Assembly: GCA_035281625.1 (NCBI GenBank)
Contig: DATEDO010000219.1
Span: 3,952 to 67,951, forward strand
Source of the DNA: Candidatus Methylomirabilota bacterium
GTDB lineage: Bacteria; Methylomirabilota; Methylomirabilia; Rokubacteriales; CSP1-6
Direction of reading: 5' to 3'
DNA length: 64,000 nt
Shown: positions 1 to 64,000 of the stretch, piece after piece
Layout: the number at the start of each line of letters is the position of its first letter
How positions within the stretch are numbered: position 1 is the stretch's first letter
Translations under genes and position numbers: made by a program
The notes under the pieces: generated by a model
Seen by the model: the letters and a program-made list of their open reading frames with translations, nothing else
Told to the model about the DNA's origin: nothing
Database searches by the model: none

Positions 1-342
1 GCGTACTGCCACGACAACTACAAGAAGCGCGTGCTGACACTGGACGAGGAAGGCACGGTGGTCACGCGCGCCGCCTCGGGCAAGCCGTGCCGTCTCATCC
101 GCAACAACTTCACCCGTGAGTGGGAGAAGCGGGAGGGGGAGATCCAGCCCTTTCCCCTGCAGGCGGCGCGGGTGGGCCGCGACGCCGGCATCCTCGCCCG
201 GGAGAAGGGCGACGTGGACAACGGCAATGCCCCGTGCGGGCAGTCGGCGGCGCTCATCCGGGAGATCGTTCCCGCCGGTGAGGTGGTGCGCCGGCTGGTG
301 GCCGAGACCGCGGAGGTGCTGGAGCGCATGAGGCGCCCATGA
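1..342 (+). CDS. 3' end of a gene that starts upstream of the window; hypothetical protein (C-terminal 113 aa)
   Basis: Frame 1 is open from base 1 with GC-rich third positions. The stop TGA at 340-342 overlaps the ATG (339-341) of the next gene in an ATGA junction. No confident family assignment from the C-terminal fragment alone. Confidence 0.5.
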   Translation, partial: AYCHDNYKKRVLTLDEEGTVVTRAASGKPCRLIRNNFTREWEKREGEIQPFPLQAARVGRDAGILAREKGDVDNGNAPCGQSAALIREIVPAGEVVRRLVAETAEVLERMRRP

Positions 343-1526
343 TCCCGCTCCGTCTCGTCGCGCTCCTCACGGCGCTCGTCGCCGTGCTCGGCGGCGCGAC
401 TCGTCTCGCCGCCCAATCCTCCGGCCCGCCCATCCGCATCGGCGCCTCGCTGTCCCTCACCGGGGCCTATGCCAAGCCCGGCCTCTACGGCCGCGAGGGG
501 TACGCGCTCTGCCAGAAGCAGCTCAACGAGGGCGCGGGCGTGCTGAACCGCCCCGTGGAGTTCGTCATCTACGACGACCGCTCCGATCCCCAGACCGGCG
601 TGCGGCTCTACGAGAAGCTCATCACCGAGGACCGCGTGGAGCTCGTGATGGGCCCGTACTCCTCGGCCATCACCGAGGCGGTGGCCAATGTCACCGAGAA
701 ATACAAGAAGCTCATGCTCGCGCCCCTCGGCTCGGCGGGCAGCATCTGGGAGAAGGGCCGCCGCTACGTCATCATGATGGTCTCGCCCGCCGAGGTCTAT
801 CTCGAGGGCCTCATCGAGATGGCGGCCCGGCAGGGGCTCAAGACCATCGCGTTCATCTACGAGGACACCCTCTTCCCCAAGACCTCGGTGCGCGGCGCCG
901 TCGCCATCGCCCGCAAGCGGGGGATGGAGGTGGTCCTGCAGGAGGCCTATCCCAAGGCGCAGACCGACTTCGCCGCGCTCCTCACCAAGATCAAGGCGAT
1001 GCGGCCCGACGTGCTCGCCGCCGCCACGTACTTCGACGACGTGGTGGCCATCACGCGCCAGATGAACGAGCTCGACGTCAACGTGCGGATGTTCGGCACC
1101 ACCGTGGGCGGCGATCTCCCGGAGTTCTACAAGGCCCTCGGCAAGACCGCGGAGTTCGTCTACGGCTCGTCCCAGTGGGAGCCCGGCCTGGCCTATCCGG
1201 GCGCGCAGGAGTTCTCCGCCGTCTACGAGGCGGAGTTCCGTCGGGCCCCGTCCTACCACGCGGCCGCCTCCTTCGCCGCCTGCATGCTGATGGCGGACGC
1301 CATCGGAAAGACCGGCAGCCTCGACGCCGAGAAGCTTCGCGACTACCTCTTCAAGCTCAGCACCACCACCGTCTTCGGCGGCTTCGACGTGGACGAGCGC
1401 GGCTTTCAGACCGGCCACCGCATGGTCACCATCCAGTGGCAGGACGGGCGGCAGATCATCGTGTGGCCCGACGACGTCGCCTCCGGCAAGGCGCGCTTCC
1501 CCACCCCGCCCTGGAGCGCACGATAG
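339..1526 (+). CDS. Branched-chain amino acid (Leu/Ile/Val) ABC transporter substrate-binding protein, LivK/periplasmic-binding-protein type I family
   Basis: 395 aa. The N-terminal signal peptide is MIPLRLVALLTALVAVLGGATRLAAQ. The fold is typical of type-I periplasmic binding proteins, with motifs such as IRIGASLSLTG, a TGxYA-like segment, VEFVIYDD and GPYSS. ATG at 339. Confidence 0.85.
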   Translation: MIPLRLVALLTALVAVLGGATRLAAQSSGPPIRIGASLSLTGAYAKPGLYGREGYALCQKQLNEGAGVLNRPVEFVIYDDRSDPQTGVRLYEKLITEDRVELVMGPYSSAITEAVANVTEKYKKLMLAPLGSAGSIWEKGRRYVIMMVSPAEVYLEGLIEMAARQGLKTIAFIYEDTLFPKTSVRGAVAIARKRGMEVVLQEAYPKAQTDFAALLTKIKAMRPDVLAAATYFDDVVAITRQMNELDVNVRMFGTTVGGDLPEFYKALGKTAEFVYGSSQWEPGLAYPGAQEFSAVYEAEFRRAPSYHAAASFAACMLMADAIGKTGSLDAEKLRDYLFKLSTTTVFGGFDVDERGFQTGHRMVTIQWQDGRQIIVWPDDVASGKARFPTPPWSAR

Positions 1527-1551
1527 GCGACCCGGAGGTACACTCGCTCCC

Positions 1552-3594
1552 GTGATCCAGACCATTCGCACCGCCTGCGCTCACGACTGCCCCGACCAGT
1601 GCTCGATCGTCGCCACCGTCGAGGACGGCCGCCTGCTCAAGCTGCAGGGGGATCCCGACCACCCGTTCACCGCGGGCTTCCTCTGCGCCAAGGTGAATCG
1701 CGAGCACGAGCTCGTGCACTCTCCCGAGCGCGTGCTGCGGCCGCTCAAGCGCACCGGGCCCAAGGGCGCGGGGCGCTTCGCGCCCATCTCGTGGGACGAG
1801 GCGCTGGACGAGATCGTCACGCGCTGGCGGCACATCTTCGCCGAGGACGGGCCGCTCGCCCTCCTCGGCTACGCCTACAGCGCGCATCAGGGTCAGCTCA
1901 ACCGTGGCCTGGTCCTGGGGCTCTTCCACGCCCTCGGGGCCACCCGGCTCCAGGCGGGGACGGTATGCGACACCTGCGCGGAGGCGGGCTGGAACGCGGC
2001 GTGCGGCGGCGTGGGCGGCTCGGATCCCGAGAGCGTGGTGGAGTCCGACGTGATCGTCGCGTGGGGCGCGGATCTCCTCACCACCAACCTCCACATCTGG
2101 CCCCTCGTGGAGCAGGCGCGCGCCAAGGGGGCGGCGCTGGTGGTCATCGAGCCGCGCCGCAGCGGCACCGCCGCCCGCGCGGACTGGCATCTCCGCGTCA
2201 ACGTGGGCACCGACGCCGCCCTCGCGTTGGGCGTCATGCACGTGCTCGCCCGCGACGGCCTCTGCGACCGCGCGTACCTGGCGCGCGAGGCGGTGGGCTT
2301 CGAGCGGCTCGAGCGTGAGGTGCTGCCGCGCTTCGCCCCGGCGCGGGTGACCGAGATCACCGGCGTGTCGGTGGCCGATCTCGAGCGCCTCGCCCATCTC
2401 TACGGCAAGGCGCGGGCGCCCTTCATCCGGCTGGGCGAGGGGATGTCCCGCTGCACCAACGGTGGCCAGGCGGTGCGCGCGGTGGCGCTCCTGCCCGGCG
2501 TGGTGGGCGCCTACGCCAAGCGCGGCGGCGGCGCTCTCCTCATGACGGCGACGGGCTTCGGCTTCGATTCGAGCCCGATCCGCAGGCCCTCGGGTCCGGC
2601 GACTACCCGATCCGTGAATCATTCGCGGCTCGGTGAAGCGCTGCTGACCATGAAGGATCCACCCCTCCGCGCGCTGTTCGTCGCCGCCAACAACCCCGCG
2701 GTGACCTGCCCGGACGCGGCGGCGGTGCGTCGCGGACTTTCGCGCGAGGACCTCTTCACGGTCGTGCACGACCCGTTCCTTTCCGACACCGCGCGCTACG
2801 CGGACATCGTGCTGCCCGCGGCCACGCACTACGAGAGTGAAGACATCGTCCGCGCCTACGGCACCTACTGGATGCAGTTCATTCCCCAGGTGGTGCCGCC
2901 CCAGGGCGAAGCCCGGTCCAATCGTCACCTCGCCCAGGAGCTCGCGCGCCGCCTGGGCGTGAAGGATCCGGTTTTCTCCATGGATACGGATGCGATGATC
3001 CGCACCCTCTTCGGGAACGCGAAGAGCCCGGCGGCGGCGACCGTGGACCCGGCGAGGCTACGGACCGCGGGCTCGATCAAGGTGAAGGATCCCGTCGCGG
3101 TGGGGCCGGGCCAGCCCTTCGGCACACCGTCCGGCAAGCTCGAGTTCTACTCGGAGTCGCTGGCCGCGGAGGGGCTACCCGCCATGCCCGACTGGGTGCC
3201 CGAGCCCGGCGACGCGGCCGCGGCGCGCTACCCGCTGCGGCTCCTCACCGCGCCGGGCTACTTCCAGGCCCACACCGCCTATTCGGGTGTGACCGCGCTC
3301 CGGAAGAAGGCGGGGCCGCCGGAGTGCGTGCTGCATCCCGAAGACGCGAAGGCCCGCGGGCTCCGCGACGGCGAGCCCGTGGAGCTCTTCAACGACCTCG
3401 GCGCCGTGATCTTCGCCCTTCGCGTGAGCGAGGAGACGCCCCGCGGGGTGGCGTTCGTCCCCGGCCAGCGTCCAGTGGGCGAAGCCCACGCCGGCACCAT
3501 CAACATGCTCTGCTCCACCACTTACAGCGACATGGGCGAGGGCGCGACCTACCAGAGCACGCGCCTCGAGGCGCGCGCCCCGCGCCGGGCCTGA
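1552..3594 (+). CDS. Molybdopterin-dependent oxidoreductase (MopB/DMSO-reductase superfamily), cytoplasmic, N-terminal 4Fe-4S
   Basis: 680 aa, GTG start at 1552 with GGAGG 14 nt upstream. The N-terminal CAHDCPDQCS...C(FLCAK) is a CX2CX3CXnC 4Fe-4S motif. The molybdopterin dinucleotide-binding C-terminus is present. No twin-arginine signal. Confidence 0.85.
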   Translation: MIQTIRTACAHDCPDQCSIVATVEDGRLLKLQGDPDHPFTAGFLCAKVNREHELVHSPERVLRPLKRTGPKGAGRFAPISWDEALDEIVTRWRHIFAEDGPLALLGYAYSAHQGQLNRGLVLGLFHALGATRLQAGTVCDTCAEAGWNAACGGVGGSDPESVVESDVIVAWGADLLTTNLHIWPLVEQARAKGAALVVIEPRRSGTAARADWHLRVNVGTDAALALGVMHVLARDGLCDRAYLAREAVGFERLEREVLPRFAPARVTEITGVSVADLERLAHLYGKARAPFIRLGEGMSRCTNGGQAVRAVALLPGVVGAYAKRGGGALLMTATGFGFDSSPIRRPSGPATTRSVNHSRLGEALLTMKDPPLRALFVAANNPAVTCPDAAAVRRGLSREDLFTVVHDPFLSDTARYADIVLPAATHYESEDIVRAYGTYWMQFIPQVVPPQGEARSNRHLAQELARRLGVKDPVFSMDTDAMIRTLFGNAKSPAAATVDPARLRTAGSIKVKDPVAVGPGQPFGTPSGKLEFYSESLAAEGLPAMPDWVPEPGDAAAARYPLRLLTAPGYFQAHTAYSGVTALRKKAGPPECVLHPEDAKARGLRDGEPVELFNDLGAVIFALRVSEETPRGVAFVPGQRPVGEAHAGTINMLCSTTYSDMGEGATYQSTRLEARAPRRA

Positions 3595-4578
3595 TCAGTC
3601 GAGCACCTGATCCGCCTGCTGGCGGAGGGCCGGCGAGATCGAGAGGCCGAGCGCCCGCGCCGCCTTCTCGTTGATGAGCAGCCGGAGCTTCTGGGGGACC
3701 GCCAGCGGGATGTCGCCGGGCTTGCGGCCCCGGAGGATCTGATCCACCTGCTCGGCGGAGATGCGATACAGCGCGGCAACATCGGCGTAGTACGCGATCA
3801 ATCCGACCTCGTCGGCCGATGGGAACATCGGGAAGTCGTAGATCACCGGGAGCCGGTGTTCGGCGGCGAGCTTGAAGAGGTAGTGCCGATAGAAGTGCGC
3901 GGCGCTGTCACCGAGTGTCATCACGGCGTGCACGCCTTCGCGCTTCGCCGCGCCGAATGTGGCGCGGAGGTCTCCGGGGTCGCGCCACTCCAATCGGCGG
4001 ACGGCGACGTTCGCGCCGGCCGCTGCCGATTCCACATCGGCCAGGTGTGCGACCCAGCTGGAGCGGCCGTGATAGAGCAGGCCGACGCGAGACAGTCGCG
4101 GAAGCAGCTCGCGGAGCAGATCCAGCCGTCGCGCGGTGCCGGCAGGTGAGAAGTACGTGAAGCCGGTGGTGAAACCGCCGGGCCGCGCCAGCGAGTCGAG
4201 CTCCTTGCCGAAGCCGACGAGGTCGATGCAGCCGGCCACGATGGGGATATCCGGACTGCGCGCCCGCGCCGTGGTGACCGCGGAGCCGCAGGGGAGTACG
4301 AGGAGGTCGAGCGGGACGTCCATCAGCGCCTCCACGTGCTTCGGGAACTGGCTGAAATCGCCGTCCGCCCAGCGGTAGGTGGTCCAGATGTTCTGCCCCT
4401 CGACCCATCCCAGCTCGCGGAGTCGCTCCTGGTAGGCGCTTAGCATGGACCAGTCCAGGCCGGGGCCATAGGGTCCGAGGAAGCCCACGCGATAGGGCCG
4501 GCTCGCGTCTTGTGCACCCGCGGCCGGCGCGCCGAGGAGAATTACGGCGAGCGCAAGGAACCCGACTCGCGCGCCCAT
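3595..4578 (-). CDS. ABC transporter substrate-binding protein (ABC_sub_bind / PF04392-like family), paralog A
   Basis: The ORF track shows 414 aa, but the N-terminal 87 residues are Arg/Pro-rich out-of-frame-like sequence. The real start is the ATG at 4576-4578 (MGARVGFLALAVILLGAPAAGAQ signal peptide), giving 327 aa. The stop abuts the convergent molybdoenzyme stop (tga/tca at 3592-3597). Confidence 0.8.
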   Translation of the reverse strand: MGARVGFLALAVILLGAPAAGAQDASRPYRVGFLGPYGPGLDWSMLSAYQERLRELGWVEGQNIWTTYRWADGDFSQFPKHVEALMDVPLDLLVLPCGSAVTTARARSPDIPIVAGCIDLVGFGKELDSLARPGGFTTGFTYFSPAGTARRLDLLRELLPRLSRVGLLYHGRSSWVAHLADVESAAAGANVAVRRLEWRDPGDLRATFGAAKREGVHAVMTLGDSAAHFYRHYLFKLAAEHRLPVIYDFPMFPSADEVGLIAYYADVAALYRISAEQVDQILRGRKPGDIPLAVPQKLRLLINEKAARALGLSISPALRQQADQVLD

Positions 4579-5411
4579 CAGTCGAGCACCTGATCCGCCT
4601 GCTCGGCGACGGTACGAAACAGCGCGCCGACATCGGCATAGTACGCGATCAAACCGACGTCGTCGGCGGCGGGATTCATCGGGAAGTCGTACATCACGGG
4701 CAGTCGGTCGGCCGCGGCCCGCGAGAACAGGGCGTGCCGATCCGCATGCAGCGCCCCGCCGCCGAGGGTGAGAAGCGCCTCCACCCCGCGCTGCCGGGCG
4801 GGGAGGAAGGCGGCCGCGGGCCCGTCGGTGGGCACCCACTCGATCCGCTCGAGGTGGAGGCCGACGGCGCGCCCCGCCGCCTCGACCTCCGGCCCGTATC
4901 TCGTCCAGCTCGAGCCGCGCTCATGGAGGACGCCGACCCGCGACAGCCTCGGGACCAGCTCCTTGAGCAGCTCGAGCCGGCGGCGGGTGGCGCCGGGAGA
5001 CAGGTACGTGACGCCGGTGGTGAAGCCGCTCTTCGCGGCCTCCTCGTCCAGGCCCACGAGGTCGATGCAGCGCGCGACGAGGGGGATGGTGGGGCTCACT
5101 TCGCGCGCGGCCTTGACGGCGGGGCCGCACGGCAGGACGAGGAGGTCGGGGGACTCGGCCATCACGGAGCGCGTGAGCGCCGGAAACCGCGTGAAGTCGC
5201 CTTCCGCCCACCGGTACGTCGTGGAGAGATTCCGGCCTTCGATCCAGCCGAGCTCGCGCAGCCTGGCCTGAAAGCCATGCAGCATCGACCAGTCGAGGCC
5301 GGCGCTATAAGGCCCGACGAAGCCGATGCGATACGCCCGCCCGGTCTCCTGCGCCGTCCCCACGACCGGGACGCCGGCGAGCAGCACGACCAGCGCGGCG
5401 GCCCGCCACAT
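4578..5411 (-). CDS. ABC transporter substrate-binding protein (PF04392-like), paralog B (tandem duplicate)
   Basis: 277 aa, starting MWRAAALVVLLAGVPVVGTAQ (signal peptide), ATG at 5409-5411. It aligns with paralog A over its full length, and both share the conserved motifs WSML, LRELGW, TTYRWA(D/E)GDF, LLVLPCG and GLIAYYADV. The 3' terminal 26 nt are identical in both genes (tcagtcgagcacctgatccgcctgct). The stop overlaps the start of paralog A (ATGA). Confidence 0.8.
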   Translation of the reverse strand: MWRAAALVVLLAGVPVVGTAQETGRAYRIGFVGPYSAGLDWSMLHGFQARLRELGWIEGRNLSTTYRWAEGDFTRFPALTRSVMAESPDLLVLPCGPAVKAAREVSPTIPLVARCIDLVGLDEEAAKSGFTTGVTYLSPGATRRRLELLKELVPRLSRVGVLHERGSSWTRYGPEVEAAGRAVGLHLERIEWVPTDGPAAAFLPARQRGVEALLTLGGGALHADRHALFSRAAADRLPVMYDFPMNPAADDVGLIAYYADVGALFRTVAEQADQVLD

Positions 5412-5419
5412 CGGGCGCC

Positions 5420-6214
5420 CTAACGCCCCTTGAACACGGGGCGCCGCTTCTCGCCGAAGGCCTTCACGCCCTCCTGGTAGTCCTCGCTGTTGAAGCAGTC
5501 GGCGATGAGCTTGTCGAGGAGACCGAAATCGCGCTGGGTCTCGGGCTTCAGCAGCATGTCCACCGTGGTCTTGGCGGAGCGGATGGTCAGGGGCGCGTTG
5601 CGCGAGATACGAAGCGCGTACTCGCGGGTGAACGCCTCCAGCTCCGCCTTGGGCACGACCTGATTGACCAGGCCCCACCGGAGCGCCTCCTGCGCGCTGA
5701 AGTCGGTGCGCGCGGTGAAGAACAGCTCCTTGGTGTGGGCGGGGCCGATGAGCTTCATGAGCTTCTCCATGCCGCCGTAGTGGTAGCCCAGGCCCAGGCG
5801 CGCGGCCGGGATGCCGAAGCGCGCGTCGTCGGCGGCCAGGCGCAGGTCGCAGTGAAGCGCCATGCCCACGCCGCCGCCCACGCACACTCCGTGGATCATG
5901 GCGAGGAGCGGCTTGCCGAGCCCGGCGAGGGCCTGGGCCCCCCGCGCGGAGATCTTCCGGTACTCCGCCTCGTCCGCCATGTTGCGCCGCCGGTCCTTGA
6001 ACTGGGAGATGTCGGCGCCGGACACGAAGGCGGCATCCCCCGCGCCCCGCAGGATCACCACGCGAATCGCGTCGTCCTTCTCGAGATCCTCCACGTACTC
6101 GGGGATGAGCTGCCACATCTCCTGGCTCACGGCGTTCCGCTTCTCCGGCTGATTGAAGATGATCCAGCCGATGGCGCCGTCCTTCTCCAGCAATAGCGGG
6201 GCGGTGGCGGGCAT
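5420..6214 (-). CDS. Enoyl-CoA hydratase/isomerase (crotonase superfamily)
   Basis: 264 aa from the ATG at 6212-6214, with AGGAGG 6 nt upstream. Crotonase motifs include RNAVS..., GAGDAAFVSGADI and CVGGGVGMALHCD. The ORF-track extension to 6244 lacks an RBS. Confidence 0.85.
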   Translation of the reverse strand: MPATAPLLLEKDGAIGWIIFNQPEKRNAVSQEMWQLIPEYVEDLEKDDAIRVVILRGAGDAAFVSGADISQFKDRRRNMADEAEYRKISARGAQALAGLGKPLLAMIHGVCVGGGVGMALHCDLRLAADDARFGIPAARLGLGYHYGGMEKLMKLIGPAHTKELFFTARTDFSAQEALRWGLVNQVVPKAELEAFTREYALRISRNAPLTIRSAKTTVDMLLKPETQRDFGLLDKLIADCFNSEDYQEGVKAFGEKRRPVFKGR

Positions 6215-6300
6215 GGGAAATCCTCCTGAGGGCGAGCATCGCACACTTTGACTTGGCGGAAGGCGCCGCGTAGCATCGGCTCACCGAGAGGGGAGGGGCC

Positions 6301-7284
6301 ATGGCCTTCGACTACAAGCAATACTTCGGCGAGATCCTCACCGCGCAGGATCTCGTCACCCGGCCCGAGGAGCGCACCTGGCGGCTGGCTGCGCCGGGGC
6401 GCGATGCCGAGCACCACGACGTGGTCCTCTATCTCGGCTGCAACGTGCTCCGCACCTCCCACATGATCCAGACGGCCACCGCCATCTTCGACCGGCTGGG
6501 CGTGGACTACATCGCGGTGGGCGGCCCCACCTACTGCTGCGGCATCGTGCATCACCAGAACGGCGACACCGCCGCGTCGACGGGGATGAATCGCCGCACC
6601 GTGGAGCACTTCCAGCGCTACACACCGCAGGAAGTGGTGATGTGGTGCCCGTCCTGCATCTATTTCTACGACGAGGTGCAGCAGCTCGAGCTGCCGTTCC
6701 CCACCAGCCACACCGCGGAGTACCTCCTGCGCCGGCTGGGCGACCTGCCGCTGTCGCCGGTAGCGCCGCGGCGCGTGGCGCTCCACGGCCACGGAACGGG
6801 GGAGGCGCGACTGCGCGAGGCCGAGGCCGGCCGTCGCCTGCTCGCCGCGGTGCCCGGCATCACCCTGGTCGATCTGCCGCCGGACACGCGCTTCGGCCGG
6901 AGCTGTAATCCCGCGCTCATGACCAACCTCGGGCCCGAGGCCTGGCGCGCGCTGGCCCTGGGCGAGATGGACCGGGCCATCGCCGCGGGCGCGGAGACGC
7001 TCGCCGGTATGTACCACGGCTGCCAGCGCCAGCTCTGCCCGTTCGAGGCGGAGCGGCCCATCGTGCTCGAGCACTACCTCACGGTGTTCGGACGCGCCCT
7101 CGGCATCGAGTTCGAGGACACGTACAAGAAGTACCGCCTCTGGGCCGATCCGGCGCGCATCTTCGCCGACTCCACACCGTGCCAGCAGGCCAATGGCCTC
7201 GACCCCGCGAAGGCCCGCGACCTGATCGAGCGCACCTTCGTGCCCCTGGGCGCGGTGGCGCGTATCCCCCCCGTCGGAACGTAG
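6301..7284 (+). CDS. CCG-domain Fe-S protein, heterodisulfide reductase subunit B-like (HdrB/LutA/GlpC-like)
   Basis: 327 aa. The first CCG domain is C...PTYCCGIVHH...CPSC. A degenerate second Cys-rich domain is C-terminal (CNPALM...GCQRQLCPF). It is transcribed divergently from the crotonase gene. Confidence 0.7.
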   Translation: MAFDYKQYFGEILTAQDLVTRPEERTWRLAAPGRDAEHHDVVLYLGCNVLRTSHMIQTATAIFDRLGVDYIAVGGPTYCCGIVHHQNGDTAASTGMNRRTVEHFQRYTPQEVVMWCPSCIYFYDEVQQLELPFPTSHTAEYLLRRLGDLPLSPVAPRRVALHGHGTGEARLREAEAGRRLLAAVPGITLVDLPPDTRFGRSCNPALMTNLGPEAWRALALGEMDRAIAAGAETLAGMYHGCQRQLCPFEAERPIVLEHYLTVFGRALGIEFEDTYKKYRLWADPARIFADSTPCQQANGLDPAKARDLIERTFVPLGAVARIPPVGT

Positions 7285-7304
7285 CGCGGTACCTCCCCAC
7301 GCGC

Positions 7305-8003
7305 ATGGCCACCTTCTTCGTCGCGCACGGCGCGTGGTCGGCCGGGTGGGCGTGGAAGAAGATGCACCCGCTCCTGCGCGAGCGCGGCCACGCCCTCGTC
7401 GTGCCGACCCAGACCGGCCTCGGCGAGCGCGCGCATCTCGCGGGGCCGGAGATCGACCTCGAGACGCACGTCGCCGATCTCCTCGGCGCGCTCCACTGCG
7501 AGGACCTCCACGACGTGATCCTGCTCGGCCACAGCTACGGCGGCATGGTCGCCACCGTGCTCGCCGATCGCGCGCCGGAGCGCTTCACGCAGCTGGTCTA
7601 TCTCGATGCGTTCGTGCCCCTCGACGGCCAGGCCCTGATCGACCTCGTCCCGCCCGCGCTCAGCCGGAGCTGGCCGGCCGCCGACTGGCGCACGCCGCCC
7701 AACCCGCTGCCACCCGACACGAGTCCGGAGGACGTGGCCTGGATACTGCCGCGCCGCGTGCCCCAGCCGCGCCGCTGCTTCACCCAGCCGGTGAAGCTTA
7801 CCGGCGCGGGCGGCGCGCTGCCCCGGACCTACATCTTCTGCACGCGCCAGGCGCCGGGCGAGCCCTTCCGTCCCTTCGCCGAGCGCGCGCGGCGTGAACG
7901 GGACTGGCGATATCTCGAGATCGACGCGACCCACAGCCCCAACGTCACTGCGCCCGACGCGCTCGCGCGTCTCCTGGACGGGATCGCGCGCGGGGCCGCC
8001 TAG
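7305..8003 (+). CDS. Alpha/beta-fold hydrolase (esterase/hydroxynitrile-lyase-like)
   Basis: 232 aa from the ATG at 7305 (MATFFVAHGAWSAGWAW). The nucleophile elbow is GHSYGG. The ORF-track N-terminal 42 codons overlap the upstream gene and are Arg/Pro-rich, so they are rejected. Confidence 0.8.
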   Translation: MATFFVAHGAWSAGWAWKKMHPLLRERGHALVVPTQTGLGERAHLAGPEIDLETHVADLLGALHCEDLHDVILLGHSYGGMVATVLADRAPERFTQLVYLDAFVPLDGQALIDLVPPALSRSWPAADWRTPPNPLPPDTSPEDVAWILPRRVPQPRRCFTQPVKLTGAGGALPRTYIFCTRQAPGEPFRPFAERARRERDWRYLEIDATHSPNVTAPDALARLLDGIARGAA

Positions 8004-8035
8004 CCTCGGCTACCCACGGGAAGGAGCGCACGCTC

Positions 8036-9415
8036 ATGGCCACGCCCAGCCTCAAGATCGACCACGCCCGCTACGTCATCACCGTGGATGCCCAGCGGCG
8101 CATCATTCGTGACGGCGCCATTCTGGTGGAGAACGGCCGGATCAGCCGCATAGACCGCGCCGCCGCGCTCGCCGATGCTCGCGCGGATCGCGTCATCGAC
8201 GGGCGCGATCTGGTGGTGACGCCCGGCTTCTTCAACGGCCACATGCACATCAGCTACGCGCATCCCGTGCGCGGCATCTTCCCCGACGACGTGGGGAGCC
8301 CGTTGAAGCAAGTGTTCACGCTGCAGGGCGCCATGACGGAGGAGGAGGAGTATCATGCCTCGCTGCTCGCCCTGGTCGAGCTCGTGAAGAACGGCACGGT
8401 GTGCCTCCTCGATCCCGGCTCCACCAAGTATCCCGACGCGTGCCTCCAGGCCTACGAGGACTCGGGCATGCGGGTGATCATGGGTGAGTGCGTGACGGAC
8501 CGGGACGCGCCGTGGCCGCTGCCACGCTACGCCACCGCGGAGGCGGCCAAGCGCACGGTGGCCTTCATCGACAAGTGGAACGGACGGCTCGGGGGACGGC
8601 TCCGCGCCTGGGCCATGCCGTTCTCGCCGGAGACGTGCAGCGCCGAGCTGCTGCAGGCGTGCAAGCGCGCGGTGGACGAGCGGGGCACCGGGCTCACCCT
8701 TCATCACGGCAGCGGGACCCAGGCCCGGCGCGAGTATCAGGCGCGCGGGACCAAGAGCCCCACCGAGTATCTCGAGGGGCTCGGCGTGCTGGGGCCGACC
8801 ACGGTGCTCGCCCATGTCCTCGGGATCGACGACGCCGAGATCGACAGCATGGCCCGCACGGGCACCGCGGTGGCGATGTGTCCCGTCACCGCGGCCAAGG
8901 GCGCCCGCGGGGTGGGGGCGAACGGGCGCCTGCCCGAGCTCCTCGCGCGCGGCGTGCGGGTGGCCCTGGGCTGCGACTCGCCCAACAACTCGAACCACCT
9001 CGATCTCGTCCGCTCCATGAACATGGCGGCCATCCAGTACAAGGACGCGCGCCAGGACATGGCGCAGATCCCTGCGGAGACCGCGCTGGAGCTGGGCACC
9101 CGCGTGGGGGCGGCCGCGCTGGGGCTCGGGGACGACCTGGGCGCCATCGAGGCCGGCCGGCGCGCCGACCTCGTGTGCTTCGACACGCAGCGGCCGGAAT
9201 GGCAGGCGCTGTGGAATCCGGTGAGCAACCTCGTCTACAACGCCGACGGGCGCAGCGTGCACACCGTGGTCATCGACGGCCGCGTCGTCGTCGACGCCTA
9301 CCGCCAGACCTTCGTCGACGAGCGGAAGCTCTACGCCACCGTGCAGGAGATCGGCGAGCGCCTCCAGGCGCGCACCGGCATCACGGCCCCGCCCTCGCGC
9401 TGGCCGGTGGTCTAG
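8036..9415 (+). CDS. Amidohydrolase family protein (cytosine/guanine/chlorohydrolase-type metal-dependent deaminase, TRZ/ATZ-like)
   Basis: 459 aa. A metal-binding HxH (NGHMHISYAH) lies near the N-terminus, with HHGSG and D-rich C-terminal motifs. AAGGAG sits 9 nt upstream of the ATG at 8036. Confidence 0.85.
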   Translation: MATPSLKIDHARYVITVDAQRRIIRDGAILVENGRISRIDRAAALADARADRVIDGRDLVVTPGFFNGHMHISYAHPVRGIFPDDVGSPLKQVFTLQGAMTEEEEYHASLLALVELVKNGTVCLLDPGSTKYPDACLQAYEDSGMRVIMGECVTDRDAPWPLPRYATAEAAKRTVAFIDKWNGRLGGRLRAWAMPFSPETCSAELLQACKRAVDERGTGLTLHHGSGTQARREYQARGTKSPTEYLEGLGVLGPTTVLAHVLGIDDAEIDSMARTGTAVAMCPVTAAKGARGVGANGRLPELLARGVRVALGCDSPNNSNHLDLVRSMNMAAIQYKDARQDMAQIPAETALELGTRVGAAALGLGDDLGAIEAGRRADLVCFDTQRPEWQALWNPVSNLVYNADGRSVHTVVIDGRVVVDAYRQTFVDERKLYATVQEIGERLQARTGITAPPSRWPVV

Positions 9416-9427
9416 CGCTCGTCGTCG

Positions 9428-11062
9428 TTACTTGTCGAGCCAGACGCTCATGAGGCGCCCGCCGTAGTCGTTGCCGATGTTGGGCGCGAAGTTCTTCACG
9501 TAGGGCTCCCAGGCCGAGATGACCCGGGCGGCCGGACTCACGAAGAACTGGTACACGTTCTGGGCGAAGTGGCGCTGGATGTCGAAGATGATCTCGCGCC
9601 GCTTCTTCTCGTCGAAGGTGCGCCGCTGCAGCAGGATCATCTCGTTGAGCTTGGCATCGTTCACGCCGGCGATGTTCTGCGGCCGCCCGGGCAGGAGGTT
9701 CATCAGGTAGGGGTCGGGCGTGGTGGCTCCGCCGCGCAGGGTGACGATCATCTTCTCGAAGTTCCGGGCCAGACTCGAGGCGATGAACGCATTGCCTTCC
9801 TTCAACTTGAGCTCGGTCTCGATACCCGCGCGCTTCCACTCGCTCAGAATGGCCGCCACGACGTCGGAGAACGCCGTGCCCCAGGTGCCGGTGGACTCCA
9901 CCGGCAGCTTGAGCCCGCTGTGCCCGGCCTGCGCGAGCAGCCGCCGAGCCCCCGCCGGGTCGGCCTCGTAGATCTGCCGGCCTTCCTGGGTGAGCTGACC
10001 GATCGGGATCGCCCACTCGGTGAGGGCCGCGGGCACGAGCGGATTGGCCGCGCCGTGCCCGTAGCCCATGGGGTTCACCTTGATCACCTCGTTGAGGTTC
10101 ACCGCCATGTGCAGGGCGCGGCGGACGCGAACGTCGCGGAAGGGCTCGACCTCGAGCTTCGGGATGGCGAGGGTGGAGATGAGCCACGTGTACTCGGCGG
10201 TCTGGATATTCGGCTTCCGCCGCTTGACGACCTCGAGGTCGGCGCGCTGGAACGTCATGTGGATCTCGGGCGCGAAGTCGTACTGGCCGGAGAGCCAGGC
10301 GGCGAGCTTCGAGGCGGGGTCAGTGTCGACGCGGAACTCGATGCCGTCCGCGTAGGGGAGCCCCGACTGGAAGTAGTTGGGGTTGCGCACGAAGGTGAGG
10401 CGCACGTTGGGCTCGTAGCGCTCCAGCATCCAGGGGCCGGTGCCGATCACCGTCTCCGGCGTCTTGAACATGCCGTCCTTGTCGGCCGCTTCCTTGGGAA
10501 GGATGGGGGCCACCGCCGGGCTCTCCAGGAACCACGCGAACGGCTCCTTCATGGTGAACCGTACGGTGTGGCGGTCGAGCGCCTCCACCTTGTCGATCTC
10601 CTCGAAGGCCGCCCGGTTGGGGTTGCCCTTGACGGTGAGCGCCCGCTGGAACGTGAAGACCACGTCCTCCGCGGTGACCTCGCGCCCGTTCACGGGGGGC
10701 TTCGCGTGGAAGCGCACGCCCTTGCGGAGCTTGAAGATGTAGGTGGTGTCGTTGGGCCGCTCCCAGGACTCGGCCAGATGCGGCTCGATGGGGAGAGTTC
10801 CCGGCTGCACGCTCGGGCCGGCCTTGTGGCGCACCAGCCCGCCATGGGTCAACGACGTGTAGATGAACGTCCACCAGTGCGGCGTCTGATGGGGATCGAA
10901 GTGCGGCGGGTCGAAGCCGGCCAGGCGCAGGACCCCGCCCCGCTTGGGCGTCTGCGCGGCGGCGGGGCCGGGACGCAGGAGGTCGAGCGGGCCCACCGCG
11001 GCGGCGGCGCCCGCGAGCTTCAAGAGTTCGCGGCGGCTGACGGTGCCGGGATCCTGATCCAT
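9428..11062 (-). CDS. ABC transporter substrate-binding protein, family 5 (peptide/nickel/opine type, DppA/OppA-like) with Tat signal
   Basis: 544 aa. The N-terminus is SRRELLKLAGAAAAVGP (twin-arginine). The SBP_bac_5 fold is present. GGGAGGAA lies 5 nt upstream of the ATG at 11062. Confidence 0.85.
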   Translation of the reverse strand: MDQDPGTVSRRELLKLAGAAAAVGPLDLLRPGPAAAQTPKRGGVLRLAGFDPPHFDPHQTPHWWTFIYTSLTHGGLVRHKAGPSVQPGTLPIEPHLAESWERPNDTTYIFKLRKGVRFHAKPPVNGREVTAEDVVFTFQRALTVKGNPNRAAFEEIDKVEALDRHTVRFTMKEPFAWFLESPAVAPILPKEAADKDGMFKTPETVIGTGPWMLERYEPNVRLTFVRNPNYFQSGLPYADGIEFRVDTDPASKLAAWLSGQYDFAPEIHMTFQRADLEVVKRRKPNIQTAEYTWLISTLAIPKLEVEPFRDVRVRRALHMAVNLNEVIKVNPMGYGHGAANPLVPAALTEWAIPIGQLTQEGRQIYEADPAGARRLLAQAGHSGLKLPVESTGTWGTAFSDVVAAILSEWKRAGIETELKLKEGNAFIASSLARNFEKMIVTLRGGATTPDPYLMNLLPGRPQNIAGVNDAKLNEMILLQRRTFDEKKRREIIFDIQRHFAQNVYQFFVSPAARVISAWEPYVKNFAPNIGNDYGGRLMSVWLDK

Positions 11063-11194
11063 GGCGCTTCCTCCCCAGTGAGGATCGATGGCGGTGGATG
11101 GGGCGACCGCCGAACGGGCCCGCGCGATTCGCGCGATGAAGCGGGACGTGCGGGGATCCTAGCGGACGTGAGTGGGGGCGTCAAGCCCGGCGAA

Positions 11195-11245
11195 ACCGCG
11201 ATCGCGTTGCAATCGCCGCGTGACCTGTTCCATACTACCGGCTCC
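11195..11245 (+). promoter_or_regulatory. Candidate promoter of the sugar ABC operon in the 220-bp divergent intergenic region
   Basis: The plus strand reads TTGCAA-18nt-CATACT, about 45 nt upstream of the GGGAGGAG RBS. This is weak evidence. Confidence 0.2.
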
Positions 11246-11281
11246 GCGGAGACGGCGCGCGGCGGCGCGCGGGAGGAGCCA

Positions 11282-12643
11282 ATGAGCGACTCGGTTCCGG
11301 CTGGACGGTTCAACGCAGGACGCCGCCGGCTGCTCGCCGGCGCGGCGCTGGCAGCCGGCAGTCATCTCGTGCCGCGGCGCGCACGCGCGCAGGGCGCCGC
11401 CCCCTGGGGCGCCCGCCCCGCCGGCAATCCCGCGAACGTCACCTTCGTCGTCTGGCAGTACGGCAACATCTACCAGCAGATCGCCAAGCAATTCGAGGAG
11501 GATTGGGGGGTCAAGGTCAACCAGATCATCGAACCCAATGTCGAGCCGCAGGTGGCCAAGCTCACCGCAATGTACGCGGCGGGCGATCAGGTGGACGTCT
11601 CGCTGTCGCCCATGCAGTACCTGGCCAGCTACATCGACCAGGGCATTGCCACGCCGCTCGACGGGCTGCCTGGGTTGGAGCAGTACGTGAAGGACTTCAC
11701 GCCGTTCACCCGCGCCATCGCCCAGCGCGACGGCAAGACCTGGGGTCTGCCCTACTTCTCGACCTCGTGGGTGTTCATCTACAACGATGAGTTGCTCGCC
11801 AAGGCGGGGTTCAAGGGCAAGCCGTTCAAGAGCTACCCGGAGCTCATCGATCAGGCGCGCAAGGCCAAGCGCGATGGCGTGAGCAAGTACCCGATCCTGT
11901 GGATCGGCGGCGCCGGCTTCGAGCAGCTGCCCGGGACCTGGTTCAGCCTCACCTGCAACCGAGGCGGGGTGATCTTCGACAAGCAGCTGCAGCCGCAGCT
12001 CGGGCCGGGCTCGGTGGCGCGCGAGACGCTGAAGTGGTGGCAGTCGACCTTCAAGGACGAGCTGGCCGACCCGGCCTCGCTCAACGTCCGCTTCATCCCC
12101 GCGGTCAAGGCGTTCAACGCGGGCCAGCACGTCTACCTGGGCACGCTGCACCACTACTACATCAACCTGGTGAACGATGCCGCGCAGTCGCCGCTCGCGG
12201 GCAAGGGGCGCGTGGTCGGTCATCCCGGCGAGGGCAAGACCATCGGCTACACCATGCTCTACATCCTCACCGGGGCCACCAAGCAGCGCGAGTGGGCGTG
12301 GAAGCTCCTCCAGTACCTGGGCGGGCGCACCAAGAACGGGGAGTACACCCAGGCCAACCGCCTGGCCGCCGACGCCATGCTGGGCAGCGGCTACCAGTCG
12401 GTGATGGACAGCGAGCACCTTCGGAAGTCCTGGGCGAAGTGGGCGGACGTCCCCACGCTGCTCGACGTGTGGAAGCGCGCGGTGAACTTCTCGGACGTCG
12501 TGCCCGCGGTCTCGCAGAAGTGGTACCCCCGCTGGAGCGACGCCATCAACGTCGAGCTGACCGCGTGCCTTCAGGGCAAGATCACTGCCGACCAGGCGTG
12601 CGACAACATGGTCGCGGCGGTGGCGAAGGCGAAGCAGGCCTGA
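11282..12643 (+). CDS. Sugar ABC transporter substrate-binding protein (extracellular solute-binding family 1) with Tat signal
   Basis: 453 aa from the ATG at 11282, preceded by GGGAGGAG. The N-terminus is RRRLLAGAALAAGSHLVPRRARAQ. The long ORF-track N-terminal extension (9569..) is antisense to the family-5 binding-protein gene and is rejected. Confidence 0.85.
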   Translation: MSDSVPAGRFNAGRRRLLAGAALAAGSHLVPRRARAQGAAPWGARPAGNPANVTFVVWQYGNIYQQIAKQFEEDWGVKVNQIIEPNVEPQVAKLTAMYAAGDQVDVSLSPMQYLASYIDQGIATPLDGLPGLEQYVKDFTPFTRAIAQRDGKTWGLPYFSTSWVFIYNDELLAKAGFKGKPFKSYPELIDQARKAKRDGVSKYPILWIGGAGFEQLPGTWFSLTCNRGGVIFDKQLQPQLGPGSVARETLKWWQSTFKDELADPASLNVRFIPAVKAFNAGQHVYLGTLHHYYINLVNDAAQSPLAGKGRVVGHPGEGKTIGYTMLYILTGATKQREWAWKLLQYLGGRTKNGEYTQANRLAADAMLGSGYQSVMDSEHLRKSWAKWADVPTLLDVWKRAVNFSDVVPAVSQKWYPRWSDAINVELTACLQGKITADQACDNMVAAVAKAKQA

Positions 12644-12657
12644 TCGCCCGGCGCGCC

Positions 12658-13554
12658 GTGCGCCGGGAGATCTCCGCGCCGCGCCTGGCCCTGCTCCTCA
12701 ACGGGCCGGCGCTCCTGTGCCTCGCCCTGGTCCTCGCGTACCCCGTGCTCTACGCGGGGTTCCTGTCCTTTCACGAGGTCAGCATCCGCCAGCTCCGGAC
12801 CGGAGAGCTGCCGTTCGCGGGGTTGGCGAACTATGCGCGGCTCCTCCACGACGGCGTCTTCTGGCTGGCCCTGGGCCACAGCGCGATCTTCGTGGCCGCA
12901 TCGGTCGTGCTCGAGGTGGTGCTGGGGCTGGCGGTGGCCCTGGTCATCGACGAGGAGCGCGTGGCGATCTCGCGGGTCACGCGCTTCCTCCTGCTCGTGC
13001 CGTGGGCAGTGCCGCCCATCGTCAACGGCCTGCTCTGGTCGTTCATCTTCAACGCGCAGTTCGGCTACCTGAACCGCGTGCTGCACACCGTCGGCCTGAT
13101 CTCGGCGCCGGTCAACTGGCTCGGCGACGGTCGCACCGCGCTGGCCGCGGTGATCGTCGCCTACGTCTGGCGCACCACGCCCTTCAACATCTTGCTCTAC
13201 CACGCCGCCCTTCAGGGAATCCCACGCGAGCTGCACGAGGCGGCCGAGGTCGACGGCGCCTCCGCCTGGCGGCGCTGGTGGGCGATCACGCTGCCGCTGC
13301 TGCGTCCGGTCATCGCGGTGAGCTTGATCCTGCGTACCACCTTCGCCTTCATGGTGTTCGACGAGATCCTGGCCATCACCCAGGGCGGTCCGGGCAACGA
13401 CACCTGGGTCGCCGCCTGGTACACGTACCGCATGGCCTTTCAGCCCCCCTTCGACGTGGGCCTGGGCGCGGCCTCCGCGTACGTGCTGGCCCTGATCGTG
13501 GGGATGGCCGCGCTGCTCTACGTGCGCCTGGTGTACCGGCGCGTGGAGTACTGA
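12658..13554 (+). CDS. Sugar ABC transporter permease (MalF/UgpA-type, first membrane subunit)
   Basis: About 298 aa. A GTG at 12658 is the proposed start, but the start is uncertain. A polar-residue variant of the EAA motif sits in a cytoplasmic loop (EAAEVDGASAWRRWWAITLP). There are six predicted TM segments. Confidence 0.75.
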   Translation: MRREISAPRLALLLNGPALLCLALVLAYPVLYAGFLSFHEVSIRQLRTGELPFAGLANYARLLHDGVFWLALGHSAIFVAASVVLEVVLGLAVALVIDEERVAISRVTRFLLLVPWAVPPIVNGLLWSFIFNAQFGYLNRVLHTVGLISAPVNWLGDGRTALAAVIVAYVWRTTPFNILLYHAALQGIPRELHEAAEVDGASAWRRWWAITLPLLRPVIAVSLILRTTFAFMVFDEILAITQGGPGNDTWVAAWYTYRMAFQPPFDVGLGAASAYVLALIVGMAALLYVRLVYRRVEY

Positions 13555-13556
13555 CG

Positions 13557-14444
13557 GTGCGCCGACTCTCGCGTCGCACCCGTCTCGCGCTGGTCATCGC
13601 GAACCTCGCCGCGATCGGCTTCTTGATCGGGCCGCTGGTGCCGGTGGTGGTGGGCAGCCTGCAGTCCGAGCGCACCATGCAGCGCGACGTGTTCGCGCTG
13701 CTCCCGCGTGAGGTCACGCTGGAGAACTTCCGGCTGATCCTCTCCGGCGGCCGTGACAAGGGCCCGATCTTCGACCAGGTCACCTATCTGCCCGCCTCGG
13801 TGGGGCGCTTTCCCTCGGCCTTCCGCAACAGCACCGTCGTCGCGCTGGCCGTCACCGGGCTGGCCCTGGCCATTGCGAGCCTGTCCGCCTACGCGATCGT
13901 ACGGCTGCCCACGCGACTGACCCGGACGCTTTTCACGGGCAGCGTGGTCGCCCGCATGGTGCCTCTGGTGGTGCTCATCGTGCCGATGTACGTGCTGTTC
14001 CGCCGCTACGAGCTGCTGAACACGCTCACCGGCGTGGTCTGCGCCGAAGTGGGCTTCCTCGTACCCTACGCCGTGCTGATCCTCGCTCCCTACTTCGCGG
14101 CATTGCCCGCCGAGCTCGAGGAGGCCGCGCGCATCGACGGCTGCACGCGGGTGGGGGCGTTCTGGCGTATCGTGCTGCCGCTGTCCACCCCGGGCCTGGC
14201 CGCGTGCGCGGTCGTGCTTTTCATCATCTCGTGGCACGAGCTGTTGATCCCGCTGGTGCTGGCCTCCCGCCCGGAGGTGACGACGCTTCCGGTGATCCTC
14301 TCCGGCCTGGTCTCCGACTACTTCGTGTTCTTCACGCTGATGATGGCGATTTGCCTGCTCGGCATGATCCCCACCGTGGTGCTGGTGCTGTTGCTGCAGC
14401 GCTTTGTCGTGCGAGGTCTGGTGGCAGGAGCGGTGAAAGGATGA
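13557..14444 (+). CDS. Sugar ABC transporter permease (MalG/UgpE-type, second membrane subunit)
   Basis: 295 aa from the GTG at 13557, 2 nt after the upstream stop. EAARIDGCTRVGAFWRIVLPL is the EAA loop. Confidence 0.8.
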   Translation: MRRLSRRTRLALVIANLAAIGFLIGPLVPVVVGSLQSERTMQRDVFALLPREVTLENFRLILSGGRDKGPIFDQVTYLPASVGRFPSAFRNSTVVALAVTGLALAIASLSAYAIVRLPTRLTRTLFTGSVVARMVPLVVLIVPMYVLFRRYELLNTLTGVVCAEVGFLVPYAVLILAPYFAALPAELEEAARIDGCTRVGAFWRIVLPLSTPGLAACAVVLFIISWHELLIPLVLASRPEVTTLPVILSGLVSDYFVFFTLMMAICLLGMIPTVVLVLLLQRFVVRGLVAGAVKG

Positions 14445-15484
14445 GCGTGCGCTTTGCCCTCCTCGGCCACGGCTTGTGGGGCGCGCACCACGCCCGGGCC
14501 ATTGCGCGCACGCCCGGCGCCGAGCTGGTGGCCATCGCCGCGCGTACCGAGGCGGCGGCGGCGCGGGCGAGCCATCCCACCGCGGTGGTCGTGGCCGACT
14601 GGCGGGCGTGCATCGCCCGCGCCGACGTCGACGTGGTCGATGTGGTGTTGCCCGATGACATGCATGAAGAGGTGGCGGTGGCCGCGCTGGAAGCGGGCAA
14701 GCACGTGCTGCTGGAGAAGCCCATGGCCACCACGCTGGCGGGCTGCGATCGCATTCTGCGCGCGGCGCGGGCCGCCGGCCGCGTGCTCTGCGTGGGCCAC
14801 GAGCTCCGCTTGTCCAGCCAGTGGGGCGCCATCCGCGGACTGCTCGACGCGGGGCGGCTCGGTCGGCCCCTGCATGTGTTCGTCTCGCTATGGCGCCGCC
14901 CCTACCGCGGGGGGAGCGAGGGCTGGCGCTACGACCGGGCGCGCGTCGGCTCGTGGCTTCTCGAGGAGACCATCCACTATCTCGATCTGGCCCTCTGGTA
15001 CCTGGAGTCGCTGGGACCGCCGGTGGCGGTGGTCGCGGCGGGGAACAGCAAGGGGCGCGAGCCCGGCCTCTACGACAACTTCTCCACGCTGATCCGCTGG
15101 CCCGACGGCGCCCACGCCACCATCAACCAGACGCTCGCCGGCTTCGGCCACCACCAGGCCGTCCACGTGGTGGGGACGGCCGGCTCGGTGCGCGCCACCT
15201 GGTCGGCGAGCATGGACCGCACGCGGCAGGCGACCGCGCTCGTCGAGGTGCTGGAGGGGCTCACCGGCCACGAGCGCTTCGACGTCGGCGAGCCGTCGGT
15301 GCTGCCGCTTGCCGCGCCCTCGGGGGAGCTCTACGAGCTGGAGGCGGAGATCGCGGCCATGGTGGACGCGGTGCGCACCGGGCGGCCGTTCATGCCGCCC
15401 GAGGCGGCTCGGCGGGCGGTGGCCGTGTGCCTGGCCGCGGAGGAGTCGGCGCGGACCGGCCGCGAGATGGCGCTCGCCGTCTGA
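14441..15484 (+). CDS. Gfo/Idh/MocA family NAD(P)-dependent oxidoreductase
   Basis: 347 aa. The ATG at 14441 overlaps the permease stop (ATGA). The N-terminal Rossmann segment is RFALLGHGLWGAHHARAI, with EKP in the catalytic region. Confidence 0.85.
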   Translation: MSVRFALLGHGLWGAHHARAIARTPGAELVAIAARTEAAAARASHPTAVVVADWRACIARADVDVVDVVLPDDMHEEVAVAALEAGKHVLLEKPMATTLAGCDRILRAARAAGRVLCVGHELRLSSQWGAIRGLLDAGRLGRPLHVFVSLWRRPYRGGSEGWRYDRARVGSWLLEETIHYLDLALWYLESLGPPVAVVAAGNSKGREPGLYDNFSTLIRWPDGAHATINQTLAGFGHHQAVHVVGTAGSVRATWSASMDRTRQATALVEVLEGLTGHERFDVGEPSVLPLAAPSGELYELEAEIAAMVDAVRTGRPFMPPEAARRAVAVCLAAEESARTGREMALAV

Positions 15485-15616
15485 GCCGCCGCACGCCGGC
15501 CCTACACAGGCATCCCGCCCGGGCGGCGACAGCCTCAAGAGGGCGCGGCCCCGGCGTCTCGACCGGGTCGGCAACCGGGAGCTCGGCCAGCTTACGCCGG
15601 CCGGCGGGCGTGACGG

Positions 15617-18600
15617 TCAGCGCCCGGTCAGGCTCGGGGGGACGAGCGGCCGGTGCTGCACGTCCGGGGACTGTCCGGGCCAGAGCTGGAAGCCGGTCCA
15701 TCGCCAGTCCCGGAAGCGATTCACGTAGAGGCGGCCGGCCGGATCGATGCCGGCGGCGAGCAGCTCCGCGGGCCCGATGGCCACCATGCCCGCGATCACC
15801 ACGAGCGGGCCTGGCGGCGTGTCCACTTGCCACTCGAGCGGCCCGATCTCCCCGTCCCGGAGCGCGCGAAGGATACGCGCCGGCGGCGGGCTCGACGAGG
15901 TCGCCGAGACCAGGCGTCGATCGCCGGTGGTGAGCACGACGAGGCGCGTCGGGCCGAGCGCGCTCAGCGTGATCACATCGTACGCGTTGCCTCCGATCGG
16001 GGCGAAGCCTGGGGGAGCTACCCCGAGCGGACGGAGGCGCCCCGGAAGATCGCTCGGCGCCACGTGGCGATGATACATGCGTCCCTGCGCCTCGTCGGCC
16101 ACGACGAGATCGACATTGCCATCCCCCCAGCTGGACGCCGCGAGCGACCCGAAGACGGTGGCGCGCACGGGGAAATCGCTCGGCAAGAGCACGCCGGCCG
16201 ACCACTGCGCATCCGCGAAGCGCCAGCGGTGCACGCGCTGATCGCTCAGTACCGCGAAGAGCTCGAGGCGCCCCGCGCCGACGCCGATCAAGGCCGGCGC
16301 CGAGAGCGCATTGTTCGCTCCGGGAATCGCGGAAGGCCCACTCCACTGGCCCTGGCGATAGCGCCAGTGCCTGAGCGAGCGATCGCTGCCCATCGCGACC
16401 AGCTCGAGCTGATCGCCGACGGCAACGGCGACGGGACGAGCGGCGGCGGCGATCCCCGGCCGCGGGTCCACCGCCACGTCGATGGGCAGGGCGCCGTCGA
16501 GATAGCGGAGATGCCGCAGCCGGTCATCGGCGCCCACGTAGACCACGTCCACGACACCCGGTCCGGTGGCGATGGCGGTCGGCTCGGCGAGGTAGCCCGG
16601 CACCGCGACGGCGCGACCGCCGGTGAAGCGCGCCGGGATCCCGTCGCCGAGATGCGCCCGCTGGAGCCCGGCATCCGCCCCGACCACGACGAGGTCGCCG
16701 TGACGATCCGTGACGGCCAGCGCGGGCAAGCCCACCATGTCCGGCCACCCCGACCGCTCCCAGCCGCGCCAGTGCACCGCTGCCCACGGCCATCGCCCCC
16801 AGCGCGCGGCGCGATAACTGTTGTGCCACATCGGCCGCGCGGCGGACGCCGGAGTATCCCAGGCCTTGGCCATGAGATGCACCTGGCCATCCCGTGTCAC
16901 GGCCGCCGCGACCCCGCCCGCCACGCGGGGCGCCGGAACTATGCCAGAGCGCTCGAGCGGCAGGCCGACCGCGCTCCAGCCCTGCCACCCTGGGGCCCAG
17001 TTGCGCCCGTCGTTGCCGCCGGCGGCCCACGTGAAGTGATTGTGCCGGAGTCTCCGATCGCTCCCGGTGACGAGCAGCTCGAGCCGCCGGTAGCCTGAGC
17101 AGGCCAGCGTGGGGTCGCCCGCGCCGGCGAGCCCGGTCAGCGTCGTCGACGGCGACCACGACACCCCGGAGCTCCCCACGTTTGGCCGAAAGACGTCGAT
17201 TCCCGCCCAAAGCGGTTGATGCACCAGTGTGCCGTCGGTCCGCCGATAGGCCACGTCCACCCGTCCGTCACCGCAGGCGGCCGCCGAGGGGGCGCCGGCC
17301 AGGGTGGCGCCCGGGATGTTGAAGGCCGAGCCCCAGAGGCCGGTCTCGAGGTCGAAGGCCATCACGACGAGGCGCGAAGCCTGGTCGGCGAAGATCAGCA
17401 CGAGCTTGTTGGCCGCCTGCACCAGGATCGGATCGCGAAACGGCGGCGCGGCAACGACGCGCGGGGCCGCGAGCGCGCTCGCGGCCTGCCAGGCGCCGTC
17501 GAGGCGCCGCACGTGATGGAGCCGCCCGTCCACCGAGCGCAGGACGACCTCGAGCTGGCCCGCGGCCGTGGTGACCGCGGCCGGCCGGTGCGCGTCGAAG
17601 GTGACGCCCGGGGGCGAGGCCGGCGTCGCCACCTGGCTCCACGCGCCGCCGCGCAACGTCGCGTGCAGCAGCCGGCCGCTCGTGCTGACCGCGAGGGCGT
17701 CGAGTCGATCACCGCCTGCGCTCAGGAGCGCGGGGTCCCCCGCCATCGCCTGGTCGAGCGGGACCGAAGCGAAGGTGCCGCCGCCTCCGGACTCGCGGCG
17801 CCCGTGGTAGAGGCGGCCCCCGCCGCCTCGCACCGCGACGTGCAGCGTGGGCTCGGGGACTTCGGGGCGCGCCAGATACGTGGACCGAAGCCGCGGCGGC
17901 GGCGGGGCGGTCACGGCGAACTGCATCACATCGGCTCGTCCGCCGCCGTCGAAGTCGCCGGCCAGCACGACCATGTCGGCCGACGTGTCCCAGCGGGCCC
18001 ATTGTCGCGTCGAGAAGCCGGTCCCCGTCGAGGCGCCCACCCAGAGGCCGTACTCCGCCGTCCCGCTGAGGGGCACGTCGAACTTCATGACGTCGGTCTT
18101 GCCGTCGCCGGTGAAGTCGCCCGCGAGTACCTTCATCTCTCGATAGGTGTCCCAGCGCGCCCACTCGGTGGTGGTGAAGCGGCCCCCGTCGGAGAGGCCG
18201 ACCCAGAGGCCGAGCTGCGCCACGCCGCCGGAGGGCACGTCGAATTTCATGACGTCGGTCTTGCCGTCGCCGTTGAAGTCCCCGGTGAGCACCTTCATCT
18301 CGTGATAGGTGTCCCAGGTCGCCCACGGGGCGGCGGCGAACTGGAAGCTCGCCCCGTCGGACAGCCCCACCCGCAGGCCCGAGGCCCGCACGCCGCTCAG
18401 CGGCACCTCGATGGTGAGCACGTCCGTCTTGCCATCGCCGTTGAAGTCGCCCACCACGACCTGCCACGCCTGGGGGACGATGGCCGCCGACCATCGGCTG
18501 AAATGGAACGCGCGGCCGTCGGAGAGGCCCACCCAGATCCCCGACATGTACTGGTCCCTGATCAGCACATCGGTCTTCCCGTCGCCGTTGAAATCGCCGG

Positions 18601-19654
18601 TGTGGAGAACCATCCTCGGCGAGGTCGTCCACGTAGCCCAGCGCGAGAAGGCGAGCTGCTGCCCATCGGAGAGACCGACCATGAGCCCGGCGGGCCGGCG
18701 GGCGGTCGGGGCGACATCGAGCTTCAGCACGTCGGCCTTGCCGTCACCGTTGAAGTCGCCCGCGTAGACGCGCGCCTCACCATCGGTGTCCAGCCGACCC
18801 CACTCGGCGCCGCTGAAGGACCGCGTGCCGCCTCGCCCCATGGGCCCGCGGGACAGCCCCACCTGGAAGGCGCCCGAGGCCGGCTCCGGCACGAATCCCA
18901 GGCGCGGCACGGCGAACCGGCTGTACGAGAGCGTGCGCGTGACGTCCACGGGGGCGGACAGCGGGCCGGCAAGTCGCTGTACCGCGGTGTCCACCACCTC
19001 GCGCCGCGCGTTGCCGGAGAGCGAGATGCCGACCGGAGTGGGCTGGGCGCGCAGCCGGACCTGGCTGCCTTGCGCGTGCGGCGTCCCGAACGCCAGGGAT
19101 CCGCCGACCTGATAGTCGCTGATGGTGAGGGTGACGTCGTATCGTTCGTTGGCCTCGGGGACGAAGATCCGGCCGCTCACGCTCGCCCGCACGCTCAGGC
19201 CGAAGTAGACGATCTGATTGCCAGGATCGAAGGTGAAGCGGGGCGCGCCGCGCAGCTCGACGCGAGCCTGAGTGAGGCGCTCCAACCGCGCGTCGAGACC
19301 CTGCACCAGGGAAGCGATCTCGGGCCCGATCCAGGTGTTCAGCTCGCGCTCCGCCTCGGCGCCCGCCCGCTCCATCATCTCGGGCGTGAAGCGGAAGGCG
19401 CCGCGCTGCCGGAAGACGTCGCGCAGATTGCTCGAGACGATGCGGTTGCTGGCGTCGAACGTGATGACGATCACCGCTCCGTGCCAGGGTGCGAGCGTGT
19501 CGTTCGCGCCCTCGGCGGTGCCGAGCTGACGGGTATACGTCGCGACGTCGTAGTCGGTCAGGAAGAACGCCGGAGAGCAACCGCCCAGCGTGACGGCGGC
19601 GAGGGCCATCGCCGCGAGTGCCTGTCCAAGACGGCGCCGCCGTCGCCGGCTCAT
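15617..19654 (-). CDS. Giant secreted lipoprotein (1345 aa): N-terminal unknown domain, six FG-GAP/VCBS-type repeats, then a second ~10-unit propeller-like repeat module
   Basis: The signal peptide with lipobox is MSRRRRRRLGQALAAMALAAVTLGGC. GDFNGDGK(A/T)DV occurs five times and GDFDGGGRADV once (FG-GAP calcium-binding consensus). The C-terminal 740 aa contain repeated R-L-(R/Y/H)-H-x-R-(Y/F)-x-x-G-x-W-(S/T) units. The ATG at 19652-19654 overlaps the stop of the upstream gene. Confidence 0.8.
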   Translation of the reverse strand: MSRRRRRRLGQALAAMALAAVTLGGCSPAFFLTDYDVATYTRQLGTAEGANDTLAPWHGAVIVITFDASNRIVSSNLRDVFRQRGAFRFTPEMMERAGAEAERELNTWIGPEIASLVQGLDARLERLTQARVELRGAPRFTFDPGNQIVYFGLSVRASVSGRIFVPEANERYDVTLTISDYQVGGSLAFGTPHAQGSQVRLRAQPTPVGISLSGNARREVVDTAVQRLAGPLSAPVDVTRTLSYSRFAVPRLGFVPEPASGAFQVGLSRGPMGRGGTRSFSGAEWGRLDTDGEARVYAGDFNGDGKADVLKLDVAPTARRPAGLMVGLSDGQQLAFSRWATWTTSPRMVLHTGDFNGDGKTDVLIRDQYMSGIWVGLSDGRAFHFSRWSAAIVPQAWQVVVGDFNGDGKTDVLTIEVPLSGVRASGLRVGLSDGASFQFAAAPWATWDTYHEMKVLTGDFNGDGKTDVMKFDVPSGGVAQLGLWVGLSDGGRFTTTEWARWDTYREMKVLAGDFTGDGKTDVMKFDVPLSGTAEYGLWVGASTGTGFSTRQWARWDTSADMVVLAGDFDGGGRADVMQFAVTAPPPPRLRSTYLARPEVPEPTLHVAVRGGGGRLYHGRRESGGGGTFASVPLDQAMAGDPALLSAGGDRLDALAVSTSGRLLHATLRGGAWSQVATPASPPGVTFDAHRPAAVTTAAGQLEVVLRSVDGRLHHVRRLDGAWQAASALAAPRVVAAPPFRDPILVQAANKLVLIFADQASRLVVMAFDLETGLWGSAFNIPGATLAGAPSAAACGDGRVDVAYRRTDGTLVHQPLWAGIDVFRPNVGSSGVSWSPSTTLTGLAGAGDPTLACSGYRRLELLVTGSDRRLRHNHFTWAAGGNDGRNWAPGWQGWSAVGLPLERSGIVPAPRVAGGVAAAVTRDGQVHLMAKAWDTPASAARPMWHNSYRAARWGRWPWAAVHWRGWERSGWPDMVGLPALAVTDRHGDLVVVGADAGLQRAHLGDGIPARFTGGRAVAVPGYLAEPTAIATGPGVVDVVYVGADDRLRHLRYLDGALPIDVAVDPRPGIAAAARPVAVAVGDQLELVAMGSDRSLRHWRYRQGQWSGPSAIPGANNALSAPALIGVGAGRLELFAVLSDQRVHRWRFADAQWSAGVLLPSDFPVRATVFGSLAASSWGDGNVDLVVADEAQGRMYHRHVAPSDLPGRLRPLGVAPPGFAPIGGNAYDVITLSALGPTRLVVLTTGDRRLVSATSSSPPPARILRALRDGEIGPLEWQVDTPPGPLVVIAGMVAIGPAELLAAGIDPAGRLYVNRFRDWRWTGFQLWPGQSPDVQHRPLVPPSLTGR
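17914..18772 (-). repeat. Six tandem FG-GAP repeat-coding units (~50-55 codons each) inside the giant lipoprotein gene
   Basis: The protein-level repeats GDFNGDGKxDV...VGLSDG...F...W..W are spaced about 53 aa apart. The nucleotide-level periodicity follows from them. Confidence 0.7.
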
Positions 19655-20745
19655 GGCGCCGGCACCAGGGTGAACTCGATCCAGACCTGCTCGCCGGCGG
19701 AGGGCAGCGGGAAGCCGTCCTCCGCGCTGAACACGACGCGCCAGGTGAGCGTCGCGCCCGCTTGCGGCTCATCCGAGCGGTAGTTGGGCGTCACGAACAC
19801 GAGGTTGTGGTTCGGCCGGCAGAGCGACGCCCGATTGTTGGCCGGATCGGGGCCGAGATCGACAGCGCCGTCGGGGGCACTGGCCTCGCCGTGACAGTCC
19901 TGGACCGGCACGCCCTGGCTCCGGACCCGCACGTACTGGGGCGCGATCACCCGCTGCAGGGTGAAGGCGGGATCCATCAGGAGATCCCCCCCGCATTCGT
20001 CCCCCCGACCCTCCATCGGGGGGACGGCGCACGTTCCGACCAGCACGCGCACCTTGCTGACATGCAGCCGGGGGTCGAAGGCCTCCTTCACGGTCGTGGA
20101 GTCGCGGATTCCGCTCCAGAGCCATTCGTCGGAGGCAGCCCCGGGCTGCATGAGGCGAGGAGGCAGCGTGAACTTGCTCGACAGCACGTTGAACCGCACC
20201 GAGGTCCCCGGCTGGCTTGGTACCGGGGGCAGGTCGGGGTACGAGACGTGGGCCAGATAGTCGCCGGTTTCCGACGGCGCGAAGGTCGGAGGGTCGGAGG
20301 TCCCCGCGCAGCCGCTGGAGATGCTGAACCGGGCATCCTCGACCAGCATGTCGGAGTCGATTCGTCGGTGATTCACGGTGACCGACGTTGCGGTTGGGAC
20401 GGTGAACCGGCCGGTCGGGCAGCGGTCCTGCGGCAGACAGAAGTTGCAAGACTGACCGAACCGGATCTCGGGCCAGGTGACGGAGACCGGCGGGGCGGGG
20501 GCGACCCAGTACCGAACCCGCGCGGGAAGGCTCGCCCGGTCGTCGACGAAAGCCGGGACGAAGGTGGCGTCGGTCAGATGCACGCTGCCCGGCGCGAAGT
20601 CGAGCGGCGTCTGCGAAACGCAGGCGATCTGCGAGAGCAGAAGCAGGATGGCGCCGAGCCCGACGACGGCTTCGACCGCGAGGATGCCGCGCGACCGCGC
20701 CGGGGATCCGAGCGCGGCGCGTATGCGCGCGACAGCTGCGATCAT
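19651..20745 (-). CDS. Hypothetical secreted/membrane-anchored Cys-rich protein (364 aa)
   Basis: The ATG at 20743-20745 overlaps the lgt stop (ATGA). An N-terminal hydrophobic segment (ILAVEAVVGLGAILLLLSQIAC) precedes 10 Cys in the mature part. No recognizable family. The ORF-track N-terminal 204 codons overlap lgt out of frame and are Arg-rich, so they are rejected. Confidence 0.6.
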   Translation of the reverse strand: MIAAVARIRAALGSPARSRGILAVEAVVGLGAILLLLSQIACVSQTPLDFAPGSVHLTDATFVPAFVDDRASLPARVRYWVAPAPPVSVTWPEIRFGQSCNFCLPQDRCPTGRFTVPTATSVTVNHRRIDSDMLVEDARFSISSGCAGTSDPPTFAPSETGDYLAHVSYPDLPPVPSQPGTSVRFNVLSSKFTLPPRLMQPGAASDEWLWSGIRDSTTVKEAFDPRLHVSKVRVLVGTCAVPPMEGRGDECGGDLLMDPAFTLQRVIAPQYVRVRSQGVPVQDCHGEASAPDGAVDLGPDPANNRASLCRPNHNLVFVTPNYRSDEPQAGATLTWRVVFSAEDGFPLPSAGEQVWIEFTLVPAP

Positions 20746-21569
20746 GCGGCGGCCGCCCGCATCCGCAGCGCGCGACGGCGTCGCGCGGCCAGTCCGCCGA
20801 GTCCGATGAGGCCCAGGGCGGCGCCGATGAGCTGCGCTTCGGTGAGCCCGAACGCGATCGGGGGGTTGAGCCGGAGAAACTCGATACCGAAGCGCGCCGC
20901 GCTCGAGAGCACGAGATAGAGGCAGAAGACGCTGCCCTCCGGGTGCGATCTCCGGGCCCACAGAAGGAGCGCCGCGCAGATGAGGCCGGCGAGGAGGAAC
21001 TCGTATACCGGCGTGGGGTGGCAGGGCGTGTCGTCCGGCACCACGCCGTTGGGGAAGCTCGCCACGAGCTCGGGCAGCCCTGCGAACGCCCGCGAGGGCG
21101 GTACGAGACCGCCGTCGTATCGCGTTCCCCACGGCAGGTCGGTGGGCCGTCCGTAGTCGCCGTCGCCGGCCAGGTGGCAGCCGAGGCGGCCGATGCCATA
21201 GGCCAGCACGAGCGCGGGAGCGCCCGCGTCGGCGATGCGCGCCACCGGAAGCCCCCGAAGCCGCAGGTAGAGGAAGATCGCGGCCATCGCCGCGAGCAGC
21301 CCCCCGTACCAGGTCATGGTGTCGCGCCAGGCGCCGGCCCATGCGAGCAGGGACCACGCGCGACCCTCGTCGGCAAGGCTCAGCGCCTTGGATCCGGCCA
21401 CACCGAAAAGGATGGCGAGGGCCGTGATATCCCGGGCGACCCTCGCGTCCAAGGACCTTTGCCGTAGCTCGTAGGTCAGAAGCGCCGCGCCCACGACGAA
21501 GGCGGCGAGCAGCATGAGTCCATAGCCGTAGACGGGGACCTGCCCGATGTGGAAAAGCACCGGCGCCAT
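20742..21569 (-). CDS. lgt: Prolipoprotein diacylglyceryl transferase
   Basis: 275 aa. Lgt signature segments include GRLGCHLAGDGDYGRPTDLPWG, HPTPVYEFLLAGL and YLVLSSAARFGIEFLR. It has multiple TM helices. Confidence 0.85.
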   Translation of the reverse strand: MAPVLFHIGQVPVYGYGLMLLAAFVVGAALLTYELRQRSLDARVARDITALAILFGVAGSKALSLADEGRAWSLLAWAGAWRDTMTWYGGLLAAMAAIFLYLRLRGLPVARIADAGAPALVLAYGIGRLGCHLAGDGDYGRPTDLPWGTRYDGGLVPPSRAFAGLPELVASFPNGVVPDDTPCHPTPVYEFLLAGLICAALLLWARRSHPEGSVFCLYLVLSSAARFGIEFLRLNPPIAFGLTEAQLIGAALGLIGLGGLAARRRRALRMRAAAA

Positions 21570-21637
21570 CTCGGCGGGGAATATCTCACCGATGGCGGCT
21601 CAACGCCAGCGCGATGCGGGGAACTATTGAGCGCCGG

Positions 21638-23431
21638 CTACCAGGCCAGGGCGTACGTGGGGCGCCGCGGGTCCGCGCCGGCGGCCAGTACGCCGGTGGC
21701 GGGATCCCGCTGCGTCACCACCGCGCCGATGCCGCAGGCGCCCATCTCGATCACGCGGTGGCCGAGGGCGGCGAGCGCCTCGCGCGTGGCCGCGGGAATG
21801 CCCGGCTCCACGTTCAGCACGCCGGGCTTGTAGGCGCGCGGGTAGAACGAGTTGGTGAGCGTCTGGGTGGAGAAGCGCGGCGCTTCCACCGCCTGCTGCG
21901 GGTTCATCCCGAAGACGAGCAGGTTCAGCACGATCTGGAGATCGGCCTGCGCCTGATCGTCGCCGCCGGGGCAGCCCACCGTGGTCGTGGGCACGCCGTT
22001 CTCGGCGATGAGGTAGCTCACCAGGGTCGTGCGCGGGCGCTTGCCGGGGGCGAGCGCGTTGGGATGCCCCTCCTCGAGCACGAACATCTCGCTCCTCGTG
22101 CTCAGTGTGCAGCCGAGCTCGGGAGAGAACGCCGATTTCCGGAACACGCCCCCGCTCGGGGTGAGCGCCACCATGCTGCCGTCGCGGTCGATGGCCGCGA
22201 TGTGAGTGGTGCCGTCGGGGATGGGCGCGGTGGCGTCCGCGCGGGGCGTGGCGGCCGCGCGAGCCCGGGCGGCGCAATCGGGCCAGAGATCGCCCGGCGC
22301 GGGCGCCTCGGGCGCGGCGCGGTCCATGCGGATCAGCGCGGCGCGCTCCCTCGCGTAGGCGGGCGCCAGGAGCTCGGCCATGGGCACCGCGGCGTGCTCG
22401 GGATCACCGTAGTAGCGCTCGCGATCGGCGAAGGCGAGCTTGAGCGCCTCCGCCACCACGTGGATGTAGGCGGGGGTGTTGTGTCCCAGCGCGCGGAGGT
22501 CCACGTCCGCGAGCATGGTGAGCGCCTGCATGAGCACCGGCCCCTGGGTCCAGGGGCCCTGACCGAGAATCTCCCGTCCCGCGAAGCTCACGCGAAGCGG
22601 GGCCTCCAGCCGCGCGCGATAGCCGGCGAGGTCGGACGCGCGCAGCAGGCCGCCGAGCCGGGCCGAGAAGGCGCCGATGGTCTCGGCCACGTCGCCCTGA
22701 TAGAAGCGCCCCCGCGCGGCGGCGATCTCGGCGGCCCGATGATCGGTTGCCGGTTGTTCCGGCCCGGCGAGTCGGCGAAGCGTCGCGGCGAGGGCGGGCT
22801 GGGAGACGAGCGCGCCCAGCGGCGGCACGCGACCGCCGGGATAGAACACGTCGTGGCCGCCCGGCGGGTAGCGATCGAACTGCTGGCGCGACTCGGGAAT
22901 GGCCAGCATGCGGTGCATGTAGTCGTACATGGGGAAGCCGCGCTCGGCGTACTCGAGCGCCGGCGCCAGCACGTCGCTGACCGAGCGCGTCCCGTGCCGC
23001 TCCAGCAGGGTGAGAAAGGCGTCCACCGCGCCCGGCACCGTGAACGAGAGATGCGCGTCGGCGCCCGGTCCGGTGGGGATGCGGTCGAGGCCCCGGCCGC
23101 GGAAGAACGGGATGGTCGCGAGCGCGGGGGCCGTGCCCTGGCCGCTCAGGGCCAGCGTCTCGCCGCGGCGGGCGTCGTGGATCATGGCCACGCACTCGCC
23201 GCAGAGCGTGTAGGACGCGGTCGGCTCCACCACCGCGGCAGCGAGGCCGGCGGCGGCGGCGGCGTCGAAGGCGTTGCCCCCGGCGATGAGCATGCGCATG
23301 CCCGCCATCGCGACGAGGGGATGGCCCGCGCTGACCACACCCTGCGTGCCCGACACGACGGGCCGGGTGGTGGCGCGCTCCGCGGTGTGGTGCTCCATCT
23401 CGTGAACTCGAGGGCCGGGAGTCGTGGTCAT
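21638..23431 (-). CDS. ggt: Gamma-glutamyltransferase family protein
   Basis: 597 aa. Ntn-hydrolase GGT motifs include GGNAFDAAAAAGLAAAVVEP and a T-rich catalytic region (PDGTTHIAAIDRDGSMVALTPS). AGGAGG lies 12 nt upstream of the ATG at 23431. Confidence 0.85.
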   Translation of the reverse strand: MTTTPGPRVHEMEHHTAERATTRPVVSGTQGVVSAGHPLVAMAGMRMLIAGGNAFDAAAAAGLAAAVVEPTASYTLCGECVAMIHDARRGETLALSGQGTAPALATIPFFRGRGLDRIPTGPGADAHLSFTVPGAVDAFLTLLERHGTRSVSDVLAPALEYAERGFPMYDYMHRMLAIPESRQQFDRYPPGGHDVFYPGGRVPPLGALVSQPALAATLRRLAGPEQPATDHRAAEIAAARGRFYQGDVAETIGAFSARLGGLLRASDLAGYRARLEAPLRVSFAGREILGQGPWTQGPVLMQALTMLADVDLRALGHNTPAYIHVVAEALKLAFADRERYYGDPEHAAVPMAELLAPAYARERAALIRMDRAAPEAPAPGDLWPDCAARARAAATPRADATAPIPDGTTHIAAIDRDGSMVALTPSGGVFRKSAFSPELGCTLSTRSEMFVLEEGHPNALAPGKRPRTTLVSYLIAENGVPTTTVGCPGGDDQAQADLQIVLNLLVFGMNPQQAVEAPRFSTQTLTNSFYPRAYKPGVLNVEPGIPAATREALAALGHRVIEMGACGIGAVVTQRDPATGVLAAGADPRRPTYALAW

Positions 23432-23731
23432 TCGGGCAGGCGCCTCCTCGCGCGTCCCTCGATCGTAACACCGCCGGCCTTGACAGGGGCGGGCCGCCCG
23501 CGTACAAGGGACGGCACCATGTGGTGCCGTTTCAAGCGCGCCCAGAAGAGCCGGCTGGGGTCCCGAAAGGCGGGACGCCCAGCGACGGCGGTGGCGCGCG
23601 CCAGAGGAGAGTGCAGTCGAACGCCCTAGTCAGGCTGGCTGACTGATCCTTCTCGAATCCCTGAGGCCCGTGGCCACCCGGTCGCGGGCCTCTTTGCGTT
23701 TCACCATCCTACAGCCATGGAGAAGAGCGTC

Positions 23732-24619
23732 ATGACAGACATCTCGGGAATCTGGCTGCCCATCATCACCCCGTTCCGCGACGGTGCGGTGGACCTTACG
23801 AGCTACGAGCGGTTGCTCGAGCACTATCTCGACCGCGGGGTGGCGGGGATATTCCCGCTCGGCACCACCGGCGAGAGCCCCACCCTTGACGAGGACGAGA
23901 TGGAGGCCCTGGTCGATCGCACCGTGACCGTGGTCGCGGGCCGCGTGCCGGTCTTCGTGGGCATCGGCGGCAACGCCACCGCCAGGGTGGTGAAGGCGGT
24001 GGAGCGCCTCGAGCGTTATCGCTTCGAGGGGATCGTCTCGGTGTGCCCGTACTACAACCGCCCCGGTCAGGACGGTCTCCACGCCCACTTCACGCGCATC
24101 GCGGAGGCCACCGCGCGCGAGATCCTCATCTACAACATTCCGTACCGCACCAGTGTGAACCTCCTGAACGACACGCTCCTGCGCCTGGCCGAGCTGCCGA
24201 ACATCGTGGGCGTGAAGGATTCCAGCGGCAATCTCGCGCAGTCGCTGGAGCTGCTGCGCCGGCGCCCGCGGGGCTTCGCGGTCATGACCGGCGACGACGG
24301 CCAGCTCTACACCACGATGGCGCACGGCGGCGACGGCGGCATCCTGGCCTCGGCCCACCTCGACACCGAACACTTTATCGCGGTGTATCAACGCATGATC
24401 GCGAACGACCATCGCGGTGCCCGCGCGGAATGGGCGCGGCTGGAAGCGCTGGTCTCGCTTCTCTTCAAGGAAGCCAATCCGATGCCGATCAAGCATTGCC
24501 TCTGGCGCCGGGGTCTCATCGCCTCGCCGGAGTGCCGCCTGCCGCTCACCCGCGTGTCCCCCGAGCTGGCGGAGGCGCTCGACGGGCTCGTGCCCGCGGT
24601 CGGGGTTCAGGCGGCCTGA
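23732..24619 (+). CDS. Dihydrodipicolinate synthase/N-acetylneuraminate lyase family (class I aldolase, DapA-like)
   Basis: The Schiff-base lysine is in GVKDSSG, with a GTTGE motif. The start is chosen at the ATG at 23732 (MTDISGIWLPIITPF), which has GGAGAAG upstream. The alternative ATG at 23717 lacks an RBS. Confidence 0.8.
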   Translation: MTDISGIWLPIITPFRDGAVDLTSYERLLEHYLDRGVAGIFPLGTTGESPTLDEDEMEALVDRTVTVVAGRVPVFVGIGGNATARVVKAVERLERYRFEGIVSVCPYYNRPGQDGLHAHFTRIAEATAREILIYNIPYRTSVNLLNDTLLRLAELPNIVGVKDSSGNLAQSLELLRRRPRGFAVMTGDDGQLYTTMAHGGDGGILASAHLDTEHFIAVYQRMIANDHRGARAEWARLEALVSLLFKEANPMPIKHCLWRRGLIASPECRLPLTRVSPELAEALDGLVPAVGVQAA

Positions 24620-25353
24620 TCAGGGCCGTCCGATCGGAGCCAGCGCAGGCGCGACCGGGGGCCGGGATCGAGGACGAGCGCCTCGGGCGCGCGCCGCAGG
24701 AGGCCGGTGGCGCAAAGACCGGCGAGGGCGGTGTCGGCGAGGGGAGTGAAGGCCTTCAGAGCCGTATCGTCCTCGACGAGGCCCAGCCACACGAGATGGG
24801 GGCCATCCGTGCGCACAGGGTGGCGCGGGAAGTTGTTGGGGACGTCGAGCGTCGCGAGCGCGCCGACCTCTCGCACGCCGGCCTCGCGATAGCGCGCGAA
24901 GGCCGTCTCCGCCGCCGGGGCGAAGGCGTCGAGGCGCCCCTCGGCCACGGTGAAGATCTGCGCGAGCGCGACCCCACGGGTGCCCCCCTGCCCGCGGATC
25001 GGATCCACGGCGGGCAGCGCGGGAATGCCCTTCTCGGTGCCGCGGAGCGGCCGGAGCAGCAGCACATTGGTGTGATCGAGCAGGCGCGCATTGGCCGCGG
25101 CCGCGTGCTCTTTCCAGAGCGGGCCGTCGTAGAAGGCTTCGCAGACCGTGCGGCGGGCCGCCACGTCGGGAAAGCCGCGGAGCCAGGTGACGGTGTCGGG
25201 GGTGCGCTCCACGAAGTCGCCCAGGATCATCGCGCCCAGCTGCTGAAACGCCTCGGGGAAGAAGCTCTCGAAGTACCGCGAGAACGCGGGCGCCTCCCCG
25301 GCGCGTACCGCGTAGCGACGGAGCTCGAGCACGGGGAAGCGCGGGGCGTCCAT
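24607..25353 (-). CDS. NIPSNAP family protein (tandem NIPSNAP-like domains)
   Basis: 248 aa. The N-terminal LELRRYAVRAGEAPAFSRYFESFFPEAF pattern is typical of NIPSNAP dimeric alpha/beta-barrel proteins. Its 3' end overlaps the convergent DapA-like gene by 13 nt. Confidence 0.6.
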   Translation of the reverse strand: MDAPRFPVLELRRYAVRAGEAPAFSRYFESFFPEAFQQLGAMILGDFVERTPDTVTWLRGFPDVAARRTVCEAFYDGPLWKEHAAAANARLLDHTNVLLLRPLRGTEKGIPALPAVDPIRGQGGTRGVALAQIFTVAEGRLDAFAPAAETAFARYREAGVREVGALATLDVPNNFPRHPVRTDGPHLVWLGLVEDDTALKAFTPLADTALAGLCATGLLRRAPEALVLDPGPRSRLRWLRSDGPDQAA

Positions 25354-25659
25354 CTAGGTGACTTGCCGCGTGCGGGCCACGTCGAGCGGATGATCCAGCA
25401 GCGGTTCCACCGTCTCGATGAGGCGAACAGTGTGGGGAAGGGCGGCATGGCGCTCGAAGGCGGCCTCGTCCGGCCAGCGCGAATGGACGTAGAAGAGGCG
25501 CGGGTCGCGGAGCGAGCGGTACACCGCCACGCTCAAGCAATCCGGCTCCCGGCGTGTGAGCGGCGTCACCTCCGCGAACGCGGCGGCCACGGCCTCCTCG
25601 TGGCCGGCGCGCGCGTGAAAGCGCCCGACTATTACCAACTCCGCGGGCACCAGCTCCAT
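25354..25659 (-). CDS. Antibiotic-biosynthesis-monooxygenase (ABM) domain protein / putative quinol monooxygenase
   Basis: 101 aa. It has the ferredoxin-like ABM pattern (VIVGRFHARAGHEEAV...YVHSRWPDEAAFERH). The stop abuts the NIPSNAP start. Confidence 0.7.
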   Translation of the reverse strand: MELVPAELVIVGRFHARAGHEEAVAAAFAEVTPLTRREPDCLSVAVYRSLRDPRLFYVHSRWPDEAAFERHAALPHTVRLIETVEPLLDHPLDVARTRQVT

Positions 25660-25662
25660 CGG

Positions 25663-26136
25663 TTACTCCTTCCGCGTCATCTCCATGATCCAGTTCGTCT
25701 CCCAGGCGTGGCCGCCGTCGAGGGAGAGGGCCTGTTCCCACCGGCAGGTGGTCGGCGTGATGCCGGACCAGATGAAGCGCGCGTACACCGCCTGCCCCTG
25801 ATGGAGTTCCTGGTTGTAGAACTCGCCCCGGCCGTCGAGGAAGCGGCCGATCATGGGGGCGTCGAAGATGCCGGCGGCGCGGTTGGCCCAGTAGAGTCGC
25901 CACTGTCTACGGCCGGGCTCGTAGAGCCGCACCGTCATGCCGTGGATGCGTCCGAAGGGGGCGTCGGCCTCGTACTCGTCCACGTTGGCGGCGCCGCCCC
26001 AGACCGGCCGGGCCACGCAGCTGCCGTCGAACACGTCCCACTCCGTCGAGCCGGCGAGACGCTCCCGCAGCCGGCGATTGCGGATGGCCCAGCTCCCGAA
26101 GAAGAAGTCGAAATCCTTCTGGCCGTCGTGGTCCAT
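25663..26136 (-). CDS. Conserved hypothetical protein (157 aa)
   Basis: The ORF is clean and coding-like (MDHDGQKDFDFFFGSWAIRN...), and lies 3 nt upstream of the ABM gene. No family is recognized. Confidence 0.55.
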   Translation of the reverse strand: MDHDGQKDFDFFFGSWAIRNRRLRERLAGSTEWDVFDGSCVARPVWGGAANVDEYEADAPFGRIHGMTVRLYEPGRRQWRLYWANRAAGIFDAPMIGRFLDGRGEFYNQELHQGQAVYARFIWSGITPTTCRWEQALSLDGGHAWETNWIMEMTRKE

Positions 26137-26195
26137 GGCCCGGAGCGTAGCGGCGCTTTGGTATGCTCACAATGGCCATTCCGGGAAGAGTCACC

Positions 26196-27644
26196 ATGAC
26201 CACTTCGAGCGCCCAGATCGTTCCCTTCGTGCCGTTCGTGCGGCCGGCGGCGGGGCCGCTCTACCGGCAGATCTACGACGGCTACCGCGCGGCCATCCTC
26301 TCGGGACGGCTCCGGCCCGGGCAGCGGCTGCCCTCCACGCGGGCGCTGGCCGCCGAGCTCGAGATCTCGCGGCTGCCCGCGCTGAACGCGTTCGAGCAGC
26401 TCCTGCACGAAGGCTACATCGAGGGGAAGGTCGGCGCCGGGACCTACGTGGCCCAGGCCATTCCCGATGACCTCACGCGCCCCGCCGATGGGCGGGCGGC
26501 GGAGACGCGCGGGCGCGCCGCCCGGCCCGCGCCGCGTGACGAAGGCGGGCTCGGCCCCTTTCGCGTGAGCGTGCCCGCTCTCGATCAGTTCCCCCACCGG
26601 ATCTGGGCGCGCCTCCTCTGGCGCCATGCCAAGCGGCCGACCAACGAGCTCATGGCTTACGGGGATCCCGCGGGCCACGTGCCTCTCCGCGAGGCGATCG
26701 CCGAATATCTCCGCACCGCACGCGGGGTGCGCGCGGAGGCGGCGCATGTCCTCATCGTGTCGGGATCGCAGATGGCGCTGCAGATCTGCGCGCGGGCCCT
26801 CCTCGCCCCCGGCGACTCCGTCTGCATGGAGGAGCCCGGCTATCCGGGCGCGCGCGACGCCCTCGGCGCCGTCCCCGGCGCGCGACTGGTGCCGGTGCCC
26901 CTCGACGACGAGGGGATCGACGTCGGGCGCCTCGCCGCGGCGGGCCGGCGCGCGCGCCTCGTCTACGTGACGCCCTCGCATCAGTACCCGCTCGGCATCG
27001 CGATGACGGCGGCCCGGCGCCTCGCCCTGCTCCGCTGGGCGCGGGGCGGGGCACGGTGGATCATCGAGGACGACTACGACAGCGAGTATCGCTACGCGAG
27101 CCGGCCGCTCGCCGCGCTCCAGGGCATGGATGCCGCCGCGCGGGTGATCTACGTGGGGACCTTCAGCAAGGTGCTGTTCCCGTCGCTGCGCGTGGGCTAC
27201 GTGGTGGTGCCGCCGGCCCTCTGGGATCGGTTCGTGCGCCTGCGGGAAGGGCTCGACATCTTCTCGCCCACGCTCCCGCAGGCCGTCCTCGCCGACTTCC
27301 TCGCCGAGGGCCACTTCGCGCGCCATCTGCGTCGCATGCGCAAGCTCTACCAGGGCCGGCGCGATGCGCTCGTCGGCGCGGTCCGGCGGGAGCTGGGCGA
27401 TCTCGTCACCATCGTCGGCGCGGAGGCGGGCCTGCATCTGTCCGTTCTCCTGCCTCCCGGTGTGGACGATCGCGAGGTGCTCCGGCGCGCGGCGGCCGGG
27501 GGCGTGACCGGCTCGACGCTCACCTCCTGCTACGCGGGCCGGCGGCGGCGCAGCGGGCTCATCCTCGGCTTCGGCGGATCGGACGAGGGCCGGCTCCGCG
27601 AGGCGATGGCGACCCTCGCGGGCGTGATCCGCGCCCTCGCGTGA
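26196..27644 (+). CDS. MocR/GntR-family transcriptional regulator with fused PLP-dependent aminotransferase-like domain
   Basis: The N-terminal winged helix-turn-helix (YRQIYDGYRAAILSGRLRPGQRLPSTRALAAELEISR) is followed by an aminotransferase fold I domain carrying the PLP-binding Lys (GTFSKVLFPSLRVGY). The start is ambiguous between ATGs at 26163, 26172 and 26196. 26196 is chosen because GGAAGAG lies upstream. Confidence 0.8.
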   Translation: MTTSSAQIVPFVPFVRPAAGPLYRQIYDGYRAAILSGRLRPGQRLPSTRALAAELEISRLPALNAFEQLLHEGYIEGKVGAGTYVAQAIPDDLTRPADGRAAETRGRAARPAPRDEGGLGPFRVSVPALDQFPHRIWARLLWRHAKRPTNELMAYGDPAGHVPLREAIAEYLRTARGVRAEAAHVLIVSGSQMALQICARALLAPGDSVCMEEPGYPGARDALGAVPGARLVPVPLDDEGIDVGRLAAAGRRARLVYVTPSHQYPLGIAMTAARRLALLRWARGGARWIIEDDYDSEYRYASRPLAALQGMDAAARVIYVGTFSKVLFPSLRVGYVVVPPALWDRFVRLREGLDIFSPTLPQAVLADFLAEGHFARHLRRMRKLYQGRRDALVGAVRRELGDLVTIVGAEAGLHLSVLLPPGVDDREVLRRAAAGGVTGSTLTSCYAGRRRRSGLILGFGGSDEGRLREAMATLAGVIRALA

Positions 27645-27648
27645 GGGT

Positions 27649-29007
27649 ATGATGCCTCTCGCCATGACCGCCCGCGTGCTGTCGCTCGCGCTGGCCTGTC
27701 TGCTCGTCGCTCCTGTCGGCGCGGGCGCGCAGGCCTTCTTCACCGCGACGCCCAGCCCCAACCTCCGCATCGCGCCCCTGACCATTCGCGCCGCGGTCAC
27801 GCCCGCGGAGGGTCCGGTGTCGATGCGCGTGCAGTTCGGCGTGATGGCGCCGGCCGGCGCCACCGTGCCCGATCTCTACCTGCTCTGGCCCGGCGAGGTG
27901 AAGGGTGATCCCTCGCTCGGCGCCCGCCAGCCCGAGCTCGCCGAGCAGGTGACGGCGCTGCGCTACGAGGTGATCGACGAGGGGCGCCTGCCCCTTCGCT
28001 CGCGCAATCTGACCGCGGGCGCCGGCCCCGGCGCCCGCGAAGTCGTGCCGGGCGGCGCGCCCTACGTGACGTTCGTCCAGACCGGCGGGACGTCGGGTCT
28101 GAGCGCACCCGCTACCTGGATCCGGATCCCCTCCACGTCGCGCCTCGCGGATCCGGACTGGATCACCACGCTGGAGATTCCCAGCCTTTCCGCGGTGCGG
28201 GCCAAGCGTCCCACCTGGCTCGAACGCCTCGTGCTCGGCGAGCGCCACCTCTTCACCATGAGCTTCTACGAGGTGCGAGGCCGGCCTCTCCGCCGCATCT
28301 ATCTCACCCATCGCGACCGCCTCGTTCGCCTGGGCGACGCGCCCGCAGAGATGGTGGTGACCTTCAGCGAGTCGGATCACCTGAAGATCGACAGCGTGGC
28401 CCCGGCCACCGCGGTGCGCGGGGTGAGCGAGACCGCGGAGAGCACGGAGACGGTCACGCTGTACCTCGAGACCGGCGAGGGCATCACGCCACAGCGGCTG
28501 AGCGTGCAGTATGGCTACTTCTCCCGCACTCAGGCCATCGCGGTGGTGGCGATCCCGCTCGTCCTCCTGCTCCTGGGCTACGCGATCGGGCCGCTGGTGG
28601 GGCGCGTGTCGCTACACGTCGCTCAGCGGCTGGCCGGGCGCTTCCACCTCTCGCGCTGGGACGGCCTGCCGCGCGAGCGCAAGGCCGGCGTCGTCCTCTC
28701 GCGCGACGTGCTGGCGCGGATCCGGCCCGGCGAAACCACGCAGGACGAGGTGCTTCGCCTGTGCGGGCCCAATGTCGAGGTCCTCGAGCACATCCCCTCG
28801 GACGGCCACCGCACGCTCGTCTATCGCGGCCGGCACGTCCGCCCGCAGACCCGCCGCCTCATCGGCATGCTCGCCGCCGTGCGCCACCTCGAGGTGGAGC
28901 AGCACGAGGTGAGCATCGAGCTCGCCGACGGGGTGGTGCGGGACGTCAAGGCCGATATCCGGCGCTCGCGCGTCGCCGTCGGGGACGGTGACGGCGCACC
29001 CGTGTGA
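27649..29007 (+). CDS. Hypothetical exported protein with C-proximal TM helix (452 aa)
   Basis: The signal peptide is MMPLAMTARVLSLALACLLVAPVGAGAQA. One internal TM helix (AIAVVAIPLVLLLLGYAIGPLV) is followed by a ~150-aa basic C-terminal domain. No family is recognized. Confidence 0.55.
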   Translation: MMPLAMTARVLSLALACLLVAPVGAGAQAFFTATPSPNLRIAPLTIRAAVTPAEGPVSMRVQFGVMAPAGATVPDLYLLWPGEVKGDPSLGARQPELAEQVTALRYEVIDEGRLPLRSRNLTAGAGPGAREVVPGGAPYVTFVQTGGTSGLSAPATWIRIPSTSRLADPDWITTLEIPSLSAVRAKRPTWLERLVLGERHLFTMSFYEVRGRPLRRIYLTHRDRLVRLGDAPAEMVVTFSESDHLKIDSVAPATAVRGVSETAESTETVTLYLETGEGITPQRLSVQYGYFSRTQAIAVVAIPLVLLLLGYAIGPLVGRVSLHVAQRLAGRFHLSRWDGLPRERKAGVVLSRDVLARIRPGETTQDEVLRLCGPNVEVLEHIPSDGHRTLVYRGRHVRPQTRRLIGMLAAVRHLEVEQHEVSIELADGVVRDVKADIRRSRVAVGDGDGAPV

Positions 29008-29028
29008 GCCAAGTCAAGGAGACGGAAC

Positions 29029-29769
29029 ATGACCAGCGTCGTCACCCCGGAGCGGTTCGCCCGCGGCATGACCTTCGAGGAATACCTCCGCTACGTGGGC
29101 TCGCCCGAGAACCTGGCCCGCGAGGCCTGGGGCGGCTACTACCCCGATAGCGGATCCATCGCGACGGTTCGAAAGGACAACAGCGTGGTCTTCCGCGAGC
29201 GCTACGCCAGGGCGCGCCTGAGCGAGCAGCAGACCGCGGCCATCACGTGGCTGGTGACCCAGCCCGACGCCCCGGCCAAGATCCTCATGATCTCGGAGGA
29301 CTGGTCGTCCGACTGCCGGCGGGACGTGCCCATGTTCGCGCGCCTCGCCGAGGCGGGCGGCCTGGAGCTGCGCATCTTCAACCGGGACGGAAAGAAGATC
29401 CTGGGCAAGCGACGGCCGGACCCCGCCGCCTATCCCGACGGCAATCACGACATCATGCTGGAGTTCCTCAACAAGAAGGACGGCGCCGAGTGGGCGTCGC
29501 TCCCCGTGGCGGTCATCTACACCAAGGACCTGCGCGAGCTGCATCGCTACGTCGAGTACCCCGCCATCTATCACAAGGACCGAGTGCGAGGGTTCCAGCA
29601 GGCGGCGAAGGCCGGGGAAAGCGAAGAGCAACGGAAGGATCGCGATCGCCGCGAATTCCTGGGCCTGCAGGCCTCGCCCTTCTTCGACATCTGGGCCTCG
29701 GCGGCCATCGACGAGGTGCTGACCGCACTCCACGAGCGCCGCGTGCTCGCGGGCGGGGCGGCGTCCTAG
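29029..29769 (+). CDS. Thioredoxin-like fold protein (single-Cys WSSDC variant, Thioredoxin_9-like)
   Basis: 246 aa. KILMISEDWSSDCRRDVP resembles the thioredoxin-like WCxDC site with its first Cys replaced by Ser. Confidence 0.55.
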   Translation: MTSVVTPERFARGMTFEEYLRYVGSPENLAREAWGGYYPDSGSIATVRKDNSVVFRERYARARLSEQQTAAITWLVTQPDAPAKILMISEDWSSDCRRDVPMFARLAEAGGLELRIFNRDGKKILGKRRPDPAAYPDGNHDIMLEFLNKKDGAEWASLPVAVIYTKDLRELHRYVEYPAIYHKDRVRGFQQAAKAGESEEQRKDRDRREFLGLQASPFFDIWASAAIDEVLTALHERRVLAGGAAS

Positions 29770-29771
29770 CC

Positions 29772-30137
29772 ATGGCGCGCTTCTGGCGGCTCTACAGCGA
29801 CCCCGACGGCCAGTCGAAGATCGTGGAGGAAAAGCCCGCCATGCGCCCGTTCACCGACACCGAGGGCGCGCACGGTGAGGGGACGCCCATGGTGCCGGTC
29901 ACCGGGATCTCCTTCCGCACCTCGCCGCCCGGCTACGTGCTCTCCTGGCACTGCGCGCCCCGGCGGCAGTACTCGATCACGCTCTCGGGCGAGGCGGAGA
30001 TCGAGGTGGGCGACGGCACCGTGGCTCGCATCCGCCCGGGCGACGTGGTGCTCGCAGAGGACCTGACCGGGCAAGGGCATATCACCCGCGTGGTAGGAAA
30101 CACTCCCCGCCTATCCGCCCTGGTGCCCCTGGCCTGA
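29772..30137 (+). CDS. Cupin domain protein
   Basis: 121 aa from the ATG at 29772 (MARFWRLYSDPDG), 2 nt after the upstream stop. The pattern is a small beta-barrel cupin type (GYVLSWHCAPRRQYSITLSGEAEIEVGDG). Confidence 0.6.
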   Translation: MARFWRLYSDPDGQSKIVEEKPAMRPFTDTEGAHGEGTPMVPVTGISFRTSPPGYVLSWHCAPRRQYSITLSGEAEIEVGDGTVARIRPGDVVLAEDLTGQGHITRVVGNTPRLSALVPLA

Positions 30138-30153
30138 CGGGGCGACAGGTGGC

Positions 30154-30231
30154 GCGGGCGGGGCGGGCGGGCCGCCCTCAGCGGCGAATGCTGTACTGAG
30201 CAAGCGAGGGCGGCCCGCCCGCCCCGCCCGC
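30154..30231. terminator. 26-bp perfect GC-rich inverted repeat (bidirectional terminator-like hairpin) filling the gap between two convergent genes
   Basis: The left arm gcgggcggggcgggcgggccgccctc (30154-30179) is the exact reverse complement of the right arm gagggcggcccgcccgccccgcccgc (30206-30231). The 26-nt AT-richer loop is agcggcgaatgctgtactgagcaagc. The flanking stops are at 30137 (+) and 30237 (-). Confidence 0.6.
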
Positions 30232-30236
30232 GACCG

Positions 30237-31422
30237 CTAACCCATCGGATCGACGTCAGGGACGCCGAGGAGGATCTGCCCCAGCCGCTCGTACGCCGAG
30301 TCCGCCACCATGAAGTGCTGGGCGCCGGCGCTGAGATCGCGGAAGCAGCGCTGGAGCACGCCGGAGCGGTAGAGGGCGCCGCCGCCCGCGGCGCGAAAGA
30401 GGCCGGTGACGATCTCCGCCGCGGTCTCGGTGGCATGGACGGCCATGCTCCGCGTCTGGGCCTGCAGGCGGCGATCCGGCATCTGGCCGGCGCTCGCCAC
30501 GCGCCACGCCTCCTCGAAGAGCTCGATGGCCCCGGCCCGGACGGCGCGGAGACGGATCTCGCTCTCGCCCAGTAGCGCCTGATAGCGGGCGCGCCCGGCC
30601 ACGGGGTCGGGCTTGGCCCCCATGCCGCGGTGCTTGGTCGCCGCCAGCTCCAGTGAAGCCTCGAGCGCGCGCCGGGCCACGCCCAGCGCGAAGGCCGCGT
30701 GCTCGTACGCCACGAACGCCGGCATCCCGAGGCGGAAGAGCGCCCCGCCGCGGCGGGGGCGCGTCGCGACGAGATCCCAGGCGAAGTCGGTGGGGACGAA
30801 GAGGTCCTTCACCGAGACGTCGTTGCTGCCGGTGCCCTCGAGTCCCGCCACGCTCCAGTTGTCGTGGATCTCCGCGGCGGAGGCGGGGAACACCGCGACG
30901 TGGCGCGTGCCCGGATCCTGCGCGTCGCGGCGCACCCAGCAGCCGACGGCGAGCCATTCGGCATGGCGCGCGCCGCTGGCGAACGGCCAGCGGCCGGTCA
31001 GGCGGTACCCGCCGTCGACCGGCGTCGCGACGCCGGCGGGGGCGATGGCCACCGCCGCCGTCGGGACGCGGCCATCGGGCATGAGGGCCTTGACCGCGAC
31101 GTCGGGAAGAAAGCCGGCGGGCAGGCCGACGGCCGTGGTCGCCACCATCAGGCACCAGCCGGCGGAGGCGTCGAGACGCGTCACCGCCTCGAGCACCTCG
31201 AGCTGGGTCACGGGATCAGCCTCGATGCCGCCGAGGGATTCCGGCACCTTCAGGGCGAGCAGGCCGGAGTCGCGAAAGGCCTGGACGGTGGCGGGAGGCA
31301 GGGTGCGGAGCCGCTCCCCCTCCTCCGCGCCCGCCGCGAGCACGCCGCCGATGCGCTCGACCGCCTCGAGGAGAGCGGCGCGCCGCGCCGCGCGCTCGCG
31401 TGGAAACGCCGGGGTGGTCAAC
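30237..31422 (-). CDS. Acyl-CoA dehydrogenase family protein (type-2/flavin-dependent monooxygenase-like C-terminal domain)
   Basis: About 395 aa. The ACAD fold extends from N-terminus to C-terminus (…LKVPESLGG…, C-terminal MVADSAYERLGQILLG). The start is uncertain. I propose the TTG at 31420-31422 (LTTPAFPRERAARRAALLE), and the ORF-track extension to 31733 is Arg-rich. Confidence 0.65.
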
Positions 31423-32050
31423 GGCCGGCCGGAACGGAGGCGAGCTCGCGCCACTGCTTGAGCCCGAGGCGCGCGACCACCTCGAAGCCCGTCCCGAGCG
31501 GCCGCACCACGTCGGCCTCGCCTTCCTCCAGATACTGACCGCCCACCAGGCTGTAGTAGGGATAGGCGTGGCCGACGATCACCGTGTTGGCGCCGGTGGC
31601 CACGGGCTCGGCCATCAGCGCGCGGAGGGCCGCATAGCGCTCCGGCGTGCCGGCCGCTCCCCTCCGCTCCACCACCGCCATGGCCTTGTCGGCTCGCCCG
31701 AAGGCCAGCACCGCGGTCTCCACGGTACGACACATGGGGCTCGCCAGCACCGCCCCGATGGGGATCTGCAGCGCCCGGATAGCCTCGCCGATCTGGCGCG
31801 AGTGCTCGCGCCCCTTGTCGGCGAGGGGGCGCTGGTTGGCGCAGTCGTCGAAGCCCTTCATCCGGCGATCGTTCTGACTCCAGTCGGTGTCGCCGTGACG
31901 GAAGTAGATGATGTAGCCGCCCCCGCGCAGCGCGGCCAGGAGGTCGGCGCCGCCGAGCGGCGGGTTCGCCCTGGTCTGGGCGACGAGCGCGGAGGGCGCG
32001 GCGACCGCCAGCGCGACCGCCACTGCTCCCGCGTGCCGCCAGATCCGCAT
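31418..32050 (-). CDS. Histidine phosphatase family protein (phosphoglycerate-mutase-like), exported
   Basis: 210 aa. The signal peptide is MRIWRHAGAVAVALAVAAPSALVAQ. The catalytic RHG is in YFRHGDTDW, with a downstream His (VIVGHAYP). Confidence 0.75.
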   Translation of the reverse strand: MRIWRHAGAVAVALAVAAPSALVAQTRANPPLGGADLLAALRGGGYIIYFRHGDTDWSQNDRRMKGFDDCANQRPLADKGREHSRQIGEAIRALQIPIGAVLASPMCRTVETAVLAFGRADKAMAVVERRGAAGTPERYAALRALMAEPVATGANTVIVGHAYPYYSLVGGQYLEEGEADVVRPLGTGFEVVARLGLKQWRELASVPAGR

Positions 32051-32057
32051 GCGCCGG

Positions 32058-33095
32058 CTACTGCGTGAGGTCGACCAGCACCTTCATGACGGGCCCGCCC
32101 CTGAGCGCCTGCTCCATGCCCTCGCCGAGCGCCTCCAGCGGGATCTTCTTGCTCACCAGCGGGCCCAGCGTGACCGCGCCGGTGGCGCCGAGGCGAATGG
32201 CCTCCTCCCAGGCCTCCCAGGTGTAGAGCCGGCTCGCGTGCATGGTGAGCTCCCGCGAGAACATCGCCAGGAGATTCACCGGCATGGGCTCCGAATGAAT
32301 GGCGACGATGCTGATCGTGCCCCAGACGCGCACCACGTCGGTCATGAGGCGGACGGCCGTGGGATTGCCCGTCACCTCGAAGGCGACGTCCACGCCTTCG
32401 CCGTTGGTCCACTCGGGAATGACCTCGAGCACGTTACGCTCGGGGCCGATGACCTCGAGGCCTAGTCCCTTCAGCATGTCGACGCGGAACGGATTGATCT
32501 CGGCCACCGCGACCCGCGCGCCGCGATGCCGGCACACCATGGCGATGAGCGCGCCGATGGGCCCGCCGCCGAACACGAGCACCGCGTCGCCGGGCTTCAC
32601 CTGGGCGCGGGTGACGTCGTGCGTGGCCACGGCCAGGGGCTCGATGAGGGCGGCGTGGTCGTCGCTCAGCGCGTCGGGCACCTTGAGGAGTCGGTCCACC
32701 GGCACCGGGTAGAGCTCGCGCATGCCGCCGTCCACGTCCACGCCGCGGACCTTCAGGTGGTAGCAGACATAGGACGCGCCCATCTTGCACGCGCGGCACT
32801 CGCCGCAGGACACCACCGGATTGATGACGACGCGGTCCCCCGCGCGCACCGTCGCGCCGGCGGGCGCCTCCACCACCTCGCCGAAGGTCTCGTGGCCGAT
32901 GATGCGGCCCTTGCCCACGCGGGCGTCGAGATGTCCCTCGAAGATGTGGAGATCCGTCCCGCAGATGCCGACCCGGCGCACCCGCAGCAGGGCCTCGCCC
33001 GCGCCGGCCGTCGGGGCCGGTGCGGTACCGGACACGAAGTGTCGGGCGCCCTGATAGAACTGCGCGCGGATGGTCTTCGCCGGGGTCGCCGTCAT
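32058..33095 (-). CDS. Zinc-dependent medium-chain dehydrogenase/reductase (MDR; sorbitol/threonine-dehydrogenase-like)
   Basis: 345 aa from the ATG at 33093-33095, with GGAGG 7 nt upstream. The catalytic Zn site is GICGTDLH, the structural Zn site is CGECRACKMG...C, and the NAD fold is VLVFGGGPIG. The upstream ORF-track extension overlaps caiB-like. Confidence 0.85.
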   Translation of the reverse strand: MTATPAKTIRAQFYQGARHFVSGTAPAPTAGAGEALLRVRRVGICGTDLHIFEGHLDARVGKGRIIGHETFGEVVEAPAGATVRAGDRVVINPVVSCGECRACKMGASYVCYHLKVRGVDVDGGMRELYPVPVDRLLKVPDALSDDHAALIEPLAVATHDVTRAQVKPGDAVLVFGGGPIGALIAMVCRHRGARVAVAEINPFRVDMLKGLGLEVIGPERNVLEVIPEWTNGEGVDVAFEVTGNPTAVRLMTDVVRVWGTISIVAIHSEPMPVNLLAMFSRELTMHASRLYTWEAWEEAIRLGATGAVTLGPLVSKKIPLEALGEGMEQALRGGPVMKVLVDLTQ

Positions 33096-34234
33096 GACCG
33101 GGCCTCCTTCACGCCGCGGATCTCCGCGTTGTGCTCGCCAAGCGTGGGCGGCGCGCGGCGGATCCTCGGCTTCTCGCCGTCGAAGTTGAGCGGCAGGGCC
33201 ACCAGGTCGAGATTGTCCGCGCCGGGCACGGGCTGGAGCATGCCGGTGGCCTTGGTCTGCGGGTGCTCCACGATCTCGGGCAGGGAATGAATGGGCGCGC
33301 AGGGCACGCCGGCCGCCTCGAGGATGTCCACCCACTCGCCCTTGGTGCGAGTGGCGATGATCTCGCGGATCCTGCCGAGCAGCTCGGCCTTGTTGGTGGA
33401 GCGCCCGGTGTTCTTCGCGTAGCGCGGATCCGTGGCCCATTCCGGGTGTCCCAGGGCGCCGGCGAGCTTGGCGAAGAGGCGGTCGTTGCCGGCGGCGATG
33501 ATGATCTCGCCGTTCTTCGTCTCGAAGCCCTCGAAGGGGATGAGGCGGCTCGAGCCGGTGCGGTGGCGCACCGGCACCTCGCCGGAGATGCGATACGAGG
33601 CATAGTGGCCGGTGAGCCAGCCCAGCGCGGTCTCCAGCAGGGAGGCGTCCACCACACAGCCCTTGCCGGTGCGGCCGCGCTGGATCAAGCCGGCGAGCGC
33701 GCCCATGGCCGCCCACATGCCGGTGCCGAAATCGAGGATGGAGGTCCCGATGCGGGTGGGCGGACTGTCCTCGTCGCCGTTCATGGCCATGAGGCCGGAG
33801 AACGCCTGCACCATGGGCTCGAAGCCGGGGTTGAGCTTGAGCGGGCCGGTGCGCCCGAGCGCCCAGATCGCGGCATAGATCAGGCGCGGGTTCTTCTGCA
33901 GCATCACGTCCGAGCCGAGGCCCAGCTCCTCCATCGCGCCCGGCCGCATGTTGTGGACGAGCACGTCGGCGCGCGTCACCTCGTCCAGGAGCCAGGCAAC
34001 GTCCTTCGGGTCCTTGAGATCCAGCGTGATTCCGCGCTTGTCCGAGTTCATGGCGAGATACGCGGGGGACACCCCGTTCCAGAAAGGCGGCCCCCAGCCA
34101 CGCGCGTCGTCACCCTCGGGGCGCTCGACCTTGATGACGTCGGCGCCCATGCGGGCGAGAATGCCCGCGGCGAACGGCCCCGCGAAGGCGCCGCCCAGCT
34201 CGATCACGCGAATGCCCTCGAGCGGCAGGGCCAT
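33092..34234 (-). CDS. Family III CoA-transferase (CaiB/BaiF/alpha-methylacyl-CoA racemase family)
   Basis: 380 aa. The N-terminus is LEGIRVIELGGAFAGPFAAGILARMGADVIKVE, and the catalytic Asp region is conserved. The stop overlaps the MDR start (ATGA). Confidence 0.85.
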   Translation of the reverse strand: MALPLEGIRVIELGGAFAGPFAAGILARMGADVIKVERPEGDDARGWGPPFWNGVSPAYLAMNSDKRGITLDLKDPKDVAWLLDEVTRADVLVHNMRPGAMEELGLGSDVMLQKNPRLIYAAIWALGRTGPLKLNPGFEPMVQAFSGLMAMNGDEDSPPTRIGTSILDFGTGMWAAMGALAGLIQRGRTGKGCVVDASLLETALGWLTGHYASYRISGEVPVRHRTGSSRLIPFEGFETKNGEIIIAAGNDRLFAKLAGALGHPEWATDPRYAKNTGRSTNKAELLGRIREIIATRTKGEWVDILEAAGVPCAPIHSLPEIVEHPQTKATGMLQPVPGADNLDLVALPLNFDGEKPRIRRAPPTLGEHNAEIRGVKEARS

Positions 34235-34238
34235 GGGC

Positions 34239-35111
34239 TCAGGCCTCCGGCGCCGGGGTGAAGCGGTGGCCGCCGTCCTTCTTCACGATGAAGCCGGGGC
34301 GGGGAAAGTGAGCCGCGCACACCAGCACGCCGGAGTCCGCCATCTGCTCCACGAAGGCCTTGCGCGTGCGCGCGGCGTGGGCCATGTCGGTGCAGAACCG
34401 GCTCGACCACTGGGGCTCGGCCACCTGCACCACGCGGTGCATGAGGTCGCCGGAGAAGACGGCCTCGCCCGCCGTGGTGGTGAGGCGCACGCAGGAATGG
34501 CCCGGGGTGTGGCCGTGCGAGGGCTCGAAGCGGAGATGCTCGTCCACCCTGAACGTCTCGTCCACGAGCAGGGCCTTGCCCGCCTCCATGATGGGCGCCA
34601 CGCTGTCGGTGAAGCAGCCGGAGGCGTCACGCCCCGCCTCCTGCTCGCGCTTCCAGTATTCGAACTCGGAGCCCACCATCACGTACTTCGCGTTGGGGAA
34701 GGTCGGTACCCACGTGCCCTCGACGAGGCGCGTGTTCCAGCCCACGTGGTCCACGTGCAGATGGGTGCAGAGGACGAAATCCACCCCCTCGGGGCGGACG
34801 CCGGCGGCGCGGAGGTCGTCGAGATAGGTGCCGTGCTTCTTGTTCCAGGCGGGCACCTCGTGGCGCTCCTTGTCGTCGCCCACCCCGGTGTCGATGACCA
34901 CGGTGTGCTTCGGGGTCTTCACCACGTAGGACTGGATGCGCGAGCCCATGTCGCCGGTGGTGTCGTCCCAGAAGTCGGGCTTGAGCCAGCCGTGATGCCG
35001 CGCGATGGCGTCGGCGCTGGAGTCCGGGAGCATGGACGGCGTGGGGTTGTACGAGCGCGGGATCTCGATCACGCGGGTGATGGTGACGTCGGCGAGACGG
35101 GTAGTCGGCAT
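34239..35111 (-). CDS. MBL-fold metallo-hydrolase (lactonase/AttM-AiiB-like)
   Basis: 290 aa. The motif is HLHVDHVGW (HxHxDH), with downstream H and D ligands. Confidence 0.8.
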   Translation of the reverse strand: MPTTRLADVTITRVIEIPRSYNPTPSMLPDSSADAIARHHGWLKPDFWDDTTGDMGSRIQSYVVKTPKHTVVIDTGVGDDKERHEVPAWNKKHGTYLDDLRAAGVRPEGVDFVLCTHLHVDHVGWNTRLVEGTWVPTFPNAKYVMVGSEFEYWKREQEAGRDASGCFTDSVAPIMEAGKALLVDETFRVDEHLRFEPSHGHTPGHSCVRLTTTAGEAVFSGDLMHRVVQVAEPQWSSRFCTDMAHAARTRKAFVEQMADSGVLVCAAHFPRPGFIVKKDGGHRFTPAPEA

Positions 35112-35146
35112 GCATTCACCTCATGGGTCGACAAAACAGTCGGTGG

Positions 35147-36202
35147 TCACCGTGCCGTCAGCATCGGCCAGAGGGCCTGCGATCCCCGCGCCGCCACCTC
35201 GCGGCCCAGGCGCTCCGCCCAGTGACCCTCCGCGCCGAACTCCGCGCGCCACGACCAGAGCCGTCGCGTGACGAAGTGCAGGGTGTGCTCGTAGGTGAAG
35301 CCGATGGCTCCGTGGGCCTGATGCGCGATGCCGGCGCCCAGCCCCGCCGCCTCACCCACGCGGATCTTGGCGCAAGCGATCTCGAAGGCGGCGTCGCCCT
35401 TCTCCATGGCGTGGAAGGCGGCCTGAGCGGCCATGCCCGCCGCCGCGGTGTGGCCGGCGAGCAGCGCCAGGTTCTGCTGAATCACCTGGAACGTGGAGAG
35501 GGGCTTGCCGAACTGCTTGCGCTCACTCACGTACTTGACCGACTGGGAGAGCAGGAACTCGAGGCCGCCCGCCATCTGCGCCGAGCGCGCCAGGGCCCCG
35601 CCGAGCCAGAGCGAGTCCGGCTGCAGGCTGTCGGAGGCGCCGGCGGCGGCCACCGCGGCGTTGGACCAGGTGAGGGTGTCGCGCGGCTCGAGCGCGAGAT
35701 TGGTGTCGGGCTCGACCTTGGCGGCGCCGCCGGCGACGCGCGCCACCATGAGCTTCCCGCCGCTCTCCGCCAGCGCCACCACGTGCTTGGCGCTGCGCCC
35801 CCACGGCACGCGCGCCGCGGTGCCGCTGAGCGCCCAGCCGCCACCATTCCGAGAAATGGACAGGCGCTCGCCCGCCTGCGTCGGCGCGACCGTGATCGGC
35901 CCCATCGGTACGTCGAGCCCGGACGATGCGAGGAGCCACGCGCCCAGCATGGTCTCCGCGATGGGCAGGGGAACGGCGAAGCGGCCCGCCGCGCTCAGCA
36001 CCACCTGGGCATGGTCCCAGGTGCCGCCGGCGCCCCCGTGCGTCTCGGGGATCTGCGGCAGGGTGAGGCCGCCTTCCTCCACCGCCTGCCAGAGATCGTC
36101 TGGCCACTGGCCCTTCTCGGTGGACTCGATCAGCGCGGGCGTCACCCGGTCGGTGAAGAGCCGCGTGCAGGTGTCCGCCAGCAGCGTGCGCATCTCGTCC
36201 AT
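35147..36202 (-). CDS. Acyl-CoA dehydrogenase family protein (probable second subunit of a heteromeric acyl-CoA dehydrogenase)
   Basis: About 351 aa. The start is chosen at the ATG at 36200-36202, which has GGGAGAGG upstream. The alternative start is 36235. The ACAD C-terminal helical domain is present, but the sequence is divergent and lacks an obvious catalytic Glu context. Confidence 0.65.
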   Translation of the reverse strand: MDEMRTLLADTCTRLFTDRVTPALIESTEKGQWPDDLWQAVEEGGLTLPQIPETHGGAGGTWDHAQVVLSAAGRFAVPLPIAETMLGAWLLASSGLDVPMGPITVAPTQAGERLSISRNGGGWALSGTAARVPWGRSAKHVVALAESGGKLMVARVAGGAAKVEPDTNLALEPRDTLTWSNAAVAAAGASDSLQPDSLWLGGALARSAQMAGGLEFLLSQSVKYVSERKQFGKPLSTFQVIQQNLALLAGHTAAAGMAAQAAFHAMEKGDAAFEIACAKIRVGEAAGLGAGIAHQAHGAIGFTYEHTLHFVTRRLWSWRAEFGAEGHWAERLGREVAARGSQALWPMLTAR

Positions 36203-36278
36203 GTCAGGACCTCTCCCGTAGTGCAACGCGGTCATTTACCATGTTCGCTCGCCTCGCCTTCGGCTGCGGCTCGCCAAG

Positions 36279-37430
36279 CTATCTCAGACCCAGCCCGCGG
36301 GCGATGATGCCGCGCAGGATCTCGCGCGTGCCGCCGCGGAGGGAGAAGGACGGGGCGTGCTGGACGAGATAGCCGAGGGTCTTCTCGAACTCGCTGCCGG
36401 TGTCGAGATGCGGCTCGGCGCCGATCAGCGCGTGCACCAGCTCGGGGATCTCCTGCTCGAACGTGGTGCCGACGTCCTTGACCACGGACGCCTCGAGGTT
36501 GGGGCTCTTGCCCGCCTGGAGCATGGCCGCTACCGACAACGACATTTGACGAAGCGTGTTGAGGTGCGCGGTGAGCCGGCCCACCAGCACCGCGGCGCGC
36601 TCGCCCGGCTCCTTGCCGACCTCGTTGATCAGCTCCAGGACCAATCTGATCGAGGAGAGATACCGCTCGGGGCCGCTGCGCTCGAAGCCCAGCTCGGTGG
36701 TGACCTGCTTCCAGCCGTCGCCCTCCTTACCCACGCGCGCGTCCTCGGGGACGAAGGCGTCCTCGTAGTGCACCTCGTTGAAGTGGTGCCCACCCGCGAG
36801 GTCGTAGATGGGCCGGATGGTGATACCCTTGGTGTTCTTCAAGTCCACGAGGAACTGCGAGAGGCCCTCGTGCTTCTTGTCCGGCACCACCTGGGTGCGG
36901 AACAGCGAGATGGCGAAGTCGGAGAGATGCGCGTTGCTGGTCCAGATCTTGGTGCCGTTGACCTTGTAGCCGCCCGGCACCTTCTCGGCGCGGGTGCGGA
37001 TGGAGGCGAGGTCCGACCCGGAGTCGGGCTCGCTCATGCCGATGGCGAAGGACAGCTCCCCGCGCGTGATGGGCGGGAGGAAGCGCTGGCGCTGCTCCTC
37101 GGTGCCGAAGCGGAGGAGCAGCGGGCCGGACTGCCGGTCGGCCACCCAGTGGAAGCTGACCGGCGCGCCCGCGGCGAGCGTCTCCTCCAGCACCACGTAG
37201 CGCTCCAGGAACGAGCGCTCGTGGCCTCCGTACTTCTTGGGCCAGGTCATGCCGATCCACCCCTTGGCGGCGAGCTTCTTCGAGAACTCGGGATGGTGCC
37301 CGCCCCAGGTGCGCGGCCGCTCCTCGGTGGAGAGCTTGGGCAGCTCGGTGCGGAGGAAGTCGCGCACCTCCTGGCGGAGCGTTTCCGCCTCGGGCGGCAG
37401 CTCGTGCAGCTCGAAGTTGAAGGTGGCCAT
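36279..37430 (-). CDS. Acyl-CoA dehydrogenase
   Basis: 383 aa from the ATG at 37428-37430, with AGGAGA upstream. ACAD N, middle beta and C domains are present (…GMSEPDSGSDLASIRTRAEK…, C-terminal GGTREILRGIIARGL). Confidence 0.85.
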   Translation of the reverse strand: MATFNFELHELPPEAETLRQEVRDFLRTELPKLSTEERPRTWGGHHPEFSKKLAAKGWIGMTWPKKYGGHERSFLERYVVLEETLAAGAPVSFHWVADRQSGPLLLRFGTEEQRQRFLPPITRGELSFAIGMSEPDSGSDLASIRTRAEKVPGGYKVNGTKIWTSNAHLSDFAISLFRTQVVPDKKHEGLSQFLVDLKNTKGITIRPIYDLAGGHHFNEVHYEDAFVPEDARVGKEGDGWKQVTTELGFERSGPERYLSSIRLVLELINEVGKEPGERAAVLVGRLTAHLNTLRQMSLSVAAMLQAGKSPNLEASVVKDVGTTFEQEIPELVHALIGAEPHLDTGSEFEKTLGYLVQHAPSFSLRGGTREILRGIIARGLGLR

Positions 37431-37446
37431 GGACTCTCCTGCGGGC

Positions 37447-38223
37447 CTAGCGGCCCTTGAAGGCGGGCTTGCGCTTCTCGAGCATGGCGGCGGCGCCTTC
37501 CTTGGCGTCCTCACTTCGCTGAGCTTGGCGCGCCAGCTCGTCGATGTCCTCGTGGGGGATCTGCTCGCGGAGCGAGATCATGCGCCGGATGGCGAGCTTC
37601 ATGCCGGCCAGCGACAGGGGGGCGTTCTCGGCGATCTGCCGCGCCAGATCATCGGTGACCTTCTCGATCTCGGCCGGCGGCACGAGCTGGTGCACCATGC
37701 CGATCTCGTAGGCGCGCTTGGCGTCGATGAGCCGGCCGGTGAAGAGGAGATGCCGCGTGTGCGCAGGGCCGAGGACCTCCACCAGCTTCTGGCCGAGCGC
37801 AAAGGGGACGAGCAGGCCGATGCGCGCCAGCGGCATGCCGAAGCGCGCGCCCTCGGCGGCCACGCGCAGGTCGCAGTGCAGCGCCAGCTCACAGCCGCCC
37901 GCCACCGCGTCCCCGTGCACCATCGCGATGGTGGGGTGCCGGGACCGTTCGACCCGCTGAAGCACCTGCGTGACTCCGCTCTCGGGATCGCCCTTGGGGT
38001 CGTCCTGACGCTGGCGCATCTCGCGGAGGTCCATGCCGGAGCAGAACGCCGGCCCCTCGCCGCGAATCACCACCACGCGCACGTCGGGGTTCTTGTCGAG
38101 CGCCTCCATGTGCTCGACCAGCCCGTTGAGCATGGCGCGATTCATCGCGTTGCGCCGATCGGGGCGGTTCATGGTCAGTGTCGCGACCCCGGCTTCGACT
38201 CGCAGCTTCAGCTCTTCGGTCAT
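37447..38223 (-). CDS. Enoyl-CoA hydratase/isomerase (crotonase superfamily)
   Basis: 258 aa from the ATG at 38221-38223. Motifs include FCSGMDL and AMVHGDAVAGGCELALHCD. Confidence 0.85.
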   Translation of the reverse strand: MTEELKLRVEAGVATLTMNRPDRRNAMNRAMLNGLVEHMEALDKNPDVRVVVIRGEGPAFCSGMDLREMRQRQDDPKGDPESGVTQVLQRVERSRHPTIAMVHGDAVAGGCELALHCDLRVAAEGARFGMPLARIGLLVPFALGQKLVEVLGPAHTRHLLFTGRLIDAKRAYEIGMVHQLVPPAEIEKVTDDLARQIAENAPLSLAGMKLAIRRMISLREQIPHEDIDELARQAQRSEDAKEGAAAMLEKRKPAFKGR

Positions 38224-38338
38224 GCGACGCCCTCTGTTGTCTGGAGCTGGGGGGGAGCGGGGGCCGCTCCTCCCCCAGACCCCCCCACCCACTCCTGTGC
38301 TGGAGACGAGAGGCGACGGAACATCCGCCCGCGTGTCG

Positions 38339-39502
38339 TCATCGCAGCAACTGCCGCGCGATCACCATGCGGTGCACTTCGCTGGGCCCCTCGCCGATGC
38401 GGCGCACGCGCGCCTCGCGGTACCAGCGCTCCAGAGGGAACTCCTTGGATACGCCGTAGCCGCCGTGGATCTGCACGGCGGCGTCGATGACACGGCCAAG
38501 CACCTCGCTCGAGTAGAGCTTGGCCATGGAAGCCTCCACGCGCGCGTCCTCGCCGCGGTCCGCCTTCCACGCGCCCGACCAGATGATCCAGCGGCAGGCG
38601 CGCAGCTCCACCTCGGCGTCCGCGAGCATCCACTGGATGGCCTGGCGCTGGGCCAGGGGCTGCCCGAAGGTGGAGCGCTGCTTGGCATGCGCGATGGCCA
38701 TGCGATGGGCCGCCACCGCCACGCCGAGATTGCACGCGGAGTAGGGGAAGCGGTTCTTCACCAGGAGATCGAAGGCGAGATCGAGGCCCTGGCCCTCGGC
38801 GCCGACCAGCGCGTCCCCGGGCAGCACGCAGTCCTCGAACACCACGTCGTTGGGGCGGGCGGCGGTCCGGATGACCTTGATCTCGCTGGCGTGAAAGCCC
38901 GGCGTGCCATGCTCCACCACGAAGCAGGAGATGCCGGCGCGGCCCTTGCCCTTGTCGGTGCGGGCGAACACCACGCCCCATGGCGCGTCGTGGGCGCGCG
39001 AGATGAAGACTTTTCGCCCGTTGAGCACCCACGTGTCTCCGCGCTTCTCCGCGCGCGTCTGAATGGCGCCGGCGGGATCGGAGCCGCCGGAGGGCTCGGT
39101 GATGGCGAAGAAGGTCTGCCAGCCCTCGCGAATGGTGGGGATCGCGTACTTCTCGATCTGGGCCTTGGTCCCCGCCCAGATCGCCGGCGGCGGATAGCGG
39201 CCGAACACACCGCAGCCGGGCACGTAGAGCCCCATGCGGTGCTGCGACATCTCCTCGAGCGCCACGCACATGCCGAAGGTGTCGAGCCCGCCGCCGCCGT
39301 ACTCCTCGCGCGCGCCCAGCGCCCAGAGGCCGGCGGCCTTCGTCATGTCGGAGAGGCGCTTCTCGTCGTCGGGCGCCAGCTCCTCGGCGTCGGGATCGAC
39401 GCGCTGCTCGGCGGGGATGATCTCGTCCTGGACGAATCGGCGGATCTGCTCTGCGAGCATCCGCAATTCGTCGGGAAGGGTATAGCCGGGGAACGACGGC
39501 AT
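38339..39502 (-). CDS. Acyl-CoA dehydrogenase
   Basis: 387 aa. Segments include FAITEPSGGSDPAGAIQTRAEKRGDTWVLNGRKVFIS and the C-terminal IHGGYGVSKEFPLERWYREARVRRIGEGPSEV. Confidence 0.85.
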   Translation of the reverse strand: MPSFPGYTLPDELRMLAEQIRRFVQDEIIPAEQRVDPDAEELAPDDEKRLSDMTKAAGLWALGAREEYGGGGLDTFGMCVALEEMSQHRMGLYVPGCGVFGRYPPPAIWAGTKAQIEKYAIPTIREGWQTFFAITEPSGGSDPAGAIQTRAEKRGDTWVLNGRKVFISRAHDAPWGVVFARTDKGKGRAGISCFVVEHGTPGFHASEIKVIRTAARPNDVVFEDCVLPGDALVGAEGQGLDLAFDLLVKNRFPYSACNLGVAVAAHRMAIAHAKQRSTFGQPLAQRQAIQWMLADAEVELRACRWIIWSGAWKADRGEDARVEASMAKLYSSEVLGRVIDAAVQIHGGYGVSKEFPLERWYREARVRRIGEGPSEVHRMVIARQLLR

Positions 39503-39523
39503 CGGACGCTCCGGAGCGGAGGG

Positions 39524-39925
39524 CTAGTCGTACGGCTCGCGGTGACGCATCTCCACGAAGAGCCCGTGGCACTCCCGCGGGTGCACCCACGCGATCTTGT
39601 CACCACGTTGATCGACGCGCACGCCTTCCTTGCGGAGATGAGCGGACGCGGCCGCGACGTCTTTCGTTTCGAAGCCCACCAGGTACACGCCCTCGCCGTG
39701 CTTGGCGAGGAAGCGCCCGGCGGCCTTGTCGGGGTCCGTGGGCATGAGCAATTCGATGTGGCCGGCGCCCAGGGGGAGGATGGCGCTCTTGAAGCCGAAC
39801 TCCTTGGAGTCCAGCCGGTGATGCTCTTTCAGGCCGAACAGGCGCTCATAGCGCGCCACGGCCTCGTCGAGGTCGCGAACGACCACGGTCAGCTCGATCA
39901 CGTCGCCCAGCACCGGGGAGGCCAT
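39524..39925 (-). CDS. VOC/glyoxalase-family protein (methylmalonyl-CoA epimerase-like)
   Basis: 133 aa from the ATG at 39923-39925 (MASPVLGDVIELTVVVRDLDEAVARYERLFGL). The ORF-track start 36 nt upstream is also possible. Confidence 0.7.
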   Translation of the reverse strand: MASPVLGDVIELTVVVRDLDEAVARYERLFGLKEHHRLDSKEFGFKSAILPLGAGHIELLMPTDPDKAAGRFLAKHGEGVYLVGFETKDVAAASAHLRKEGVRVDQRGDKIAWVHPRECHGLFVEMRHREPYD

Positions 39926-40014
39926 ATCCACTAGACTGTGCAGGGACTTTACCCGAATCACGACACGCCCACAACCCCGCCGGGTTCGCCCCGGCGAACC
40001 GGAGAGAGGACGCC

Positions 40015-41019
40015 ATGGCCGCCCGGACGCGCTGGTCCCTGTCGGTGCCGCAGGACGGTTTCACCCTCGCCGAGCACGCGGCTCTCGCCCGCGAGGCGGA
40101 GGGATGGGGCTACACGGACTGCTGGTCGTTCGAGTCGGACGGCCTGGACTGCTTCTCGCCCCTCGCCGTCGTCGGCGCGGCCACGAATCTGCGCCTCGGC
40201 ACCGCCATCGCCAATGTCTACACGCGCGGTCCGGCCACCCTGGCGCAGTGCGCCGCCGGCCTCGCCGAGATCGCCCCCGGCCGCTTCATCCTGGGCGTGG
40301 GCTCCGGCTCGCAGGTCATCATCGAGAAGTGGAACGGCGGCCGCTTCGAGAAGCCCGCCACCCGCGTGCGCGAGATGGTGCGGTTCCTGCGCCAGGCCCT
40401 CGCCGGTGAGCGCGTCGTCTTCAAGGGAAAGACCTTCGAGGTGGACGGCTTCCGCCTCACGAAGCCGCCGTCGAAGCCCGTTCCCATCTACGTGGCCGCC
40501 CTCCGTCCCGGGATGTTGAAGGTCGCCGGCGAGGTGGCGGACGGCGTCATCCTGAACTGGCTCGCGCCCGAAGACGTGCCGAAGTCGGTGAAGGTGGTGC
40601 GTGAGGCGGCGGAGAGGTCCGGGCGCGATCCCCATTCGATCGAGATCACCGCGCGCATCTTCGTGAACCTCGACCCCGTCACGCCGGATTCGGAGCTGGC
40701 GGTGCGCCGCCACGTGGCCGGCTACCTCAACGTGCCCGTGTACCGTCACTTCCAGGAGTGGCTTGGCCGCACCGAGGCGCTGTCGGCGATGTGGCGGGCA
40801 TGGGAGGCCGGCGACCGGAAGGCCGCCGTCGCCGCCATCCCCCAGGGCCTGCTGGACGATCTCTTCACGCGGGGCCCGCTGCCCGAGATCCGCACGCGGC
40901 TCATTCGTTACTTCGACGCGGGGCTCGAGACCGCGTTCCTCGCCCTGTCGACCACCGAGCCCGACCCCGCGCGCAAGCAGGCCATCGTCCGCGAGGCCCT
41001 GCGGGTCATCGCATCCTAG
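40015..41019 (+). CDS. LLM-class (luciferase-like) flavin/F420-dependent oxidoreductase
   Basis: 334 aa. The pattern is a TIM-barrel LLM (…GFTLAEHAALAREAEGWGYTDCWSFE…LGTAIANVYTRGPATLAQ…). The F420-dependent subclass is suggested but not proven. Confidence 0.75.
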   Translation: MAARTRWSLSVPQDGFTLAEHAALAREAEGWGYTDCWSFESDGLDCFSPLAVVGAATNLRLGTAIANVYTRGPATLAQCAAGLAEIAPGRFILGVGSGSQVIIEKWNGGRFEKPATRVREMVRFLRQALAGERVVFKGKTFEVDGFRLTKPPSKPVPIYVAALRPGMLKVAGEVADGVILNWLAPEDVPKSVKVVREAAERSGRDPHSIEITARIFVNLDPVTPDSELAVRRHVAGYLNVPVYRHFQEWLGRTEALSAMWRAWEAGDRKAAVAAIPQGLLDDLFTRGPLPEIRTRLIRYFDAGLETAFLALSTTEPDPARKQAIVREALRVIAS

Positions 41020-41041
41020 CCGTGCGTTCCGCCGCGGGCGA

Positions 41042-42421
41042 ATGACGGGCCCATCCATCGCCCGCGGCATCATCGGACAGGCGCAGCCCATCCTGGTGGG
41101 CCAGCTCGCGCTGATGGCCTACGCGGTGGTGGACACCGTGCTCACCGGCCACGCCTCCGCGGTGGATCTCGCCACGATGGGGCTCGGGCTCAGCGTGTAC
41201 TCCACGGTGTTCGTCGGACTGCTCGGCGCGGTGAACGCGCTGAACCCCATCATCGCCCAGCACTACGGCGCCGACCGGCAGGCCGCCATCGGTGTCGCCT
41301 TCGTCCAGGGGATCTGGATGGCGCTGATCCTTTCCGCGGTGGGCTGCGCCGTGCTCGCGGCGCCGCAGCTCTGGCTCCACTGGCTGCGGGCGCCGGCGGA
41401 GGTCGAGCCGCTCGTCACGCGCTATCTTCACGTGCTCGCCCTCGGCCTGCCCGGCTCGCTCCTGTTCCGCGCCATCTATTCTCTCAACACCGCCGTTTCT
41501 CGGCCGCGCGTGGTCATGGCGCTGCAGCTGGTCGGGCTGGTCCTCAAGGTCCTCCTGAGCTACACGCTGATCTTTGGCGCCCTCGGCCTCCCGCGCCTGG
41601 GCGCGGTGGGCGCAGCGGTCGCCTCCGTGATCGTGTTCTGGACGCTGTTCGGCATGGGCCTCGCCTACATGCGGCGAGATCCGTTCTATCGGCGGTTCGG
41701 CATCCGGTGGACGGGCCCGCGCTGGCCCATCCTGCGCGAGCTGTTCGGGCTCGGCATTCCCATGACCCTTTCCTACACCCTGGAGGCGACTTCGTTCACC
41801 GTCATCACCCTGCTCGCCGCCCGCCTCGGCACCACGGTGATGGGGGGACATCAGGTGGTCGCGAACCTCGCCGCCCTCTGCTTCATGGTCCCGCTGTCGC
41901 TGGCCATCGCCACCGCGACCCTCACCGCCCAGTCCGTCGGGGCGGGCGACCTGCGGCGGGCCCGTCACACCGCGCTGACGGGGATGAGGATCGGGGCGGT
42001 GGCGGCGGCGGGCACGGTGGCGCTCCTGTGGACGCTGCGCGGCGGCATCGTGCGGCTCTACACCGGCGACCCCTCGGTGGCGGCGATGGCGCTCACCCTC
42101 GTCCCCTTCCTGGCCGCCTTCCACTTCTTCGATGCGCTCCAGACCGTGGCCACGTTCGTGCTGCGCGCGTACAAGATCGCGCTGGCGCCGACGGTGGTGC
42201 ACGCGGTGGCGCTCTGGGGAATCGGCGTGGTGGGCGGCTATCAGGTGGCCTTTGGCGGCGCATGGGGCGCGCCGTGGGGGCTCTCGGGGATGTGGATGGC
42301 GCAGGCCATCGCGCTGGCCCTCGCCGCGGTGCTCCTCGTCACGTACTATCTCGCCTCCTCGCGCTTCCGCCGCGCGGGGGCCGCGGGCGCCGAAGCCCTC
42401 GGGCAGCGGAGGCCGGCGTAG
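41042..42421 (+). CDS. MATE family efflux transporter
   Basis: 459 aa from the ATG at 41042, with 12 predicted TM segments. The N-terminus is IARGIIGQAQPILVGQLALMAYAVVDTVLTGH. Confidence 0.85.
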   Translation: MTGPSIARGIIGQAQPILVGQLALMAYAVVDTVLTGHASAVDLATMGLGLSVYSTVFVGLLGAVNALNPIIAQHYGADRQAAIGVAFVQGIWMALILSAVGCAVLAAPQLWLHWLRAPAEVEPLVTRYLHVLALGLPGSLLFRAIYSLNTAVSRPRVVMALQLVGLVLKVLLSYTLIFGALGLPRLGAVGAAVASVIVFWTLFGMGLAYMRRDPFYRRFGIRWTGPRWPILRELFGLGIPMTLSYTLEATSFTVITLLAARLGTTVMGGHQVVANLAALCFMVPLSLAIATATLTAQSVGAGDLRRARHTALTGMRIGAVAAAGTVALLWTLRGGIVRLYTGDPSVAAMALTLVPFLAAFHFFDALQTVATFVLRAYKIALAPTVVHAVALWGIGVVGGYQVAFGGAWGAPWGLSGMWMAQAIALALAAVLLVTYYLASSRFRRAGAAGAEALGQRRPA

Positions 42422-42425
42422 GCCC

Positions 42426-43166
42426 ATGTCCGCCGCCATCGCCGAGCACGGCGCCGCGCTCGCCTACGCCGCCCTCGTGCTCTTCCTGGCCTACTTCGTC
42501 CGCGGCATGGCGGGCTTCGGCTCGGGCCTCATCGCCGTGCCGCTCCTCACGCTGTCGTGGCCGCTGCCCGTGATCCTGCCTCTGGTGGTCGCGCTCGACT
42601 ACATCGGCTCGGCCGGGCAGAGCGTGCGCAACGCGCGGCACATCGCGTGGCGCGAGCAGCTCGTCCTCGTCCCGTTCATGATCGTCGGCGTGGCCCTGGG
42701 ACTCTACGTGCTGCGCGCGGTGCCGGCGGCATTGCTGGCCCGCGTGCTCGGCGGCTTCGTGCTCGTCTACGCGGTGTATCAGCTGCTCCCGCGGCCGCCC
42801 CTGCGCCGGTCGCGGATGCTCGCAGGAGTCTGCGGAGTGCTGGGCGGGCTCATGGGCACGGTGTTCGGCACCGGCGGGCCCTTCTACGTGATCTATCTGA
42901 ACCTGCGCCAGCTCGACAAGACGGCGTTCCGCGCGACGTTCGCCTCGAACTTCCTGCTCGACGGCGGCGTCCGGCTCGTGGCCTACGTCGTCGTGGGCCT
43001 CTTGCGCGTCCAGACCCTGGTGGCGGTGATCGCCGCCCTGCCCGTCGTGTCCGCGGCGCTCTTCGCGGGCGGGCGCCTCCAGGCGCGGTTCTCCCCGCGG
43101 ACCTTTCAGTGGTTGATCAGCGCGCTGCTGTTCGGCAGCGGGCTCGCCCTGCTGCTCCGGCGCTGA
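42426..43166 (+). CDS. TauE/SafE (DUF81, TSUP) family sulfite/anion exporter-like membrane protein
   Basis: 246 aa from the ATG at 42426. It has an 8-TM pattern with two GxxxG-rich repeats (VRGMAGFGSGLIAVPLL ... GTVFGTGGPFYVIYL). Confidence 0.75.
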   Translation: MSAAIAEHGAALAYAALVLFLAYFVRGMAGFGSGLIAVPLLTLSWPLPVILPLVVALDYIGSAGQSVRNARHIAWREQLVLVPFMIVGVALGLYVLRAVPAALLARVLGGFVLVYAVYQLLPRPPLRRSRMLAGVCGVLGGLMGTVFGTGGPFYVIYLNLRQLDKTAFRATFASNFLLDGGVRLVAYVVVGLLRVQTLVAVIAALPVVSAALFAGGRLQARFSPRTFQWLISALLFGSGLALLLRR

Positions 43167-43172
43167 GCGAGG

Positions 43173-44573
43173 CTACTGCGCGCGGCTCTGCTGGTCCTGC
43201 CAGCCGCCGCCGAGCGCCCGGTAGAGGCGCACCACCGCCTGCATCTCGCTGAGCTGTATGCGCACGAGCCCCAGCTCCGCGTCGAACTGCTGGCGCTCGG
43301 AATCGAGCACCTCGAGATAGGGGCTGACGCCGTTGGTATAGCGGAGGTTGGCGAGGCGGGTGGTGTCGATGGCCGCCACCACCAGCGCTTCTTGCTGGAG
43401 GCGGGACTCCCGCTGCTTCTTGTACTCCACGAGCGAGTCGGAGACGTCGCGGAACGCCCCGATGACGACCTGCTGGTACTGGAGCAGGGCCTCGTCCGCG
43501 CGGGCGTAGGCGGCGTCCACCCCCGCCCCGACGCGGCCGGCCGTGAAGATCGGGAGCGTGAACGAAGGCAACACCGAGAAGATGCCCTGCGGACCGAACA
43601 TCTGCCCGTTGACCATGAGCCCGCCCGCCTGCACCGCGCCGGACAGGAACACGCGCGGGAAGTAATCGGACTTCGCCACGCCGATGCGGGCCGTCGCCGC
43701 GGCCAGCACCTGCTCGGCCTGCTGGACGTCGGGGCGCCGCTCGAGCAGTCGCGCGGGAACGCCCGCCGGCAGCGCGGTGGCCGCGACCTGCTGCCCGAGA
43801 TCACGACCCCGCGGCACGGGGGCAGGCGCCCGGCCCAGCAGGATGCTGATGAGGTTCTCGGTCTGCTCGATCTGCCGCTCGATGTCGGGAACGGTCTGGG
43901 CGGCTCCCGCGACCAGGATCTCGGACTGCCGCACGTCGATCAGGCCCGCCACCCCGCCTTCCTCGCGGACCCGGACCAGCCGGAGCGACTGGGTCCGCGA
44001 GTCGAGGGTGCGGCGCGCGATCTCCAGCTGCACGTCGAGCGCGCGCAGCGAGAAGTAGGCCGAGCCGAGGTCCGAGATGAGCGTGGTGATGACCAGGCGA
44101 CGGCCGTACTCGGTGGCGAGGAGCTCCGCGCGCGCGGCCTCGGTGCCGCGGCGGAACCGGCCCCAGAAGTCGAGCTCGAATCCGAAGTCGAGGCCGCCCG
44201 CGGGCGCGAAGGTCTCGCGCGCCTGCAGGGGGGAGAGATCGCCCTCCACCCGCTGATACGGCGCGCTGCCGATGCCCCGCACCTCGGGGAACTGGAAGGA
44301 GCGGGCGATGGTGACCTGGGCGCGCGCGTCGAGGATGCGCGCCGCCGCCACCCGCACGTCGTAGTTCGCGGCCAGCCCTTCGCGGATGAGGCCCTGGAGG
44401 GTCTCGTCGGCATAGACCTGCCACCAGCCGAGATCGCCCAGCGAGGGCTCCGACGGGGGCGCGAGGGCGCCGCGGAAGTCCGGCGGCGTGTCCACGGCCG
44501 GGCGCGTGTAGTCGGGGCCCAGGGTGCAGGCCGCGAGCAGGAGGGCGGGGGCGACGAGCGCGAATCGTCTCAT
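43173..44573 (-). CDS. RND efflux system outer-membrane factor lipoprotein (NodT/OprM family)
   Basis: 466 aa from the ATG at 44571-44573. The lipobox is in MRRFALVAPALLLAACT. The start overlaps the RND pump stop (ATGA). The ORF-track upstream extension is a read-through frame. Confidence 0.85.
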   Translation of the reverse strand: MRRFALVAPALLLAACTLGPDYTRPAVDTPPDFRGALAPPSEPSLGDLGWWQVYADETLQGLIREGLAANYDVRVAAARILDARAQVTIARSFQFPEVRGIGSAPYQRVEGDLSPLQARETFAPAGGLDFGFELDFWGRFRRGTEAARAELLATEYGRRLVITTLISDLGSAYFSLRALDVQLEIARRTLDSRTQSLRLVRVREEGGVAGLIDVRQSEILVAGAAQTVPDIERQIEQTENLISILLGRAPAPVPRGRDLGQQVAATALPAGVPARLLERRPDVQQAEQVLAAATARIGVAKSDYFPRVFLSGAVQAGGLMVNGQMFGPQGIFSVLPSFTLPIFTAGRVGAGVDAAYARADEALLQYQQVVIGAFRDVSDSLVEYKKQRESRLQQEALVVAAIDTTRLANLRYTNGVSPYLEVLDSERQQFDAELGLVRIQLSEMQAVVRLYRALGGGWQDQQSRAQ

Positions 44574-47500
44574 GAATGCTCCGCCGGCCTGACCACCGCC
44601 GGGGGGGCGGCCACCACCGGTTTCCCGCGGCCGCGGCCAAGACTTTCCACGAAGGTGAAGTTGCCCGGGATGATGAACACGCCCAGCGCGGTGGCAATGA
44701 GCATCCCCCAGAACACGGACGTGCCCATGACGTTCTGGGCTCCGGCCCCGGCCCCCGCCGCCAGCATCAGCGGCACCACGCCCAGGATGAAGGCGAAGGC
44801 GGTCATGAGAATGGGCCGGAACCGCAGGCGGGCGGACTCGAGCGCCGCGTCGCCGTAGGACATGCCTTCCTCGTTCTTGAGCTTGGCGAACTCCACGATG
44901 AGGATGGCGTTCTTGGCGGCGAGGCCGATCAGCATGATGTTGCCGATCTGGACGTAGACGTTGTTGTCGTAGCCCATCAGCCATACGCCGAAGCTCGCGC
45001 CCAGCACGACCATGGGCGAACCGAGCAGCACCGCCCAGGGCAGCCGCCAGCTCTCGTACATCGCGGCGAGCAGGAGGAACACGAAGATGATGGCGAGGAT
45101 GAACGTGGGCGCGGCGGGCGGCGCCACCTTCTCCTGGTAGGACAGGGCGGAGTAGGCGTAGCCCATCTCCTTCGGCATGTTGGCGCGGAACACCTCTTCC
45201 AGCGCGGCGAGGGCCTGGCCGGAGGTGTAGCCGCGCCCGGGCGCGCCGGAGACTTCCACCGAGCGGAAGAGGTTGAAGCGCGTGGTGATCTCGGTGCTCG
45301 CGACCGGCGTGATCGTCATGAGGGTGGACAGCGGGATCATGGTTCCCGTGGCCTGGCTCCGGACATACACTTGCCCGATGTCCTCGGGGCGCCGCCGATA
45401 GTCGGCCTCGGCCTGGACGTACACACGGTAGAGGCGGCCGAAGCGGTTGAAGTCGTTCACGTAGGCCGCGCCCATGGCCGCCGACATCGCCTGGAAGACG
45501 TCGTTGATGGGGACACCCAGGCTCCGCGCCTTCTCCCGGTCGAGGTCCACCTTCACCTGCGGGTAGTTGGGATCGAACGAGGTGAAGAGATTGGCCAGCT
45601 CGGGGCGCTCGCGGGCGGCGGCGAGGAACTTGCGCGTCTCGGCGCCCAGCTCGTCCACGCTCAGCGTGCCGCTCCGATCCTGGAGGAGCATCTTGAAACC
45701 CGACGAAGCCCCGAAGCCGGAGATGGTGGGGATGTTGAACGGGAAGATGATGGCTTCGGGGATCTGGGCGAACTGGGGGCGCAGGCGCGCCATGATGCCG
45801 TTGACGTGGAGCGCGGCCCCGTGGCGCTCCTCCCATGGCTTGAGGCGCACGAAGACCGTGCCGAAGTTCGGCTGATAGGTGCTGGTCACCACGCCGTAGC
45901 CGCCGATGGTGGTGCTTGCTTCCACGCCCGGCGTCTTGGCGATGATCTCCTCCACCATCGTCAGCACGCCGGCCGTTCGCTCGAGGGATGCGCCGGGCGG
46001 CAGCTGCACGTTGACGCCGAAGATGCCTTGGTCCTCGTCGGGGATGAAGCCCGCGGGCAGCGCGCCGCCGAACAGCGCGGCGCCTACCGCCACCACGACG
46101 ACGAGGAGGATGGTGAGGATCGACCGGCGGACGAGCAGGCCGGCGATGCCGATGTAGCCCTTGGTCGCCCGGTCGAACAGCCAGTTGAACCCCCGGAAAA
46201 AGGCGCCCAGCGGCCCCCACGAGATGCCGTGGCTGCCTGGCTTCAGGAACATCGCGCACAGCGCGGGGGTGAGCGTCAGCGCGTTGAAGGCCGAGAGCAG
46301 CACGGAGATGGCGATGGTGAGCGCGAACTGCTGATACATCTGTCCGGTGAGCCCGCCCAGGAAAGCGACGGGGATGAACACCGCCGAGAGGATGAGGGCG
46401 ATGCCGATGACCGGAGCCGACACCTCTTTCATCGCCTGCTGGGTGGCCTCGCGCGGCCCGAGTCCGTGCTCCATGTGATGGATGACCGCCTCCACCACCA
46501 CGATGGCGTCGTCCACCACGATGCCGATGGCGAGGACGAGGCCGAACATCGAGAGCGTGTTGACCGAGAAGCCCAGCATCGGGAAGAAGATGAACGTGCC
46601 GATGATGGACACCGGGATGGTCAGGAGCGGGATGATGGTCGCCCGCACGGACTGGAGGAAGATGAAGACCACGAGGGTCACGAGGATGAGGGCCTCGACG
46701 AAGGTCTTCACGATCTCGTGGATCGAGGCCTGCACCGCGGGCGTCGTGTCGTAGACGATCTTGTAGTCCATGTCGGGCGGGAACTGGCCCTGCTGGCGCT
46801 TCATCGTCTCGTAGATCTCGTTCGCCGCCTTGAGCTGATCCGCCCCGGGCAGGAGGTAGACCGCCATGGAGCCGGCGGGCTTCCCATTCATCCGTCCGAA
46901 GGAGTTGTAGTCCTGCGAGCCCAGCTCGGCCCGGCCCACATCCCGGATGCGCACCTGCTGCGCGCCCTCCGTGCCCCGGATGATGATGTTCTCGAAGTCC
47001 TCGGGGTTCACGAGGCGGCCGGGCGCCGCCACGGTGTAGGTGAATTCCTGGTCCTTGGGGGTGGGCGCCCCGCCGACCTTCCCCGCCGGCGCCTGGAGGT
47101 TCTGCTCCTTGATGGAGCTGATCACGTCGGCGGGCGTGATGCCGAGCTTGGCCAGCTTGTCCGGCCGAACCCACACGCGCATGCCGTAGTCGGCGCCGCC
47201 GAAGAGGTCGACCTGAGCGATGCCGGGGATGCGCAGGATCTGGTCGCGAATGTTGATGCCGCAGTAGTTGATCAGGTAGTTGGCGTCGTACGAGCCGTTC
47301 GGGGAATAGACGGAGATGAGCATGAGGATGCTCGGGCTCTGCTTCTTCACCGTCACGCCCTGCGCGTTGACCTCCTGGGGAAGCCGCGCCTGGGCGGAGG
47401 CCACCCGGTTCTGGGTCAGCACGTTGGCGGTGTCCTGATCCACGCCGACCTGGAAGGAGACGTCCAGCAGCATCCGGCCGTCGCTCGTGTTCGAGGACTG

Positions 47501-47734
47501 CATGAAGATCATCCGGTCCACGCCGTTCACTTCCTGCTCGATGGGCGTGGCCACCGACTGCTCCACCGCCACCGCGGAGGCGCCGGGATAGGTAGCGGTG
47601 ACCCGGATGATGGGGGGAGCGAGGAACGGATACTGCTCGAACGAGAGCTTGCTGAGGGTGTAGACCCCCATCAGCACCATCAGGATCGAGATGACGATGG
47701 CGACGATGGGCCGCCGGATGAAGAACTGGGCCAC
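44570..47734 (-). CDS. RND multidrug efflux pump, inner-membrane permease (HAE1, AcrB/MexB family)
   Basis: 1054 aa, with a 12-TM AcrB architecture. The N-terminus is MAQFFIRRPIVAIVISILMVLMG. Confidence 0.9.
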   Translation of the reverse strand: MAQFFIRRPIVAIVISILMVLMGVYTLSKLSFEQYPFLAPPIIRVTATYPGASAVAVEQSVATPIEQEVNGVDRMIFMQSSNTSDGRMLLDVSFQVGVDQDTANVLTQNRVASAQARLPQEVNAQGVTVKKQSPSILMLISVYSPNGSYDANYLINYCGINIRDQILRIPGIAQVDLFGGADYGMRVWVRPDKLAKLGITPADVISSIKEQNLQAPAGKVGGAPTPKDQEFTYTVAAPGRLVNPEDFENIIIRGTEGAQQVRIRDVGRAELGSQDYNSFGRMNGKPAGSMAVYLLPGADQLKAANEIYETMKRQQGQFPPDMDYKIVYDTTPAVQASIHEIVKTFVEALILVTLVVFIFLQSVRATIIPLLTIPVSIIGTFIFFPMLGFSVNTLSMFGLVLAIGIVVDDAIVVVEAVIHHMEHGLGPREATQQAMKEVSAPVIGIALILSAVFIPVAFLGGLTGQMYQQFALTIAISVLLSAFNALTLTPALCAMFLKPGSHGISWGPLGAFFRGFNWLFDRATKGYIGIAGLLVRRSILTILLVVVVAVGAALFGGALPAGFIPDEDQGIFGVNVQLPPGASLERTAGVLTMVEEIIAKTPGVEASTTIGGYGVVTSTYQPNFGTVFVRLKPWEERHGAALHVNGIMARLRPQFAQIPEAIIFPFNIPTISGFGASSGFKMLLQDRSGTLSVDELGAETRKFLAAARERPELANLFTSFDPNYPQVKVDLDREKARSLGVPINDVFQAMSAAMGAAYVNDFNRFGRLYRVYVQAEADYRRRPEDIGQVYVRSQATGTMIPLSTLMTITPVASTEITTRFNLFRSVEVSGAPGRGYTSGQALAALEEVFRANMPKEMGYAYSALSYQEKVAPPAAPTFILAIIFVFLLLAAMYESWRLPWAVLLGSPMVVLGASFGVWLMGYDNNVYVQIGNIMLIGLAAKNAILIVEFAKLKNEEGMSYGDAALESARLRFRPILMTAFAFILGVVPLMLAAGAGAGAQNVMGTSVFWGMLIATALGVFIIPGNFTFVESLGRGRGKPVVAAPPAVVRPAEHS

Positions 47735-47737
47735 CGG

Positions 47738-49168
47738 CTACCCTCCGGACGCGGGCTTGGGGGGAGTCGGCGCCACGGACTTGGCCGGCGCCGGTGCCCC
47801 CGGCGAGCCCGGCGCCGGCGCGGCGGCCGGGGCCGGTCCACCCGCGGGGACCGCGGGCCTGGCCATCGCGGCCCGCTCCGGCTTCACCTGCATGCCCGGC
47901 CGCACCTTCTGCATCCCTTCCACGATCACGCGCTCGCCGGCGGCGAGGCCCTTGGTCACGATGGTGGTGTCGTCGATGCGCTCGTCGAGGGCGACCGGCT
48001 TCAGCACGACCTTGTCGTCGGCGCCCACCGCGAACACGATCTTCGTTCCCTGCTGGTCCATCACCGCGCGCTGGGGCACCAGCACCGCGTTGGGACGCTC
48101 CTCCACCACGCCGCGCACGCGGGCGAACTGACCCGGGCGCACGACCTTCTCCGGGTTGGGGAAGGAGGCCCGGATGTTGATGGTGCCGGTCTTGACGTCG
48201 ACCGCGCGATCCACGAAGACGACGCGCCCCTTGTGCGGGAACGTGCGGCCATCCGCGAGGATCAGCGTGAGCGCGGGTCCCGAGCTCTGCACGCGACCCG
48301 ACGGATCCAGCTGGATCCGCGGCGCGAGCTTCAAGTAGTCGACTTCCGCGAGCGGGAAGTCGGCGTAGATGGGATCGATCGCGGACACCGTGGCGAGCAG
48401 GGTCGGCTCGCTCTTGCCCACGAGGTTGCCGCGGTCCACCTGTACCTTGCCCACCACGCCGGTCACGGGGGACTTCACCGTGGTGTAGTCCACGTTGAGC
48501 TGCGCCTGGGTCACTGCCGCCTTCGCCGAGTTGACGGCGGCCTCGCCGAGCTGGATCTGGGTGCGCTGCGCCAGCTCGGCGTCCTTGAGGGCCGCCTCCG
48601 CCGCCTCCACCCCCGCGATGGCGACCTGCTCCTGGGAGAGCGCGGTGTCGAGATCCTGCTGCGGAATGGCCCGCGCCTGGGCGAGCGGCCGGTAGCGGTT
48701 GACGTCCTGCTGGGCCTTGCCGAGATCGGCCTTGCGCTGGTTGAGCTGGGCCTTGACGCGATCGACCACCGAGGTGTCGCGCGCCCGGATCAGATCGGCC
48801 TGGGCCTTGGCGAGCTGGGCGCGCGCCGACTCGAGCTGGGCCGCGTACTCCTCGCGCTGAATGGTGAACAGCGTCTGGCCCTGCTTGACTTCGCTACCTT
48901 CCTGGAACAGCACCTCTTCCAGCACGCCGGCCACGCGCGCGCGGACTTCGATCGTGGGTACGCCCTCCGTCCGCGCGGTGTACTCGCGGACGATGGGCAC
49001 GGACCGCTGCACCACCTCCGCGACGATCACGGGGGTGGGGGGCGGCGGGGGAGCCGCCACCTTCGCGCTGTTGGCGCGGTCGCACGCGGCGGTGGTCGAG
49101 AGTATCAGGAGCGCGAACAGCCATGCCGCCGCGCGGCGCTCCCGCTCAAGCCGGTTGTGTTGTCTCAT
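47738..49168 (-). CDS. RND efflux periplasmic adaptor (membrane fusion protein, AcrA/HlyD family), lipoprotein
   Basis: 476 aa from the ATG at 49166-49168, with AGGAG 6 nt upstream. The signal peptide and lipobox are LFALLILSTTAAC. The coiled-coil and beta-barrel MFP domains are present, and the tail is Pro/Ala-rich. Confidence 0.85.
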   Translation of the reverse strand: MRQHNRLERERRAAAWLFALLILSTTAACDRANSAKVAAPPPPPTPVIVAEVVQRSVPIVREYTARTEGVPTIEVRARVAGVLEEVLFQEGSEVKQGQTLFTIQREEYAAQLESARAQLAKAQADLIRARDTSVVDRVKAQLNQRKADLGKAQQDVNRYRPLAQARAIPQQDLDTALSQEQVAIAGVEAAEAALKDAELAQRTQIQLGEAAVNSAKAAVTQAQLNVDYTTVKSPVTGVVGKVQVDRGNLVGKSEPTLLATVSAIDPIYADFPLAEVDYLKLAPRIQLDPSGRVQSSGPALTLILADGRTFPHKGRVVFVDRAVDVKTGTINIRASFPNPEKVVRPGQFARVRGVVEERPNAVLVPQRAVMDQQGTKIVFAVGADDKVVLKPVALDERIDDTTIVTKGLAAGERVIVEGMQKVRPGMQVKPERAAMARPAVPAGGPAPAAAPAPGSPGAPAPAKSVAPTPPKPASGG

Positions 49169-49194
49169 GCCCGCTCCTGCGTGATGGAATCTAT

Positions 49195-49235
49195 TGGCCG
49201 CCGTTGACAGTAAACCGCACCGAGGGCAGACGTCT
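49195..49235 (-). promoter_or_regulatory. Candidate sigma70-type promoter for the RND operon
   Basis: The minus strand reads GTTTAC-16nt-TAGATT, ending about 25 nt upstream of the MFP ATG. This is weak evidence in a high-GC genome. Confidence 0.25.
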
Positions 49236-49262
49236 ACCGGCTGGCCGAGGGTCGCATCGCGG

Positions 49263-49310
49263 GCCCGCCCCGCGCCATAGGACCTTGGTCCACCCGGCGG
49301 CGGGGCGGGC
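49263..49310. terminator. Compound GC-rich stem-loop downstream of the AAEx transporter gene
   Basis: The outer stem gcccgccccgc (49263-49273) pairs with gcggggcgggc (49300-49310). An inner perfect hairpin ggacc-tt-ggtcc sits at 49280-49291. It shares the 15-mer GGCGGGGCGGGCGGG with the 30154-30231 inverted repeat. Confidence 0.5.
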
Positions 49311-49331
49311 GGGTGGGTCTTCCGCGACGCG

Positions 49332-51014
49332 TCAGGCCAACAGGGCCACGATGACGGGCCCCCAGGCGGTGAGCAAAATGTTTCCCACGGCATAGGGCAC
49401 GGTATAGCCAAGGGCCGGCAGCTTGCTCTGGGACTCCTCCTGGACGGCCCGCAGAGCGGCGGTGATCGTCCCCGCTCCGGTACACGCGCCCAGGAGGATG
49501 AGGGGGTTCATCCGGAGCACGTATCGGCCGAAGAGAATGGCCGTGACATGGGGCAGGATGGCCACCACCAGGCCGACCAGGACCAGGCTCACGCCGGACT
49601 TCTGGAGGCCCGACACGAAGCTCGGACCGGCGCTGAGCCCCACCACGCCGATGAAGACGGTCAGGCCCACGGTGTCGAATACCCACATGGCCGGCTCGGG
49701 GATGCGCCCGAACGTGGGATGCACGGCGCGCAGCCAGCCGAAGACCAGGCCCATGATGAGGGCGCCGCCGCTGGCGGTGAGGGTGATGGGAAGCCCCCCG
49801 AGCGTGAGCGTGAGCAGGCCCACCAGGCCGCCCAGGAAGATCCCGAGGCCGACGAAGATCATGTCCGTGGTGATGGTCGGGCGGTCGGCGTATCCGACCT
49901 CGCGGGCGGCTCGCTCGACGTCGGCCTTGGCCCCGACCAGGTTCAGCACGTCACCGCGATCGACGCGGGTTGCCGCGGAGAACGGCATGGGCTGCCCCAC
50001 TCGCGTGAGCTGGCGCAGGAACACGCCGCGAGCGGCCTCCATGGTCGCCAGCTCCGCGATGCTCTTCCCGATGACGTCGCGCCTGGTCACGACGACGTCG
50101 AGCACCTCGACCGGGAAGTCGAGCAGCTCCCGGTCGTCCTCCTCCGGGCCGATCACCGTGCCGCGCGCCATCAGCGCCTCGGAGCGAGTCATCACCGCGA
50201 CCACGTCGTCCTTCTGAATGACGGTGTCGGGGCGGGCCTCGACGATGACTCCGGCATGCCGGACGCGCGAGATGAAGACGCGCACGTCCTTGGGGAAGGC
50301 CTCGATCTGGCCCACCGTCTTCCCGATCATGCGCTCGTTGGCGACGCGATAGGCGCGGACGCCGAAGTTCATGAATGCGGAGCGGACGCCGGGCTCGGGC
50401 TCCTCGGTCGCCCCGCTCTGGCTCTGGTACTTCCTCGCCTCTTCCTTCAAGTTCACGCGCATCAACCGGGGGCCGATGCTGGGAATGAACCAGACGATGA
50501 AGGCGGTGCCGATGAGGTAGGTGACCGCGTAGGCCACCGGGATGTTGTTGATGAGCGCGGTCCTCTGATCCTGAGGCAGATCGAGCCGGTTGATGGCATC
50601 CGCGGCCGTGCCGATGACGGTGGATTCCGTGAACGCCCCCGCGAGAAGCCCCGCGGCGGTGCCCACGTCGTAGGCGAAGAGCTTGGCCGCCGTGAACGCG
50701 GCGATCAGGCACGTGACGCAGAGCACCACGGTGAGCGCGAGCTGGGGCAGCGCGTCCTTTTTCAACCCGCGAAAGAATTGCGGCCCGACCTTGTAGCCGG
50801 TGGTGAAGAGGAAGAGATCGAAGAAGACGTTCTTCACGATGGCGGGGACTTTGATATCGAGCTGACCGATGATGACTCCCGCCAGCAGCGTGCCCACCAC
50901 GGTGCCCAGGCTGAACGAGCCGATCCTGATCCGTCCGATGGCGAAGCCCACCGCGAGGGTGAGGAAGATCGCCAGCTCCGGGTGCTCACGCAATGCGCTG
51001 ACGAAGTAATGCAT
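49332..51014 (-). CDS. AAEx-family transporter (AspT/YidE/YbjL type, two central TrkA-C domains)
   Basis: 560 aa. The N-terminus ([40 protein letters not shown]) and the duplicated 5+5 TM halves flanking a cytoplasmic regulatory domain match the AAEx family. Confidence 0.8.
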   Translation of the reverse strand: MHYFVSALREHPELAIFLTLAVGFAIGRIRIGSFSLGTVVGTLLAGVIIGQLDIKVPAIVKNVFFDLFLFTTGYKVGPQFFRGLKKDALPQLALTVVLCVTCLIAAFTAAKLFAYDVGTAAGLLAGAFTESTVIGTAADAINRLDLPQDQRTALINNIPVAYAVTYLIGTAFIVWFIPSIGPRLMRVNLKEEARKYQSQSGATEEPEPGVRSAFMNFGVRAYRVANERMIGKTVGQIEAFPKDVRVFISRVRHAGVIVEARPDTVIQKDDVVAVMTRSEALMARGTVIGPEEDDRELLDFPVEVLDVVVTRRDVIGKSIAELATMEAARGVFLRQLTRVGQPMPFSAATRVDRGDVLNLVGAKADVERAAREVGYADRPTITTDMIFVGLGIFLGGLVGLLTLTLGGLPITLTASGGALIMGLVFGWLRAVHPTFGRIPEPAMWVFDTVGLTVFIGVVGLSAGPSFVSGLQKSGVSLVLVGLVVAILPHVTAILFGRYVLRMNPLILLGACTGAGTITAALRAVQEESQSKLPALGYTVPYAVGNILLTAWGPVIVALLA

Positions 51015-51036
51015 GCCGCGCCTCCCGTCCGCCGGA

Positions 51037-52566
51037 TTAGCTCTTGGGCTTGGTCTCCGCCCCGCCCCCGGGAGCCGGGGGCGGAACGCCGAAGTAGCGC
51101 CCCGCGGCCGGATGGACCGGGATCGTGATGCCCCGTAGCCCGGTCCGCTTGGAGATCTTGGCGCCCTGGGCCGCGCCCCGGGAGACGTAGTCGGTGTTCT
51201 CGAATACCAGCTTCAGGACCACCGCGGCCTCGCCTTCCGGGACGTCGGCATGCGTCACGAGCAGGGCGGTCGCCGCGACCGTCGTCACGCCGTCCTGTTG
51301 TCCCGGGTAGGTGTTGGCTGGGACCATGAGGCGGACGAGGCCAGGGCTCTGGCTGACCAGGCCCGCCACCGTGTCCACGTCCAGCGAGAGCAGGCGGATC
51401 GGATGCCGGGTCGCCAGGCGCTGTATCTCACGGGCGGGCGCGCCTACCGTCGCGAAGAAAGCGTCCAGGCGGCCACCTCTGAGCCGGGCCGGGGCGTCCT
51501 CCAGCCCGTCCTCGCGGACCTCGGCGAGGTCCTTCGGGGCGAGCCCATGCGCGGCGAGCACGGCGAGGGCGTCGGCGCGGGTACCTGAGTTCAGCGGGCC
51601 CAGGGCGACGCGCTTGCCGCGGAGATCGGCGACGGTCCGTATCGGGGACTTGGCGGAGACGACGATGTGCAGGGGCTCGGGAAACAGGCTTCCCAGGGCC
51701 CGGAGAGAGGTCACGGCGCCGCCCTGGGCGAACGCGCCCTCGCCGGCATACGCCATCGCGGCCACGTCGGACTGGACGAGGGCGTAGTCGGCCTCCTTGC
51801 TGGCGATGAGCCGGACGTTCTCCAGGCTGCCGACGGTCTCGACGTTGCGGACCTTCACCGTCGCGTTGATCTGCTGCGCGCGGGCGACCACGGCCTCCGA
51901 GATTGGATGGTATTCGCCTTCCTCGGGCCCGCTGGCGAAGGTGTAGACGTGCTTGCGCCGCGCCCGGCGCGCCGTGATGGCCTTGAGCGCGTGATCCAGC
52001 TCCTCGGAGATCATCTGATCTTCCTGGTTCGGGACGCCCGGCGGGGGAATGTCGACCATGGCGGCGAGCCGATCGATGAGCTGCTTCGCCTTCGAGGCGG
52101 GAGCGGCGTCGCCGGGCGCCGACGGCCGTCTTACCCCGGCGGCGGCGCTCTCCACGCCTTGCCAGCGGTTCCCCACCCACTCGTAAGTGGAGCTCCCGTA
52201 CACCCGGATCTCCTCGCCCGGCTTGGTCTCGCCGGGCTTCACCCCGAAGATGCCCTTCTCGGTCGCGCCGAGCACCTGGGCCAGGGTCCCCGGGCTCAGG
52301 CCTTCCCAGTCACCGAAGTCGTAGGTCTGGGCGAGCTTCAGGGTGGCGTTGTAGTAGACGGCGAGCCGGCTCGCCCCGCTTTCCGCGTCGGGCAGGGGAG
52401 AGCTGCCCTGGCGCCGGAGCGCGACCAGCTCGAAGAGCCCCGGCTTGAAGCGCTGATCGAGCTTCGTCTTCACCTCGGTGCGCAGCGCGGTGGCGTCCGG
52501 CCCGCGCGAACAGCCCAGCGCCGCGACGGCAAGCGCCAGGAACAAGGCCAGCGCGAGACGCTTCAT
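51037..52566 (-). CDS. TAXI-family TRAP-type solute-binding lipoprotein with ~190-aa N-terminal extension (orphan: no DctQM nearby)
   Basis: 509 aa. The signal and lipobox are LALAVAALGCS. The C-terminal ~310 aa carry the TAXI signature, including IPVHPAAGRYF. There is no adjacent TRAP membrane component. Confidence 0.75.
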   Translation of the reverse strand: MKRLALALFLALAVAALGCSRGPDATALRTEVKTKLDQRFKPGLFELVALRRQGSSPLPDAESGASRLAVYYNATLKLAQTYDFGDWEGLSPGTLAQVLGATEKGIFGVKPGETKPGEEIRVYGSSTYEWVGNRWQGVESAAAGVRRPSAPGDAAPASKAKQLIDRLAAMVDIPPPGVPNQEDQMISEELDHALKAITARRARRKHVYTFASGPEEGEYHPISEAVVARAQQINATVKVRNVETVGSLENVRLIASKEADYALVQSDVAAMAYAGEGAFAQGGAVTSLRALGSLFPEPLHIVVSAKSPIRTVADLRGKRVALGPLNSGTRADALAVLAAHGLAPKDLAEVREDGLEDAPARLRGGRLDAFFATVGAPAREIQRLATRHPIRLLSLDVDTVAGLVSQSPGLVRLMVPANTYPGQQDGVTTVAATALLVTHADVPEGEAAVVLKLVFENTDYVSRGAAQGAKISKRTGLRGITIPVHPAAGRYFGVPPPAPGGGAETKPKS

Positions 52567-52569
52567 GGA

Positions 52570-53781
52570 TCAGAACCCGAACATCGGCAGGGCCAGGTAG
52601 GCCTGGATGATGAACGCGTTGGTGATGTCGATGAAGAAGGCGCCCACCATGGGCACGATGAGGAAGGCGAGTGGGGAGGGCCCGTGGCGGTCGGTCACCG
52701 ACTTCATGATGGCGAGCGCGCAGGCGGTGGACGACATGCCGAAGCCGATCTGCCCCGCGGACATGATGGCGGCGTCGTAGGTTTGTCCCATGACGCGGAA
52801 CGTCACCTGCGTGGCGTAGAGCGTGATGATGATGGTCTGAGTGGCCAGGATCACCAGCAGCGGGCCCGCCAGGTTCACCAGGTCGAGCAATCGCATGGTC
52901 ATGAGCGCCATGACCAGGAACATGGACAGCGCGACGTTGCCCACCACGTCCACGGTGGCGTCGCTCATCTGGAACAGACCGGTCGCCGTCGAGGCATTCC
53001 GGATCACGACCCCGAGCAGGAGCGAGAACACGAAGTCCGGCAGGATGAATCCGGTGCCCGCGACCAGGCCCACGAGCAGCTTCCCGCCGGCCAGGCAGAG
53101 CAGGATGACGAAGAGCGTGGTGAGCAAGGACTGCGAGGTGACGGAATCCGCCTCGGCGGCGTCGGGCGTCCCGTCGGCGTCCGCGTCGGCGCCGGGCGCC
53201 GGTCCCTGCAGCTTGTGCCGCCTGAGGAGGTATTCGGCCACGGGACCGCCCAGCACGGCGCCGATGACCAGGCCCGCGGTGGCGCACGCCATGGTGAGCT
53301 CCATGATCCCCTGGAGGTTCATGGTTTCGCCGAGCCGGCCCGCATAGGCCGCGCCCGTCCCGTGCCCGCCGACCAGGGTGATGGATCCTCCGAGGAGGCC
53401 CACCACGGGATGCATGTCCATGGCGCGCGCCGCGCTGATCCCGATGAGGTTCTGCACCACGATGAGCACCACGCTGATCCCGAGGAATATGGCCAGCCGC
53501 GGGCCACCCTTGACCAGCATCCGCGCGTCGGCGGCGAGGCCGACCGTCGTGAAGAACATGAGGAGCAGGACGTCGCGCAGCCCCAGGTTGAAGCCCAGCC
53601 GCACGTGCAGGACGCCGTCCACCACGGCGAGGAGTAGGGCCATCAGGCCGCCGCCGACGACGGGCGCGGGGATGTTCAACCGCGACAGCAGGGGCACGTG
53701 GGCCACGAGGAGGCGGCCCAGGAACAGCACCGCGATGGAGACCAGCAGCGTGGAGATGAGATCGAAGTCTATCGTCCGCAC
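52570..53781 (-). CDS. gltS: Sodium/glutamate symporter
   Basis: 403 aa, with the GltS family 10-TM pattern and conserved segments (GISVVLIVVQNLIGI ... GFGMSSTACALAIMKSVT). Confidence 0.8.
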   Translation of the reverse strand: MRTIDFDLISTLLVSIAVLFLGRLLVAHVPLLSRLNIPAPVVGGGLMALLLAVVDGVLHVRLGFNLGLRDVLLLMFFTTVGLAADARMLVKGGPRLAIFLGISVVLIVVQNLIGISAARAMDMHPVVGLLGGSITLVGGHGTGAAYAGRLGETMNLQGIMELTMACATAGLVIGAVLGGPVAEYLLRRHKLQGPAPGADADADGTPDAAEADSVTSQSLLTTLFVILLCLAGGKLLVGLVAGTGFILPDFVFSLLLGVVIRNASTATGLFQMSDATVDVVGNVALSMFLVMALMTMRLLDLVNLAGPLLVILATQTIIITLYATQVTFRVMGQTYDAAIMSAGQIGFGMSSTACALAIMKSVTDRHGPSPLAFLIVPMVGAFFIDITNAFIIQAYLALPMFGF

Positions 53782-53869
53782 GCGGCGTCTCCGGGCCCCA
53801 TGCTGTCGCGATTCATCGGCCGATCATACGTCCGACCCCCGTCTTTCCTGTCACCTATTGGATCAGAGG

Positions 53870-55480
53870 CTAGGCCTTCGGGGCCTTCTTCGAGGCCTCG
53901 TAGGCGTCGCGGTAGCCGCGGGCGATGGCGCGCACGCCGCGTCCGATGTCGTCGTACACGTCGTCGCCGAGATTGGCGAGGGAGACGCGCAGGGACCAGT
54001 CCGGCGCCTCGAAGCCGCCGCCGTTCAAGAGCACGATCCCGTGGGTCTCGGCGAGCCGGAACGCGAGGTCCAGGGGATGGACGTTCTTCTTGAGATAAGC
54101 GACCGCATCCTCGCCGATGTTCTTCCGGGCCCAGAACTCGAAATCGATGAGCCCGTAGTAGGCATTGAACAGCGGGTTGGGGGCGACCTCCAGGCCCAGC
54201 CCGTCGAGGAGCGCGCGGGCCCGTCGGTGCACGATCTCCATGCAGGCCTTCTGATAGCGCTTCTCCGCGTCCATCAGCTCGGACAGGGAGAACATCGTCA
54301 TCATGACCTGCTGCGGGAGCGAGAGGCCGGCCGTGTGGTTCAGGCCGACGTCGCGGCTGTCCGCCACGATGCGATCGATGAACTTGATCTTCCTCGGCTC
54401 GAGGGTGAGCGCGCCGTAGCGCTTGTCGAGCGCCTTCAGCGTGTCGCCGGTGTGCTTGGCGATCATCGTGTCGTAGATGTTGTCCTCGTGCAGCGCGATG
54501 ACGCCCAGCCGCCAGCCCGTGCAGCCGAAATACTTCGAGTAGGAGTAGACGCCGAGAGTGTTCTGCGGCAGCTCGCCCAGCAGTGACCGGAAGCCGGGCA
54601 CGAAGGTCCCGTACACGTCGTCGGTGAGGAGCATGAGGTCGGGGCGCTTGGTCTTCACCAGCGTCGCGATCTTGCCGATGGACTCCTTGCTGAGCGCCAC
54701 CCCGGTGGGATTGCCGGGATTGACGAGGAAGAAGGCCTTGACCTTCGGGTCCTCGAGCTTCTTCAGCTCCGCGTCGGTGGGCTGGAAGCGGTTCTCCTGC
54801 GGCGAGGCGATATTGACCACGTTCAGCGCGTAGTCCTCGAGGTGCGTCATCTCGAGGTACGGCGTGAAGATGGGCGTGCCGAGGGCGATGGTGTCGCCCG
54901 GCAGGAGCAGGCGATTGGCCTTGAGCGACTTGAACAGGTAGCACATCGCCGCGGTGCCGCCTTCCACCGCGTAGAGGTCGAACTTTCCGGGGGGCCGCGG
55001 ATTGCCGCACACCGCCCACTGGATGTACTCGTGCACGATGCGCTCGTTGTGCACGAGCATCCGGTCGGGCACGGGGTAGTTGTCGCCGATGATGGAGTCC
55101 ACGATCTCGTGGACGAAGGCGTCCGGCTCGAACTTGAACTCCTTCACCGCGAACGGAACCATCTTCTTGAGGAAGTCCGCGCCGAGCATGTCGGAGTGCT
55201 TCGCGAGCCAGGCGTCCAGGCGCCCCGCGATGCCCTGGGCCGCGGGCATGCCTCCGACCCCCGCGGGATGCTCCATCACGCGCCGGCTCTCGGTCAACGC
55301 GAACTGGCCCAGCAGGAAGAACGCGTCGCGCGGGTCGGTGGCGATCCAGTTCGGGTTGCCGCGGCCCGCGTTGAGGAAGGGAGTCTGCGTGGTCCTGGAC
55401 GTCTTCTTGGCGAGCTTCGCCAGCTCGTCCTTGATCTCGAACGGCCCCATCTTGTCGAACTGCGTCAGGTCGATGGCCAT
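53870..55480 (-). CDS. asdA: Aspartate 4-decarboxylase (L-aspartate beta-decarboxylase, aminotransferase fold-I)
   Basis: 536 aa from the ATG at 55478-55480, with AGGAG 7 nt upstream. It aligns along its full length with characterized AsdA: FEIKDELAKLA, LNAGRGNPNW, YAVEGGTAAMCYLF, the PLP-Lys region YSYSKYFGCTGWRLG, and RIVADSRDVGLNHTAGLSLPQQ. Confidence 0.85.
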   Translation of the reverse strand: MAIDLTQFDKMGPFEIKDELAKLAKKTSRTTQTPFLNAGRGNPNWIATDPRDAFFLLGQFALTESRRVMEHPAGVGGMPAAQGIAGRLDAWLAKHSDMLGADFLKKMVPFAVKEFKFEPDAFVHEIVDSIIGDNYPVPDRMLVHNERIVHEYIQWAVCGNPRPPGKFDLYAVEGGTAAMCYLFKSLKANRLLLPGDTIALGTPIFTPYLEMTHLEDYALNVVNIASPQENRFQPTDAELKKLEDPKVKAFFLVNPGNPTGVALSKESIGKIATLVKTKRPDLMLLTDDVYGTFVPGFRSLLGELPQNTLGVYSYSKYFGCTGWRLGVIALHEDNIYDTMIAKHTGDTLKALDKRYGALTLEPRKIKFIDRIVADSRDVGLNHTAGLSLPQQVMMTMFSLSELMDAEKRYQKACMEIVHRRARALLDGLGLEVAPNPLFNAYYGLIDFEFWARKNIGEDAVAYLKKNVHPLDLAFRLAETHGIVLLNGGGFEAPDWSLRVSLANLGDDVYDDIGRGVRAIARGYRDAYEASKKAPKA

Positions 55481-55512
55481 GGTGTTCTCCTGAGTGGCGT
55501 GATGGCTCGTCG

Positions 55513-57207
55513 TCACGACAAGAGCATGATGAGGACCATGCCCCAGATCGTGAGCAGCGTGTTGCCGACCGCATAGGTGACGGTATAGCCCAGGGCGGGA
55601 ATCTGGCTTTGCGCCCGGTCGCAGACGAGACCGAGGGACGCCGTGGTCGTGCGCGCGCCGGACAGGATGCCGAGGAGGATGGCGTCGTGGAAGCGGAAGA
55701 TGTACTTGCCGACGAAGAGCCCGAGGATCAACGGCACGGTGGTGGCGACCGCGCCCCAGAGGAAGAGGCCGATGCCCTGGGTCTTCAACCCATCGACGAA
55801 GCCGGGGCCCGCCGAGATGCCGACGATCGCGATGAAGATGTTGAGGCCCACGGAGTTCATGAACCAGACGGTCTGGGACGGAATGCGCCCGAAGAACGGC
55901 TTGGTCGAGCGCAGCCAGCCGAAGACGAGGCCGGCGATGAGCGCGCCGCCCGCGGTCGAGAGCGTCAGGGGCACGCCCGCCACCTTGAGCACCAGCGCCC
56001 CGACCAGCGCGCCGAGCGTGACGGCGACGCCGACGAACGCCATGTCGGCCACGTCGGACGGCCGGTCGGGCACGCCGATCACCTTGGCGGCGGCGGACGT
56101 GTCCTGGGTGCGGCCGACCAGGGTGAGGATGTCCCCACGGTAGATCTTGGTATTGGGCAGGATCGGGATGGACGTCGCGACGGCGCCGCGGACGATCTTC
56201 GACAGGAACACGCTGCGCGCCACGGGCAGCGTGGCCAGCTCGGCGAGGGTCTTGCCGTCGACCTCCTTGCTCGTCACGTAGACGTCCACGCCCTCGACCG
56301 GGACGTTCAGCAGCTCGGGGTCGTCCACCTCCTGCGCGGCCTCGCCGATCACCTTCACGAGGACCTCTCGCGCCCCGGCGACGGCGACGATGTCGCCTTC
56401 GCGGATCACGGTGTCGGCCGCCGCATCCTCGATGGTCCCGTTGGTCCGGCGGATGCGCTCGACGAAGACGCGGGCATCCGGCACCATGGCTTCCGCCTCG
56501 ACGGCGCGGAGGCCGATGGCCTTGCCGCCCGGCCGTACCTTGAACGCCCGCAGCTCCCACTTGTGCCACGCCGACCCGGCGCCACCCATGGCGGCGGTGC
56601 CGCCCTGCATCCTCTCGTACTCCTTGCAGGCGGCGACGAGGTCCATGCGAACGAGGGCGGGACAGACGAGGGCGATCACGATGGCCGAGCCCACCGTACC
56701 GAACATGTAGGTCACGGCGTAGGCGATGGGCATGTTGTCGAGCAGGCCCTTCACCTGGTCGGGGGGGAGGCCGAGCCGGTTGATGGCGTCGGTGGAGAGC
56801 CCCATCGCCGCGGAGATGGTCTGGGAGCCGGAGTAGAGGCCCGCGGCATACCCCAGGTCATAACCCGCCGCCTTGGCGATGGCGACGGGAACCAGCAGGC
56901 TGAACACGCACTGAACCACGGAGAAGATCGCCTGCGGCAGGCCGTCCTTCGCCACCCCTCTGACGAACTGGGGGCCCACCCCGTAGCCCACCGCGAAGAG
57001 GAACATGAGGAAGGCGAAGGCCTTCAGCGGCTGATTGATGGTGATCCCGAGCTGGCCGATGATGACGCCGGCGAGTAGGGTCGCGGTCACCGAGCCGAGG
57101 CCGATGCCCTTGAAGGTGAACTTGCCGAAGTAGTAGCCGAGACCGATGGCGAGGAAGATCGCGATCTCGGGGTACTGACGGAATGTCGCGGCGAACCACT
57201 CAAGCAT
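55513..57207 (-). CDS. aspT: Aspartate:alanine antiporter-type AAEx transporter
   Basis: 564 aa. The AspT/YidE family N-terminus is [41 protein letters not shown]. It sits immediately upstream of asdA, and its start overlaps the decarboxylase stop by 8 nt. Confidence 0.75.
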
Positions 57208-59974
57208 GGTTCCCTCCGTTCTTCTTCCGGGCGGCGAGCACGTCCGGCTTCAGGAGCTTGAGCCCCTGTGAGGCCTGGTAGCCGTGGATCTCCTTCACGT
57301 CCAGCTTCCGCATGAACGTGATGGTCTCCCCGGTGATCACCTGGCCGGGGACCATGATGGGGAAGCCCGGGGGGTAGGGGATCACGAAGTTGGCGGACAC
57401 CATCTCGGGCCCACTCTTCAGCCGCTTGTCGATGTCCGGGCTGGCGAGCTTCACGAACTCGCAGTTGGCCTCGTCGTAGGCCATGAAGAAGGCCGGACGC
57501 ACGTGGCCCTCGTTGCTCGCGCCCTTCGGGTTGTCGCGGAACGCGTCCTGGAAGCGGCTGAAGTTCGGCAGGTCGGGCACGTCGGTCATGAGCGACTTCA
57601 CCCGCGCCGCGAAGGTGGCCTGCTCCGCGGGGCCGCCCTGAGCCAGGCGCTGCTCGATCTCGCGCGAGAGGTCGGCCAGCACCTTGATGAGAAGGGCGGC
57701 GTCGCTCCGCGTGTTGTTGATGTTGGTCTGGACGAGGATGCTGTTGCGCGAGGTCTTGTTGATCTGGATGTCGAAGCGCTCCGCCAGCATGCCCTTGAAC
57801 TGGGTGCCGTCGAAGCCGGCCGAGCCGCAGATGATGGTGAGGCGCGTGGGGTCGAGGGCGAACTCGTCTTCGTCCCAGGCTTCGATGGCCTGCCGCCAGG
57901 TGGAGTGGGGCGGCCCGTAGTCCTTGATGCCGGAGGCGCGGAACTCCGCCGGCACCATCTCCTCGGGCGTGGCCACGTGGAAGTACTTGGAGATGAGCGG
58001 GTGGGTGTTGATCTCGCGTCGGAGGCGCAGGGCGAGCTCGGTCATCTTCATCGTGAGCTCGTACCCCTCCAGCTCCATCTGGCGCCGCGCCACGTCGAGG
58101 GAGGCGATGATCTGGAGATTCGGCGAGGTGGAGGTGTGGGTGAGGAACGCCTCCTGGAACGGCCCCTCCACGTGGTGGAAGTCCTCGTCCCAGACGAGGA
58201 TCATCGAGCCCTGCCGGAGCGCGGACATCGACTTGTGGGTGGAGTGGGTCTGATAGACGCGGATGCGCGCCTTGTCCGGGTCGGGCAGGAGGTGCGTGTC
58301 GAGGAGCGAGCGGTCATTGGGATCGAGCGTCCCGTGCTTCGCGGCGAACGCCTTGTAGCGCTCGCGGTAGGCGGGGTCGCGATAGCGCGCCGTGAGCGTG
58401 GCGGCGGCGCCCATGGCGGTGCGCCGCCGATGGAAGGCGTTGAAGCGAGCGAAGCCGAACCACGCCTCGTCCCAGAGGAAGATGAGGTCCGGCTTGATGG
58501 CCAGGCATTCCTCCATCACCCGGGTGGGGTTGTACATGTGGCCGTCGAAGGTGCAGTTGGTGAGGTCCACCGCCCGCACGCGCGAAAGGGTGCCCTCGGC
58601 CTTGCAGGCGAGGAGCGCCGCCTTGATGGTCCTGAGCGGCACCGCGCCGTACATCGAGTACTGCGTCAGCGGGTAGGCCTCGACGTAGTAGGGTTGGGCA
58701 CCCGCCAGCACGAAGCCGTAGTGGTGCGACTTGTGGCAGTTGCGGTCGACGATCACGATGTCGCCGGGCCGGCACACCGCCTGCACCACGATCTTGTTCG
58801 AGGTCGAGGTGCCGTTGGTGGCGAGATACGCGCGCTTGGCGCCGAAGGCGCGGGCGGCGAGATCCTGGGCCTTCTTGATGTTGCCGGTGGGCTCGAGCAG
58901 GCTGTCGAGGCCGCCGGTGGTGGCGGAGGACTCGGCCAGGAAGAGATTGGTCCCGTAGAACTGGGCCATGTCGCGGATCCAGTTCGAGCGGAATACGGAC
59001 TTGCCGCGCGCGATGGGGAGCGCGTGGAAGGTGCCGATGGGCCGCTGCGCGTACTTCTTCAAGTTGCTGAAGTAGGGCGTCTCGAAGCGGTCGCTCACGC
59101 CGTCGAGGATGGAGAGGTGGATCTCCATCAGCTCCTCGACCTGGTGGAAGACCCGCCGGATGGGCGCCACCTCGGCGCTGCCGGCCAGGTGCTCGACGGC
59201 GCGGTCGGTGAGGAGGTAGAGGTCCAGCTCCGGACGGTAGCCCTTGATGGCTCGCGCGAGGGCGCCGGCGAGGGCGCCCGGCTCGATGCTCGCGGGGTCC
59301 ACGCGGAGGTTCCGCAGGAGGGTATCGCGCAGCGCCGGCATCTCGTGGCGGGAGCGGAACTGGAACCCGTCGTAGATCACCACGGCCTGCACATTGGTGT
59401 TGAACATGGCGCCGATCGCCGCGTCCTCGAAGCTGCCGACCTGCACGACCTCGTAGACGAAGGAGTCTTCCGGACGGCGCAGCCGGCGCAGATCGGCGCG
59501 GGACCGCTCCCAGCGGCTCGGGTCGTTGGGCGTGACGATGAGGACCTCGAAGTAGGGCTTGTGCCCGTTGCCCGGCTGTACGTCGGGGGGCAGCACGTCC
59601 GCCACCCGGCTCTCTCCTTCCTCGAGCGGGTCCCACGCCTTGGTGTCATGACGGTAGGCGCCGGTGACCAGGGCCGTCGAGATCTTGCCCACGAGCCGGG
59701 CGAACACGGCGGCGTTCCGCTCCTTGAGCGCCTCCGCCACCGTCCCCATGAGGTGGGGGCCGGGGTAGGCCCAGTAGTCCTCCAGCGCGGACAGCTCGGT
59801 GAGCAGCCGGGAGGCGTCCGGGTGCGCGGACTCCGCCGATGATCCGCGCGATACCGCCGCTTCCCACGCTCGGCCGATGGCGCCGAGCTCGCGCCAGCGG
59901 TCGATCCGCGCCTCCGCCGCCGAGAAGAAATCCTGAAAATCCTGCGCCTTGCGCTCGCCTTCCGCCTTGGCCAT
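57200..59974 (-). CDS. Orn/Lys/Arg decarboxylase family (biodegradative-type, fold-I PLP decarboxylase) with extended N-terminus
   Basis: 924 aa from the ATG at 59972-59974, with GGAGG upstream. It aligns with AdiA/CadA-type enzymes: [33 protein letters not shown], the PLP-Lys in [16 protein letters not shown], and [18 protein letters not shown]. It is about 170 aa longer at the N-terminus than AdiA. Confidence 0.85.
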
Positions 59975-60008
59975 GGCTAGATAACCTCCCCGGCTTCCCA
60001 ACACGAGA

Positions 60009-61340
60009 TCACAGAAGATCTCGCTCCCAGTTGATGATGAAGCGCACCTGATACCCGGTGGCGCGCGCGTCTTGCCGATCGAGAATCGCGCCGCGCGCCC
60101 GGAACCACAGCCCCTGCAGGAAGGCCGGCCACTTGAAGGGCGGCCGGTAGTCGACGGTGAGATCGTATTCGCCCTGGTCCGGCGCCGGCCTCCCGTTCGA
60201 CGGGTTGATGGCGTCCTTGCCCCACGCCATGTTCATGGTGGCGCTGAGCCCCTTCGTGAGCACGCTCGAGAAGTCGTAGGCCGCGCCGATCAGGAACGCC
60301 TTCTCGTTGGCGCGGTCGAAGTCCTGGTCGATCAGGGAGAGATAGGACGGAGAGCTGCCCCAGGGCTTCTGGATGTTGTTCCCCTTCGCGGTGAGGGTGA
60401 ACGCGCCGGTCAGGGTGAGATCGCCGATGACGAGCTGCGCCCGACCGCCGCCGTGCTGCGTCGCCCAGTGCCGGCCGTCGATCGTGGGACCCAGCAGGGC
60501 ATCCCCCACTCCCCGCTGATCCGTGAACTGGGCGCCGAGGCGCATCTTCATCGCCTGGTTCAGCGGGATCTCGTAGGCCACCTCGGTGTAGAAGGTGTTG
60601 ATGGTGTCGACGCCGTAGGAGTCGTTGATGTCGACCCGGAGCCCCGGGAGGGGGGTGAGGCGGACGCCGCCGAACCCGGCGCCCTCGTTGGTGTCCCGCG
60701 CCCCCGCCTGCTCGGACATGCTGATGAACTCATCCGCGTTCCGCGGCTTGATCTTCCAGAGAAAGCCGCCGAGATACTCCACCCACGCCACCTTGCCTCC
60801 CACGGTCACCCCCTGGAAGGTATTGGGCGTCATGCGGTTGTCGGCGGGGTTGATGTAGCCCTGGTTCACCTGCTGGCGGTAGCCTTTGACGATGACGTAG
60901 TCCTCGTACTTCAGCGCGCCCCAGGCCTCGCCCGGCACGTAGTAGCTTTCCTGACTGGGCTTGAGAAGGAGGGTGCCGTCGCGGTCCTCCGGCCCGTAGA
61001 GCTTCAGCGAGCCGTAGAGCGTGGCGCCCATCGCGAAGGTGTCCGCGAGCCAGCCCGACTGATACGTGATCCACCCGCCGGTGGCGAGCGCTTCGTTCTT
61101 CGAATCGTCGGTGTTGTTACGGTTGAAGTAGTAGATGCGGAAATGCACCTTGAGATCGGTGTCTTTGATGAACTTCGGCAGGGCGCTGGCCTGCAGCGCC
61201 TGCTGCAGGGGGTCGAAGAGCCGCTCGATCGGAGCCTCGTGGTGGGGTGGCGGCGGCGGCGCGTCCTCCGCGGACGCGAGGCCGGGCCACAGCGCGAGGG
61301 CCATCCCTGCCAACGCAATCACGGACCGTCTCATCGGCAA
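60009..61340 (-). CDS. OprD-family outer-membrane porin
   Basis: 443 aa. The signal peptide is MPMRRSVIALAGMALALWPGLASA. It has the OprD-like beta-barrel pattern with alternating aromatic/Gly strands and a C-terminal aromatic (…FIINWERDLL). GGGAGGG lies upstream of the ATG at 61340. Confidence 0.7.
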   Translation of the reverse strand: MPMRRSVIALAGMALALWPGLASAEDAPPPPPHHEAPIERLFDPLQQALQASALPKFIKDTDLKVHFRIYYFNRNNTDDSKNEALATGGWITYQSGWLADTFAMGATLYGSLKLYGPEDRDGTLLLKPSQESYYVPGEAWGALKYEDYVIVKGYRQQVNQGYINPADNRMTPNTFQGVTVGGKVAWVEYLGGFLWKIKPRNADEFISMSEQAGARDTNEGAGFGGVRLTPLPGLRVDINDSYGVDTINTFYTEVAYEIPLNQAMKMRLGAQFTDQRGVGDALLGPTIDGRHWATQHGGGRAQLVIGDLTLTGAFTLTAKGNNIQKPWGSSPSYLSLIDQDFDRANEKAFLIGAAYDFSSVLTKGLSATMNMAWGKDAINPSNGRPAPDQGEYDLTVDYRPPFKWPAFLQGLWFRARGAILDRQDARATGYQVRFIINWERDLL

Positions 61341-61473
61341 ACTCCCTCCCCAGTGCGACGACGTCTTGCGTGCGGGGAGAATCTACCCTCGGCCCGACGC
61401 ACCCCTCCATGGGACGAAGGTCCCATGGGGTTGGGACGGAGGCGGGCTTCGTCGCGGGGGCGGCGCGATCGGC

Positions 61474-62658
61474 CTACAGCACGACCTGGAGGAGGCGCTG
61501 CATGAGCTCCTCCAGAGAAATCATGGTGAGGAGGAGCGGGGCCACGGGAAGGAGCGTGATCACCGCCAGCTGCACCACGGTCTGCCTGGTGAAGGGCACC
61601 ATGCTCATGCTGCGGATGACCTCGAAGCTATTGGCCAGGTCGGCCAGGGACTGGATGTCGGCGCTGCCGACCAGCGGCTCGGCCGGGGGCGTCCCGCGTA
61701 GCCACTTGGAGTCGAACTCCCGGACGTAGCGGCCGGCGAGGGTGCCGTACTCGCGCAGGCCCACGCGCCGCGCGGTGGCGAGGTGAGGCGTGAAGAAGAG
61801 CAGAGGCCCCACCACGATCAGGAGCAGGAAGAGGACCACCGCGGCCAGCTCCAGCTTGAAATCCGTCAAGACGGCGCTCTGAAAGAAGATCCGGTTGGCG
61901 AGGAAGCCCGAGAGGAGCACGCCGTGGGCGGCCAGGAGCGGTGCGAAGGCCACGGCGGTATTGGTGAGGAAGCCGAGCCCCCCGGCGCGGTCGGGATGGG
62001 TGGGCACGAGCTTCAAGCGGCACCGCGCGACCTTCGAGAGGAAGCGGATCCAGATGAAGATGCGGAAGTACCAGCGGAAGAGGAGGAATTGGAAGATCGG
62101 CACGCTCACATAGGCGAGCCACCATCCGGCGGGGGTGAGGCGGTAGCCGCCCTCGCCCGGCAGGGAATACCAGGTCGAGGCGTGCAGGATGGCGTAGTGG
62201 GGCCAGAGGAACACGATGCCCACGTACACGAAGGCGATGAGGAGCAGCTCCGCCACGATCGAGTTCCGCAGACGCAGGGCCGAGGCCACCGCCGCGTCGA
62301 AGCGCGCCCGGGACTCCTCCGCGATGAGGTCGCGCTCGAGGAATTGCCGGATCAGGTGCCGCATGCGCTGATGCACCACCAGCTCGGCGACGATGAGGAG
62401 CGGGACGGCCAGGAGCAGTCGCGTGTGCACCTCGACGTCCATGACGAACGGCACCTGCACCGCCGACCCCCACGCGCGTCCCGCCACGACCGACAGGAGG
62501 AAAGGGGGAAGCCAGGCGAAAAGCGCGATGACGACGATGCGGCGCCGCAGGTGCTCGAGCGCGTCACCGGAGAGGTGCGCGCGCCGGACGAGCTGATAGA
62601 GGGGCCCGCCCAGCACGAGCGAGAAATCGTAGGGATCCGACGCCTCCGCGGTGGTCAT
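61474..62658 (-). CDS. Hypothetical polytopic membrane protein (394 aa)
   Basis: The ATG at 62656-62658 overlaps the GH13 stop (ATGA). It has 8-10 hydrophobic helices rich in Trp, Phe and Arg. No family is recognized, and the ORF-track N-terminal 90 codons are rejected. Confidence 0.55.
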   Translation of the reverse strand: MTTAEASDPYDFSLVLGGPLYQLVRRAHLSGDALEHLRRRIVVIALFAWLPPFLLSVVAGRAWGSAVQVPFVMDVEVHTRLLLAVPLLIVAELVVHQRMRHLIRQFLERDLIAEESRARFDAAVASALRLRNSIVAELLLIAFVYVGIVFLWPHYAILHASTWYSLPGEGGYRLTPAGWWLAYVSVPIFQFLLFRWYFRIFIWIRFLSKVARCRLKLVPTHPDRAGGLGFLTNTAVAFAPLLAAHGVLLSGFLANRIFFQSAVLTDFKLELAAVVLFLLLIVVGPLLFFTPHLATARRVGLREYGTLAGRYVREFDSKWLRGTPPAEPLVGSADIQSLADLANSFEVIRSMSMVPFTRQTVVQLAVITLLPVAPLLLTMISLEELMQRLLQVVL

Positions 62659-64000
62659 CGGGCGGTCACCTCGAACACGTGGTATCCCCAGGCCGGCAGG
62701 TCCAGGTAGAGTCCGCGGGACACGAGCTCGTGGCCGTCGCGATCGTACCGGGCGGGGCCGAGGAGATCCTGGAGCCGGACGGATCGTCCGGCGAGATCGG
62801 GATACGGCAAGCGGACATAGCACTGGGCCTGATGCCCCGCGTAGTTGACGGCGGCGAGCCGCCGCTGGCCGCTCGCCCCGTCCCAGGCCGAGACGATGAA
62901 GCAGTCCCAGGTCCAGTTGCCGTCCCACGCGGGGGAGGCTTCGAGCAGGCGCCAGTCGCCTTCGCGCACGACGGGCTGGGCCAGGACGGTGAGCAGCCTC
63001 AGATAGAACTTGTGCCGGGCGTCGTCCAGGGGCTCCTGCGGGGCCCGGACGAGATGCGGCGAGATGCGCTTTCGGCGGCCCTCGAGCTGGCCCTGATGGA
63101 AGAACCGCAGTCCCGGGGACAGGAACGTGACCACCGCCGCCGCCTCGTGCATGCCGGGGGAGAAGGTGGCGGCGGCCCGTGGCTCATCGTGGTTCTCCAG
63201 GAAGCGCGCGAGCCGGGCCTGGTAGTCGAGCCCGGCGTGGAGATGCTCGCGTGCCGGACGGGCGTGCCCGTCGCGGAGGCGGTCGTAGAGCCGCTTGTCG
63301 TACGCGTAGTCGAAGCCCCGCTGGAGCATCTCCCACTCGAGATCCCAGTAGACCTCGGCCATGAAGCGGAAGCCGGGCAGCCGCTCGCGCACCCGCGCGG
63401 TGGCCTGGGGCCAGAACGAGACCGCGCGCCGCCCCCACGTCCGCTCGAACACGTCCGGCAGGACCAGCATGGCCATGTCGCAGCGCACCCCGTCGCACTG
63501 CTGGGAGATCTTCAGGAGCTCGCCGGTCATCGCCTCCGCGGTGGCGGGATTGCTGTAGTCGAGCTGCAGCGTGTCCGGCCACCCCGAGAAGTACGGGTCG
63601 CGGCCGTGGGCGAGGAGGAGCTCGCCGTGCGTCCGTTTGATCCAGACGTAGTTCTGCGGCGCGCGGGCCTGGTCCATCTCGGTCCCGGCCACGTAGTGGG
63701 CGGGATGGCCCTCGACCCAGGGATGGTCCAGGCCGGTATGGTTGGGGACGAAGTCGAGCATCAGCCGGAGGCCGCGGCCGCGGAGGCGCTCCCGCAGCCG
63801 GGCGAGCGCCCCGTCGCCGCCCAGGGCGGCGTGCACCGTGTAGCCGGTGATGGCGAATCCGGATCCTCCGATGTCCTCCTCGCGGAGGTCGGGCAGCGTG
63901 GCCTCGAACTCGTGTCGCCACTCGGGATTGCTCCGCGAGACCTGCTGGCCCGCCTCGCCCGTCTGCCACACGCTGAGCAGCCACACCCAGTCGAAGCCCA
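62655..64000 (-). CDS. Glycoside hydrolase family 13 (alpha-amylase superfamily) enzyme, 5'-truncated by window end
   Basis: The GH13 conserved regions I, II and IV are present (DFVPNH, GVRCDMA, FLENHD). The ORF is open to the window edge, and the N-terminal barrel strands are missing, so the gene continues beyond 64000. Confidence 0.75.
   Translation of the reverse strand, partial: GFDWVWLLSVWQTGEAGQQVSRSNPEWRHEFEATLPDLREEDIGGSGFAITGYTVHAALGGDGALARLRERLRGRGLRLMLDFVPNHTGLDHPWVEGHPAHYVAGTEMDQARAPQNYVWIKRTHGELLLAHGRDPYFSGWPDTLQLDYSNPATAEAMTGELLKISQQCDGVRCDMAMLVLPDVFERTWGRRAVSFWPQATARVRERLPGFRFMAEVYWDLEWEMLQRGFDYAYDKRLYDRLRDGHARPAREHLHAGLDYQARLARFLENHDEPRAAATFSPGMHEAAAVVTFLSPGLRFFHQGQLEGRRKRISPHLVRAPQEPLDDARHKFYLRLLTVLAQPVVREGDWRLLEASPAWDGNWTWDCFIVSAWDGASGQRRLAAVNYAGHQAQCYVRLPYPDLAGRSVRLQDLLGPARYDRDGHELVSRGLYLDLPAWGYHVFEVTAR

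Follow-up and report, generated by a model that had tools for sequence, protein, structure and literature searches.

Two TAXI-type binding proteins that bind L-glutamate, VcGluP (VC0430, 8S4J/9IBO) and TtGluBP (TTHA1157, 1US4/8U79), are soluble, monomeric proteins of 300-330 aa whose partner is a DctQM-like TRAP permease. A different partner was proposed in 2025 for BP0403 of Bordetella pertussis, namely the Na+/glutamate symporter GltS (BP0402; Jaques et al. 2025, Commun Biol 8:1201, PMC12344293). BP0403 is a 503-aa lipoprotein in which a lipobox is followed by an α/β N-terminal domain (NTD, residues 20-139), a helical hairpin and a glutamate-type TAXI domain (SBP domain, residues 208-503); it binds L-glutamate with a Kd of about 180 nM, and mutagenesis identified Y219 and Q263 as essential (PMC12344293). 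A PilO-like fold was reported for the NTD, and the mutation L201R abolished dimerisation and yielded a monomer (PMC12344293). The TAXI-GltS proposal drew on this single Bordetella protein and a few genomic neighbourhoods, and the functional coupling of the prototype BP0403 to GltS is itself a proposal (PMC12344293).

The window, a 64-kb stretch of DNA from a Candidatus Methylomirabilota bacterium, contains a comparable gene pair, with an antiporter gene behind it:

52570-53781, minus strand: gltS, Na+/glutamate symporter of the ESS family (TC 2.A.27), 403 aa (TIGR00210, PF03616)
52564-52572, minus strand: junction of gltS stop and TAXI start, TGA TCC ATG, 3-nt gap, same frame
51037-52566, minus strand: TAXI lipoprotein gene, 509 aa, BP0403-type binding protein (TIGR02122, PF16868)
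49332-51014, minus strand: aspT2, paralogue of the AAEx Asp:Ala antiporter, 560 aa (TIGR03802, 676 bits, cut-off 547)

All three genes lie on the same strand, with 3 nt between gltS and the lipoprotein gene and aspT2 starting 22 nt downstream of the TAXI stop codon; these distances agree with the original prediction, as does the lack of adjacent TRAP membrane subunits. That prediction also regarded the N-terminal region of the lipoprotein as novel and a partnership between a binding protein and a secondary carrier, if present, as unusual. Both had already been published in 2025, the region for BP0403 and the partnership for BP0403/BP0402 (PMC12344293). Nor is the protein an orphan in the sense of having no cognate membrane partner, the proposed partner being encoded by the adjacent gltS. 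The locus is a further member of the TAXI-GltS class first described in B. pertussis in 2025, not a new partnership.

A GC3 of 0.90 and more than 200 clusters of full-length homologues (485-541 aa) indicate that the lipoprotein gene is real. In profile searches TIGR02122 matched residues 201-492 with 254 bits (cut-off 84) and PF16868 residues 210-492 with 208 bits. The preceding stretch of about 200 residues, correctly set apart before as an extra N-terminal region, is unannotated, with no Pfam or NCBIfam model matching residues 1-200. By direct reading of the sequence and in an AF2 model of the whole protein (mean pLDDT 83), the following elements were delineated:

52510-52566, minus strand: signal peptide and lipobox, residues 1-19, ...AALGC (direct sequence reading)
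52150-52509, minus strand: N-terminal α/β domain (NTD), residues 20-139 (AF2 model)
51952-52149, minus strand: disordered Pro/Ala linker (residues 140-155) and helical hairpin (159-171, 180-204) (AF2)
51091-51951, minus strand: TAXI solute-binding domain, residues 206-492 (phmmer, Foldseek)
51910-51912, minus strand: codon of Y219
51772-51774, minus strand: codon of Q265

Domain order and boundaries (NTD 25-138, helices 159-204, TAXI 207-492) agree with those of BP0403. The key Tyr is residue 219 in both proteins, the key Gln is residue 263 in BP0403 and 265 here, and in both all Trp residues fall inside the NTD. Both have gltS directly upstream at tight spacing and no TRAP permease gene nearby. 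This kinship to BP0403 (UniProt Q7VSK8) was judged by architecture, residue positions and synteny. The two loci differ in phylum, with Methylomirabilota/Rokubacteria MAGs as the closest relatives here, in the junction (a 3-nt gap here versus a 3-bp overlap there) and in the position of the present pair inside an aspT-asdA-decarboxylase-porin cluster. A residue-position screen of 378 proteins (Y219, Q263, L201, A94 and others) revealed no BP0403-like sequence. Bordetella was likewise not found among the homologues from searches that started from a protein of a Burkholderiales MAG or from P0313, among the 15 loci from a narrow-pattern scan of genome contigs, or among the members of the homologue clusters, in which Indioceanicola is present.

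The N-terminus of the lipoprotein, MKRLALALFLALAVAALGC, bears the lipobox, and the AF2 model has a signal helix there. Among 84 homologues Cys19 is invariant, and S-R-G-P-D behind it is invariant or almost so. Ser, not Asp, follows the lipid-modified Cys; at this place Ser acts in E. coli as an outer-membrane sorting signal.

Structure prediction (AF2) for the N-terminal extension gave an α/β NTD, a linker and a helical hairpin. The NTD consists of a helix (25-39), two strands (45-58, 67-78), a second helix (92-98) and two further strands (119-131, 134-138), and was modelled on its own with a pLDDT of 89. None of its structural neighbours in the PDB was significant, PilO (2RJZ) standing at rank 23 with E=0.48. 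Linker and hairpin have, by analogy, their counterpart in the BP0403 helical domain that mediates dimerisation. The hydrophobic positions of the hairpin are conserved (L167, A168, V171, I186, L190, A193, I197), and the stripe of L167, V171, I186, L190, A193 and I197 is compatible with dimerisation. If the numbering is colinear with that of BP0403, position 201 is Arg in this lipoprotein family, the alignment being uncertain there. The combination of NTD and helical region is nearly confined to TAXI proteins with a length of some 500 aa and defines 249 clusters at 50% identity; VcGluP and TtGluBP lack both.

The C-terminal part resembles glutamate-binding TAXI proteins. It matches TtGluBP (1US4) and VcGluP (8S4J) with phmmer E-values of 1e-41 and 3e-32, respectively, and its model superimposes on the two L-Glu-bound structures with a TMt of 0.86-0.88, an rmsd of 2.5 Å and 31-32% identity (Foldseek); the four best structural neighbours are TAXI proteins with bound L-Glu. 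The ligand contacts Y45, S75, Q93 and E125 of VcGluP align with Y219, S247, Q265 and E297; the Tyr/Ser/Gln/Glu set is identical in all three proteins. S247, Q265 and E297 occur in all 84 homologues, Y219 in 83 of them. G156 and G203 of VcGluP are retained as well; at the position of M201 the lipoprotein has Thr, like TtGluBP, and at that of Y200 it has Ala. The TAXI domain is thus predicted to carry a glutamate-type binding site.

The window GltS is canonical. It scores 415 bits against the TIGR00210 equivalog model (cut-off 311) and 379 bits against PF03616, and is equal in length to E. coli K-12 GltS (b3653), with which it shares 47% identity over 384 aligned residues, nearly the full length. 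Its identity to E. coli GltS (45-47%) equals that to distant TAXI-linked GltS proteins (45-47%), and neither length, nor identity, nor an NJ tree that included the E. coli protein disclosed a signature of binding-protein dependence on the GltS side. The E. coli protein is an autonomous symporter and, in contrast to the window gltS, its gene has no binding-protein gene adjacent, the neighbours being recG and xanP.

We examined the pair in 20 loci, whose organisms include Methylomirabilota/Rokubacteria, Burkholderiales MAGs and one isolate, Indioceanicola profundi. In every one of these loci (32-75% identity) gltS lies directly upstream of the elongated TAXI gene on the same strand. Where it was measurable (13 loci), the gap between the two genes ranges from -4 to +3 nt: loci of the Rokubacteria type show +1 to +3 nt, and seven of the Burkholderiales type show -4 nt (an ATGA overlap). 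Such spacing is consistent with translational coupling. In four further cases (P0273, P0287, P0366 and P0228) the gene call runs from gltS into the TAXI gene. These were rejected as true GltS-NTD-TAXI fusions and are regarded as gene-call run-throughs, because signal peptide and lipobox are kept and Arg/Ala-rich stretches of the frameshift type are present; they still document adjacency. A natural fusion is the 708-aa protein of Ca. Fimenecus (Clostridia, locus L017), with TAXI at residues 1-307 and GltS at 316-707. Like the fusion reported from Lachnospiraceae (PMC12344293), it combines the same two modules as our pair, but in one polypeptide with TAXI N-terminal to GltS, without the NTD/helical domain and in a Gram-positive host.

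A membrane ORF of the DctM/DctQ type is absent from the 64-kb window, whose polytopic ORFs are GltS, two AspT proteins, an RND pump, MatE, TauE and Lgt. In 16 loci, the ORFs with six or more TM segments within 5-10 kb include no DctM/DctQ-type permease; at L018 and L019, conventional TAXI matches that served as positive control, the ORFs tested were not DctM-like either, and no TRAP permease was recovered beside them.

On the basis of the architecture, the binding residues, the synteny, the spacing, the natural fusion, the absence of a TRAP permease from view and the distribution of the NTD, we propose that gltS and the 509-aa lipoprotein probably form a TAXI-GltS system, that is, a binding-protein-assisted Na+/glutamate symporter. 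Both genes would be expressed from one transcript, probably with coupled translation. The lipoprotein would be exported and lipid-anchored at Cys19, and its C-terminal TAXI domain would capture periplasmic L-glutamate, possibly also L-glutamine, at high affinity. By analogy with BP0403, the helical hairpin would dimerise the lipoprotein (PMC12344293). NTD and TAXI domain may then dock on the GltS dimer and might pass the substrate over, and GltS would carry it inward together with Na+ in an elevator-type movement. The nanomolar affinity for L-Glu, the dimerisation and the way of docking are taken from the work on BP0403 (PMC12344293). Of the two options in the original prediction, delivery of a dicarboxylic amino acid to a non-TRAP carrier is the one that these findings support, with GltS as the carrier. 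Pairs of an elongated TAXI gene and gltS are spread widely through soil lineages, namely Methylomirabilota/Rokubacteria, Burkholderiales MAGs and Alphaproteobacteria, and its invariant synteny in the cases examined, together with the conserved glutamate-contacting residues, strengthens the published hypothesis. The data open no new question but supply many sequences for coevolution or structural work.

Features of the locus that speak against a TAXI-GltS assignment are the canonical GltS, Ser after Cys19, Arg at position 201 in a colinear reading and the non-significant match of the NTD to PilO.

Of the competing explanations, the one that fares best, though we judge it improbable, assigns transport to GltS alone and sees in the lipoprotein either an accessory that senses glutamate or regulates GltS, or a glutamate binder sorted to the outer membrane. 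It would account for a GltS that is as near to the autonomous E. coli protein as to distant TAXI-linked ones, for the Ser residue following the lipidated Cys and for an NTD that has no known function. Lol sorting rules, however, vary between phyla, the strict synteny and close spacing of the genes point to a stoichiometric complex, and in the covalent TAXI-GltS fusions (L017; PMC12344293) the binding domain is attached to the transporter itself.

Still less credit is due to the idea that the lipoprotein is an orphan binding protein which serves a conventional TRAP-TAXI permease (a fused DctQM-like protein) encoded elsewhere, and that the adjacency of gltS is incidental. With its TIGR02122 score of 254 bits the C-terminal domain is a genuine TAXI domain, orphan TRAP binding-protein genes exist, and our view is restricted to 64 kb of the genome. 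Nevertheless, gltS is the immediate upstream gene in 20 of 20 deeply diverged loci, at a distance of -4 to +3 nt, DctM/DctQ-type ORFs are absent from the neighbourhoods checked, and TAXI and GltS are found fused in nature. Service to a distant TRAP permease, the other option of the original prediction, is therefore unlikely given the conserved synteny, the tight spacing and the fusion.

AspT-like genes were found in six of the 20 loci (L001, L002, L007, L016, L013 and L015), at varying position and on either strand, and are missing from L003, L006, L008-L012, L014, L021, L022 and L024-L026; because presence and position vary in this way, the AAEx neighbour is not a conserved partner. That the lipoprotein works with AspT2, alone or besides GltS, as its supplier of aspartate or glutamate is just as hard to credit as a distant TRAP permease: aspT2 begins 22 nt past the TAXI stop, its orthologues adjoin the gltS-TAXI pair in L001, L002, L007 and L016, and AAEx and ESS proteins are placed in the CPA/AT group with a common scaffold-plus-core architecture (PMC8396727), but most loci lack AspT-like genes, side and strand change where they occur, and the pocket keeps the glutamate-type residues with which VcGluP binds no aspartate.

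The TAXI-GltS pair is part of a longer co-directional cluster. The range covered by the original prediction left out its remaining genes (asdA, aspT1, decarboxylase and porin):

53870-55480, minus strand: asdA, aspartate 4-decarboxylase, 536 aa (NF006755, 761 bits; TIGR03801, 754 bits)
55513-57207, minus strand: aspT1, Asp:Ala antiporter, 564 aa (TIGR03802, 645 bits)
57200-60004, minus strand: Orn/Lys/Arg-family decarboxylase, 934 aa (PF01276, 240 bits)
60009-61340, minus strand: OprD-family outer-membrane porin, 443 aa, first gene of the co-directional cluster (PF03573, 85 bits)

The gene order is OprD porin, 934-aa OKR-family decarboxylase, AspT1, AsdA, GltS, TAXI and AspT2. The decarboxylase, which scores below every NCBIfam equivalog cut-off, overlaps with the 3' end of its gene the start of aspT1 by 8 nt, and asdA lies 88 nt upstream of gltS. 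A promoter and terminator scan of positions 48800-62800 gave nothing above shuffled expectation, and the operon boundaries are therefore based solely on gene spacing.

Exchange of Asp for Ala coupled to decarboxylation by AspT and AsdA is known from Tetragenococcus halophilus (AspT/AspD). The window resembles this system in that aspT1 and asdA are adjacent and score above the TIGR03802 and TIGR03801 equivalog cut-offs, but whereas no binding protein is needed there, here the two genes flank TAXI-GltS and a second aspT paralogue is present. The TAXI-GltS pair, which lies within a cluster for decarboxylation and antiport of acidic amino acids, probably supplies glutamate alongside Asp/Ala exchange in the host. 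We regard it as unlikely, although less so than any of the competing explanations above, that the pair goes beyond stand-alone glutamate scavenging and is a working part of an acidic amino-acid decarboxylation/antiport island. In one version, captured glutamate may feed the formation of aspartate via the transaminase activity of AsdA, for the energy-yielding decarboxylation of Asp to Ala; in the other, the lipoprotein may additionally serve AspT2, whose scaffold-plus-core architecture is related. Only one element is not already described, namely that Asp/Ala antiporters and decarboxylases recurrently accompany the pair. The gene set of this island recurs beside gltS-TAXI in Rokubacteria loci, and the pair of OKR decarboxylase and AAEx recurs in two Burkholderiales MAGs.

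The genes of interest lie on the minus strand throughout, co-directionally, in a window of ~70% G+C, and their family assignments, judged from profile matches, are unambiguous. In transcription order they are:

60009-61340 (-), OprD-family porin
57200-60004 (-), Orn/Lys/Arg-family (OKR) decarboxylase, 934 aa
55513-57207 (-), aspT1, above the TIGR03802 equivalog cut-off
53870-55480 (-), asdA, NF006755 at 761 bits
52570-53781 (-), gltS, TIGR00210 at 415 bits
51037-52566 (-), TAXI protein, 509 aa, TIGR02122 (TAXI)
49332-51014 (-), aspT2, above the TIGR03802 equivalog cut-off

An RND efflux operon follows aspT2. Successive intergenic gaps from the porin to aspT2 measure 4, -8, 32, 88, 3 and 22 nt, the negative value being an 8-nt overlap between the decarboxylase 3' end and the start of aspT1. 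The decarboxylase carries ~180 additional N-terminal residues and scores under every NCBIfam equivalog cut-off. Gene calls, profile matches and the gaps of 3 and 22 nt around the TAXI gene agree with the coordinates, sizes and spacings of the original prediction. Its claim that no TRAP membrane genes lie nearby also holds within the window, where the polytopic membrane ORFs encode GltS, two AspT proteins, the RND pump, MatE, TauE and Lgt.

The pair of gltS and TAXI gene is of an already published kind. Jaques et al. (2025, Commun Biol 8:1201; PMC12344293) described the lipoprotein BP0403 of Bordetella pertussis, whose 503 residues comprise an alpha/beta N-terminal domain (NTD, 20-139), a helical domain for dimerisation and, at 208-503, the TAXI domain. 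Its Kd for L-glutamate is 180 nM, binding requires Y219 and Q263, and at its end gltS (BP0402) overlaps the BP0403 gene; functional coupling, according to the same authors, still awaits experimental verification (PMC12344293). The proposal that the window protein works with a non-TRAP secondary carrier is retained as to the partnership itself, with GltS in place of the AspT-type (AAEx) antiporter, and loses its novelty.

The 509-aa protein starts with a signal peptide that ends in the lipobox AALGC. Its TIGR02122 match is confined to residues 201-492, and residues 1-200 have no Pfam or NCBIfam match. An AF2 model calculated from an 84-sequence alignment (database protein P0001, 508/509 identical to the window protein; pLDDT 83) displays a signal helix, an NTD (helix 25-39, strands 45-58 and 67-78, helix 92-98, strands 119-131 and 134-138), a disordered linker (140-155), a helical hairpin (159-171/180-204) and the TAXI fold (207-492). 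These boundaries agree within a few residues with those published for BP0403, in a comparison of domain positions. Foldseek returned a best E-value of 0.03 for the NTD; the PilO-like fold reported for this domain is not significant in that search, PilO (2RJZ) being at rank 23 with E=0.48. The mutation L201R abolished dimerisation of BP0403 (PMC12344293); the window protein has Arg at position 201 if numbering is colinear, the alignment being uncertain owing to an indel relative to the database protein P0313 near this position.

Directly after the lipobox, the motif C-S-R-G-P-D (residues 19-24, window 52495-52512) shows little or no variation across the family, even in members with only ~30% NTD identity, and could act in sorting or as a contact site. 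The residue following the lipidated Cys is Ser or Thr across the family, not Asp, and Ser in the window protein. By E. coli sorting rules, Ser at this position would not hold a lipoprotein in the inner membrane, but the phyla considered here may differ. A pea (Pisum sativum) 'hypothetical protein' (P0331, KAI5409523.1, 881 aa) aligned with NTD residues 24-86 over 11 stretches (E=1.7e-16); a repeat, a compositional artefact or contamination may account for this.

Proteins with the full-length architecture are frequent in metagenomes: a homologue search yielded >200 clusters of 485-541 aa that cover at least 93% of the 509-aa query at 52-100% identity. With residues 20-205 as sole query, 249 clusters (at 50% identity) were retrieved, nearly all of them ~500-aa proteins matching at positions 20-205. 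Upstream DNA was available for 20 loci with an elongated TAXI gene (19 distinct proteins, 32-75% identical to the window protein) from Methylomirabilota/Rokubacteria and Burkholderiales MAGs, the cultured alphaproteobacterium Indioceanicola profundi and unassigned contigs. In 20/20, gltS is located directly upstream on the same strand. Between gltS stop and TAXI start, seven Burkholderiales-type loci have an ATGA overlap (-4 nt), and Rokubacteria-type loci, window included, a distance of +1 to +3 nt. In the latter both genes share one reading frame, separated by TGA and one codon (window 52564-52572; L001, L006, L007, L008, L016), with a conserved TTC TGA NCC ATG/GTG junction. This junction probably explains run-through 'fusion' gene calls in error-prone assemblies. 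Four database proteins combine the 3' part of gltS with the lipoprotein gene in a single gene call. They still have the lipobox, show frameshift-like sequence and are treated as assembly artefacts rather than true fusions, yet document the adjacency. A true 708-aa fusion (TAXI 1-307, GltS 316-707) is encoded in Candidatus Fimenecus sp. (Clostridia incertae sedis; L017 5521-7644), outside the Lachnospiraceae, in which most TAXI-GltS fusions have been reported (PMC12344293). Among ORFs with at least six TM segments in 16 loci, no DctM/DctQ-type permease was found.

In sequence, the TAXI domain resembles TtGluBP (E=1e-41) and VcGluP (E=3e-32), and its four top PDB neighbours are L-Glu-bound structures of these two proteins (TMt 0.86-0.88, rmsd 2.5 A). 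The ligand contacts listed for VcGluP (PMC11574862) were transferred via a HMMER alignment (numbering offset 28, checked on four residues). Y45, S75, Q93, E125, G156 and G203 correspond to the identical residues Y219, S247, Q265, E297, G328 and G375, which vary little or not at all among 84 homologues. The position of M201 is occupied by Thr, as in TtGluBP, and that of Y200, whose effect in VcGluP was only 3.5-fold (PMC11574862), by Ala. On the basis of this mapping, the predicted ligand is L-glutamate, possibly with L-glutamine in addition; aspartate is not bound by VcGluP, whose core residues match the window protein (PMC11574862).

A TAXI-GltS system is the best-supported model for the window pair and probably the correct one. 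The lipid-anchored, probably dimeric lipoprotein would bind periplasmic L-glutamate and hand it over to the GltS dimer, which would import it together with Na+. That the lipoprotein is an accessory without a delivery function, or acts at the outer membrane, is improbable, as it is weakened by the conserved gltS synteny, the tight spacing and the natural fusions. The same observations render partnership with a TRAP permease encoded elsewhere in the genome, or with AspT2, highly improbable.

GltS, the proposed partner, is canonical, with 47% identity to E. coli GltS at equal length. E. coli GltS is 43-52% identical to TAXI-linked GltS proteins, and deeper TAXI-linked lineages share 45-47% among themselves (window, L023 2461-3666, L021-L025). 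Since distant TAXI-linked GltS proteins are no nearer to window GltS than the E. coli protein, the transporter itself reveals no sign of dependence on a binding protein at this level of analysis. E. coli GltS, which works without a binding protein, was not placed clearly outside the TAXI-linked proteins in a small NJ tree, which suggests gain or loss of the association with no obvious alteration of GltS.

AspT, AsdA and decarboxylase neighbours occur in only some loci, with variable position and strand. In the Rokubacteria loci L001, L002, L007 and L016, gltS-TAXI occurs with the gene set of the window in differing arrangements; in two Burkholderiales MAGs (L013, L015) an orthologous decarboxylase (64% identity) and a divergent AAEx gene (31% identity) precede gltS-TAXI, and asdA is also present in L012. 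Pairing of an OKR decarboxylase with AAEx instead of an APC antiporter seems unusual. This recurrent association, not discussed in the BP0403 paper (PMC12344293), may reflect a metabolic link with gltS-TAXI.

In the Burkholderiales-type loci L010 (3099-4823) and L014 (11498-13462), the elongated TAXI gene is directly followed by one for a SulP-family permease (Sulfate_transp + STAS); the permease frame of L014 opens right after the TAXI stop, and one database gene call (P0241) continues from TAXI into the permease. L006 (DATJFY010000121.1), labelled Verrucomicrobiia, has genes for DcuA/B and DASS transporters upstream of gltS, and downstream of gltS-TAXI it carries the RND operon also present in the window (identities: RND 91%, MFP 81%, GltS 84%, TAXI 75%). 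The remaining close relatives are all labelled Rokubacteria or Methylomirabilota, suggesting that the L006 bin label or the lineage assignment of the window deserves a check. About 30 kb from gltS-TAXI, genes for Lgt (prolipoprotein diacylglyceryl transferase, 20742-21569, -) and gamma-glutamyltranspeptidase (21638-23431, -), a periplasmic enzyme that releases glutamate, adjoin each other.

Follow-up and report, generated by a model that had tools for sequence, protein, structure and literature searches.

The predicted aspartate 4-decarboxylase AsdA and the AspT-family exchanger AspT1 encoded in the window (the whole 64,000 nt stretch of DNA that was analyzed) are not a stand-alone pair, but form the middle of a tightly spaced operon of seven genes. 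This operon probably represents two semi-independent modules, each combining an acidic-amino-acid decarboxylase with transporters (Asp to Ala and, probably, Glu to GABA), that were fused behind a porin gene; both modules are also found apart in other genomes. The AsdA-AspT pair alone is routine and already automatically annotated, and the window merely adds one phylum to its range. The novelty is that the pair belongs to a widely shared soil-bacterial operon that also encodes a porin, additional exchangers and a second decarboxylase, whose type was recently re-assigned to "glutamate".

Organization of the operon

The seven genes are located on the same strand in the order OprD porin, bigDC (the long-form decarboxylase), AspT1, AsdA, GltS, TAXI and AspT2. 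The features, including two possible boundary elements, are:

61335..61473, minus strand: presumed promoter region upstream of the porin gene, 139 nt intergenic
60009..61334, minus strand: OprD-family outer-membrane porin, first operon gene, 441 aa (PF03573, E = 5e-24)
57200..59974, minus strand: bigDC, Rv2531c-type PLP decarboxylase with four domains, 924 aa (match to 9N0O/9N0N)
55513..57207, minus strand: AspT1, AAEx-family exchanger, 564 aa (TIGR03802; two Asp-Al_Ex repeats plus TrkA_C)
53870..55480, minus strand: AsdA, predicted aspartate 4-decarboxylase (EC 4.1.1.12), 536 aa (NF006755, TIGR03801, 2ZY2)
52570..53781, minus strand: GltS sodium/glutamate symporter, 403 aa (TIGR00210, 414.8 bits, cut-off 310.75)
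51037..52566, minus strand: TAXI-family solute-binding lipoprotein, 509 aa (TIGR02122, 254 bits, cut-off 84.35)
49332..51014, minus strand: AspT2, second AAEx exchanger, last operon gene, 560 aa (TIGR03802, 676.4 bits)
49263..49316, no strand assigned: GC-rich inverted repeats, possible operon end, 16-70 nt past the AspT2 stop

The intergenic gaps across the seven genes are −8, 3, 22, 32, 34 and 88 nt, and Shine-Dalgarno motifs are present. The porin gene, for which the source-contig gene call also gives 441 aa, is separated by 34 nt from bigDC. The start of bigDC is an ATG at 59974 preceded by GGAGG, and the GTG start at 60004 proposed by the ORF tool is probably too long. The bigDC stop is overlapped by 8 nt by the ATG start of AspT1, which has a GGAGG upstream. 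AspT1 (57207 to 55513) is followed after a 32 nt spacer by AsdA (55480 to 53870), which starts with an ATG preceded by AGGAG; GltS begins 88 nt after AsdA, and TAXI 3 nt after GltS. An independent gene caller produced the same AspT1 and AsdA calls on the source contig (ENA ERZ27257124 k141_553899), and the identities and coordinates of the two genes are far beyond chance. The contig carrying them is Rokubacterial. The preliminary description had placed AsdA directly downstream of an AspT-family transporter, and the coordinates, the spacer and the equivalog scores agree with this. AspT2, GltS, the TAXI protein and the OprD porin were absent from that description.

The operon and its co-transcription were inferred from the spacing alone, since searches yielded neither a promoter nor a terminator or regulator for the seven genes. 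The 139 nt region ahead of the porin gene is the widest gap on the upstream side of the operon and contains a perfect 9+9 palindrome (61407-61428); no sigma-70-like match was found in this region, and it is not conserved in comparison with relatives. At the other end, the inverted repeats have 11 nt perfect arms and 12 nt arms with 83% complementarity, and a gap of 163 nt separates them from the gene for an RND adaptor. They were not flagged by the terminator scan because a T tract is absent. Other genes around the operon in the window encode glycosidases, RND efflux components and general metabolism; no acid-stress regulator was found among these neighbors.

The putative aspartate module

AsdA exceeds the equivalog thresholds of both NF006755 (761.4 bits, cut-off 321) and TIGR03801 (753.6 bits, cut-off 435.1), with residues 5-532 of 536 covered. 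Aligned across 531 residues to 2ZY2, a solved AsdA structure, it shows 47% identity (E = 3e-148), so that the full-length match to characterized AsdA reported before is confirmed, with the HMM aligned end to end. In the alignment to 2ZY2, the equivalent of Arg37 (AGRGNPN) and the SxSK lysine are kept. We take Arg37 of the Pseudomonas enzyme to be the N-terminal arginine that sets AsdA apart from aminotransferases, and the S-x-S-K lysine to be the PLP-binding residue. As judged from its sequence, AsdA most likely converts L-Asp to L-Ala and CO2; AsdA enzymes in general can also desulfinate cysteine sulfinate.

AspT1 reaches 645.3 bits on TIGR03802 (cut-off 546.95; residues 3-563 of 564 covered), a model whose seed members were presumably chosen on asdA adjacency. 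Its Pfam architecture, two Asp-Al_Ex repeats flanking TrkA_C domains, is that expected for AspT. AspT1 is 28% identical to AspT of Tetragenococcus halophilus, and the Asp-contact residues T130, S132, Y167, L431 and T496 of the latter are kept, with S498 replaced by Thr; all four "highly conserved" contact residues are among those retained. A study cited in PMC9527358 reportedly implicates Arg76 in TM3 of T. halophilus AspT in substrate transport. This Arg76 is absent in AspT1, which has a Gly there, and Gly, Ala or Ser takes its place in 62 of 62 AspT1-type proteins; AspT1 types have an invariant Arg at position 495 instead. It is uncertain whether Arg76 is a defining feature of the AspT family.

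In 58 of 75 genome loci, AsdA is immediately preceded by an AAEx gene, and AspT1-type exchangers occupy this upstream position in 54 of 62 cases. After bigDC, the AspT1 type was observed in 17 of 23 loci with AsdA versus 1 of 27 loci without it (p = 1.5e-7, for loci that are not phylogenetically independent). An exchanger of the AspT1 type or with the AspT1 signature but without AsdA nearby was found in Rhodobacter sp. CZR27 and in L102. AspT1 is a predicted L-aspartate:L-alanine antiporter and the putative partner of AsdA.

bigDC, a putative decarboxylase of acidic amino acids

A "nested" second decarboxylase had been mentioned before. The gene is real (57200-59974, 924 aa), but it had been overlooked that it is a conserved operon partner and of the Rv2531c type. 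bigDC matches PDB entries 9N0O/9N0N (Rv2531c) with an E value of about 8e-226 and 44% identity. Residues 32-924 align to 25-902 of the 947-residue 9N0N chain, and all four domains (N-terminal helical, receiver-like, catalytic and C-terminal) are alignable. The equivalents of H405, K406, K570 (PLP), R576, T606 and N731 are kept in 50 of 50 full-length bigDC orthologues, and in the same 50 the position of Rv2531c R718 is a Lys. At position 576, bigDC has Arg (SALRQ), whereas basic-amino-acid decarboxylases have Ser (AAFSQ); in Rv2531c, Arg576 is the proposed gamma-carboxylate-binding residue. bigDC stays under every Lys/Arg/Orn equivalog cut-off (LdcC 190.2 of 968 bits, AdiA 172 of 1167, SpeF 129.7 of 1310).

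It was shown in 2026 that Rv2531c of Mycobacterium tuberculosis decarboxylates glutamate, but not Lys, Orn or Arg, with a K0.5 for glutamate of 509 mM, and that its role lies in supplying the GABA shunt, not in acid resistance; that paper is silent on aspartate (PMC13506015). Neither of the two Rv2531c papers mentions an antiporter, an operon or a gene neighborhood (PMC12329521, PMC13506015). bigDC is equally distant from Rv2531c (42-45%) and from clades with quite different gene contexts. It is probably a decarboxylase of acidic amino acids, with glutamate the likelier substrate. The acidic substrate is predicted because of the 44% identity to Rv2531c and the invariant pocket residues including Arg576, and glutamate specifically because of the adjacency of GltS and the presence of a Glu/Asp-type SDF transporter in loci from Binatia.

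The porin, the symporter and the second exchanger

OprD or another porin (DcaP, "porin") recurs beside the module in relatives. GltS and TAXI together also follow the module in L002, L003, L101 and L144, and they come straight after bigDC, without AAEx or AsdA, in L115, L116, L121 and L133. The TIGR02122 match of the TAXI protein is confined to residues 201-492, leaving an N-terminal extension of about 190 aa, and the protein has the lipobox signal LGC; the long form is also found after GltS in L116. No TRAP membrane subunit was found near the TAXI gene.

AspT2 likewise exceeds the TIGR03802 cut-off of 546.95 and has the Pfam architecture of AspT. Its identity is 46% with AspT1 and 32% with AspT of T. 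halophilus (one full-length alignment). T130, S132, Y167, L431 and T496 are kept, position 498 is Thr, and the Arg76 position is a Lys in 7 of 7 AspT2-type proteins. In the canonical Rokubacterial operon, AspT2 immediately follows AsdA (L091, L094-96, L105-107), whereas in the window GltS and TAXI separate the two. AspT2 occurs with bigDC but without AsdA on Phyllobacterium pPT1018, in Binatia, and in L110 and L126, and it is a candidate partner of bigDC.

Distribution and gene neighborhoods

A pattern-limited scan of species-representative genomes revealed close AsdA relatives in at least 396 genomes of five phyla. The best 80 of the 396 (78-93% identity) comprise about 39 Acidobacteriota, 28 Alphaproteobacteria, 9 Rokubacteria, 2 Chloroflexota and 1 Planctomycetota, whereby the MAG taxonomy labels may include mis-binned contigs. 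AsdA is encoded on 71 further plasmids from more than 20 genera and is routinely annotated beside aspT. The system had been regarded as notable because it was thought to be known mainly from Tetragenococcus and a few proteobacteria; this argument fails because close relatives of AsdA are widespread and usually already annotated with aspT.

bigDC is present in 52 of the 69 AsdA-centered loci with room for it, and also on plasmids of the cultured Ensifer canadensis and Rhizobium sp. T136. In the AsdA-centered sample, a second exchanger was not associated with bigDC (25/41 versus 6/13, p = 0.52), and in 15 of 41 bigDC-bearing loci the AspT1 type had no other exchanger beside it over 8-10 kb, so that one exchanger may serve both enzymes. 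A second sample consisted of 50 metagenome loci centered on bigDC. An AAEx gene was found in 45 of these, in 42 (84%) directly downstream. AsdA was present in only 23 loci, and 22 had AAEx without AsdA; in three loci, GltS and TAXI were directly downstream and AAEx was absent. Where AsdA was lacking, the neighbor was a different, divergent AAEx type in 19 of 27 loci. The bigDC loci of Phyllobacterium, Binatia and Rhodobacter lack AsdA.

Among further neighbors, anion transporters of the SulP and DASS families are repeatedly found close to the module, but in a minority of loci (13 and 12, respectively). HdeA/HdeB chaperone and carbonic anhydrase genes flank the module in Rhizobium sp. T136, a hint at acid stress. 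Clusters of gabT/gabD or alanine dehydrogenase were not enriched among the neighbors of the module, and the conserved neighbors of bigDC included no antiporter of the APC type for basic amino acids and amines.

Comparison with known systems

In T. halophilus, electrogenic exchange of Asp(1-) for Ala(0) is coupled to cytoplasmic beta-decarboxylation (PMC12462496). The asp operon of that species (AspD/AsdA and AspT) comprises the same two protein families and follows the same logic as the window, but the identities of its AspT to AspT1 and AspT2 are low, and Arg76 is replaced by Gly in AspT1. The gene order in Firmicutes is asdA-aspT, as seen in L. plantarum, versus aspT-asdA in the window. Unlike T. 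halophilus, the host of the window is Gram-negative, and its operon additionally encodes the porin, another decarboxylase, another exchanger, GltS and TAXI. The gene order of the window is found in proteobacterial loci annotated by NCBI PGAP, for example in Acinetobacter baumannii, Azospirillum brasilense and on Ruegeria plasmids, in which aspT shortly precedes asdA on the same strand, both recognized by the same equivalog models. These loci comprise two genes only, their AsdA is 47-64% identical to that of the window, and they have no adjacent Rv2531c-type decarboxylase, second exchanger or porin. Rv2531c of M. tuberculosis ("KOR", re-assigned as L-glutamate decarboxylase, 9N0O) shares the four domains and the pocket residues with bigDC, except for Arg718, which is Lys in bigDC. 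In the window, an AAEx exchanger gene is translationally coupled to that of bigDC, and linkage of bigDC to AsdA, GltS or porins is the usual case.

The enterobacterial acid resistance systems GadA/B-GadC, AdiA-AdiC and CadA-CadB combine a cytoplasmic, proton-consuming decarboxylase with a precursor/product antiporter, a design principle shared with the window. However, GadB is a group II decarboxylase, and GadC, AdiC and CadB are carriers of the APC family, unrelated to AAEx; in addition, no GadE/CadC-type regulator was seen at the window locus. SucE1 of Corynebacterium glutamicum and other AAEx exporters belong to the same family as AspT1 and AspT2 (TC 2.A.81), but they export dicarboxylates or glutamate and are not linked to decarboxylase genes, whereas AspT1 and AspT2 pass the AspT-specific model.

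Proposed mechanism and alternative explanations

The gene identities, their order and spacing, the conservation of the arrangement and the exchanger type found with each enzyme are directly seen; from them we infer the substrates, the direction and stoichiometry of transport, and the benefit (pH homeostasis, energy or catabolism). AspT1 and AsdA most likely carry out the known aspartate cycle. External L-aspartate (net charge −1) would pass the outer membrane via the porin, and AspT1 would exchange it for internal L-alanine (net charge 0). AsdA would then remove the beta-carboxyl group of aspartate, consuming one cytoplasmic proton. By this exchange and decarboxylation, each turn would move one negative charge inward and remove one proton. 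The second limb, that of bigDC, might be supplied by GltS/TAXI and/or by exchange via AspT2. The role of AspT1-AsdA in proton motive force and pH homeostasis is proposed by analogy with T. halophilus.

The overlap of the bigDC stop with the AspT1 start raises the alternative that AspT1 serves both AsdA and bigDC, with bigDC using aspartate (alpha-decarboxylation to beta-alanine) or sulfinated or sulfonated analogues (cysteine sulfinate, cysteate) instead of glutamate, so that one class of imported substrate would be processed by two routes. The 15 of 41 bigDC loci with AspT1 as the sole exchanger fit this idea, as do the desulfination of cysteine sulfinate by AsdA enzymes, the silence of the Rv2531c study on aspartate and its K0.5 of 509 mM for glutamate; moreover, a canonical GAD is reported to produce GABA, hypotaurine, taurine and beta-alanine (bioRxiv 10.1101/2024.03.02.583032). 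The SulP and DASS transporters also speak for it, but they occur in a minority of loci only. We consider this alternative unlikely, given that bigDC also occurs with GltS and TAXI where neither AAEx nor AsdA is present, that loci lacking AsdA mostly use a divergent AAEx type, and that the only experimental data for the bigDC family concern glutamate and GABA in vivo. A similarly unlikely, if anything slightly less plausible, explanation is that acidic amino acids from soil organic matter are simply catabolized or used as a nitrogen source (Asp via Ala to pyruvate, Glu via GABA to succinate), with AAEx proteins acting mainly as uptake or overflow carriers and without a meaningful role in proton motive force or acid resistance. 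Rv2531c indeed serves the GABA shunt, the bigDC-GltS-TAXI units rely on a symporter rather than an exchanger, and the neighbors of the operon in the window include no acid-stress regulator. However, the AAEx gene directly adjoins the decarboxylase gene in 84% of the bigDC loci, the layout is that of classic precursor/product antiport, gabT/gabD and alanine dehydrogenase clusters are not enriched nearby, and HdeA/HdeB adjoins the module in Rhizobium sp. T136.

That bigDC is an arginine, lysine or ornithine decarboxylase merely co-located with the aspartate system in an acid-stress island is highly improbable. Its JGI name ("arginine decarboxylase") and the Pfam domain OKR_DC_1 would agree with a basic substrate, whereas its scores below all respective cut-offs, the inactivity of the closest characterized relative on Lys, Orn and Arg, the Arg in place of Ser at position 576, and conserved neighbors that are carriers of anions or acidic amino acids, with no APC-type antiporter seen, argue against it. 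We regard it as equally improbable that AspT1 is a SucE-like dicarboxylate exporter functionally unrelated to AsdA, the reading that had been named as refuting the pair. Succinate and glutamate exporters do belong to the AAEx family (PMC12462496, PMC9527358), and AspT1 has a low identity to the characterized AspT and lacks Arg76; nevertheless, it scores above the equivalog cut-off, retains all four "highly conserved" Asp-contact residues, and its type tracks AsdA statistically and in tight same-strand adjacency across phyla.

Significance

Gene neighborhoods in several phyla lend independent support to the recent, surprising claim that acidic amino acids are the substrates of long-form "Lys/Orn/Arg" decarboxylases, and the context of porin, exchanger and symporter provides a physiological setting for the Rv2531c family that is not discussed in either Rv2531c paper. 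A broader generalization is possible, but we propose it only tentatively and would not yet bet on it: behind a dedicated porin, an Rv2531c-type decarboxylase and AAEx exchangers, with or without AsdA, may make up a precursor/product-antiport system that has not been described before, is widespread in soil bacteria and is shared among them by horizontal transfer. Its function would be analogous to that of GadB/GadC, although the components are unrelated. In this case, Glu:GABA (or Asp:beta-alanine) antiport would be the activity of some "AspT" paralogues, and the window would represent the two-limb form, which handles both acidic amino acids for pH homeostasis or supplementary proton motive force. 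The uncharacterized AAEx subtypes are candidate Glu:GABA antiporters, and cultured carriers are available in Ensifer canadensis T173, Rhizobium sp. T136 and Phyllobacterium sp. T1018. If the two-module interpretation is confirmed, the amino-acid-dependent acid resistance or energy conservation of Terriglobales, relatives of Bradyrhizobium and Rokubacteria, which are abundant in acid soil, would rest on a module that is hidden by the current annotation as "arginine decarboxylase" and duplicated "aspT".

Gene organization around the AsdA-AspT1 pair

The window has a GC content of 70%, so that mechanical ORF lists are full of spurious frames; gene models were taken from GC3 analysis and from genes called independently on the source contig (ENA ERZ27257124 k141_553899, 110 kb). 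These recovered a run of minus-strand genes in which 53870 is the stop of the aspartate 4-decarboxylase gene (AsdA) and 57207 the start of an AAEx-family exchanger gene (AspT1), coinciding with the limits given in the preliminary description. AsdA (55480→53870, 536 aa) scores 761 bits against NF006755 (cut-off 321) and 754 bits against TIGR03801 (cut-off 435). Solved aspartate β-decarboxylases match it end to end, the best being 2ZY2 (E=3e-148, 47% identity), and the alignment with 2ZY2 keeps the N-terminal Arg as well as the PLP lysine. AspT1 (57207→55513, 564 aa) scores 645 bits against TIGR03802 (cut-off 547) and has the architecture of its family, two Asp-Al_Ex repeats around TrkA_C domains. 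The spacer between the two genes is 32 nt, with an AGGAG ribosome-binding motif at AsdA. Thus, the description of AsdA as lying directly downstream of an AspT-family transporter was correct.

The pair lies within a block of seven same-strand genes, separated in transcription order by 34, −8, 32, 88, 3, and 22 nt. Solved homologues are available for all three core proteins (bigDC, AspT1, and AsdA).

Genes of the predicted operon, in transcription order
60009-61334, minus: OprD outer-membrane porin
57200-59974, minus: bigDC, 924-aa long-form PLP decarboxylase
55513-57207, minus: AspT1, AAEx exchanger
53870-55480, minus: AsdA, aspartate 4-decarboxylase
52570-53781, minus: GltS, Na+/glutamate symporter, 415 bits (cut-off 311)
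51037-52566, minus: TAXI binding lipoprotein
49332-51014, minus: AspT2, second AAEx exchanger, TIGR03802 score 676 bits

AspT2, which was absent from the preliminary description, thus scores higher on the AspT model than AspT1. Its gene is followed by GC-rich hairpins and a 163-nt gap, and then by an RND efflux operon (adaptor, permease, and outer-membrane factor; 44570-49168, minus). Scans of 48800-63000, uninformative for this phylum, yielded nothing resembling a promoter, and no more terminator-like sites than expected from shuffled sequence. An Rfam search of 47000-64000 (E<=0.1) gave no match, and therefore no riboswitch or leader. As none of these elements was found, co-transcription of the seven genes is deduced solely from their close spacing and overlap.

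The gene next upstream of the operon (61474-62658, minus) encodes a predicted multi-pass membrane protein of 394 aa that matches neither Pfam nor NCBIfam. A perfect 9+9 palindrome, CCATGGGAC-N4-GTCCCATGG (N4 = gaag), is located at 61407-61428, some 75-95 nt before the start of the porin gene, and occurs once in the window (chance expectation 0.04). It was missing from all related loci, and the porin-upstream regions of the relatives do not align; being found on the window contig only, it has no support as a conserved operator. The TAXI lipoprotein carries an N-terminal extension of about 190 aa without a family match, as does the TAXI protein encoded at 11123-12637 of L116, a bigDC-GltS-TAXI locus. 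No TRAP membrane subunit is encoded nearby, and TAXI and GltS travel as a pair in several loci, which suggests that the TAXI protein is an orphan serving a non-TRAP carrier. Three further genes of the window are not adjacent to the operon:

15617-19654, minus: FG-GAP repeat protein, 1345 aa
21638-23431, minus: gamma-glutamyltranspeptidase
26163-27644, plus: MocR/GabR-type regulator (GntR plus aminotransferase)

Distribution of the AsdA-AspT pair

The pair had been regarded as notable for its rarity, a view that does not hold. A scan of species-representative genomes limited to six exact peptide patterns retrieved 396 AsdA relatives, and the plasmid collection contained AsdA on 71 records spanning over 20 genera, including Enterococcus, Lactiplantibacillus, Azospirillum, Acinetobacter, Sinorhizobium, and Bacteroides. 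The best 80 of the 396 relatives, with 78-93% identity, comprised, as counted from record titles, about 39 Acidobacteriota, 28 Alphaproteobacteria (cultured Bradyrhizobium, Rhizobium, and Methylobacterium included), 9 Rokubacteria, 2 Chloroflexota, and 1 Planctomycetota. The nearest relatives in this pattern-limited scan (92-93% identity) were from Rokubacteria/Methylomirabilota MAGs; among them, the Rokubacterial locus L004 has the flanks of the window, a glycosidase and the RND pump, at 80-90% identity. The annotated order in Ruegeria, Azospirillum, and A. baumannii is aspT→asdA, as in the window, whereas L. plantarum has the opposite order, asdA→aspT. Given these numbers and the existing aspT/asdA annotation, the pair is a widespread, already automatically annotated system, of which the window carries a Rokubacterial copy.

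bigDC as a partner of AsdA

An AAEx gene was present in 74 of the 80 AsdA-centred genome loci and, where there was room, directly upstream of AsdA in 58 of 75. bigDC was present in 52 of the 69 loci with room for it, mostly in the order bigDC→AAEx→AsdA; it does not lie near AsdA by chance. Cultured examples are plasmids pT173d of Ensifer canadensis (aspT-decarboxylase-aspT-porin-asdA) and pT136c of Rhizobium sp. T136 (decarboxylase-aspT-aspD). The latter locus has a carbonic anhydrase upstream (4971-5873) and an HdeA/HdeB periplasmic acid-stress chaperone downstream (15879-16172), the only direct hint of acid stress.

The canonical Rokubacterial operon is OprD-bigDC-AspT1-AsdA-AspT2, compared to which the window has GltS and TAXI inserted between AsdA and AspT2. 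L004 has the three core genes alone between the same flanks; as the RND operon is syntenic in the window and L004, the gene content of the module differs while its flanks stay fixed. A DUF3300/DUF2950 gene pair was seen no more than a few kb from the module in about 20 loci from Rokubacteria, Binatia, and Acidobacteriota (for example, L091 1239-3598, L092 6154-7185, L094 1544-3870, and L116 1027-2646).

One-to-one pairing of the second exchanger with bigDC was not significant in the AsdA-centred loci (p=0.52), so that the argument for a bigDC-exchanger pairing rests on the reciprocal, bigDC-centred scan of metagenome contigs. Loci were retained if 4 kb or more of sequence followed bigDC; of the 50 that qualified, 45 had an AAEx gene, in 42 directly after bigDC. 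AsdA was present in only 23, and 22 had an AAEx gene without AsdA. In three loci (L116 was verified with Pfam), GltS and TAXI directly follow bigDC without an AAEx gene; the remaining two have no AAEx, AsdA, or GltS and TAXI.

Gene directly after bigDC, in loci with and without AsdA
AspT1 type: 17/23 with AsdA; 1/27 without
Divergent AAEx (29-35% identity): 0/23 with AsdA; 19/27 without
GltS: 0/23 with AsdA; 3/27 without
Other: 6/23 with AsdA; 4/27 without

The type of the next gene depends on the presence of AsdA (Fisher p=1.5e-7 for the AspT1 type, from loci that are not phylogenetically independent). Thus, the AspT-AsdA pairing is supported beyond adjacency, and the AspT1 type belongs with AsdA. 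By the same evidence, bigDC and an acidic-amino-acid carrier form a unit of their own, and the window carries both units fused. Phyllobacterium, Binatia, and Rhodobacter loci have bigDC, AAEx, and a porin without AsdA; the exchanger in Phyllobacterium, like one of the two in Binatia, belongs to the AspT2 type.

Residues of bigDC and of the exchangers

Databases name bigDC 'arginine decarboxylase' or plain 'decarboxylase', but its scores fall well short of all Lys/Arg/Orn equivalog cut-offs. Among proteins of solved structure, M. tuberculosis Rv2531c (PDB 9N0O/9N0N; E=8e-226, full length) is its best match, with 44% identity and all four domains covered; the extra N-terminal domain of Rv2531c was described by cryo-EM in 2025 (PMC12329521). 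The activity of Rv2531c was still given as unknown in a January 2026 review. According to an August 2026 PNAS manuscript (PMC13506015), Lys, Orn, and Arg are not substrates, whereas L-glutamate is decarboxylated, with a K0.5 of 509 mM, and the enzyme is the source of most in vivo GABA synthesis; the γ-carboxylate would, as the authors propose, be bound by Arg576. Aspartate, antiporters, and gene neighbourhoods are not mentioned there. In Rv2531c numbering, H405, K406, K570, R576, T606, and N731 are identical in bigDC and all 50 full-length orthologues collected, and the position of R718 is Lys throughout, whereas an aligned basic-substrate family member has Ser at position 576. The bigDC clade, with 42-45% identity to Rv2531c, is equally distant from clades with other gene contexts; this, the K0.5 given above, and the silence of the manuscript on aspartate, antiporters, and neighbourhoods are caveats on the comparison.

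Long-form homologues with 42-50% identity occur on Roseobacter ponti p1 (L084, 7882-14247), with gabT nearby, and on R. leguminosarum pRL9b2 (L085, 9052-15163), with Thr at the Lys406 position. Their conserved neighbours differ from those of bigDC (a biotin-carboxylase/ATP-grasp protein, a C45 peptidase, and a peptide-type ABC transporter) and seem to reflect a further, uncharacterised role of the family. No AAEx neighbour was found at homologues with <=50% identity (Roseobacter, R. leguminosarum, and Roseateles).

Both AspT1 and AspT2 keep the Asp-contact residues T130, S132, Y167, L431, and T496 (T. halophilus AspT numbering) and have Thr at position 498. At position 76, where T. halophilus AspT has Arg, all 62 AspT1-type proteins have Gly, Ala, or Ser; at position 495 in hairpin 2, they have an invariant Arg instead of Asp. 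In the alignment from L001-L083, positions 76/495 are K/G in the AspT2 type and R/M in group 2. There is thus an apparent charge swap between the subtypes, Arg/Lys at 76 going without Arg at 495; in Binatia, the divergent AAEx adjoining bigDC carries Arg at 76 as well as at 495.

Proposed function and spread of the module

In the T. halophilus model, exchange of Asp(1−) for Ala(0) is combined with proton-consuming β-decarboxylation (PMC12462496), and the aspartate limb of the operon would operate likewise. In a second limb, bigDC would convert glutamate to GABA, with glutamate supplied via GltS/TAXI and exchange via AspT2 or another AAEx protein. Grounds for the proposed glutamate-to-GABA conversion are the findings on Rv2531c, the conservation of Arg576, and the adjacency of GltS and, in Binatia loci, of an SDF-type carrier. 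It is the weakest step of the model. In the AsdA-centred loci, a second exchanger shows no statistical link with bigDC (p=0.52), and the AspT1 type occurs without AsdA in two loci. Possibly, bigDC instead acts on aspartate or sulfinated analogues.

At L087 (Phyllobacterium sp. T1018, 1-6942), a decarboxylase-aspT-porin unit adjoins an ectoine-utilisation cluster (eutBC, MocR-type and Lrp regulators). The 'gabD/gabT-like' genes there were rejected as support for GABA as they belong to this cluster, presumably as doeC/doeD. The end product of ectoine utilisation is aspartate, and the neighbourhood may be a coincidence or a supply route.

The benefit of the module may lie in pH homeostasis, in additional proton-motive force, or simply in catabolism. 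The GC3 of the operon genes (0.90-0.95) is the same as that of the flanking genes, showing no compositional sign of recent transfer in the window. In the literature searched, no description of the decarboxylase-AAEx-AsdA linkage was found; the operon combines parts of known types, namely AsdA/AspT with AAEx paralogues, a decarboxylase of the Rv2531c type, GltS, and a porin, in an arrangement not described there. AsdA is about 80% identical across five phyla, and L004 differs from the window in module content although the flanks are the same; together, these observations suggest that this module has spread horizontally.

Follow-up and report, generated by a model that had tools for sequence, protein, structure and literature searches.

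A long-form decarboxylase of the Rv2531c family in a conserved porin and AAEx gene array, with a probable acidic amino acid substrate

The window, that is, the whole 64,000-nucleotide stretch of DNA analyzed here, carries on its minus strand a seven-gene array in which a large PLP-dependent decarboxylase lies between an outer-membrane porin and an AAEx-family transporter. By its sequence, the decarboxylase belongs to the long-form, four-domain family of Rv2531c of Mycobacterium tuberculosis. Its substrate is probably an acidic rather than a basic amino acid, and its most probable reaction is the conversion of L-glutamate to GABA and CO2; a basic amino acid is very unlikely as the substrate. 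Neither the enzyme family nor its N-terminal domain is new, both having entered the literature in 2025-26. What is apparently undescribed is the module, a conserved arrangement of porin, decarboxylase and AAEx genes in which this known family is found. We infer the substrate, the exchange reactions and their physiological role, and the reading that we prefer, with reasonable though not high confidence, is a composite module that decarboxylates acidic amino acids and exchanges them for the products.

Gene array and start sites

The genes and features of the array are as follows.

60009..61340, minus strand: OprD/Occ-family outer-membrane porin (Pfam PF03573 (OprD), 85 bits against a cut-off of 25)
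57200..59974, minus strand: long-form four-domain PLP-dependent decarboxylase of the Rv2531c family, 924 aa (Pfam OKR_DC_1, 240 bits)
59600..59974, minus strand: extra N-terminal helical domain of the decarboxylase, about residues 1-125 (alignments and AF2 helices)
57200..57207, minus strand: 8-nt overlap of the decarboxylase stop and the AAEx start, ATGCTTGA (sequence reading)
55513..57207, minus strand: AAEx transporter, AspT1 clade, of the asdA-linked aspartate:alanine antiporter type (TIGR03802, 645 bits against a cut-off of 547)
53870..55480, minus strand: aspartate 4-decarboxylase AsdA, Asp to Ala + CO2 (TIGR03801, 753 bits against 435; NF006755, 761 against 321)
52570..53781, minus strand: sodium/glutamate symporter GltS (TIGR00210, 415 bits against a cut-off of 311)
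51037..52566, minus strand: TAXI-family solute-binding lipoprotein with an N-terminal extension of about 200 aa (TIGR02122, 254 bits)
49332..51014, minus strand: second AAEx transporter, AspT2 clade (TIGR03802, 676 bits)

The presence and order of the genes named in the original prediction (porin, decarboxylase, AAEx) were borne out, all on the minus strand. That prediction had left out the continuation of the array on the same strand with asdA, gltS, the TAXI gene and the second AAEx gene. Spacing is tight throughout: from the porin to the second AAEx gene the gaps are 34, -8, 32, 88, 3 and 22 nt, the third of these separating the AspT stop from the start of asdA. The same gene order, with the same 8-nt overlap, was found in a contig of 93% identity (L085), and the order was found again in another of 86-96% identity (L086). 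An assembly artefact was ruled out because these two independent assemblies share the gene order. An exact-sequence look-up of the decarboxylase protein in public assemblies gave no match. Scans of 49-63 kb found no promoter-like sites, and terminator-like sites did not exceed chance expectation. These scans were uninformative, so spacing is the one basis for the operon structure, from which we infer co-transcription of the array genes.

The overlap proposed in the original prediction is real. The decarboxylase ends with TGA at 57202..57200, and the AAEx gene starts with ATG at 57207..57205, preceded 5-6 nt upstream by GGAGGG. Mis-annotation of the AAEx start as the source of the overlap was ruled out, because the TIGR03802 match begins at AAEx residue 3 and the alignment with orthologues at residue 1. 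On the other side, the decarboxylase had been placed 5 nt downstream of the porin, which did not stand: the 924-aa protein starts at ATG 59974, 34 nt past the porin stop; it is preceded at 10 nt by GGAGG, and in relatives this start is also the one called. The only start 4 nt past the porin stop is GTG 60004, which would give a 934-aa form.

The porin likely starts at ATG 61334 (alternatively at 61340) and has an N-terminal signal peptide, and its Pfam OprD match spans nearly the whole profile. Compared with OprD, OpdC and other Occ structures of Pseudomonas, it gave weak and roughly equal hits, with E values of 4e-8 to 2e-3. The TAXI protein has a visible lipobox (LG-C), and a Thermus protein deposited as 'putative GluR0 ligand binding core' (1US4/1US5) is among its best relatives of known structure. 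The transport partners in the window, namely AAEx, GltS and a glutamate-type TAXI protein, are of families for anionic or acidic substrates.

Family and active site of the decarboxylase

In phmmer searches, the decarboxylase matched the Rv2531c structures (PDB 9N0N/9N0O) with 755 bits over residues 22-914, against at most 175 bits for every LdcA, LdcI, LdcC, AdiA and ODC structure. It is 44.4% identical to Rv2531c overall, rising to 55.5% within the catalytic domain, and 24-27% identical to AdiA, CadA, LdcC, SpeF and SpeC of Escherichia coli. The tree proposed as a check in the original prediction gave the same placement: by neighbor joining (NJ), Rv2531c falls into a single clade with the window protein and 14 relatives taken from other loci, apart from all five E. 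coli enzymes. The NCBIfam scores are far under the cut-offs for LdcC (190 against 968 bits), AdiA (172 against 1167), CadA (168 against 1056), SpeC (134 against 794) and SpeF (130 against 1310), so that the protein is an orthologue of none of these, and membership of the biosynthetic SpeC/SpeA type was ruled out by the scores together with the tree. It should be mentioned that many of the homologues listed carry the JGI label 'arginine decarboxylase', which the present results correct. Cultured carriers of the family include Lysobacter and Stenotrophomonas. The long form is not mentioned in the LdcA phylogeny paper or in the paper on ancestral ODC/LDC.

An N-terminal extension, as originally claimed, is present, although it is shorter than the approximately 170 aa given: it amounts to about 125-140 aa, consisting of residues 2-124 and a linker. 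In the alignment, nothing in the five E. coli enzymes corresponds to residues 2-124, and the remaining extra length is made up of insertions at residues 214-230, 525-571 and 779-787. The extra helical domain precedes a receiver-like wing domain. The N-terminal domain of Rv2531c is a four-helix bundle (PMC12329521). The two N-terminal domains, that of the window protein and that of Rv2531c, are 26% identical, including a YW-YPG motif. An AF2 model of the 924-aa protein, built on an alignment of 37 sequences of 78-94% identity, was poor overall (mean pLDDT 50.9, pTM 0.38), and its usable part is limited to four N-terminal helices at residues 13-42, 50-65, 72-84 and 88-104 (pLDDT 65-87). Searched against 1.84 billion representatives, the first 290 aa gave 841 hits, mostly fragments; this search shows no more than that the region is a recurrent feature of the family.

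Rv2531c decarboxylates L-glutamate and does not act on Lys, Orn or Arg; these three and Glu are the substrates named for its Mg2+-supplemented NMR assay (PMC13506015). Its deletion abolishes GABA synthesis, and GABA alone changed among the amino acid products (PMC13506015). The enzyme needs Mg2+ and shows cooperative kinetics; puzzling features are a lag in activity and a K0.5 for glutamate as high as 509 mM. Its role is in an internal GABA shunt (PMC13506015). All PLP-binding and catalytic residues of Rv2531c are conserved in the window decarboxylase: K570, H405, K406, D493, W496, S567, T606 and S607 correspond to K581, H414, K415, D502, W505, S578, T616 and S617. In Rv2531c, R576, R718 and N731 are the proposed binders of the side-chain carboxylate. 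R576 corresponds to R587 of the window protein and is Ser in all five E. coli enzymes. R718 is conservatively changed to K727, in place of which E, D, E, A (SpeF) and D are found in E. coli. N731 is kept as N739; at this position the E. coli set reads T, E, E, E and E. The 16 long-form sequences are in accord at these pocket positions. Counted against the reading as a glutamate decarboxylase were the identity of only 44% to Rv2531c, which falls to 26% in the two N-terminal domains, and the Lys of the window protein in place of R718.

Conserved neighborhood and exchangers

We compared 76 genome loci seeded on the decarboxylase, from Methylomirabilota, Binatia, Acidobacteriota, Verrucomicrobiota, Myxococcota, Xanthomonadales and others. 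An AAEx gene lay within 500 nt of the decarboxylase gene in 60 of the 76 and somewhere in the locus in 71. A porin gene was present in 57, of OprD type in 35 and of DcaP type in 22. The synteny thereby gives strong support to the coupling of decarboxylase and AAEx, the linkage of this decarboxylase family to AAEx and porin genes being strongly conserved across phyla. Like the window, the relatives have neighbors of families for anionic or acidic substrates, such as DcaP-type porins and DASS transporters. The gltS-TAXI pair lies directly 3' of the decarboxylase gene in three loci (L007, L039, L046). In 30 loci, which lack asdA and gltS, the decarboxylase has as its only neighbors an own-clade AAEx gene and, in most of them, a porin gene. 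In a second set, 34 metagenome loci seeded on asdA and with enough flanking sequence, the decarboxylase gene was directly upstream of aspT-asdA in 30; AspT-AsdA pairs were found without the decarboxylase in L115, L132, L135 and L160.

The slot beside the decarboxylase holds either an AAEx-3 gene or an AspT+AsdA cassette, never both, and the window has the asdA-type AspT; comparison of locus L002 with L003 reveals a precise exchange in this slot. The AAEx-3 clade is always adjacent to the decarboxylase and never with asdA, and its members score about 400 bits against TIGR03802, under the cut-off of 547. The core AspT residues T130, S132, Y167, L431 and F434 are kept in all AAEx clades.

The first AAEx protein of the window keeps the AspT substrate-site residues T130, S132, Y163, Y167, L455, F458 and T520, the last at the position of AspT T496; S498 is replaced by Thr and D495 by Arg. 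The AspT substrate-site list (T130, S132, Y167, T496) is from PMC12462496. All 24 classified AspT1-clade members in related loci adjoin asdA. Most simply, this protein would be the Asp:Ala exchanger of AsdA. The caveat that the AAEx gene may serve only asdA, voiced with the original prediction, is thus partly sustained, since the AspT1 clade is always beside asdA, and partly countered, since the triad of decarboxylase, AspT and AsdA is itself conserved. Because the adjacent AAEx is of asdA type and AspT-AsdA pairs occur without the decarboxylase, the 8-nt overlap may reflect operon packing rather than shared function.

The second AAEx protein is 46% identical to the first and has a different pocket signature (HP1 T-E-S, HP2 G-T-I-T). 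Its clade, AspT2, is also found beside the decarboxylase in loci without asdA (L003, L004, L009, L012). It is therefore a candidate exchanger for the decarboxylase, which may be served either by this protein (49332..51014) or by the same AspT. In the searchable literature, no AAEx member exchanging Glu for GABA is known. No APC antiporter was found in the whole 64-kb window: tblastn with AdiC, CadB and PotE gave a best E of 0.22. Searches of the literature on AAEx with GABA, glutamate decarboxylase or porin, and on Rv2531c, turned up no account of the synteny, and the Rv2531c function paper (PMC13506015) contains no neighborhood or antiporter analysis.

Proposed function and comparison with known systems

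In the composite module that we prefer, the porin would pass glutamate and aspartate across the outer membrane, and the AAEx exchangers would take them up into the cytoplasm, along with GltS/TAXI for glutamate. Each of the two reactions, Glu to GABA by the decarboxylase and Asp to Ala by AsdA, would use one cytoplasmic proton, and the exchangers would release the less negatively charged products. As a proton is used per decarboxylation and less negative products are exported, the cycle would raise the cytoplasmic pH and make membrane potential, as in AspT/AsdA and GadB/GadC. Against this explanation, substrate and role in the clade of the window may differ from those of Rv2531c, because Rv2531c has a K0.5 of 509 mM, works in an internal GABA shunt and has no such transporter neighbors.

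The original prediction suggested that a Lys, Arg or Orn decarboxylase receives its substrate through OprD and that AAEx, instead of an APC antiporter, exchanges it for the polyamine. The OKR_DC_1 domain, the best NCBIfam hits (LdcC, AdiA and CadA), the OprD-family porin upstream and the lack of an APC antiporter in the window agree with this model. We nevertheless consider it hardly tenable: even the highest of those scores is 190 against 968, the protein groups with an enzyme inactive on Lys, Orn and Arg (PMC13506015), and the pocket has Arg, Lys and Asn where the basic amino acid enzymes have Ser, an acidic residue (Ala in SpeF) and Glu or Thr. Moreover, the neighboring transporters are all from families for anionic substrates. 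A porin of the OprD family is no specific sign of basic amino acids; the hits of this one to several Occ porins are alike in their weakness, and a DcaP-type porin replaces OprD in 22 loci. Family membership, pocket residues and transport partners all speak against a basic substrate.

Another explanation is a purely metabolic glutamate decarboxylase, like that of M. tuberculosis, that feeds a GABA shunt with glutamate from GltS/TAXI, AAEx serving AsdA or other functions and the adjacency reflecting co-regulated breakdown of acidic amino acids and not an antiport of precursor and product. The sole characterized homologue does work in such a shunt, the array includes the uptake-type gltS-TAXI pair, and the adjacent AAEx is of asdA type. 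Yet neither gabT nor gabD was recognized among the genes identified from about 40 kb to 64 kb, the 30 loci with the own-clade AAEx as neighbor, usually with a porin, lack asdA and gltS, and the conservation of a porin in 57 of the 76 loci suggests that an external substrate or product is moved at high flux; we regard this explanation as rather unlikely. The decarboxylase may instead use a different acidic substrate, for example L-aspartate, giving beta-alanine, with all AAEx partners being aspartate exchangers. This would explain why an AspT+AsdA cassette can stand in the AAEx-3 slot, and it agrees with the mutual exclusion of the two beside the decarboxylase, the L002/L003 swap, the core residues common to all AAEx clades, and the poor glutamate binding of Rv2531c, for which the named NMR substrates were Lys, Orn, Arg and Glu. 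However, deletion of Rv2531c altered only GABA among the amino acid products, gltS (a glutamate-specific symporter family) and the glutamate-type TAXI gene are recurrent neighbors, and the pocket is that of Rv2531c save for the R-to-K change, which makes an aspartate decarboxylase distinctly improbable.

Returning to the composite module, we put forward a wider proposal tentatively, and would lean slightly against it as a whole. In diderm soil bacteria from many phyla, a porin of OprD or DcaP type, the long-form decarboxylase and AAEx may form an envelope-spanning system, in which AAEx-3 would be a new Glu:GABA (or acidic amino acid:amine product) antiporter and the AspT+AsdA cassette could be interchanged with it in the slot; the decarboxylations in the window would then be one translationally coupled unit for acid resistance or proton-motive force. 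The Rv2531c family was recognized as a hidden glutamate decarboxylase only in 2025-26, and the M. tuberculosis gene is without informative neighbors. The synteny ties this family to AAEx, porins and AspT/AsdA across hundreds of genomes from the environment as well as in Xanthomonadales in culture. It gives independent genomic support for an acidic substrate, predicts a function for the AAEx-3 clade, and suggests a second role in precursor/product exchange for pH or energy homeostasis. If true, decarboxylation/antiport modules would reach beyond APC-family partners.

With AdiA/AdiC, CadA/CadB and SpeF/PotE, the window shares a homologous catalytic fold, the wing domain and a decarboxylase gene adjoining an exchanger gene; it differs in the extra N-terminal domain, the reversed pocket charge, the lack of an APC antiporter and the predicted acidic substrate. 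GadB/GadC of E. coli, Listeria and lactic acid bacteria resembles it in the proposed conversion of Glu to GABA, the consumption of a proton and the exchange of product for substrate. However, GadB is of a different, structurally unrelated PLP decarboxylase group (PMC13506015), the window enzyme having the Orn/Lys/Arg-decarboxylase fold, and GadC is an APC-family antiporter, whereas the candidate exchangers here are of the AAEx family. The only operon type with outer-membrane porin, decarboxylase and exchanger that we found described in the literature is chlamydial AaxABC, with the porin AaxA, the arginine decarboxylase AaxB and the Arg:agmatine antiporter AaxC (PMC2720952); none of its three proteins is homologous to those of the window, AaxB being a pyruvoyl enzyme, AaxC not an AAEx protein and the substrate arginine.

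Rv2531c (PDB 9N0O/9N0N/9N0P), the 'cloaked' L-glutamate decarboxylase, is built of the same four domains, among them the extra N-terminal helical one, and its PLP ligands, R576, T606 and N731 are kept in the window protein, R718 being replaced by Lys. The window protein, in contrast, comes from a diderm, Methylomirabilota-like soil bacterium and is encoded in an operon-like array with porin and AAEx genes; the papers on Rv2531c consulted here report no transporter or genomic context. The AspT-AsdA system of Tetragenococcus halophilus and proteobacteria has a complete copy in the window, where both genes pass their equivalog cut-offs, and its logic of electrogenic precursor/product exchange with proton-consuming decarboxylation would be shared here. 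In the window, however, this pair lies inside a larger unit, together with an unrelated second decarboxylase upstream, a porin and a second AAEx transporter.

Gene array around the decarboxylase

Seven minus-strand genes lie between 49.3 and 61.3 kb of the window, whose G+C content is ~70%:

61340 or 61334..60009, minus strand, OprD-family porin (Pfam OprD, 85 bits)
59974..57200, minus strand, large decarboxylase (OKR_DC_1; stop TGA at 57202..57200)
57207..55513, minus strand, first AAEx transporter (TIGR03802, 645 bits; cut-off 547)
55480..53870, minus strand, aspartate 4-decarboxylase AsdA (TIGR03801, 753 bits)
53781..52570, minus strand, Na+/glutamate symporter GltS
52566..51037, minus strand, TAXI solute-binding lipoprotein
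51014..49332, minus strand, second AAEx transporter (TIGR03802, 676 bits)

From the porin to the second AAEx gene, the gaps are 34, -8, 32, 88, 3, and 22 nt. A matching arrangement with the identical 8-nt overlap was found in a Methylomirabilota MAG contig (L085, 93% identity), and the arrangement was also as in the window in a soil metagenome contig (L086, 86-96% identity). Because these two independent assemblies agree, the array is not an assembly artefact. In L085, asdA and gltS are separated by two inserted opposite-strand genes (16104..18694), for PPK2 and for a SulP/STAS transporter, which shows that the seven-gene array can come apart at this junction, where the window has the 88-nt gap.

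ATG 59974 is the most likely start of the decarboxylase (924 aa); GGAGG lies 10 nt 5' of this codon, and a start at the matching place is called in relatives. The original prediction placed the gene ~5 nt past the porin, which holds only with the alternative start GTG 60004 (934 aa) and becomes 34 nt with ATG 59974. The predicted 8-nt overlap between the decarboxylase stop and the AAEx ATG at 57207 (ATGCTTGA) was confirmed exactly in the sequence. This AAEx start is supported because the profile alignment begins at residue 3 and orthologues align from residue 1.

Other features of the region recur in related loci from other genomes or metagenomes (L numbers). The gltS and TAXI genes form a conserved adjacent pair (window 51037..53781, minus strand, 3-nt gap; also L005, L007, L037, L039, L044, and L046). 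A lipobox and a ~200-aa N-terminal extension mark the TAXI protein. None of the genes identified in the array was recognised as a TRAP membrane subunit, and it would be unusual for a binding protein to be paired with a symporter of the GltS type. Just 5' of the porin, 61474..62928 (minus strand) encodes a multi-pass membrane protein (398 aa as called in L085) with no match in Pfam or NCBIfam. Its homologues lie beside the porin or decarboxylase in L005, L012, L030, L054, L058, L086, L111, L112, and L124, and it may be an unrecognised module component. Directly after the second AAEx gene, on the same strand (~43173..49411), is a tripartite RND efflux set consisting of a membrane-fusion protein, an AcrB-like pump, and an outer-membrane factor. 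Across several phyla, the decarboxylase has RND pump genes beside it in 11 of 76 loci; for outer-membrane-factor genes the number is as high as 25.

A long-form decarboxylase related to Rv2531c

The decarboxylase scored far below all curated LdcC, AdiA, CadA, SpeC, and SpeF models (top score 190 bits; cut-off 968). Its top match among solved structures was 9N0O/9N0N/9N0P, the "probable amino acid decarboxylase" Rv2531c of M. tuberculosis (755 bits, residues 22-914); the next structures (LdcA, LdcI, LdcC, AdiA, and ODCs) reached at most 175 bits and matched in the core domain only. A cryo-EM study described Rv2531c as a new extended form. According to a 2026 study using knockout metabolomics, isotope tracing, and NMR assays, it converts L-glutamate to GABA and is inactive on Lys, Orn, and Arg, with K406, T606, and R576, together with R718 and N731, proposed as glutamate-recognition residues (PMC13506015).

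We aligned the window protein with Rv2531c (residues 25-902, rebuilt from the printed alignment), relatives from other loci (14 in the tree), and AdiA, CadA, LdcC, SpeF, and SpeC of E. coli MG1655. Identity to Rv2531c was 44.4% overall (N-terminal domain 26%, wing 26%, catalytic 55.5%, C-terminal 43%), compared with 24-27% to the five E. coli enzymes. In the neighbor-joining tree, Rv2531c grouped with the window protein and the 14 relatives in a single clade that excluded the E. coli enzymes. All PLP ligands of Rv2531c are kept. At the discriminating pocket positions, the long-form proteins have R587, K727 (R in Rv2531c), and N739, whereas the E. coli enzymes have S, E/D/E/A/D, and T/E/E/E/E, respectively; the pocket is thus basic where most basic-amino-acid enzymes are acidic. 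Every feature of the Rv2531c type open to a sequence test was present. Judged by sequence, the decarboxylase is a new member of this known, recently characterised family. Membership of the AdiA/CadA/SpeF type was rejected, as none of its three defining features that we tested was found.

The N-terminal extension, predicted at ~170 aa, proved shorter (~125-140 aa), with residues 2-124 lacking an E. coli counterpart; further insertions relative to the E. coli enzymes are at 214-230, 525-571, and 779-787. Overall quality of the AF2 model was poor (pLDDT 50.9); the four helices it predicted within residues 13-104 (pLDDT 65-87) fit the four-helix bundle of Rv2531c (PMC12329521).

Acinetobacter is among the carriers of the Rv2531c family (PMC13506015), and Acinetobacter baylyi ADP1 produces GABA without an annotated glutamate decarboxylase (PMC4213383). 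The missing activity of this strain may be a long-form enzyme.

Distribution and the adjoining exchangers

The decarboxylase family has many members and unusually strong conservation, with hundreds of 911-925-aa proteins at 78-94% identity in soil metagenomes and >586 loci in species-representative genomes. Carriers include Methylomirabilota, Binatia, Acidobacteriota, Verrucomicrobiota, Myxococcota, Nitrospiraceae, and cultured Xanthomonadales (Lysobacter, Arenimonas, Stenotrophomonas, and Pseudoxanthomonas). Among the cultured orthologues are those of Lysobacter niastensis (L013, with AAEx-3 at 10805-12505) and Arenimonas daejeonensis (L017). Between phyla, the ~920-aa protein is strikingly conserved (62-85% identity; loci L001-L165).

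The best 80 of the >586 loci were searched with the window proteins and all ORFs were clustered; 76 had usable flanks. An AAEx gene was within 500 nt of the decarboxylase in 60/76 loci and anywhere in the locus in 71/76. A porin was present in 57 (OprD-type 35, DcaP-type 22), asdA in 32, and gltS in seven, six of which also had TAXI. The DcaP-type porins (Pfam DcaP, 85 bits) were mostly directly upstream of the decarboxylase.

The OprD-type is exchanged for a DcaP-like porin bearing an N-terminal coiled coil in 22 loci, from Acidobacteriota and some other groups (L015, L016, L050, L052, L053, L055, L059, and L061-L080; e.g. L070, 6422-7906). The outer-membrane part of the module has apparently undergone non-orthologous replacement there. 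In Xanthomonadales (L017, L019, L027-L034, and L045), genes for a PAS histidine kinase and a LuxR-type response regulator adjoin the decarboxylase-AAEx-porin unit, and an MscS-like channel gene is likewise recurrent there; these are candidate module regulators in cultured hosts.

The AAEx proteins fell into four clades, named here, with six further AspT-like sequences, at 45-55% identity, and a single outlier left unassigned:

AspT1: 24 classified members, all adjoining asdA, including the overlapping AAEx of the window; HP1 T-x-S with x = I; HP2 R-T-T-T
AspT2: 10 members, including the second AAEx of the window, also in loci without asdA; HP1 x = E; HP2 G-T-I-T
AAEx-3: 30 members, always directly beside the decarboxylase and never with asdA; HP1 x = M; HP2 R-S-H-S
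AAEx-4: 20 members; HP1 x = E; HP2 Q-T-F/M-T

AspT core residues T130, S132, Y167, L431, and F434 (PMC12462496) are kept in all four, and the tips of hairpins HP1 and HP2 carry a near-invariant signature specific to each clade, a pattern that functionally differentiated paralogues would show. AAEx-3 reached only ~400 bits on the AspT model, under the cut-off of 547.

By orthology, the overlapping AAEx is an asdA-type AspT, and AspT-AsdA pairs occur without the decarboxylase (L115, L132, L135, and L160). The original prediction named an AAEx gene serving only asdA as grounds for its own rejection, and these observations go part of the way towards that. Beside the decarboxylase, the slot is taken by AAEx-3 in 30 loci and by AspT1 with asdA in 23, never by both; two related loci, L002 (DUF2950-DEC-AspT1-asdA-AspT2-porin) and L003 (DUF2950-DEC-AAEx3-AspT2-porin), differ solely by this swap. 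In an independent search that set out from asdA in metagenome contigs, the decarboxylase was directly upstream of aspT1-asdA in 30/34 loci with enough flank. This either/or slot and the asdA-seeded loci argue against chance juxtaposition. Identity to the window's proteins in the asdA-seeded loci is typically 75-84% for AspT1 and AsdA and, in most, only 60-65% for the decarboxylase, whereas decarboxylases of AAEx-3-type loci are nearer (70-79%). Because these levels differ, the decarboxylase and the AspT1-AsdA cassette seem not to share all of their history, and the higher AspT1/AsdA similarity suggests cassette exchange or horizontal transfer.

A putative module for acidic amino acids

The array is best read as a composite module that handles acidic amino acids, in which substrate, transport, and physiology are all inferred. 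Glutamate and aspartate would enter via the porin and cross the inner membrane via the AAEx exchangers, with GltS/TAXI for glutamate. The long-form enzyme would convert Glu to GABA and AsdA would convert Asp to Ala, each reaction consuming one proton, and the products would exit by exchange, raising internal pH and membrane potential. Both effects are established for AspT/AsdA, whose Asp1-:Ala0 exchange is electrogenic (PMC9508256), and for Gad systems. In this genome, the exchanger for the decarboxylase could be the second AAEx (AspT2), or AspT1 in a dual role.

GABA formed by the decarboxylase might instead feed a purely metabolic GABA shunt, which we consider unlikely. Export fits better than internal use because no gabT/gabD was recognised among the genes identified from ~40 kb to 64 kb, no APC antiporter is in the 64-kb window, the closest solved relatives of the TAXI protein include the Thermus GluR0-like protein 1US4/1US5, and relatives' loci contain DcaP-type porins and DASS transporters. 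It is less probable still that the enzyme acts on another acidic substrate, e.g. Asp to beta-alanine. The original prediction of a new basic amino-acid module with an unknown substrate falls away in view of the Rv2531c affiliation, the basic pocket, and the sub-cut-off scores, and we regard that model as very improbable.

In the searchable literature, where silence is no proof of absence, we found no description of porin-decarboxylase-AAEx synteny and no Glu:GABA exchanger in the AAEx family. The linkage of a hidden glutamate decarboxylase family to AAEx exchangers and porins is robust, testable, and apparently unreported. The AspT-AsdA pair of the window is an ordinary representative of its family. 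The proposed acidic amino-acid module would resemble GadBC, AspT-AsdA, and the chlamydial porin-decarboxylase-antiporter operon AaxABC (PMC2720952) in its working logic, but differs from them in combining another decarboxylase fold with AAEx exchangers.
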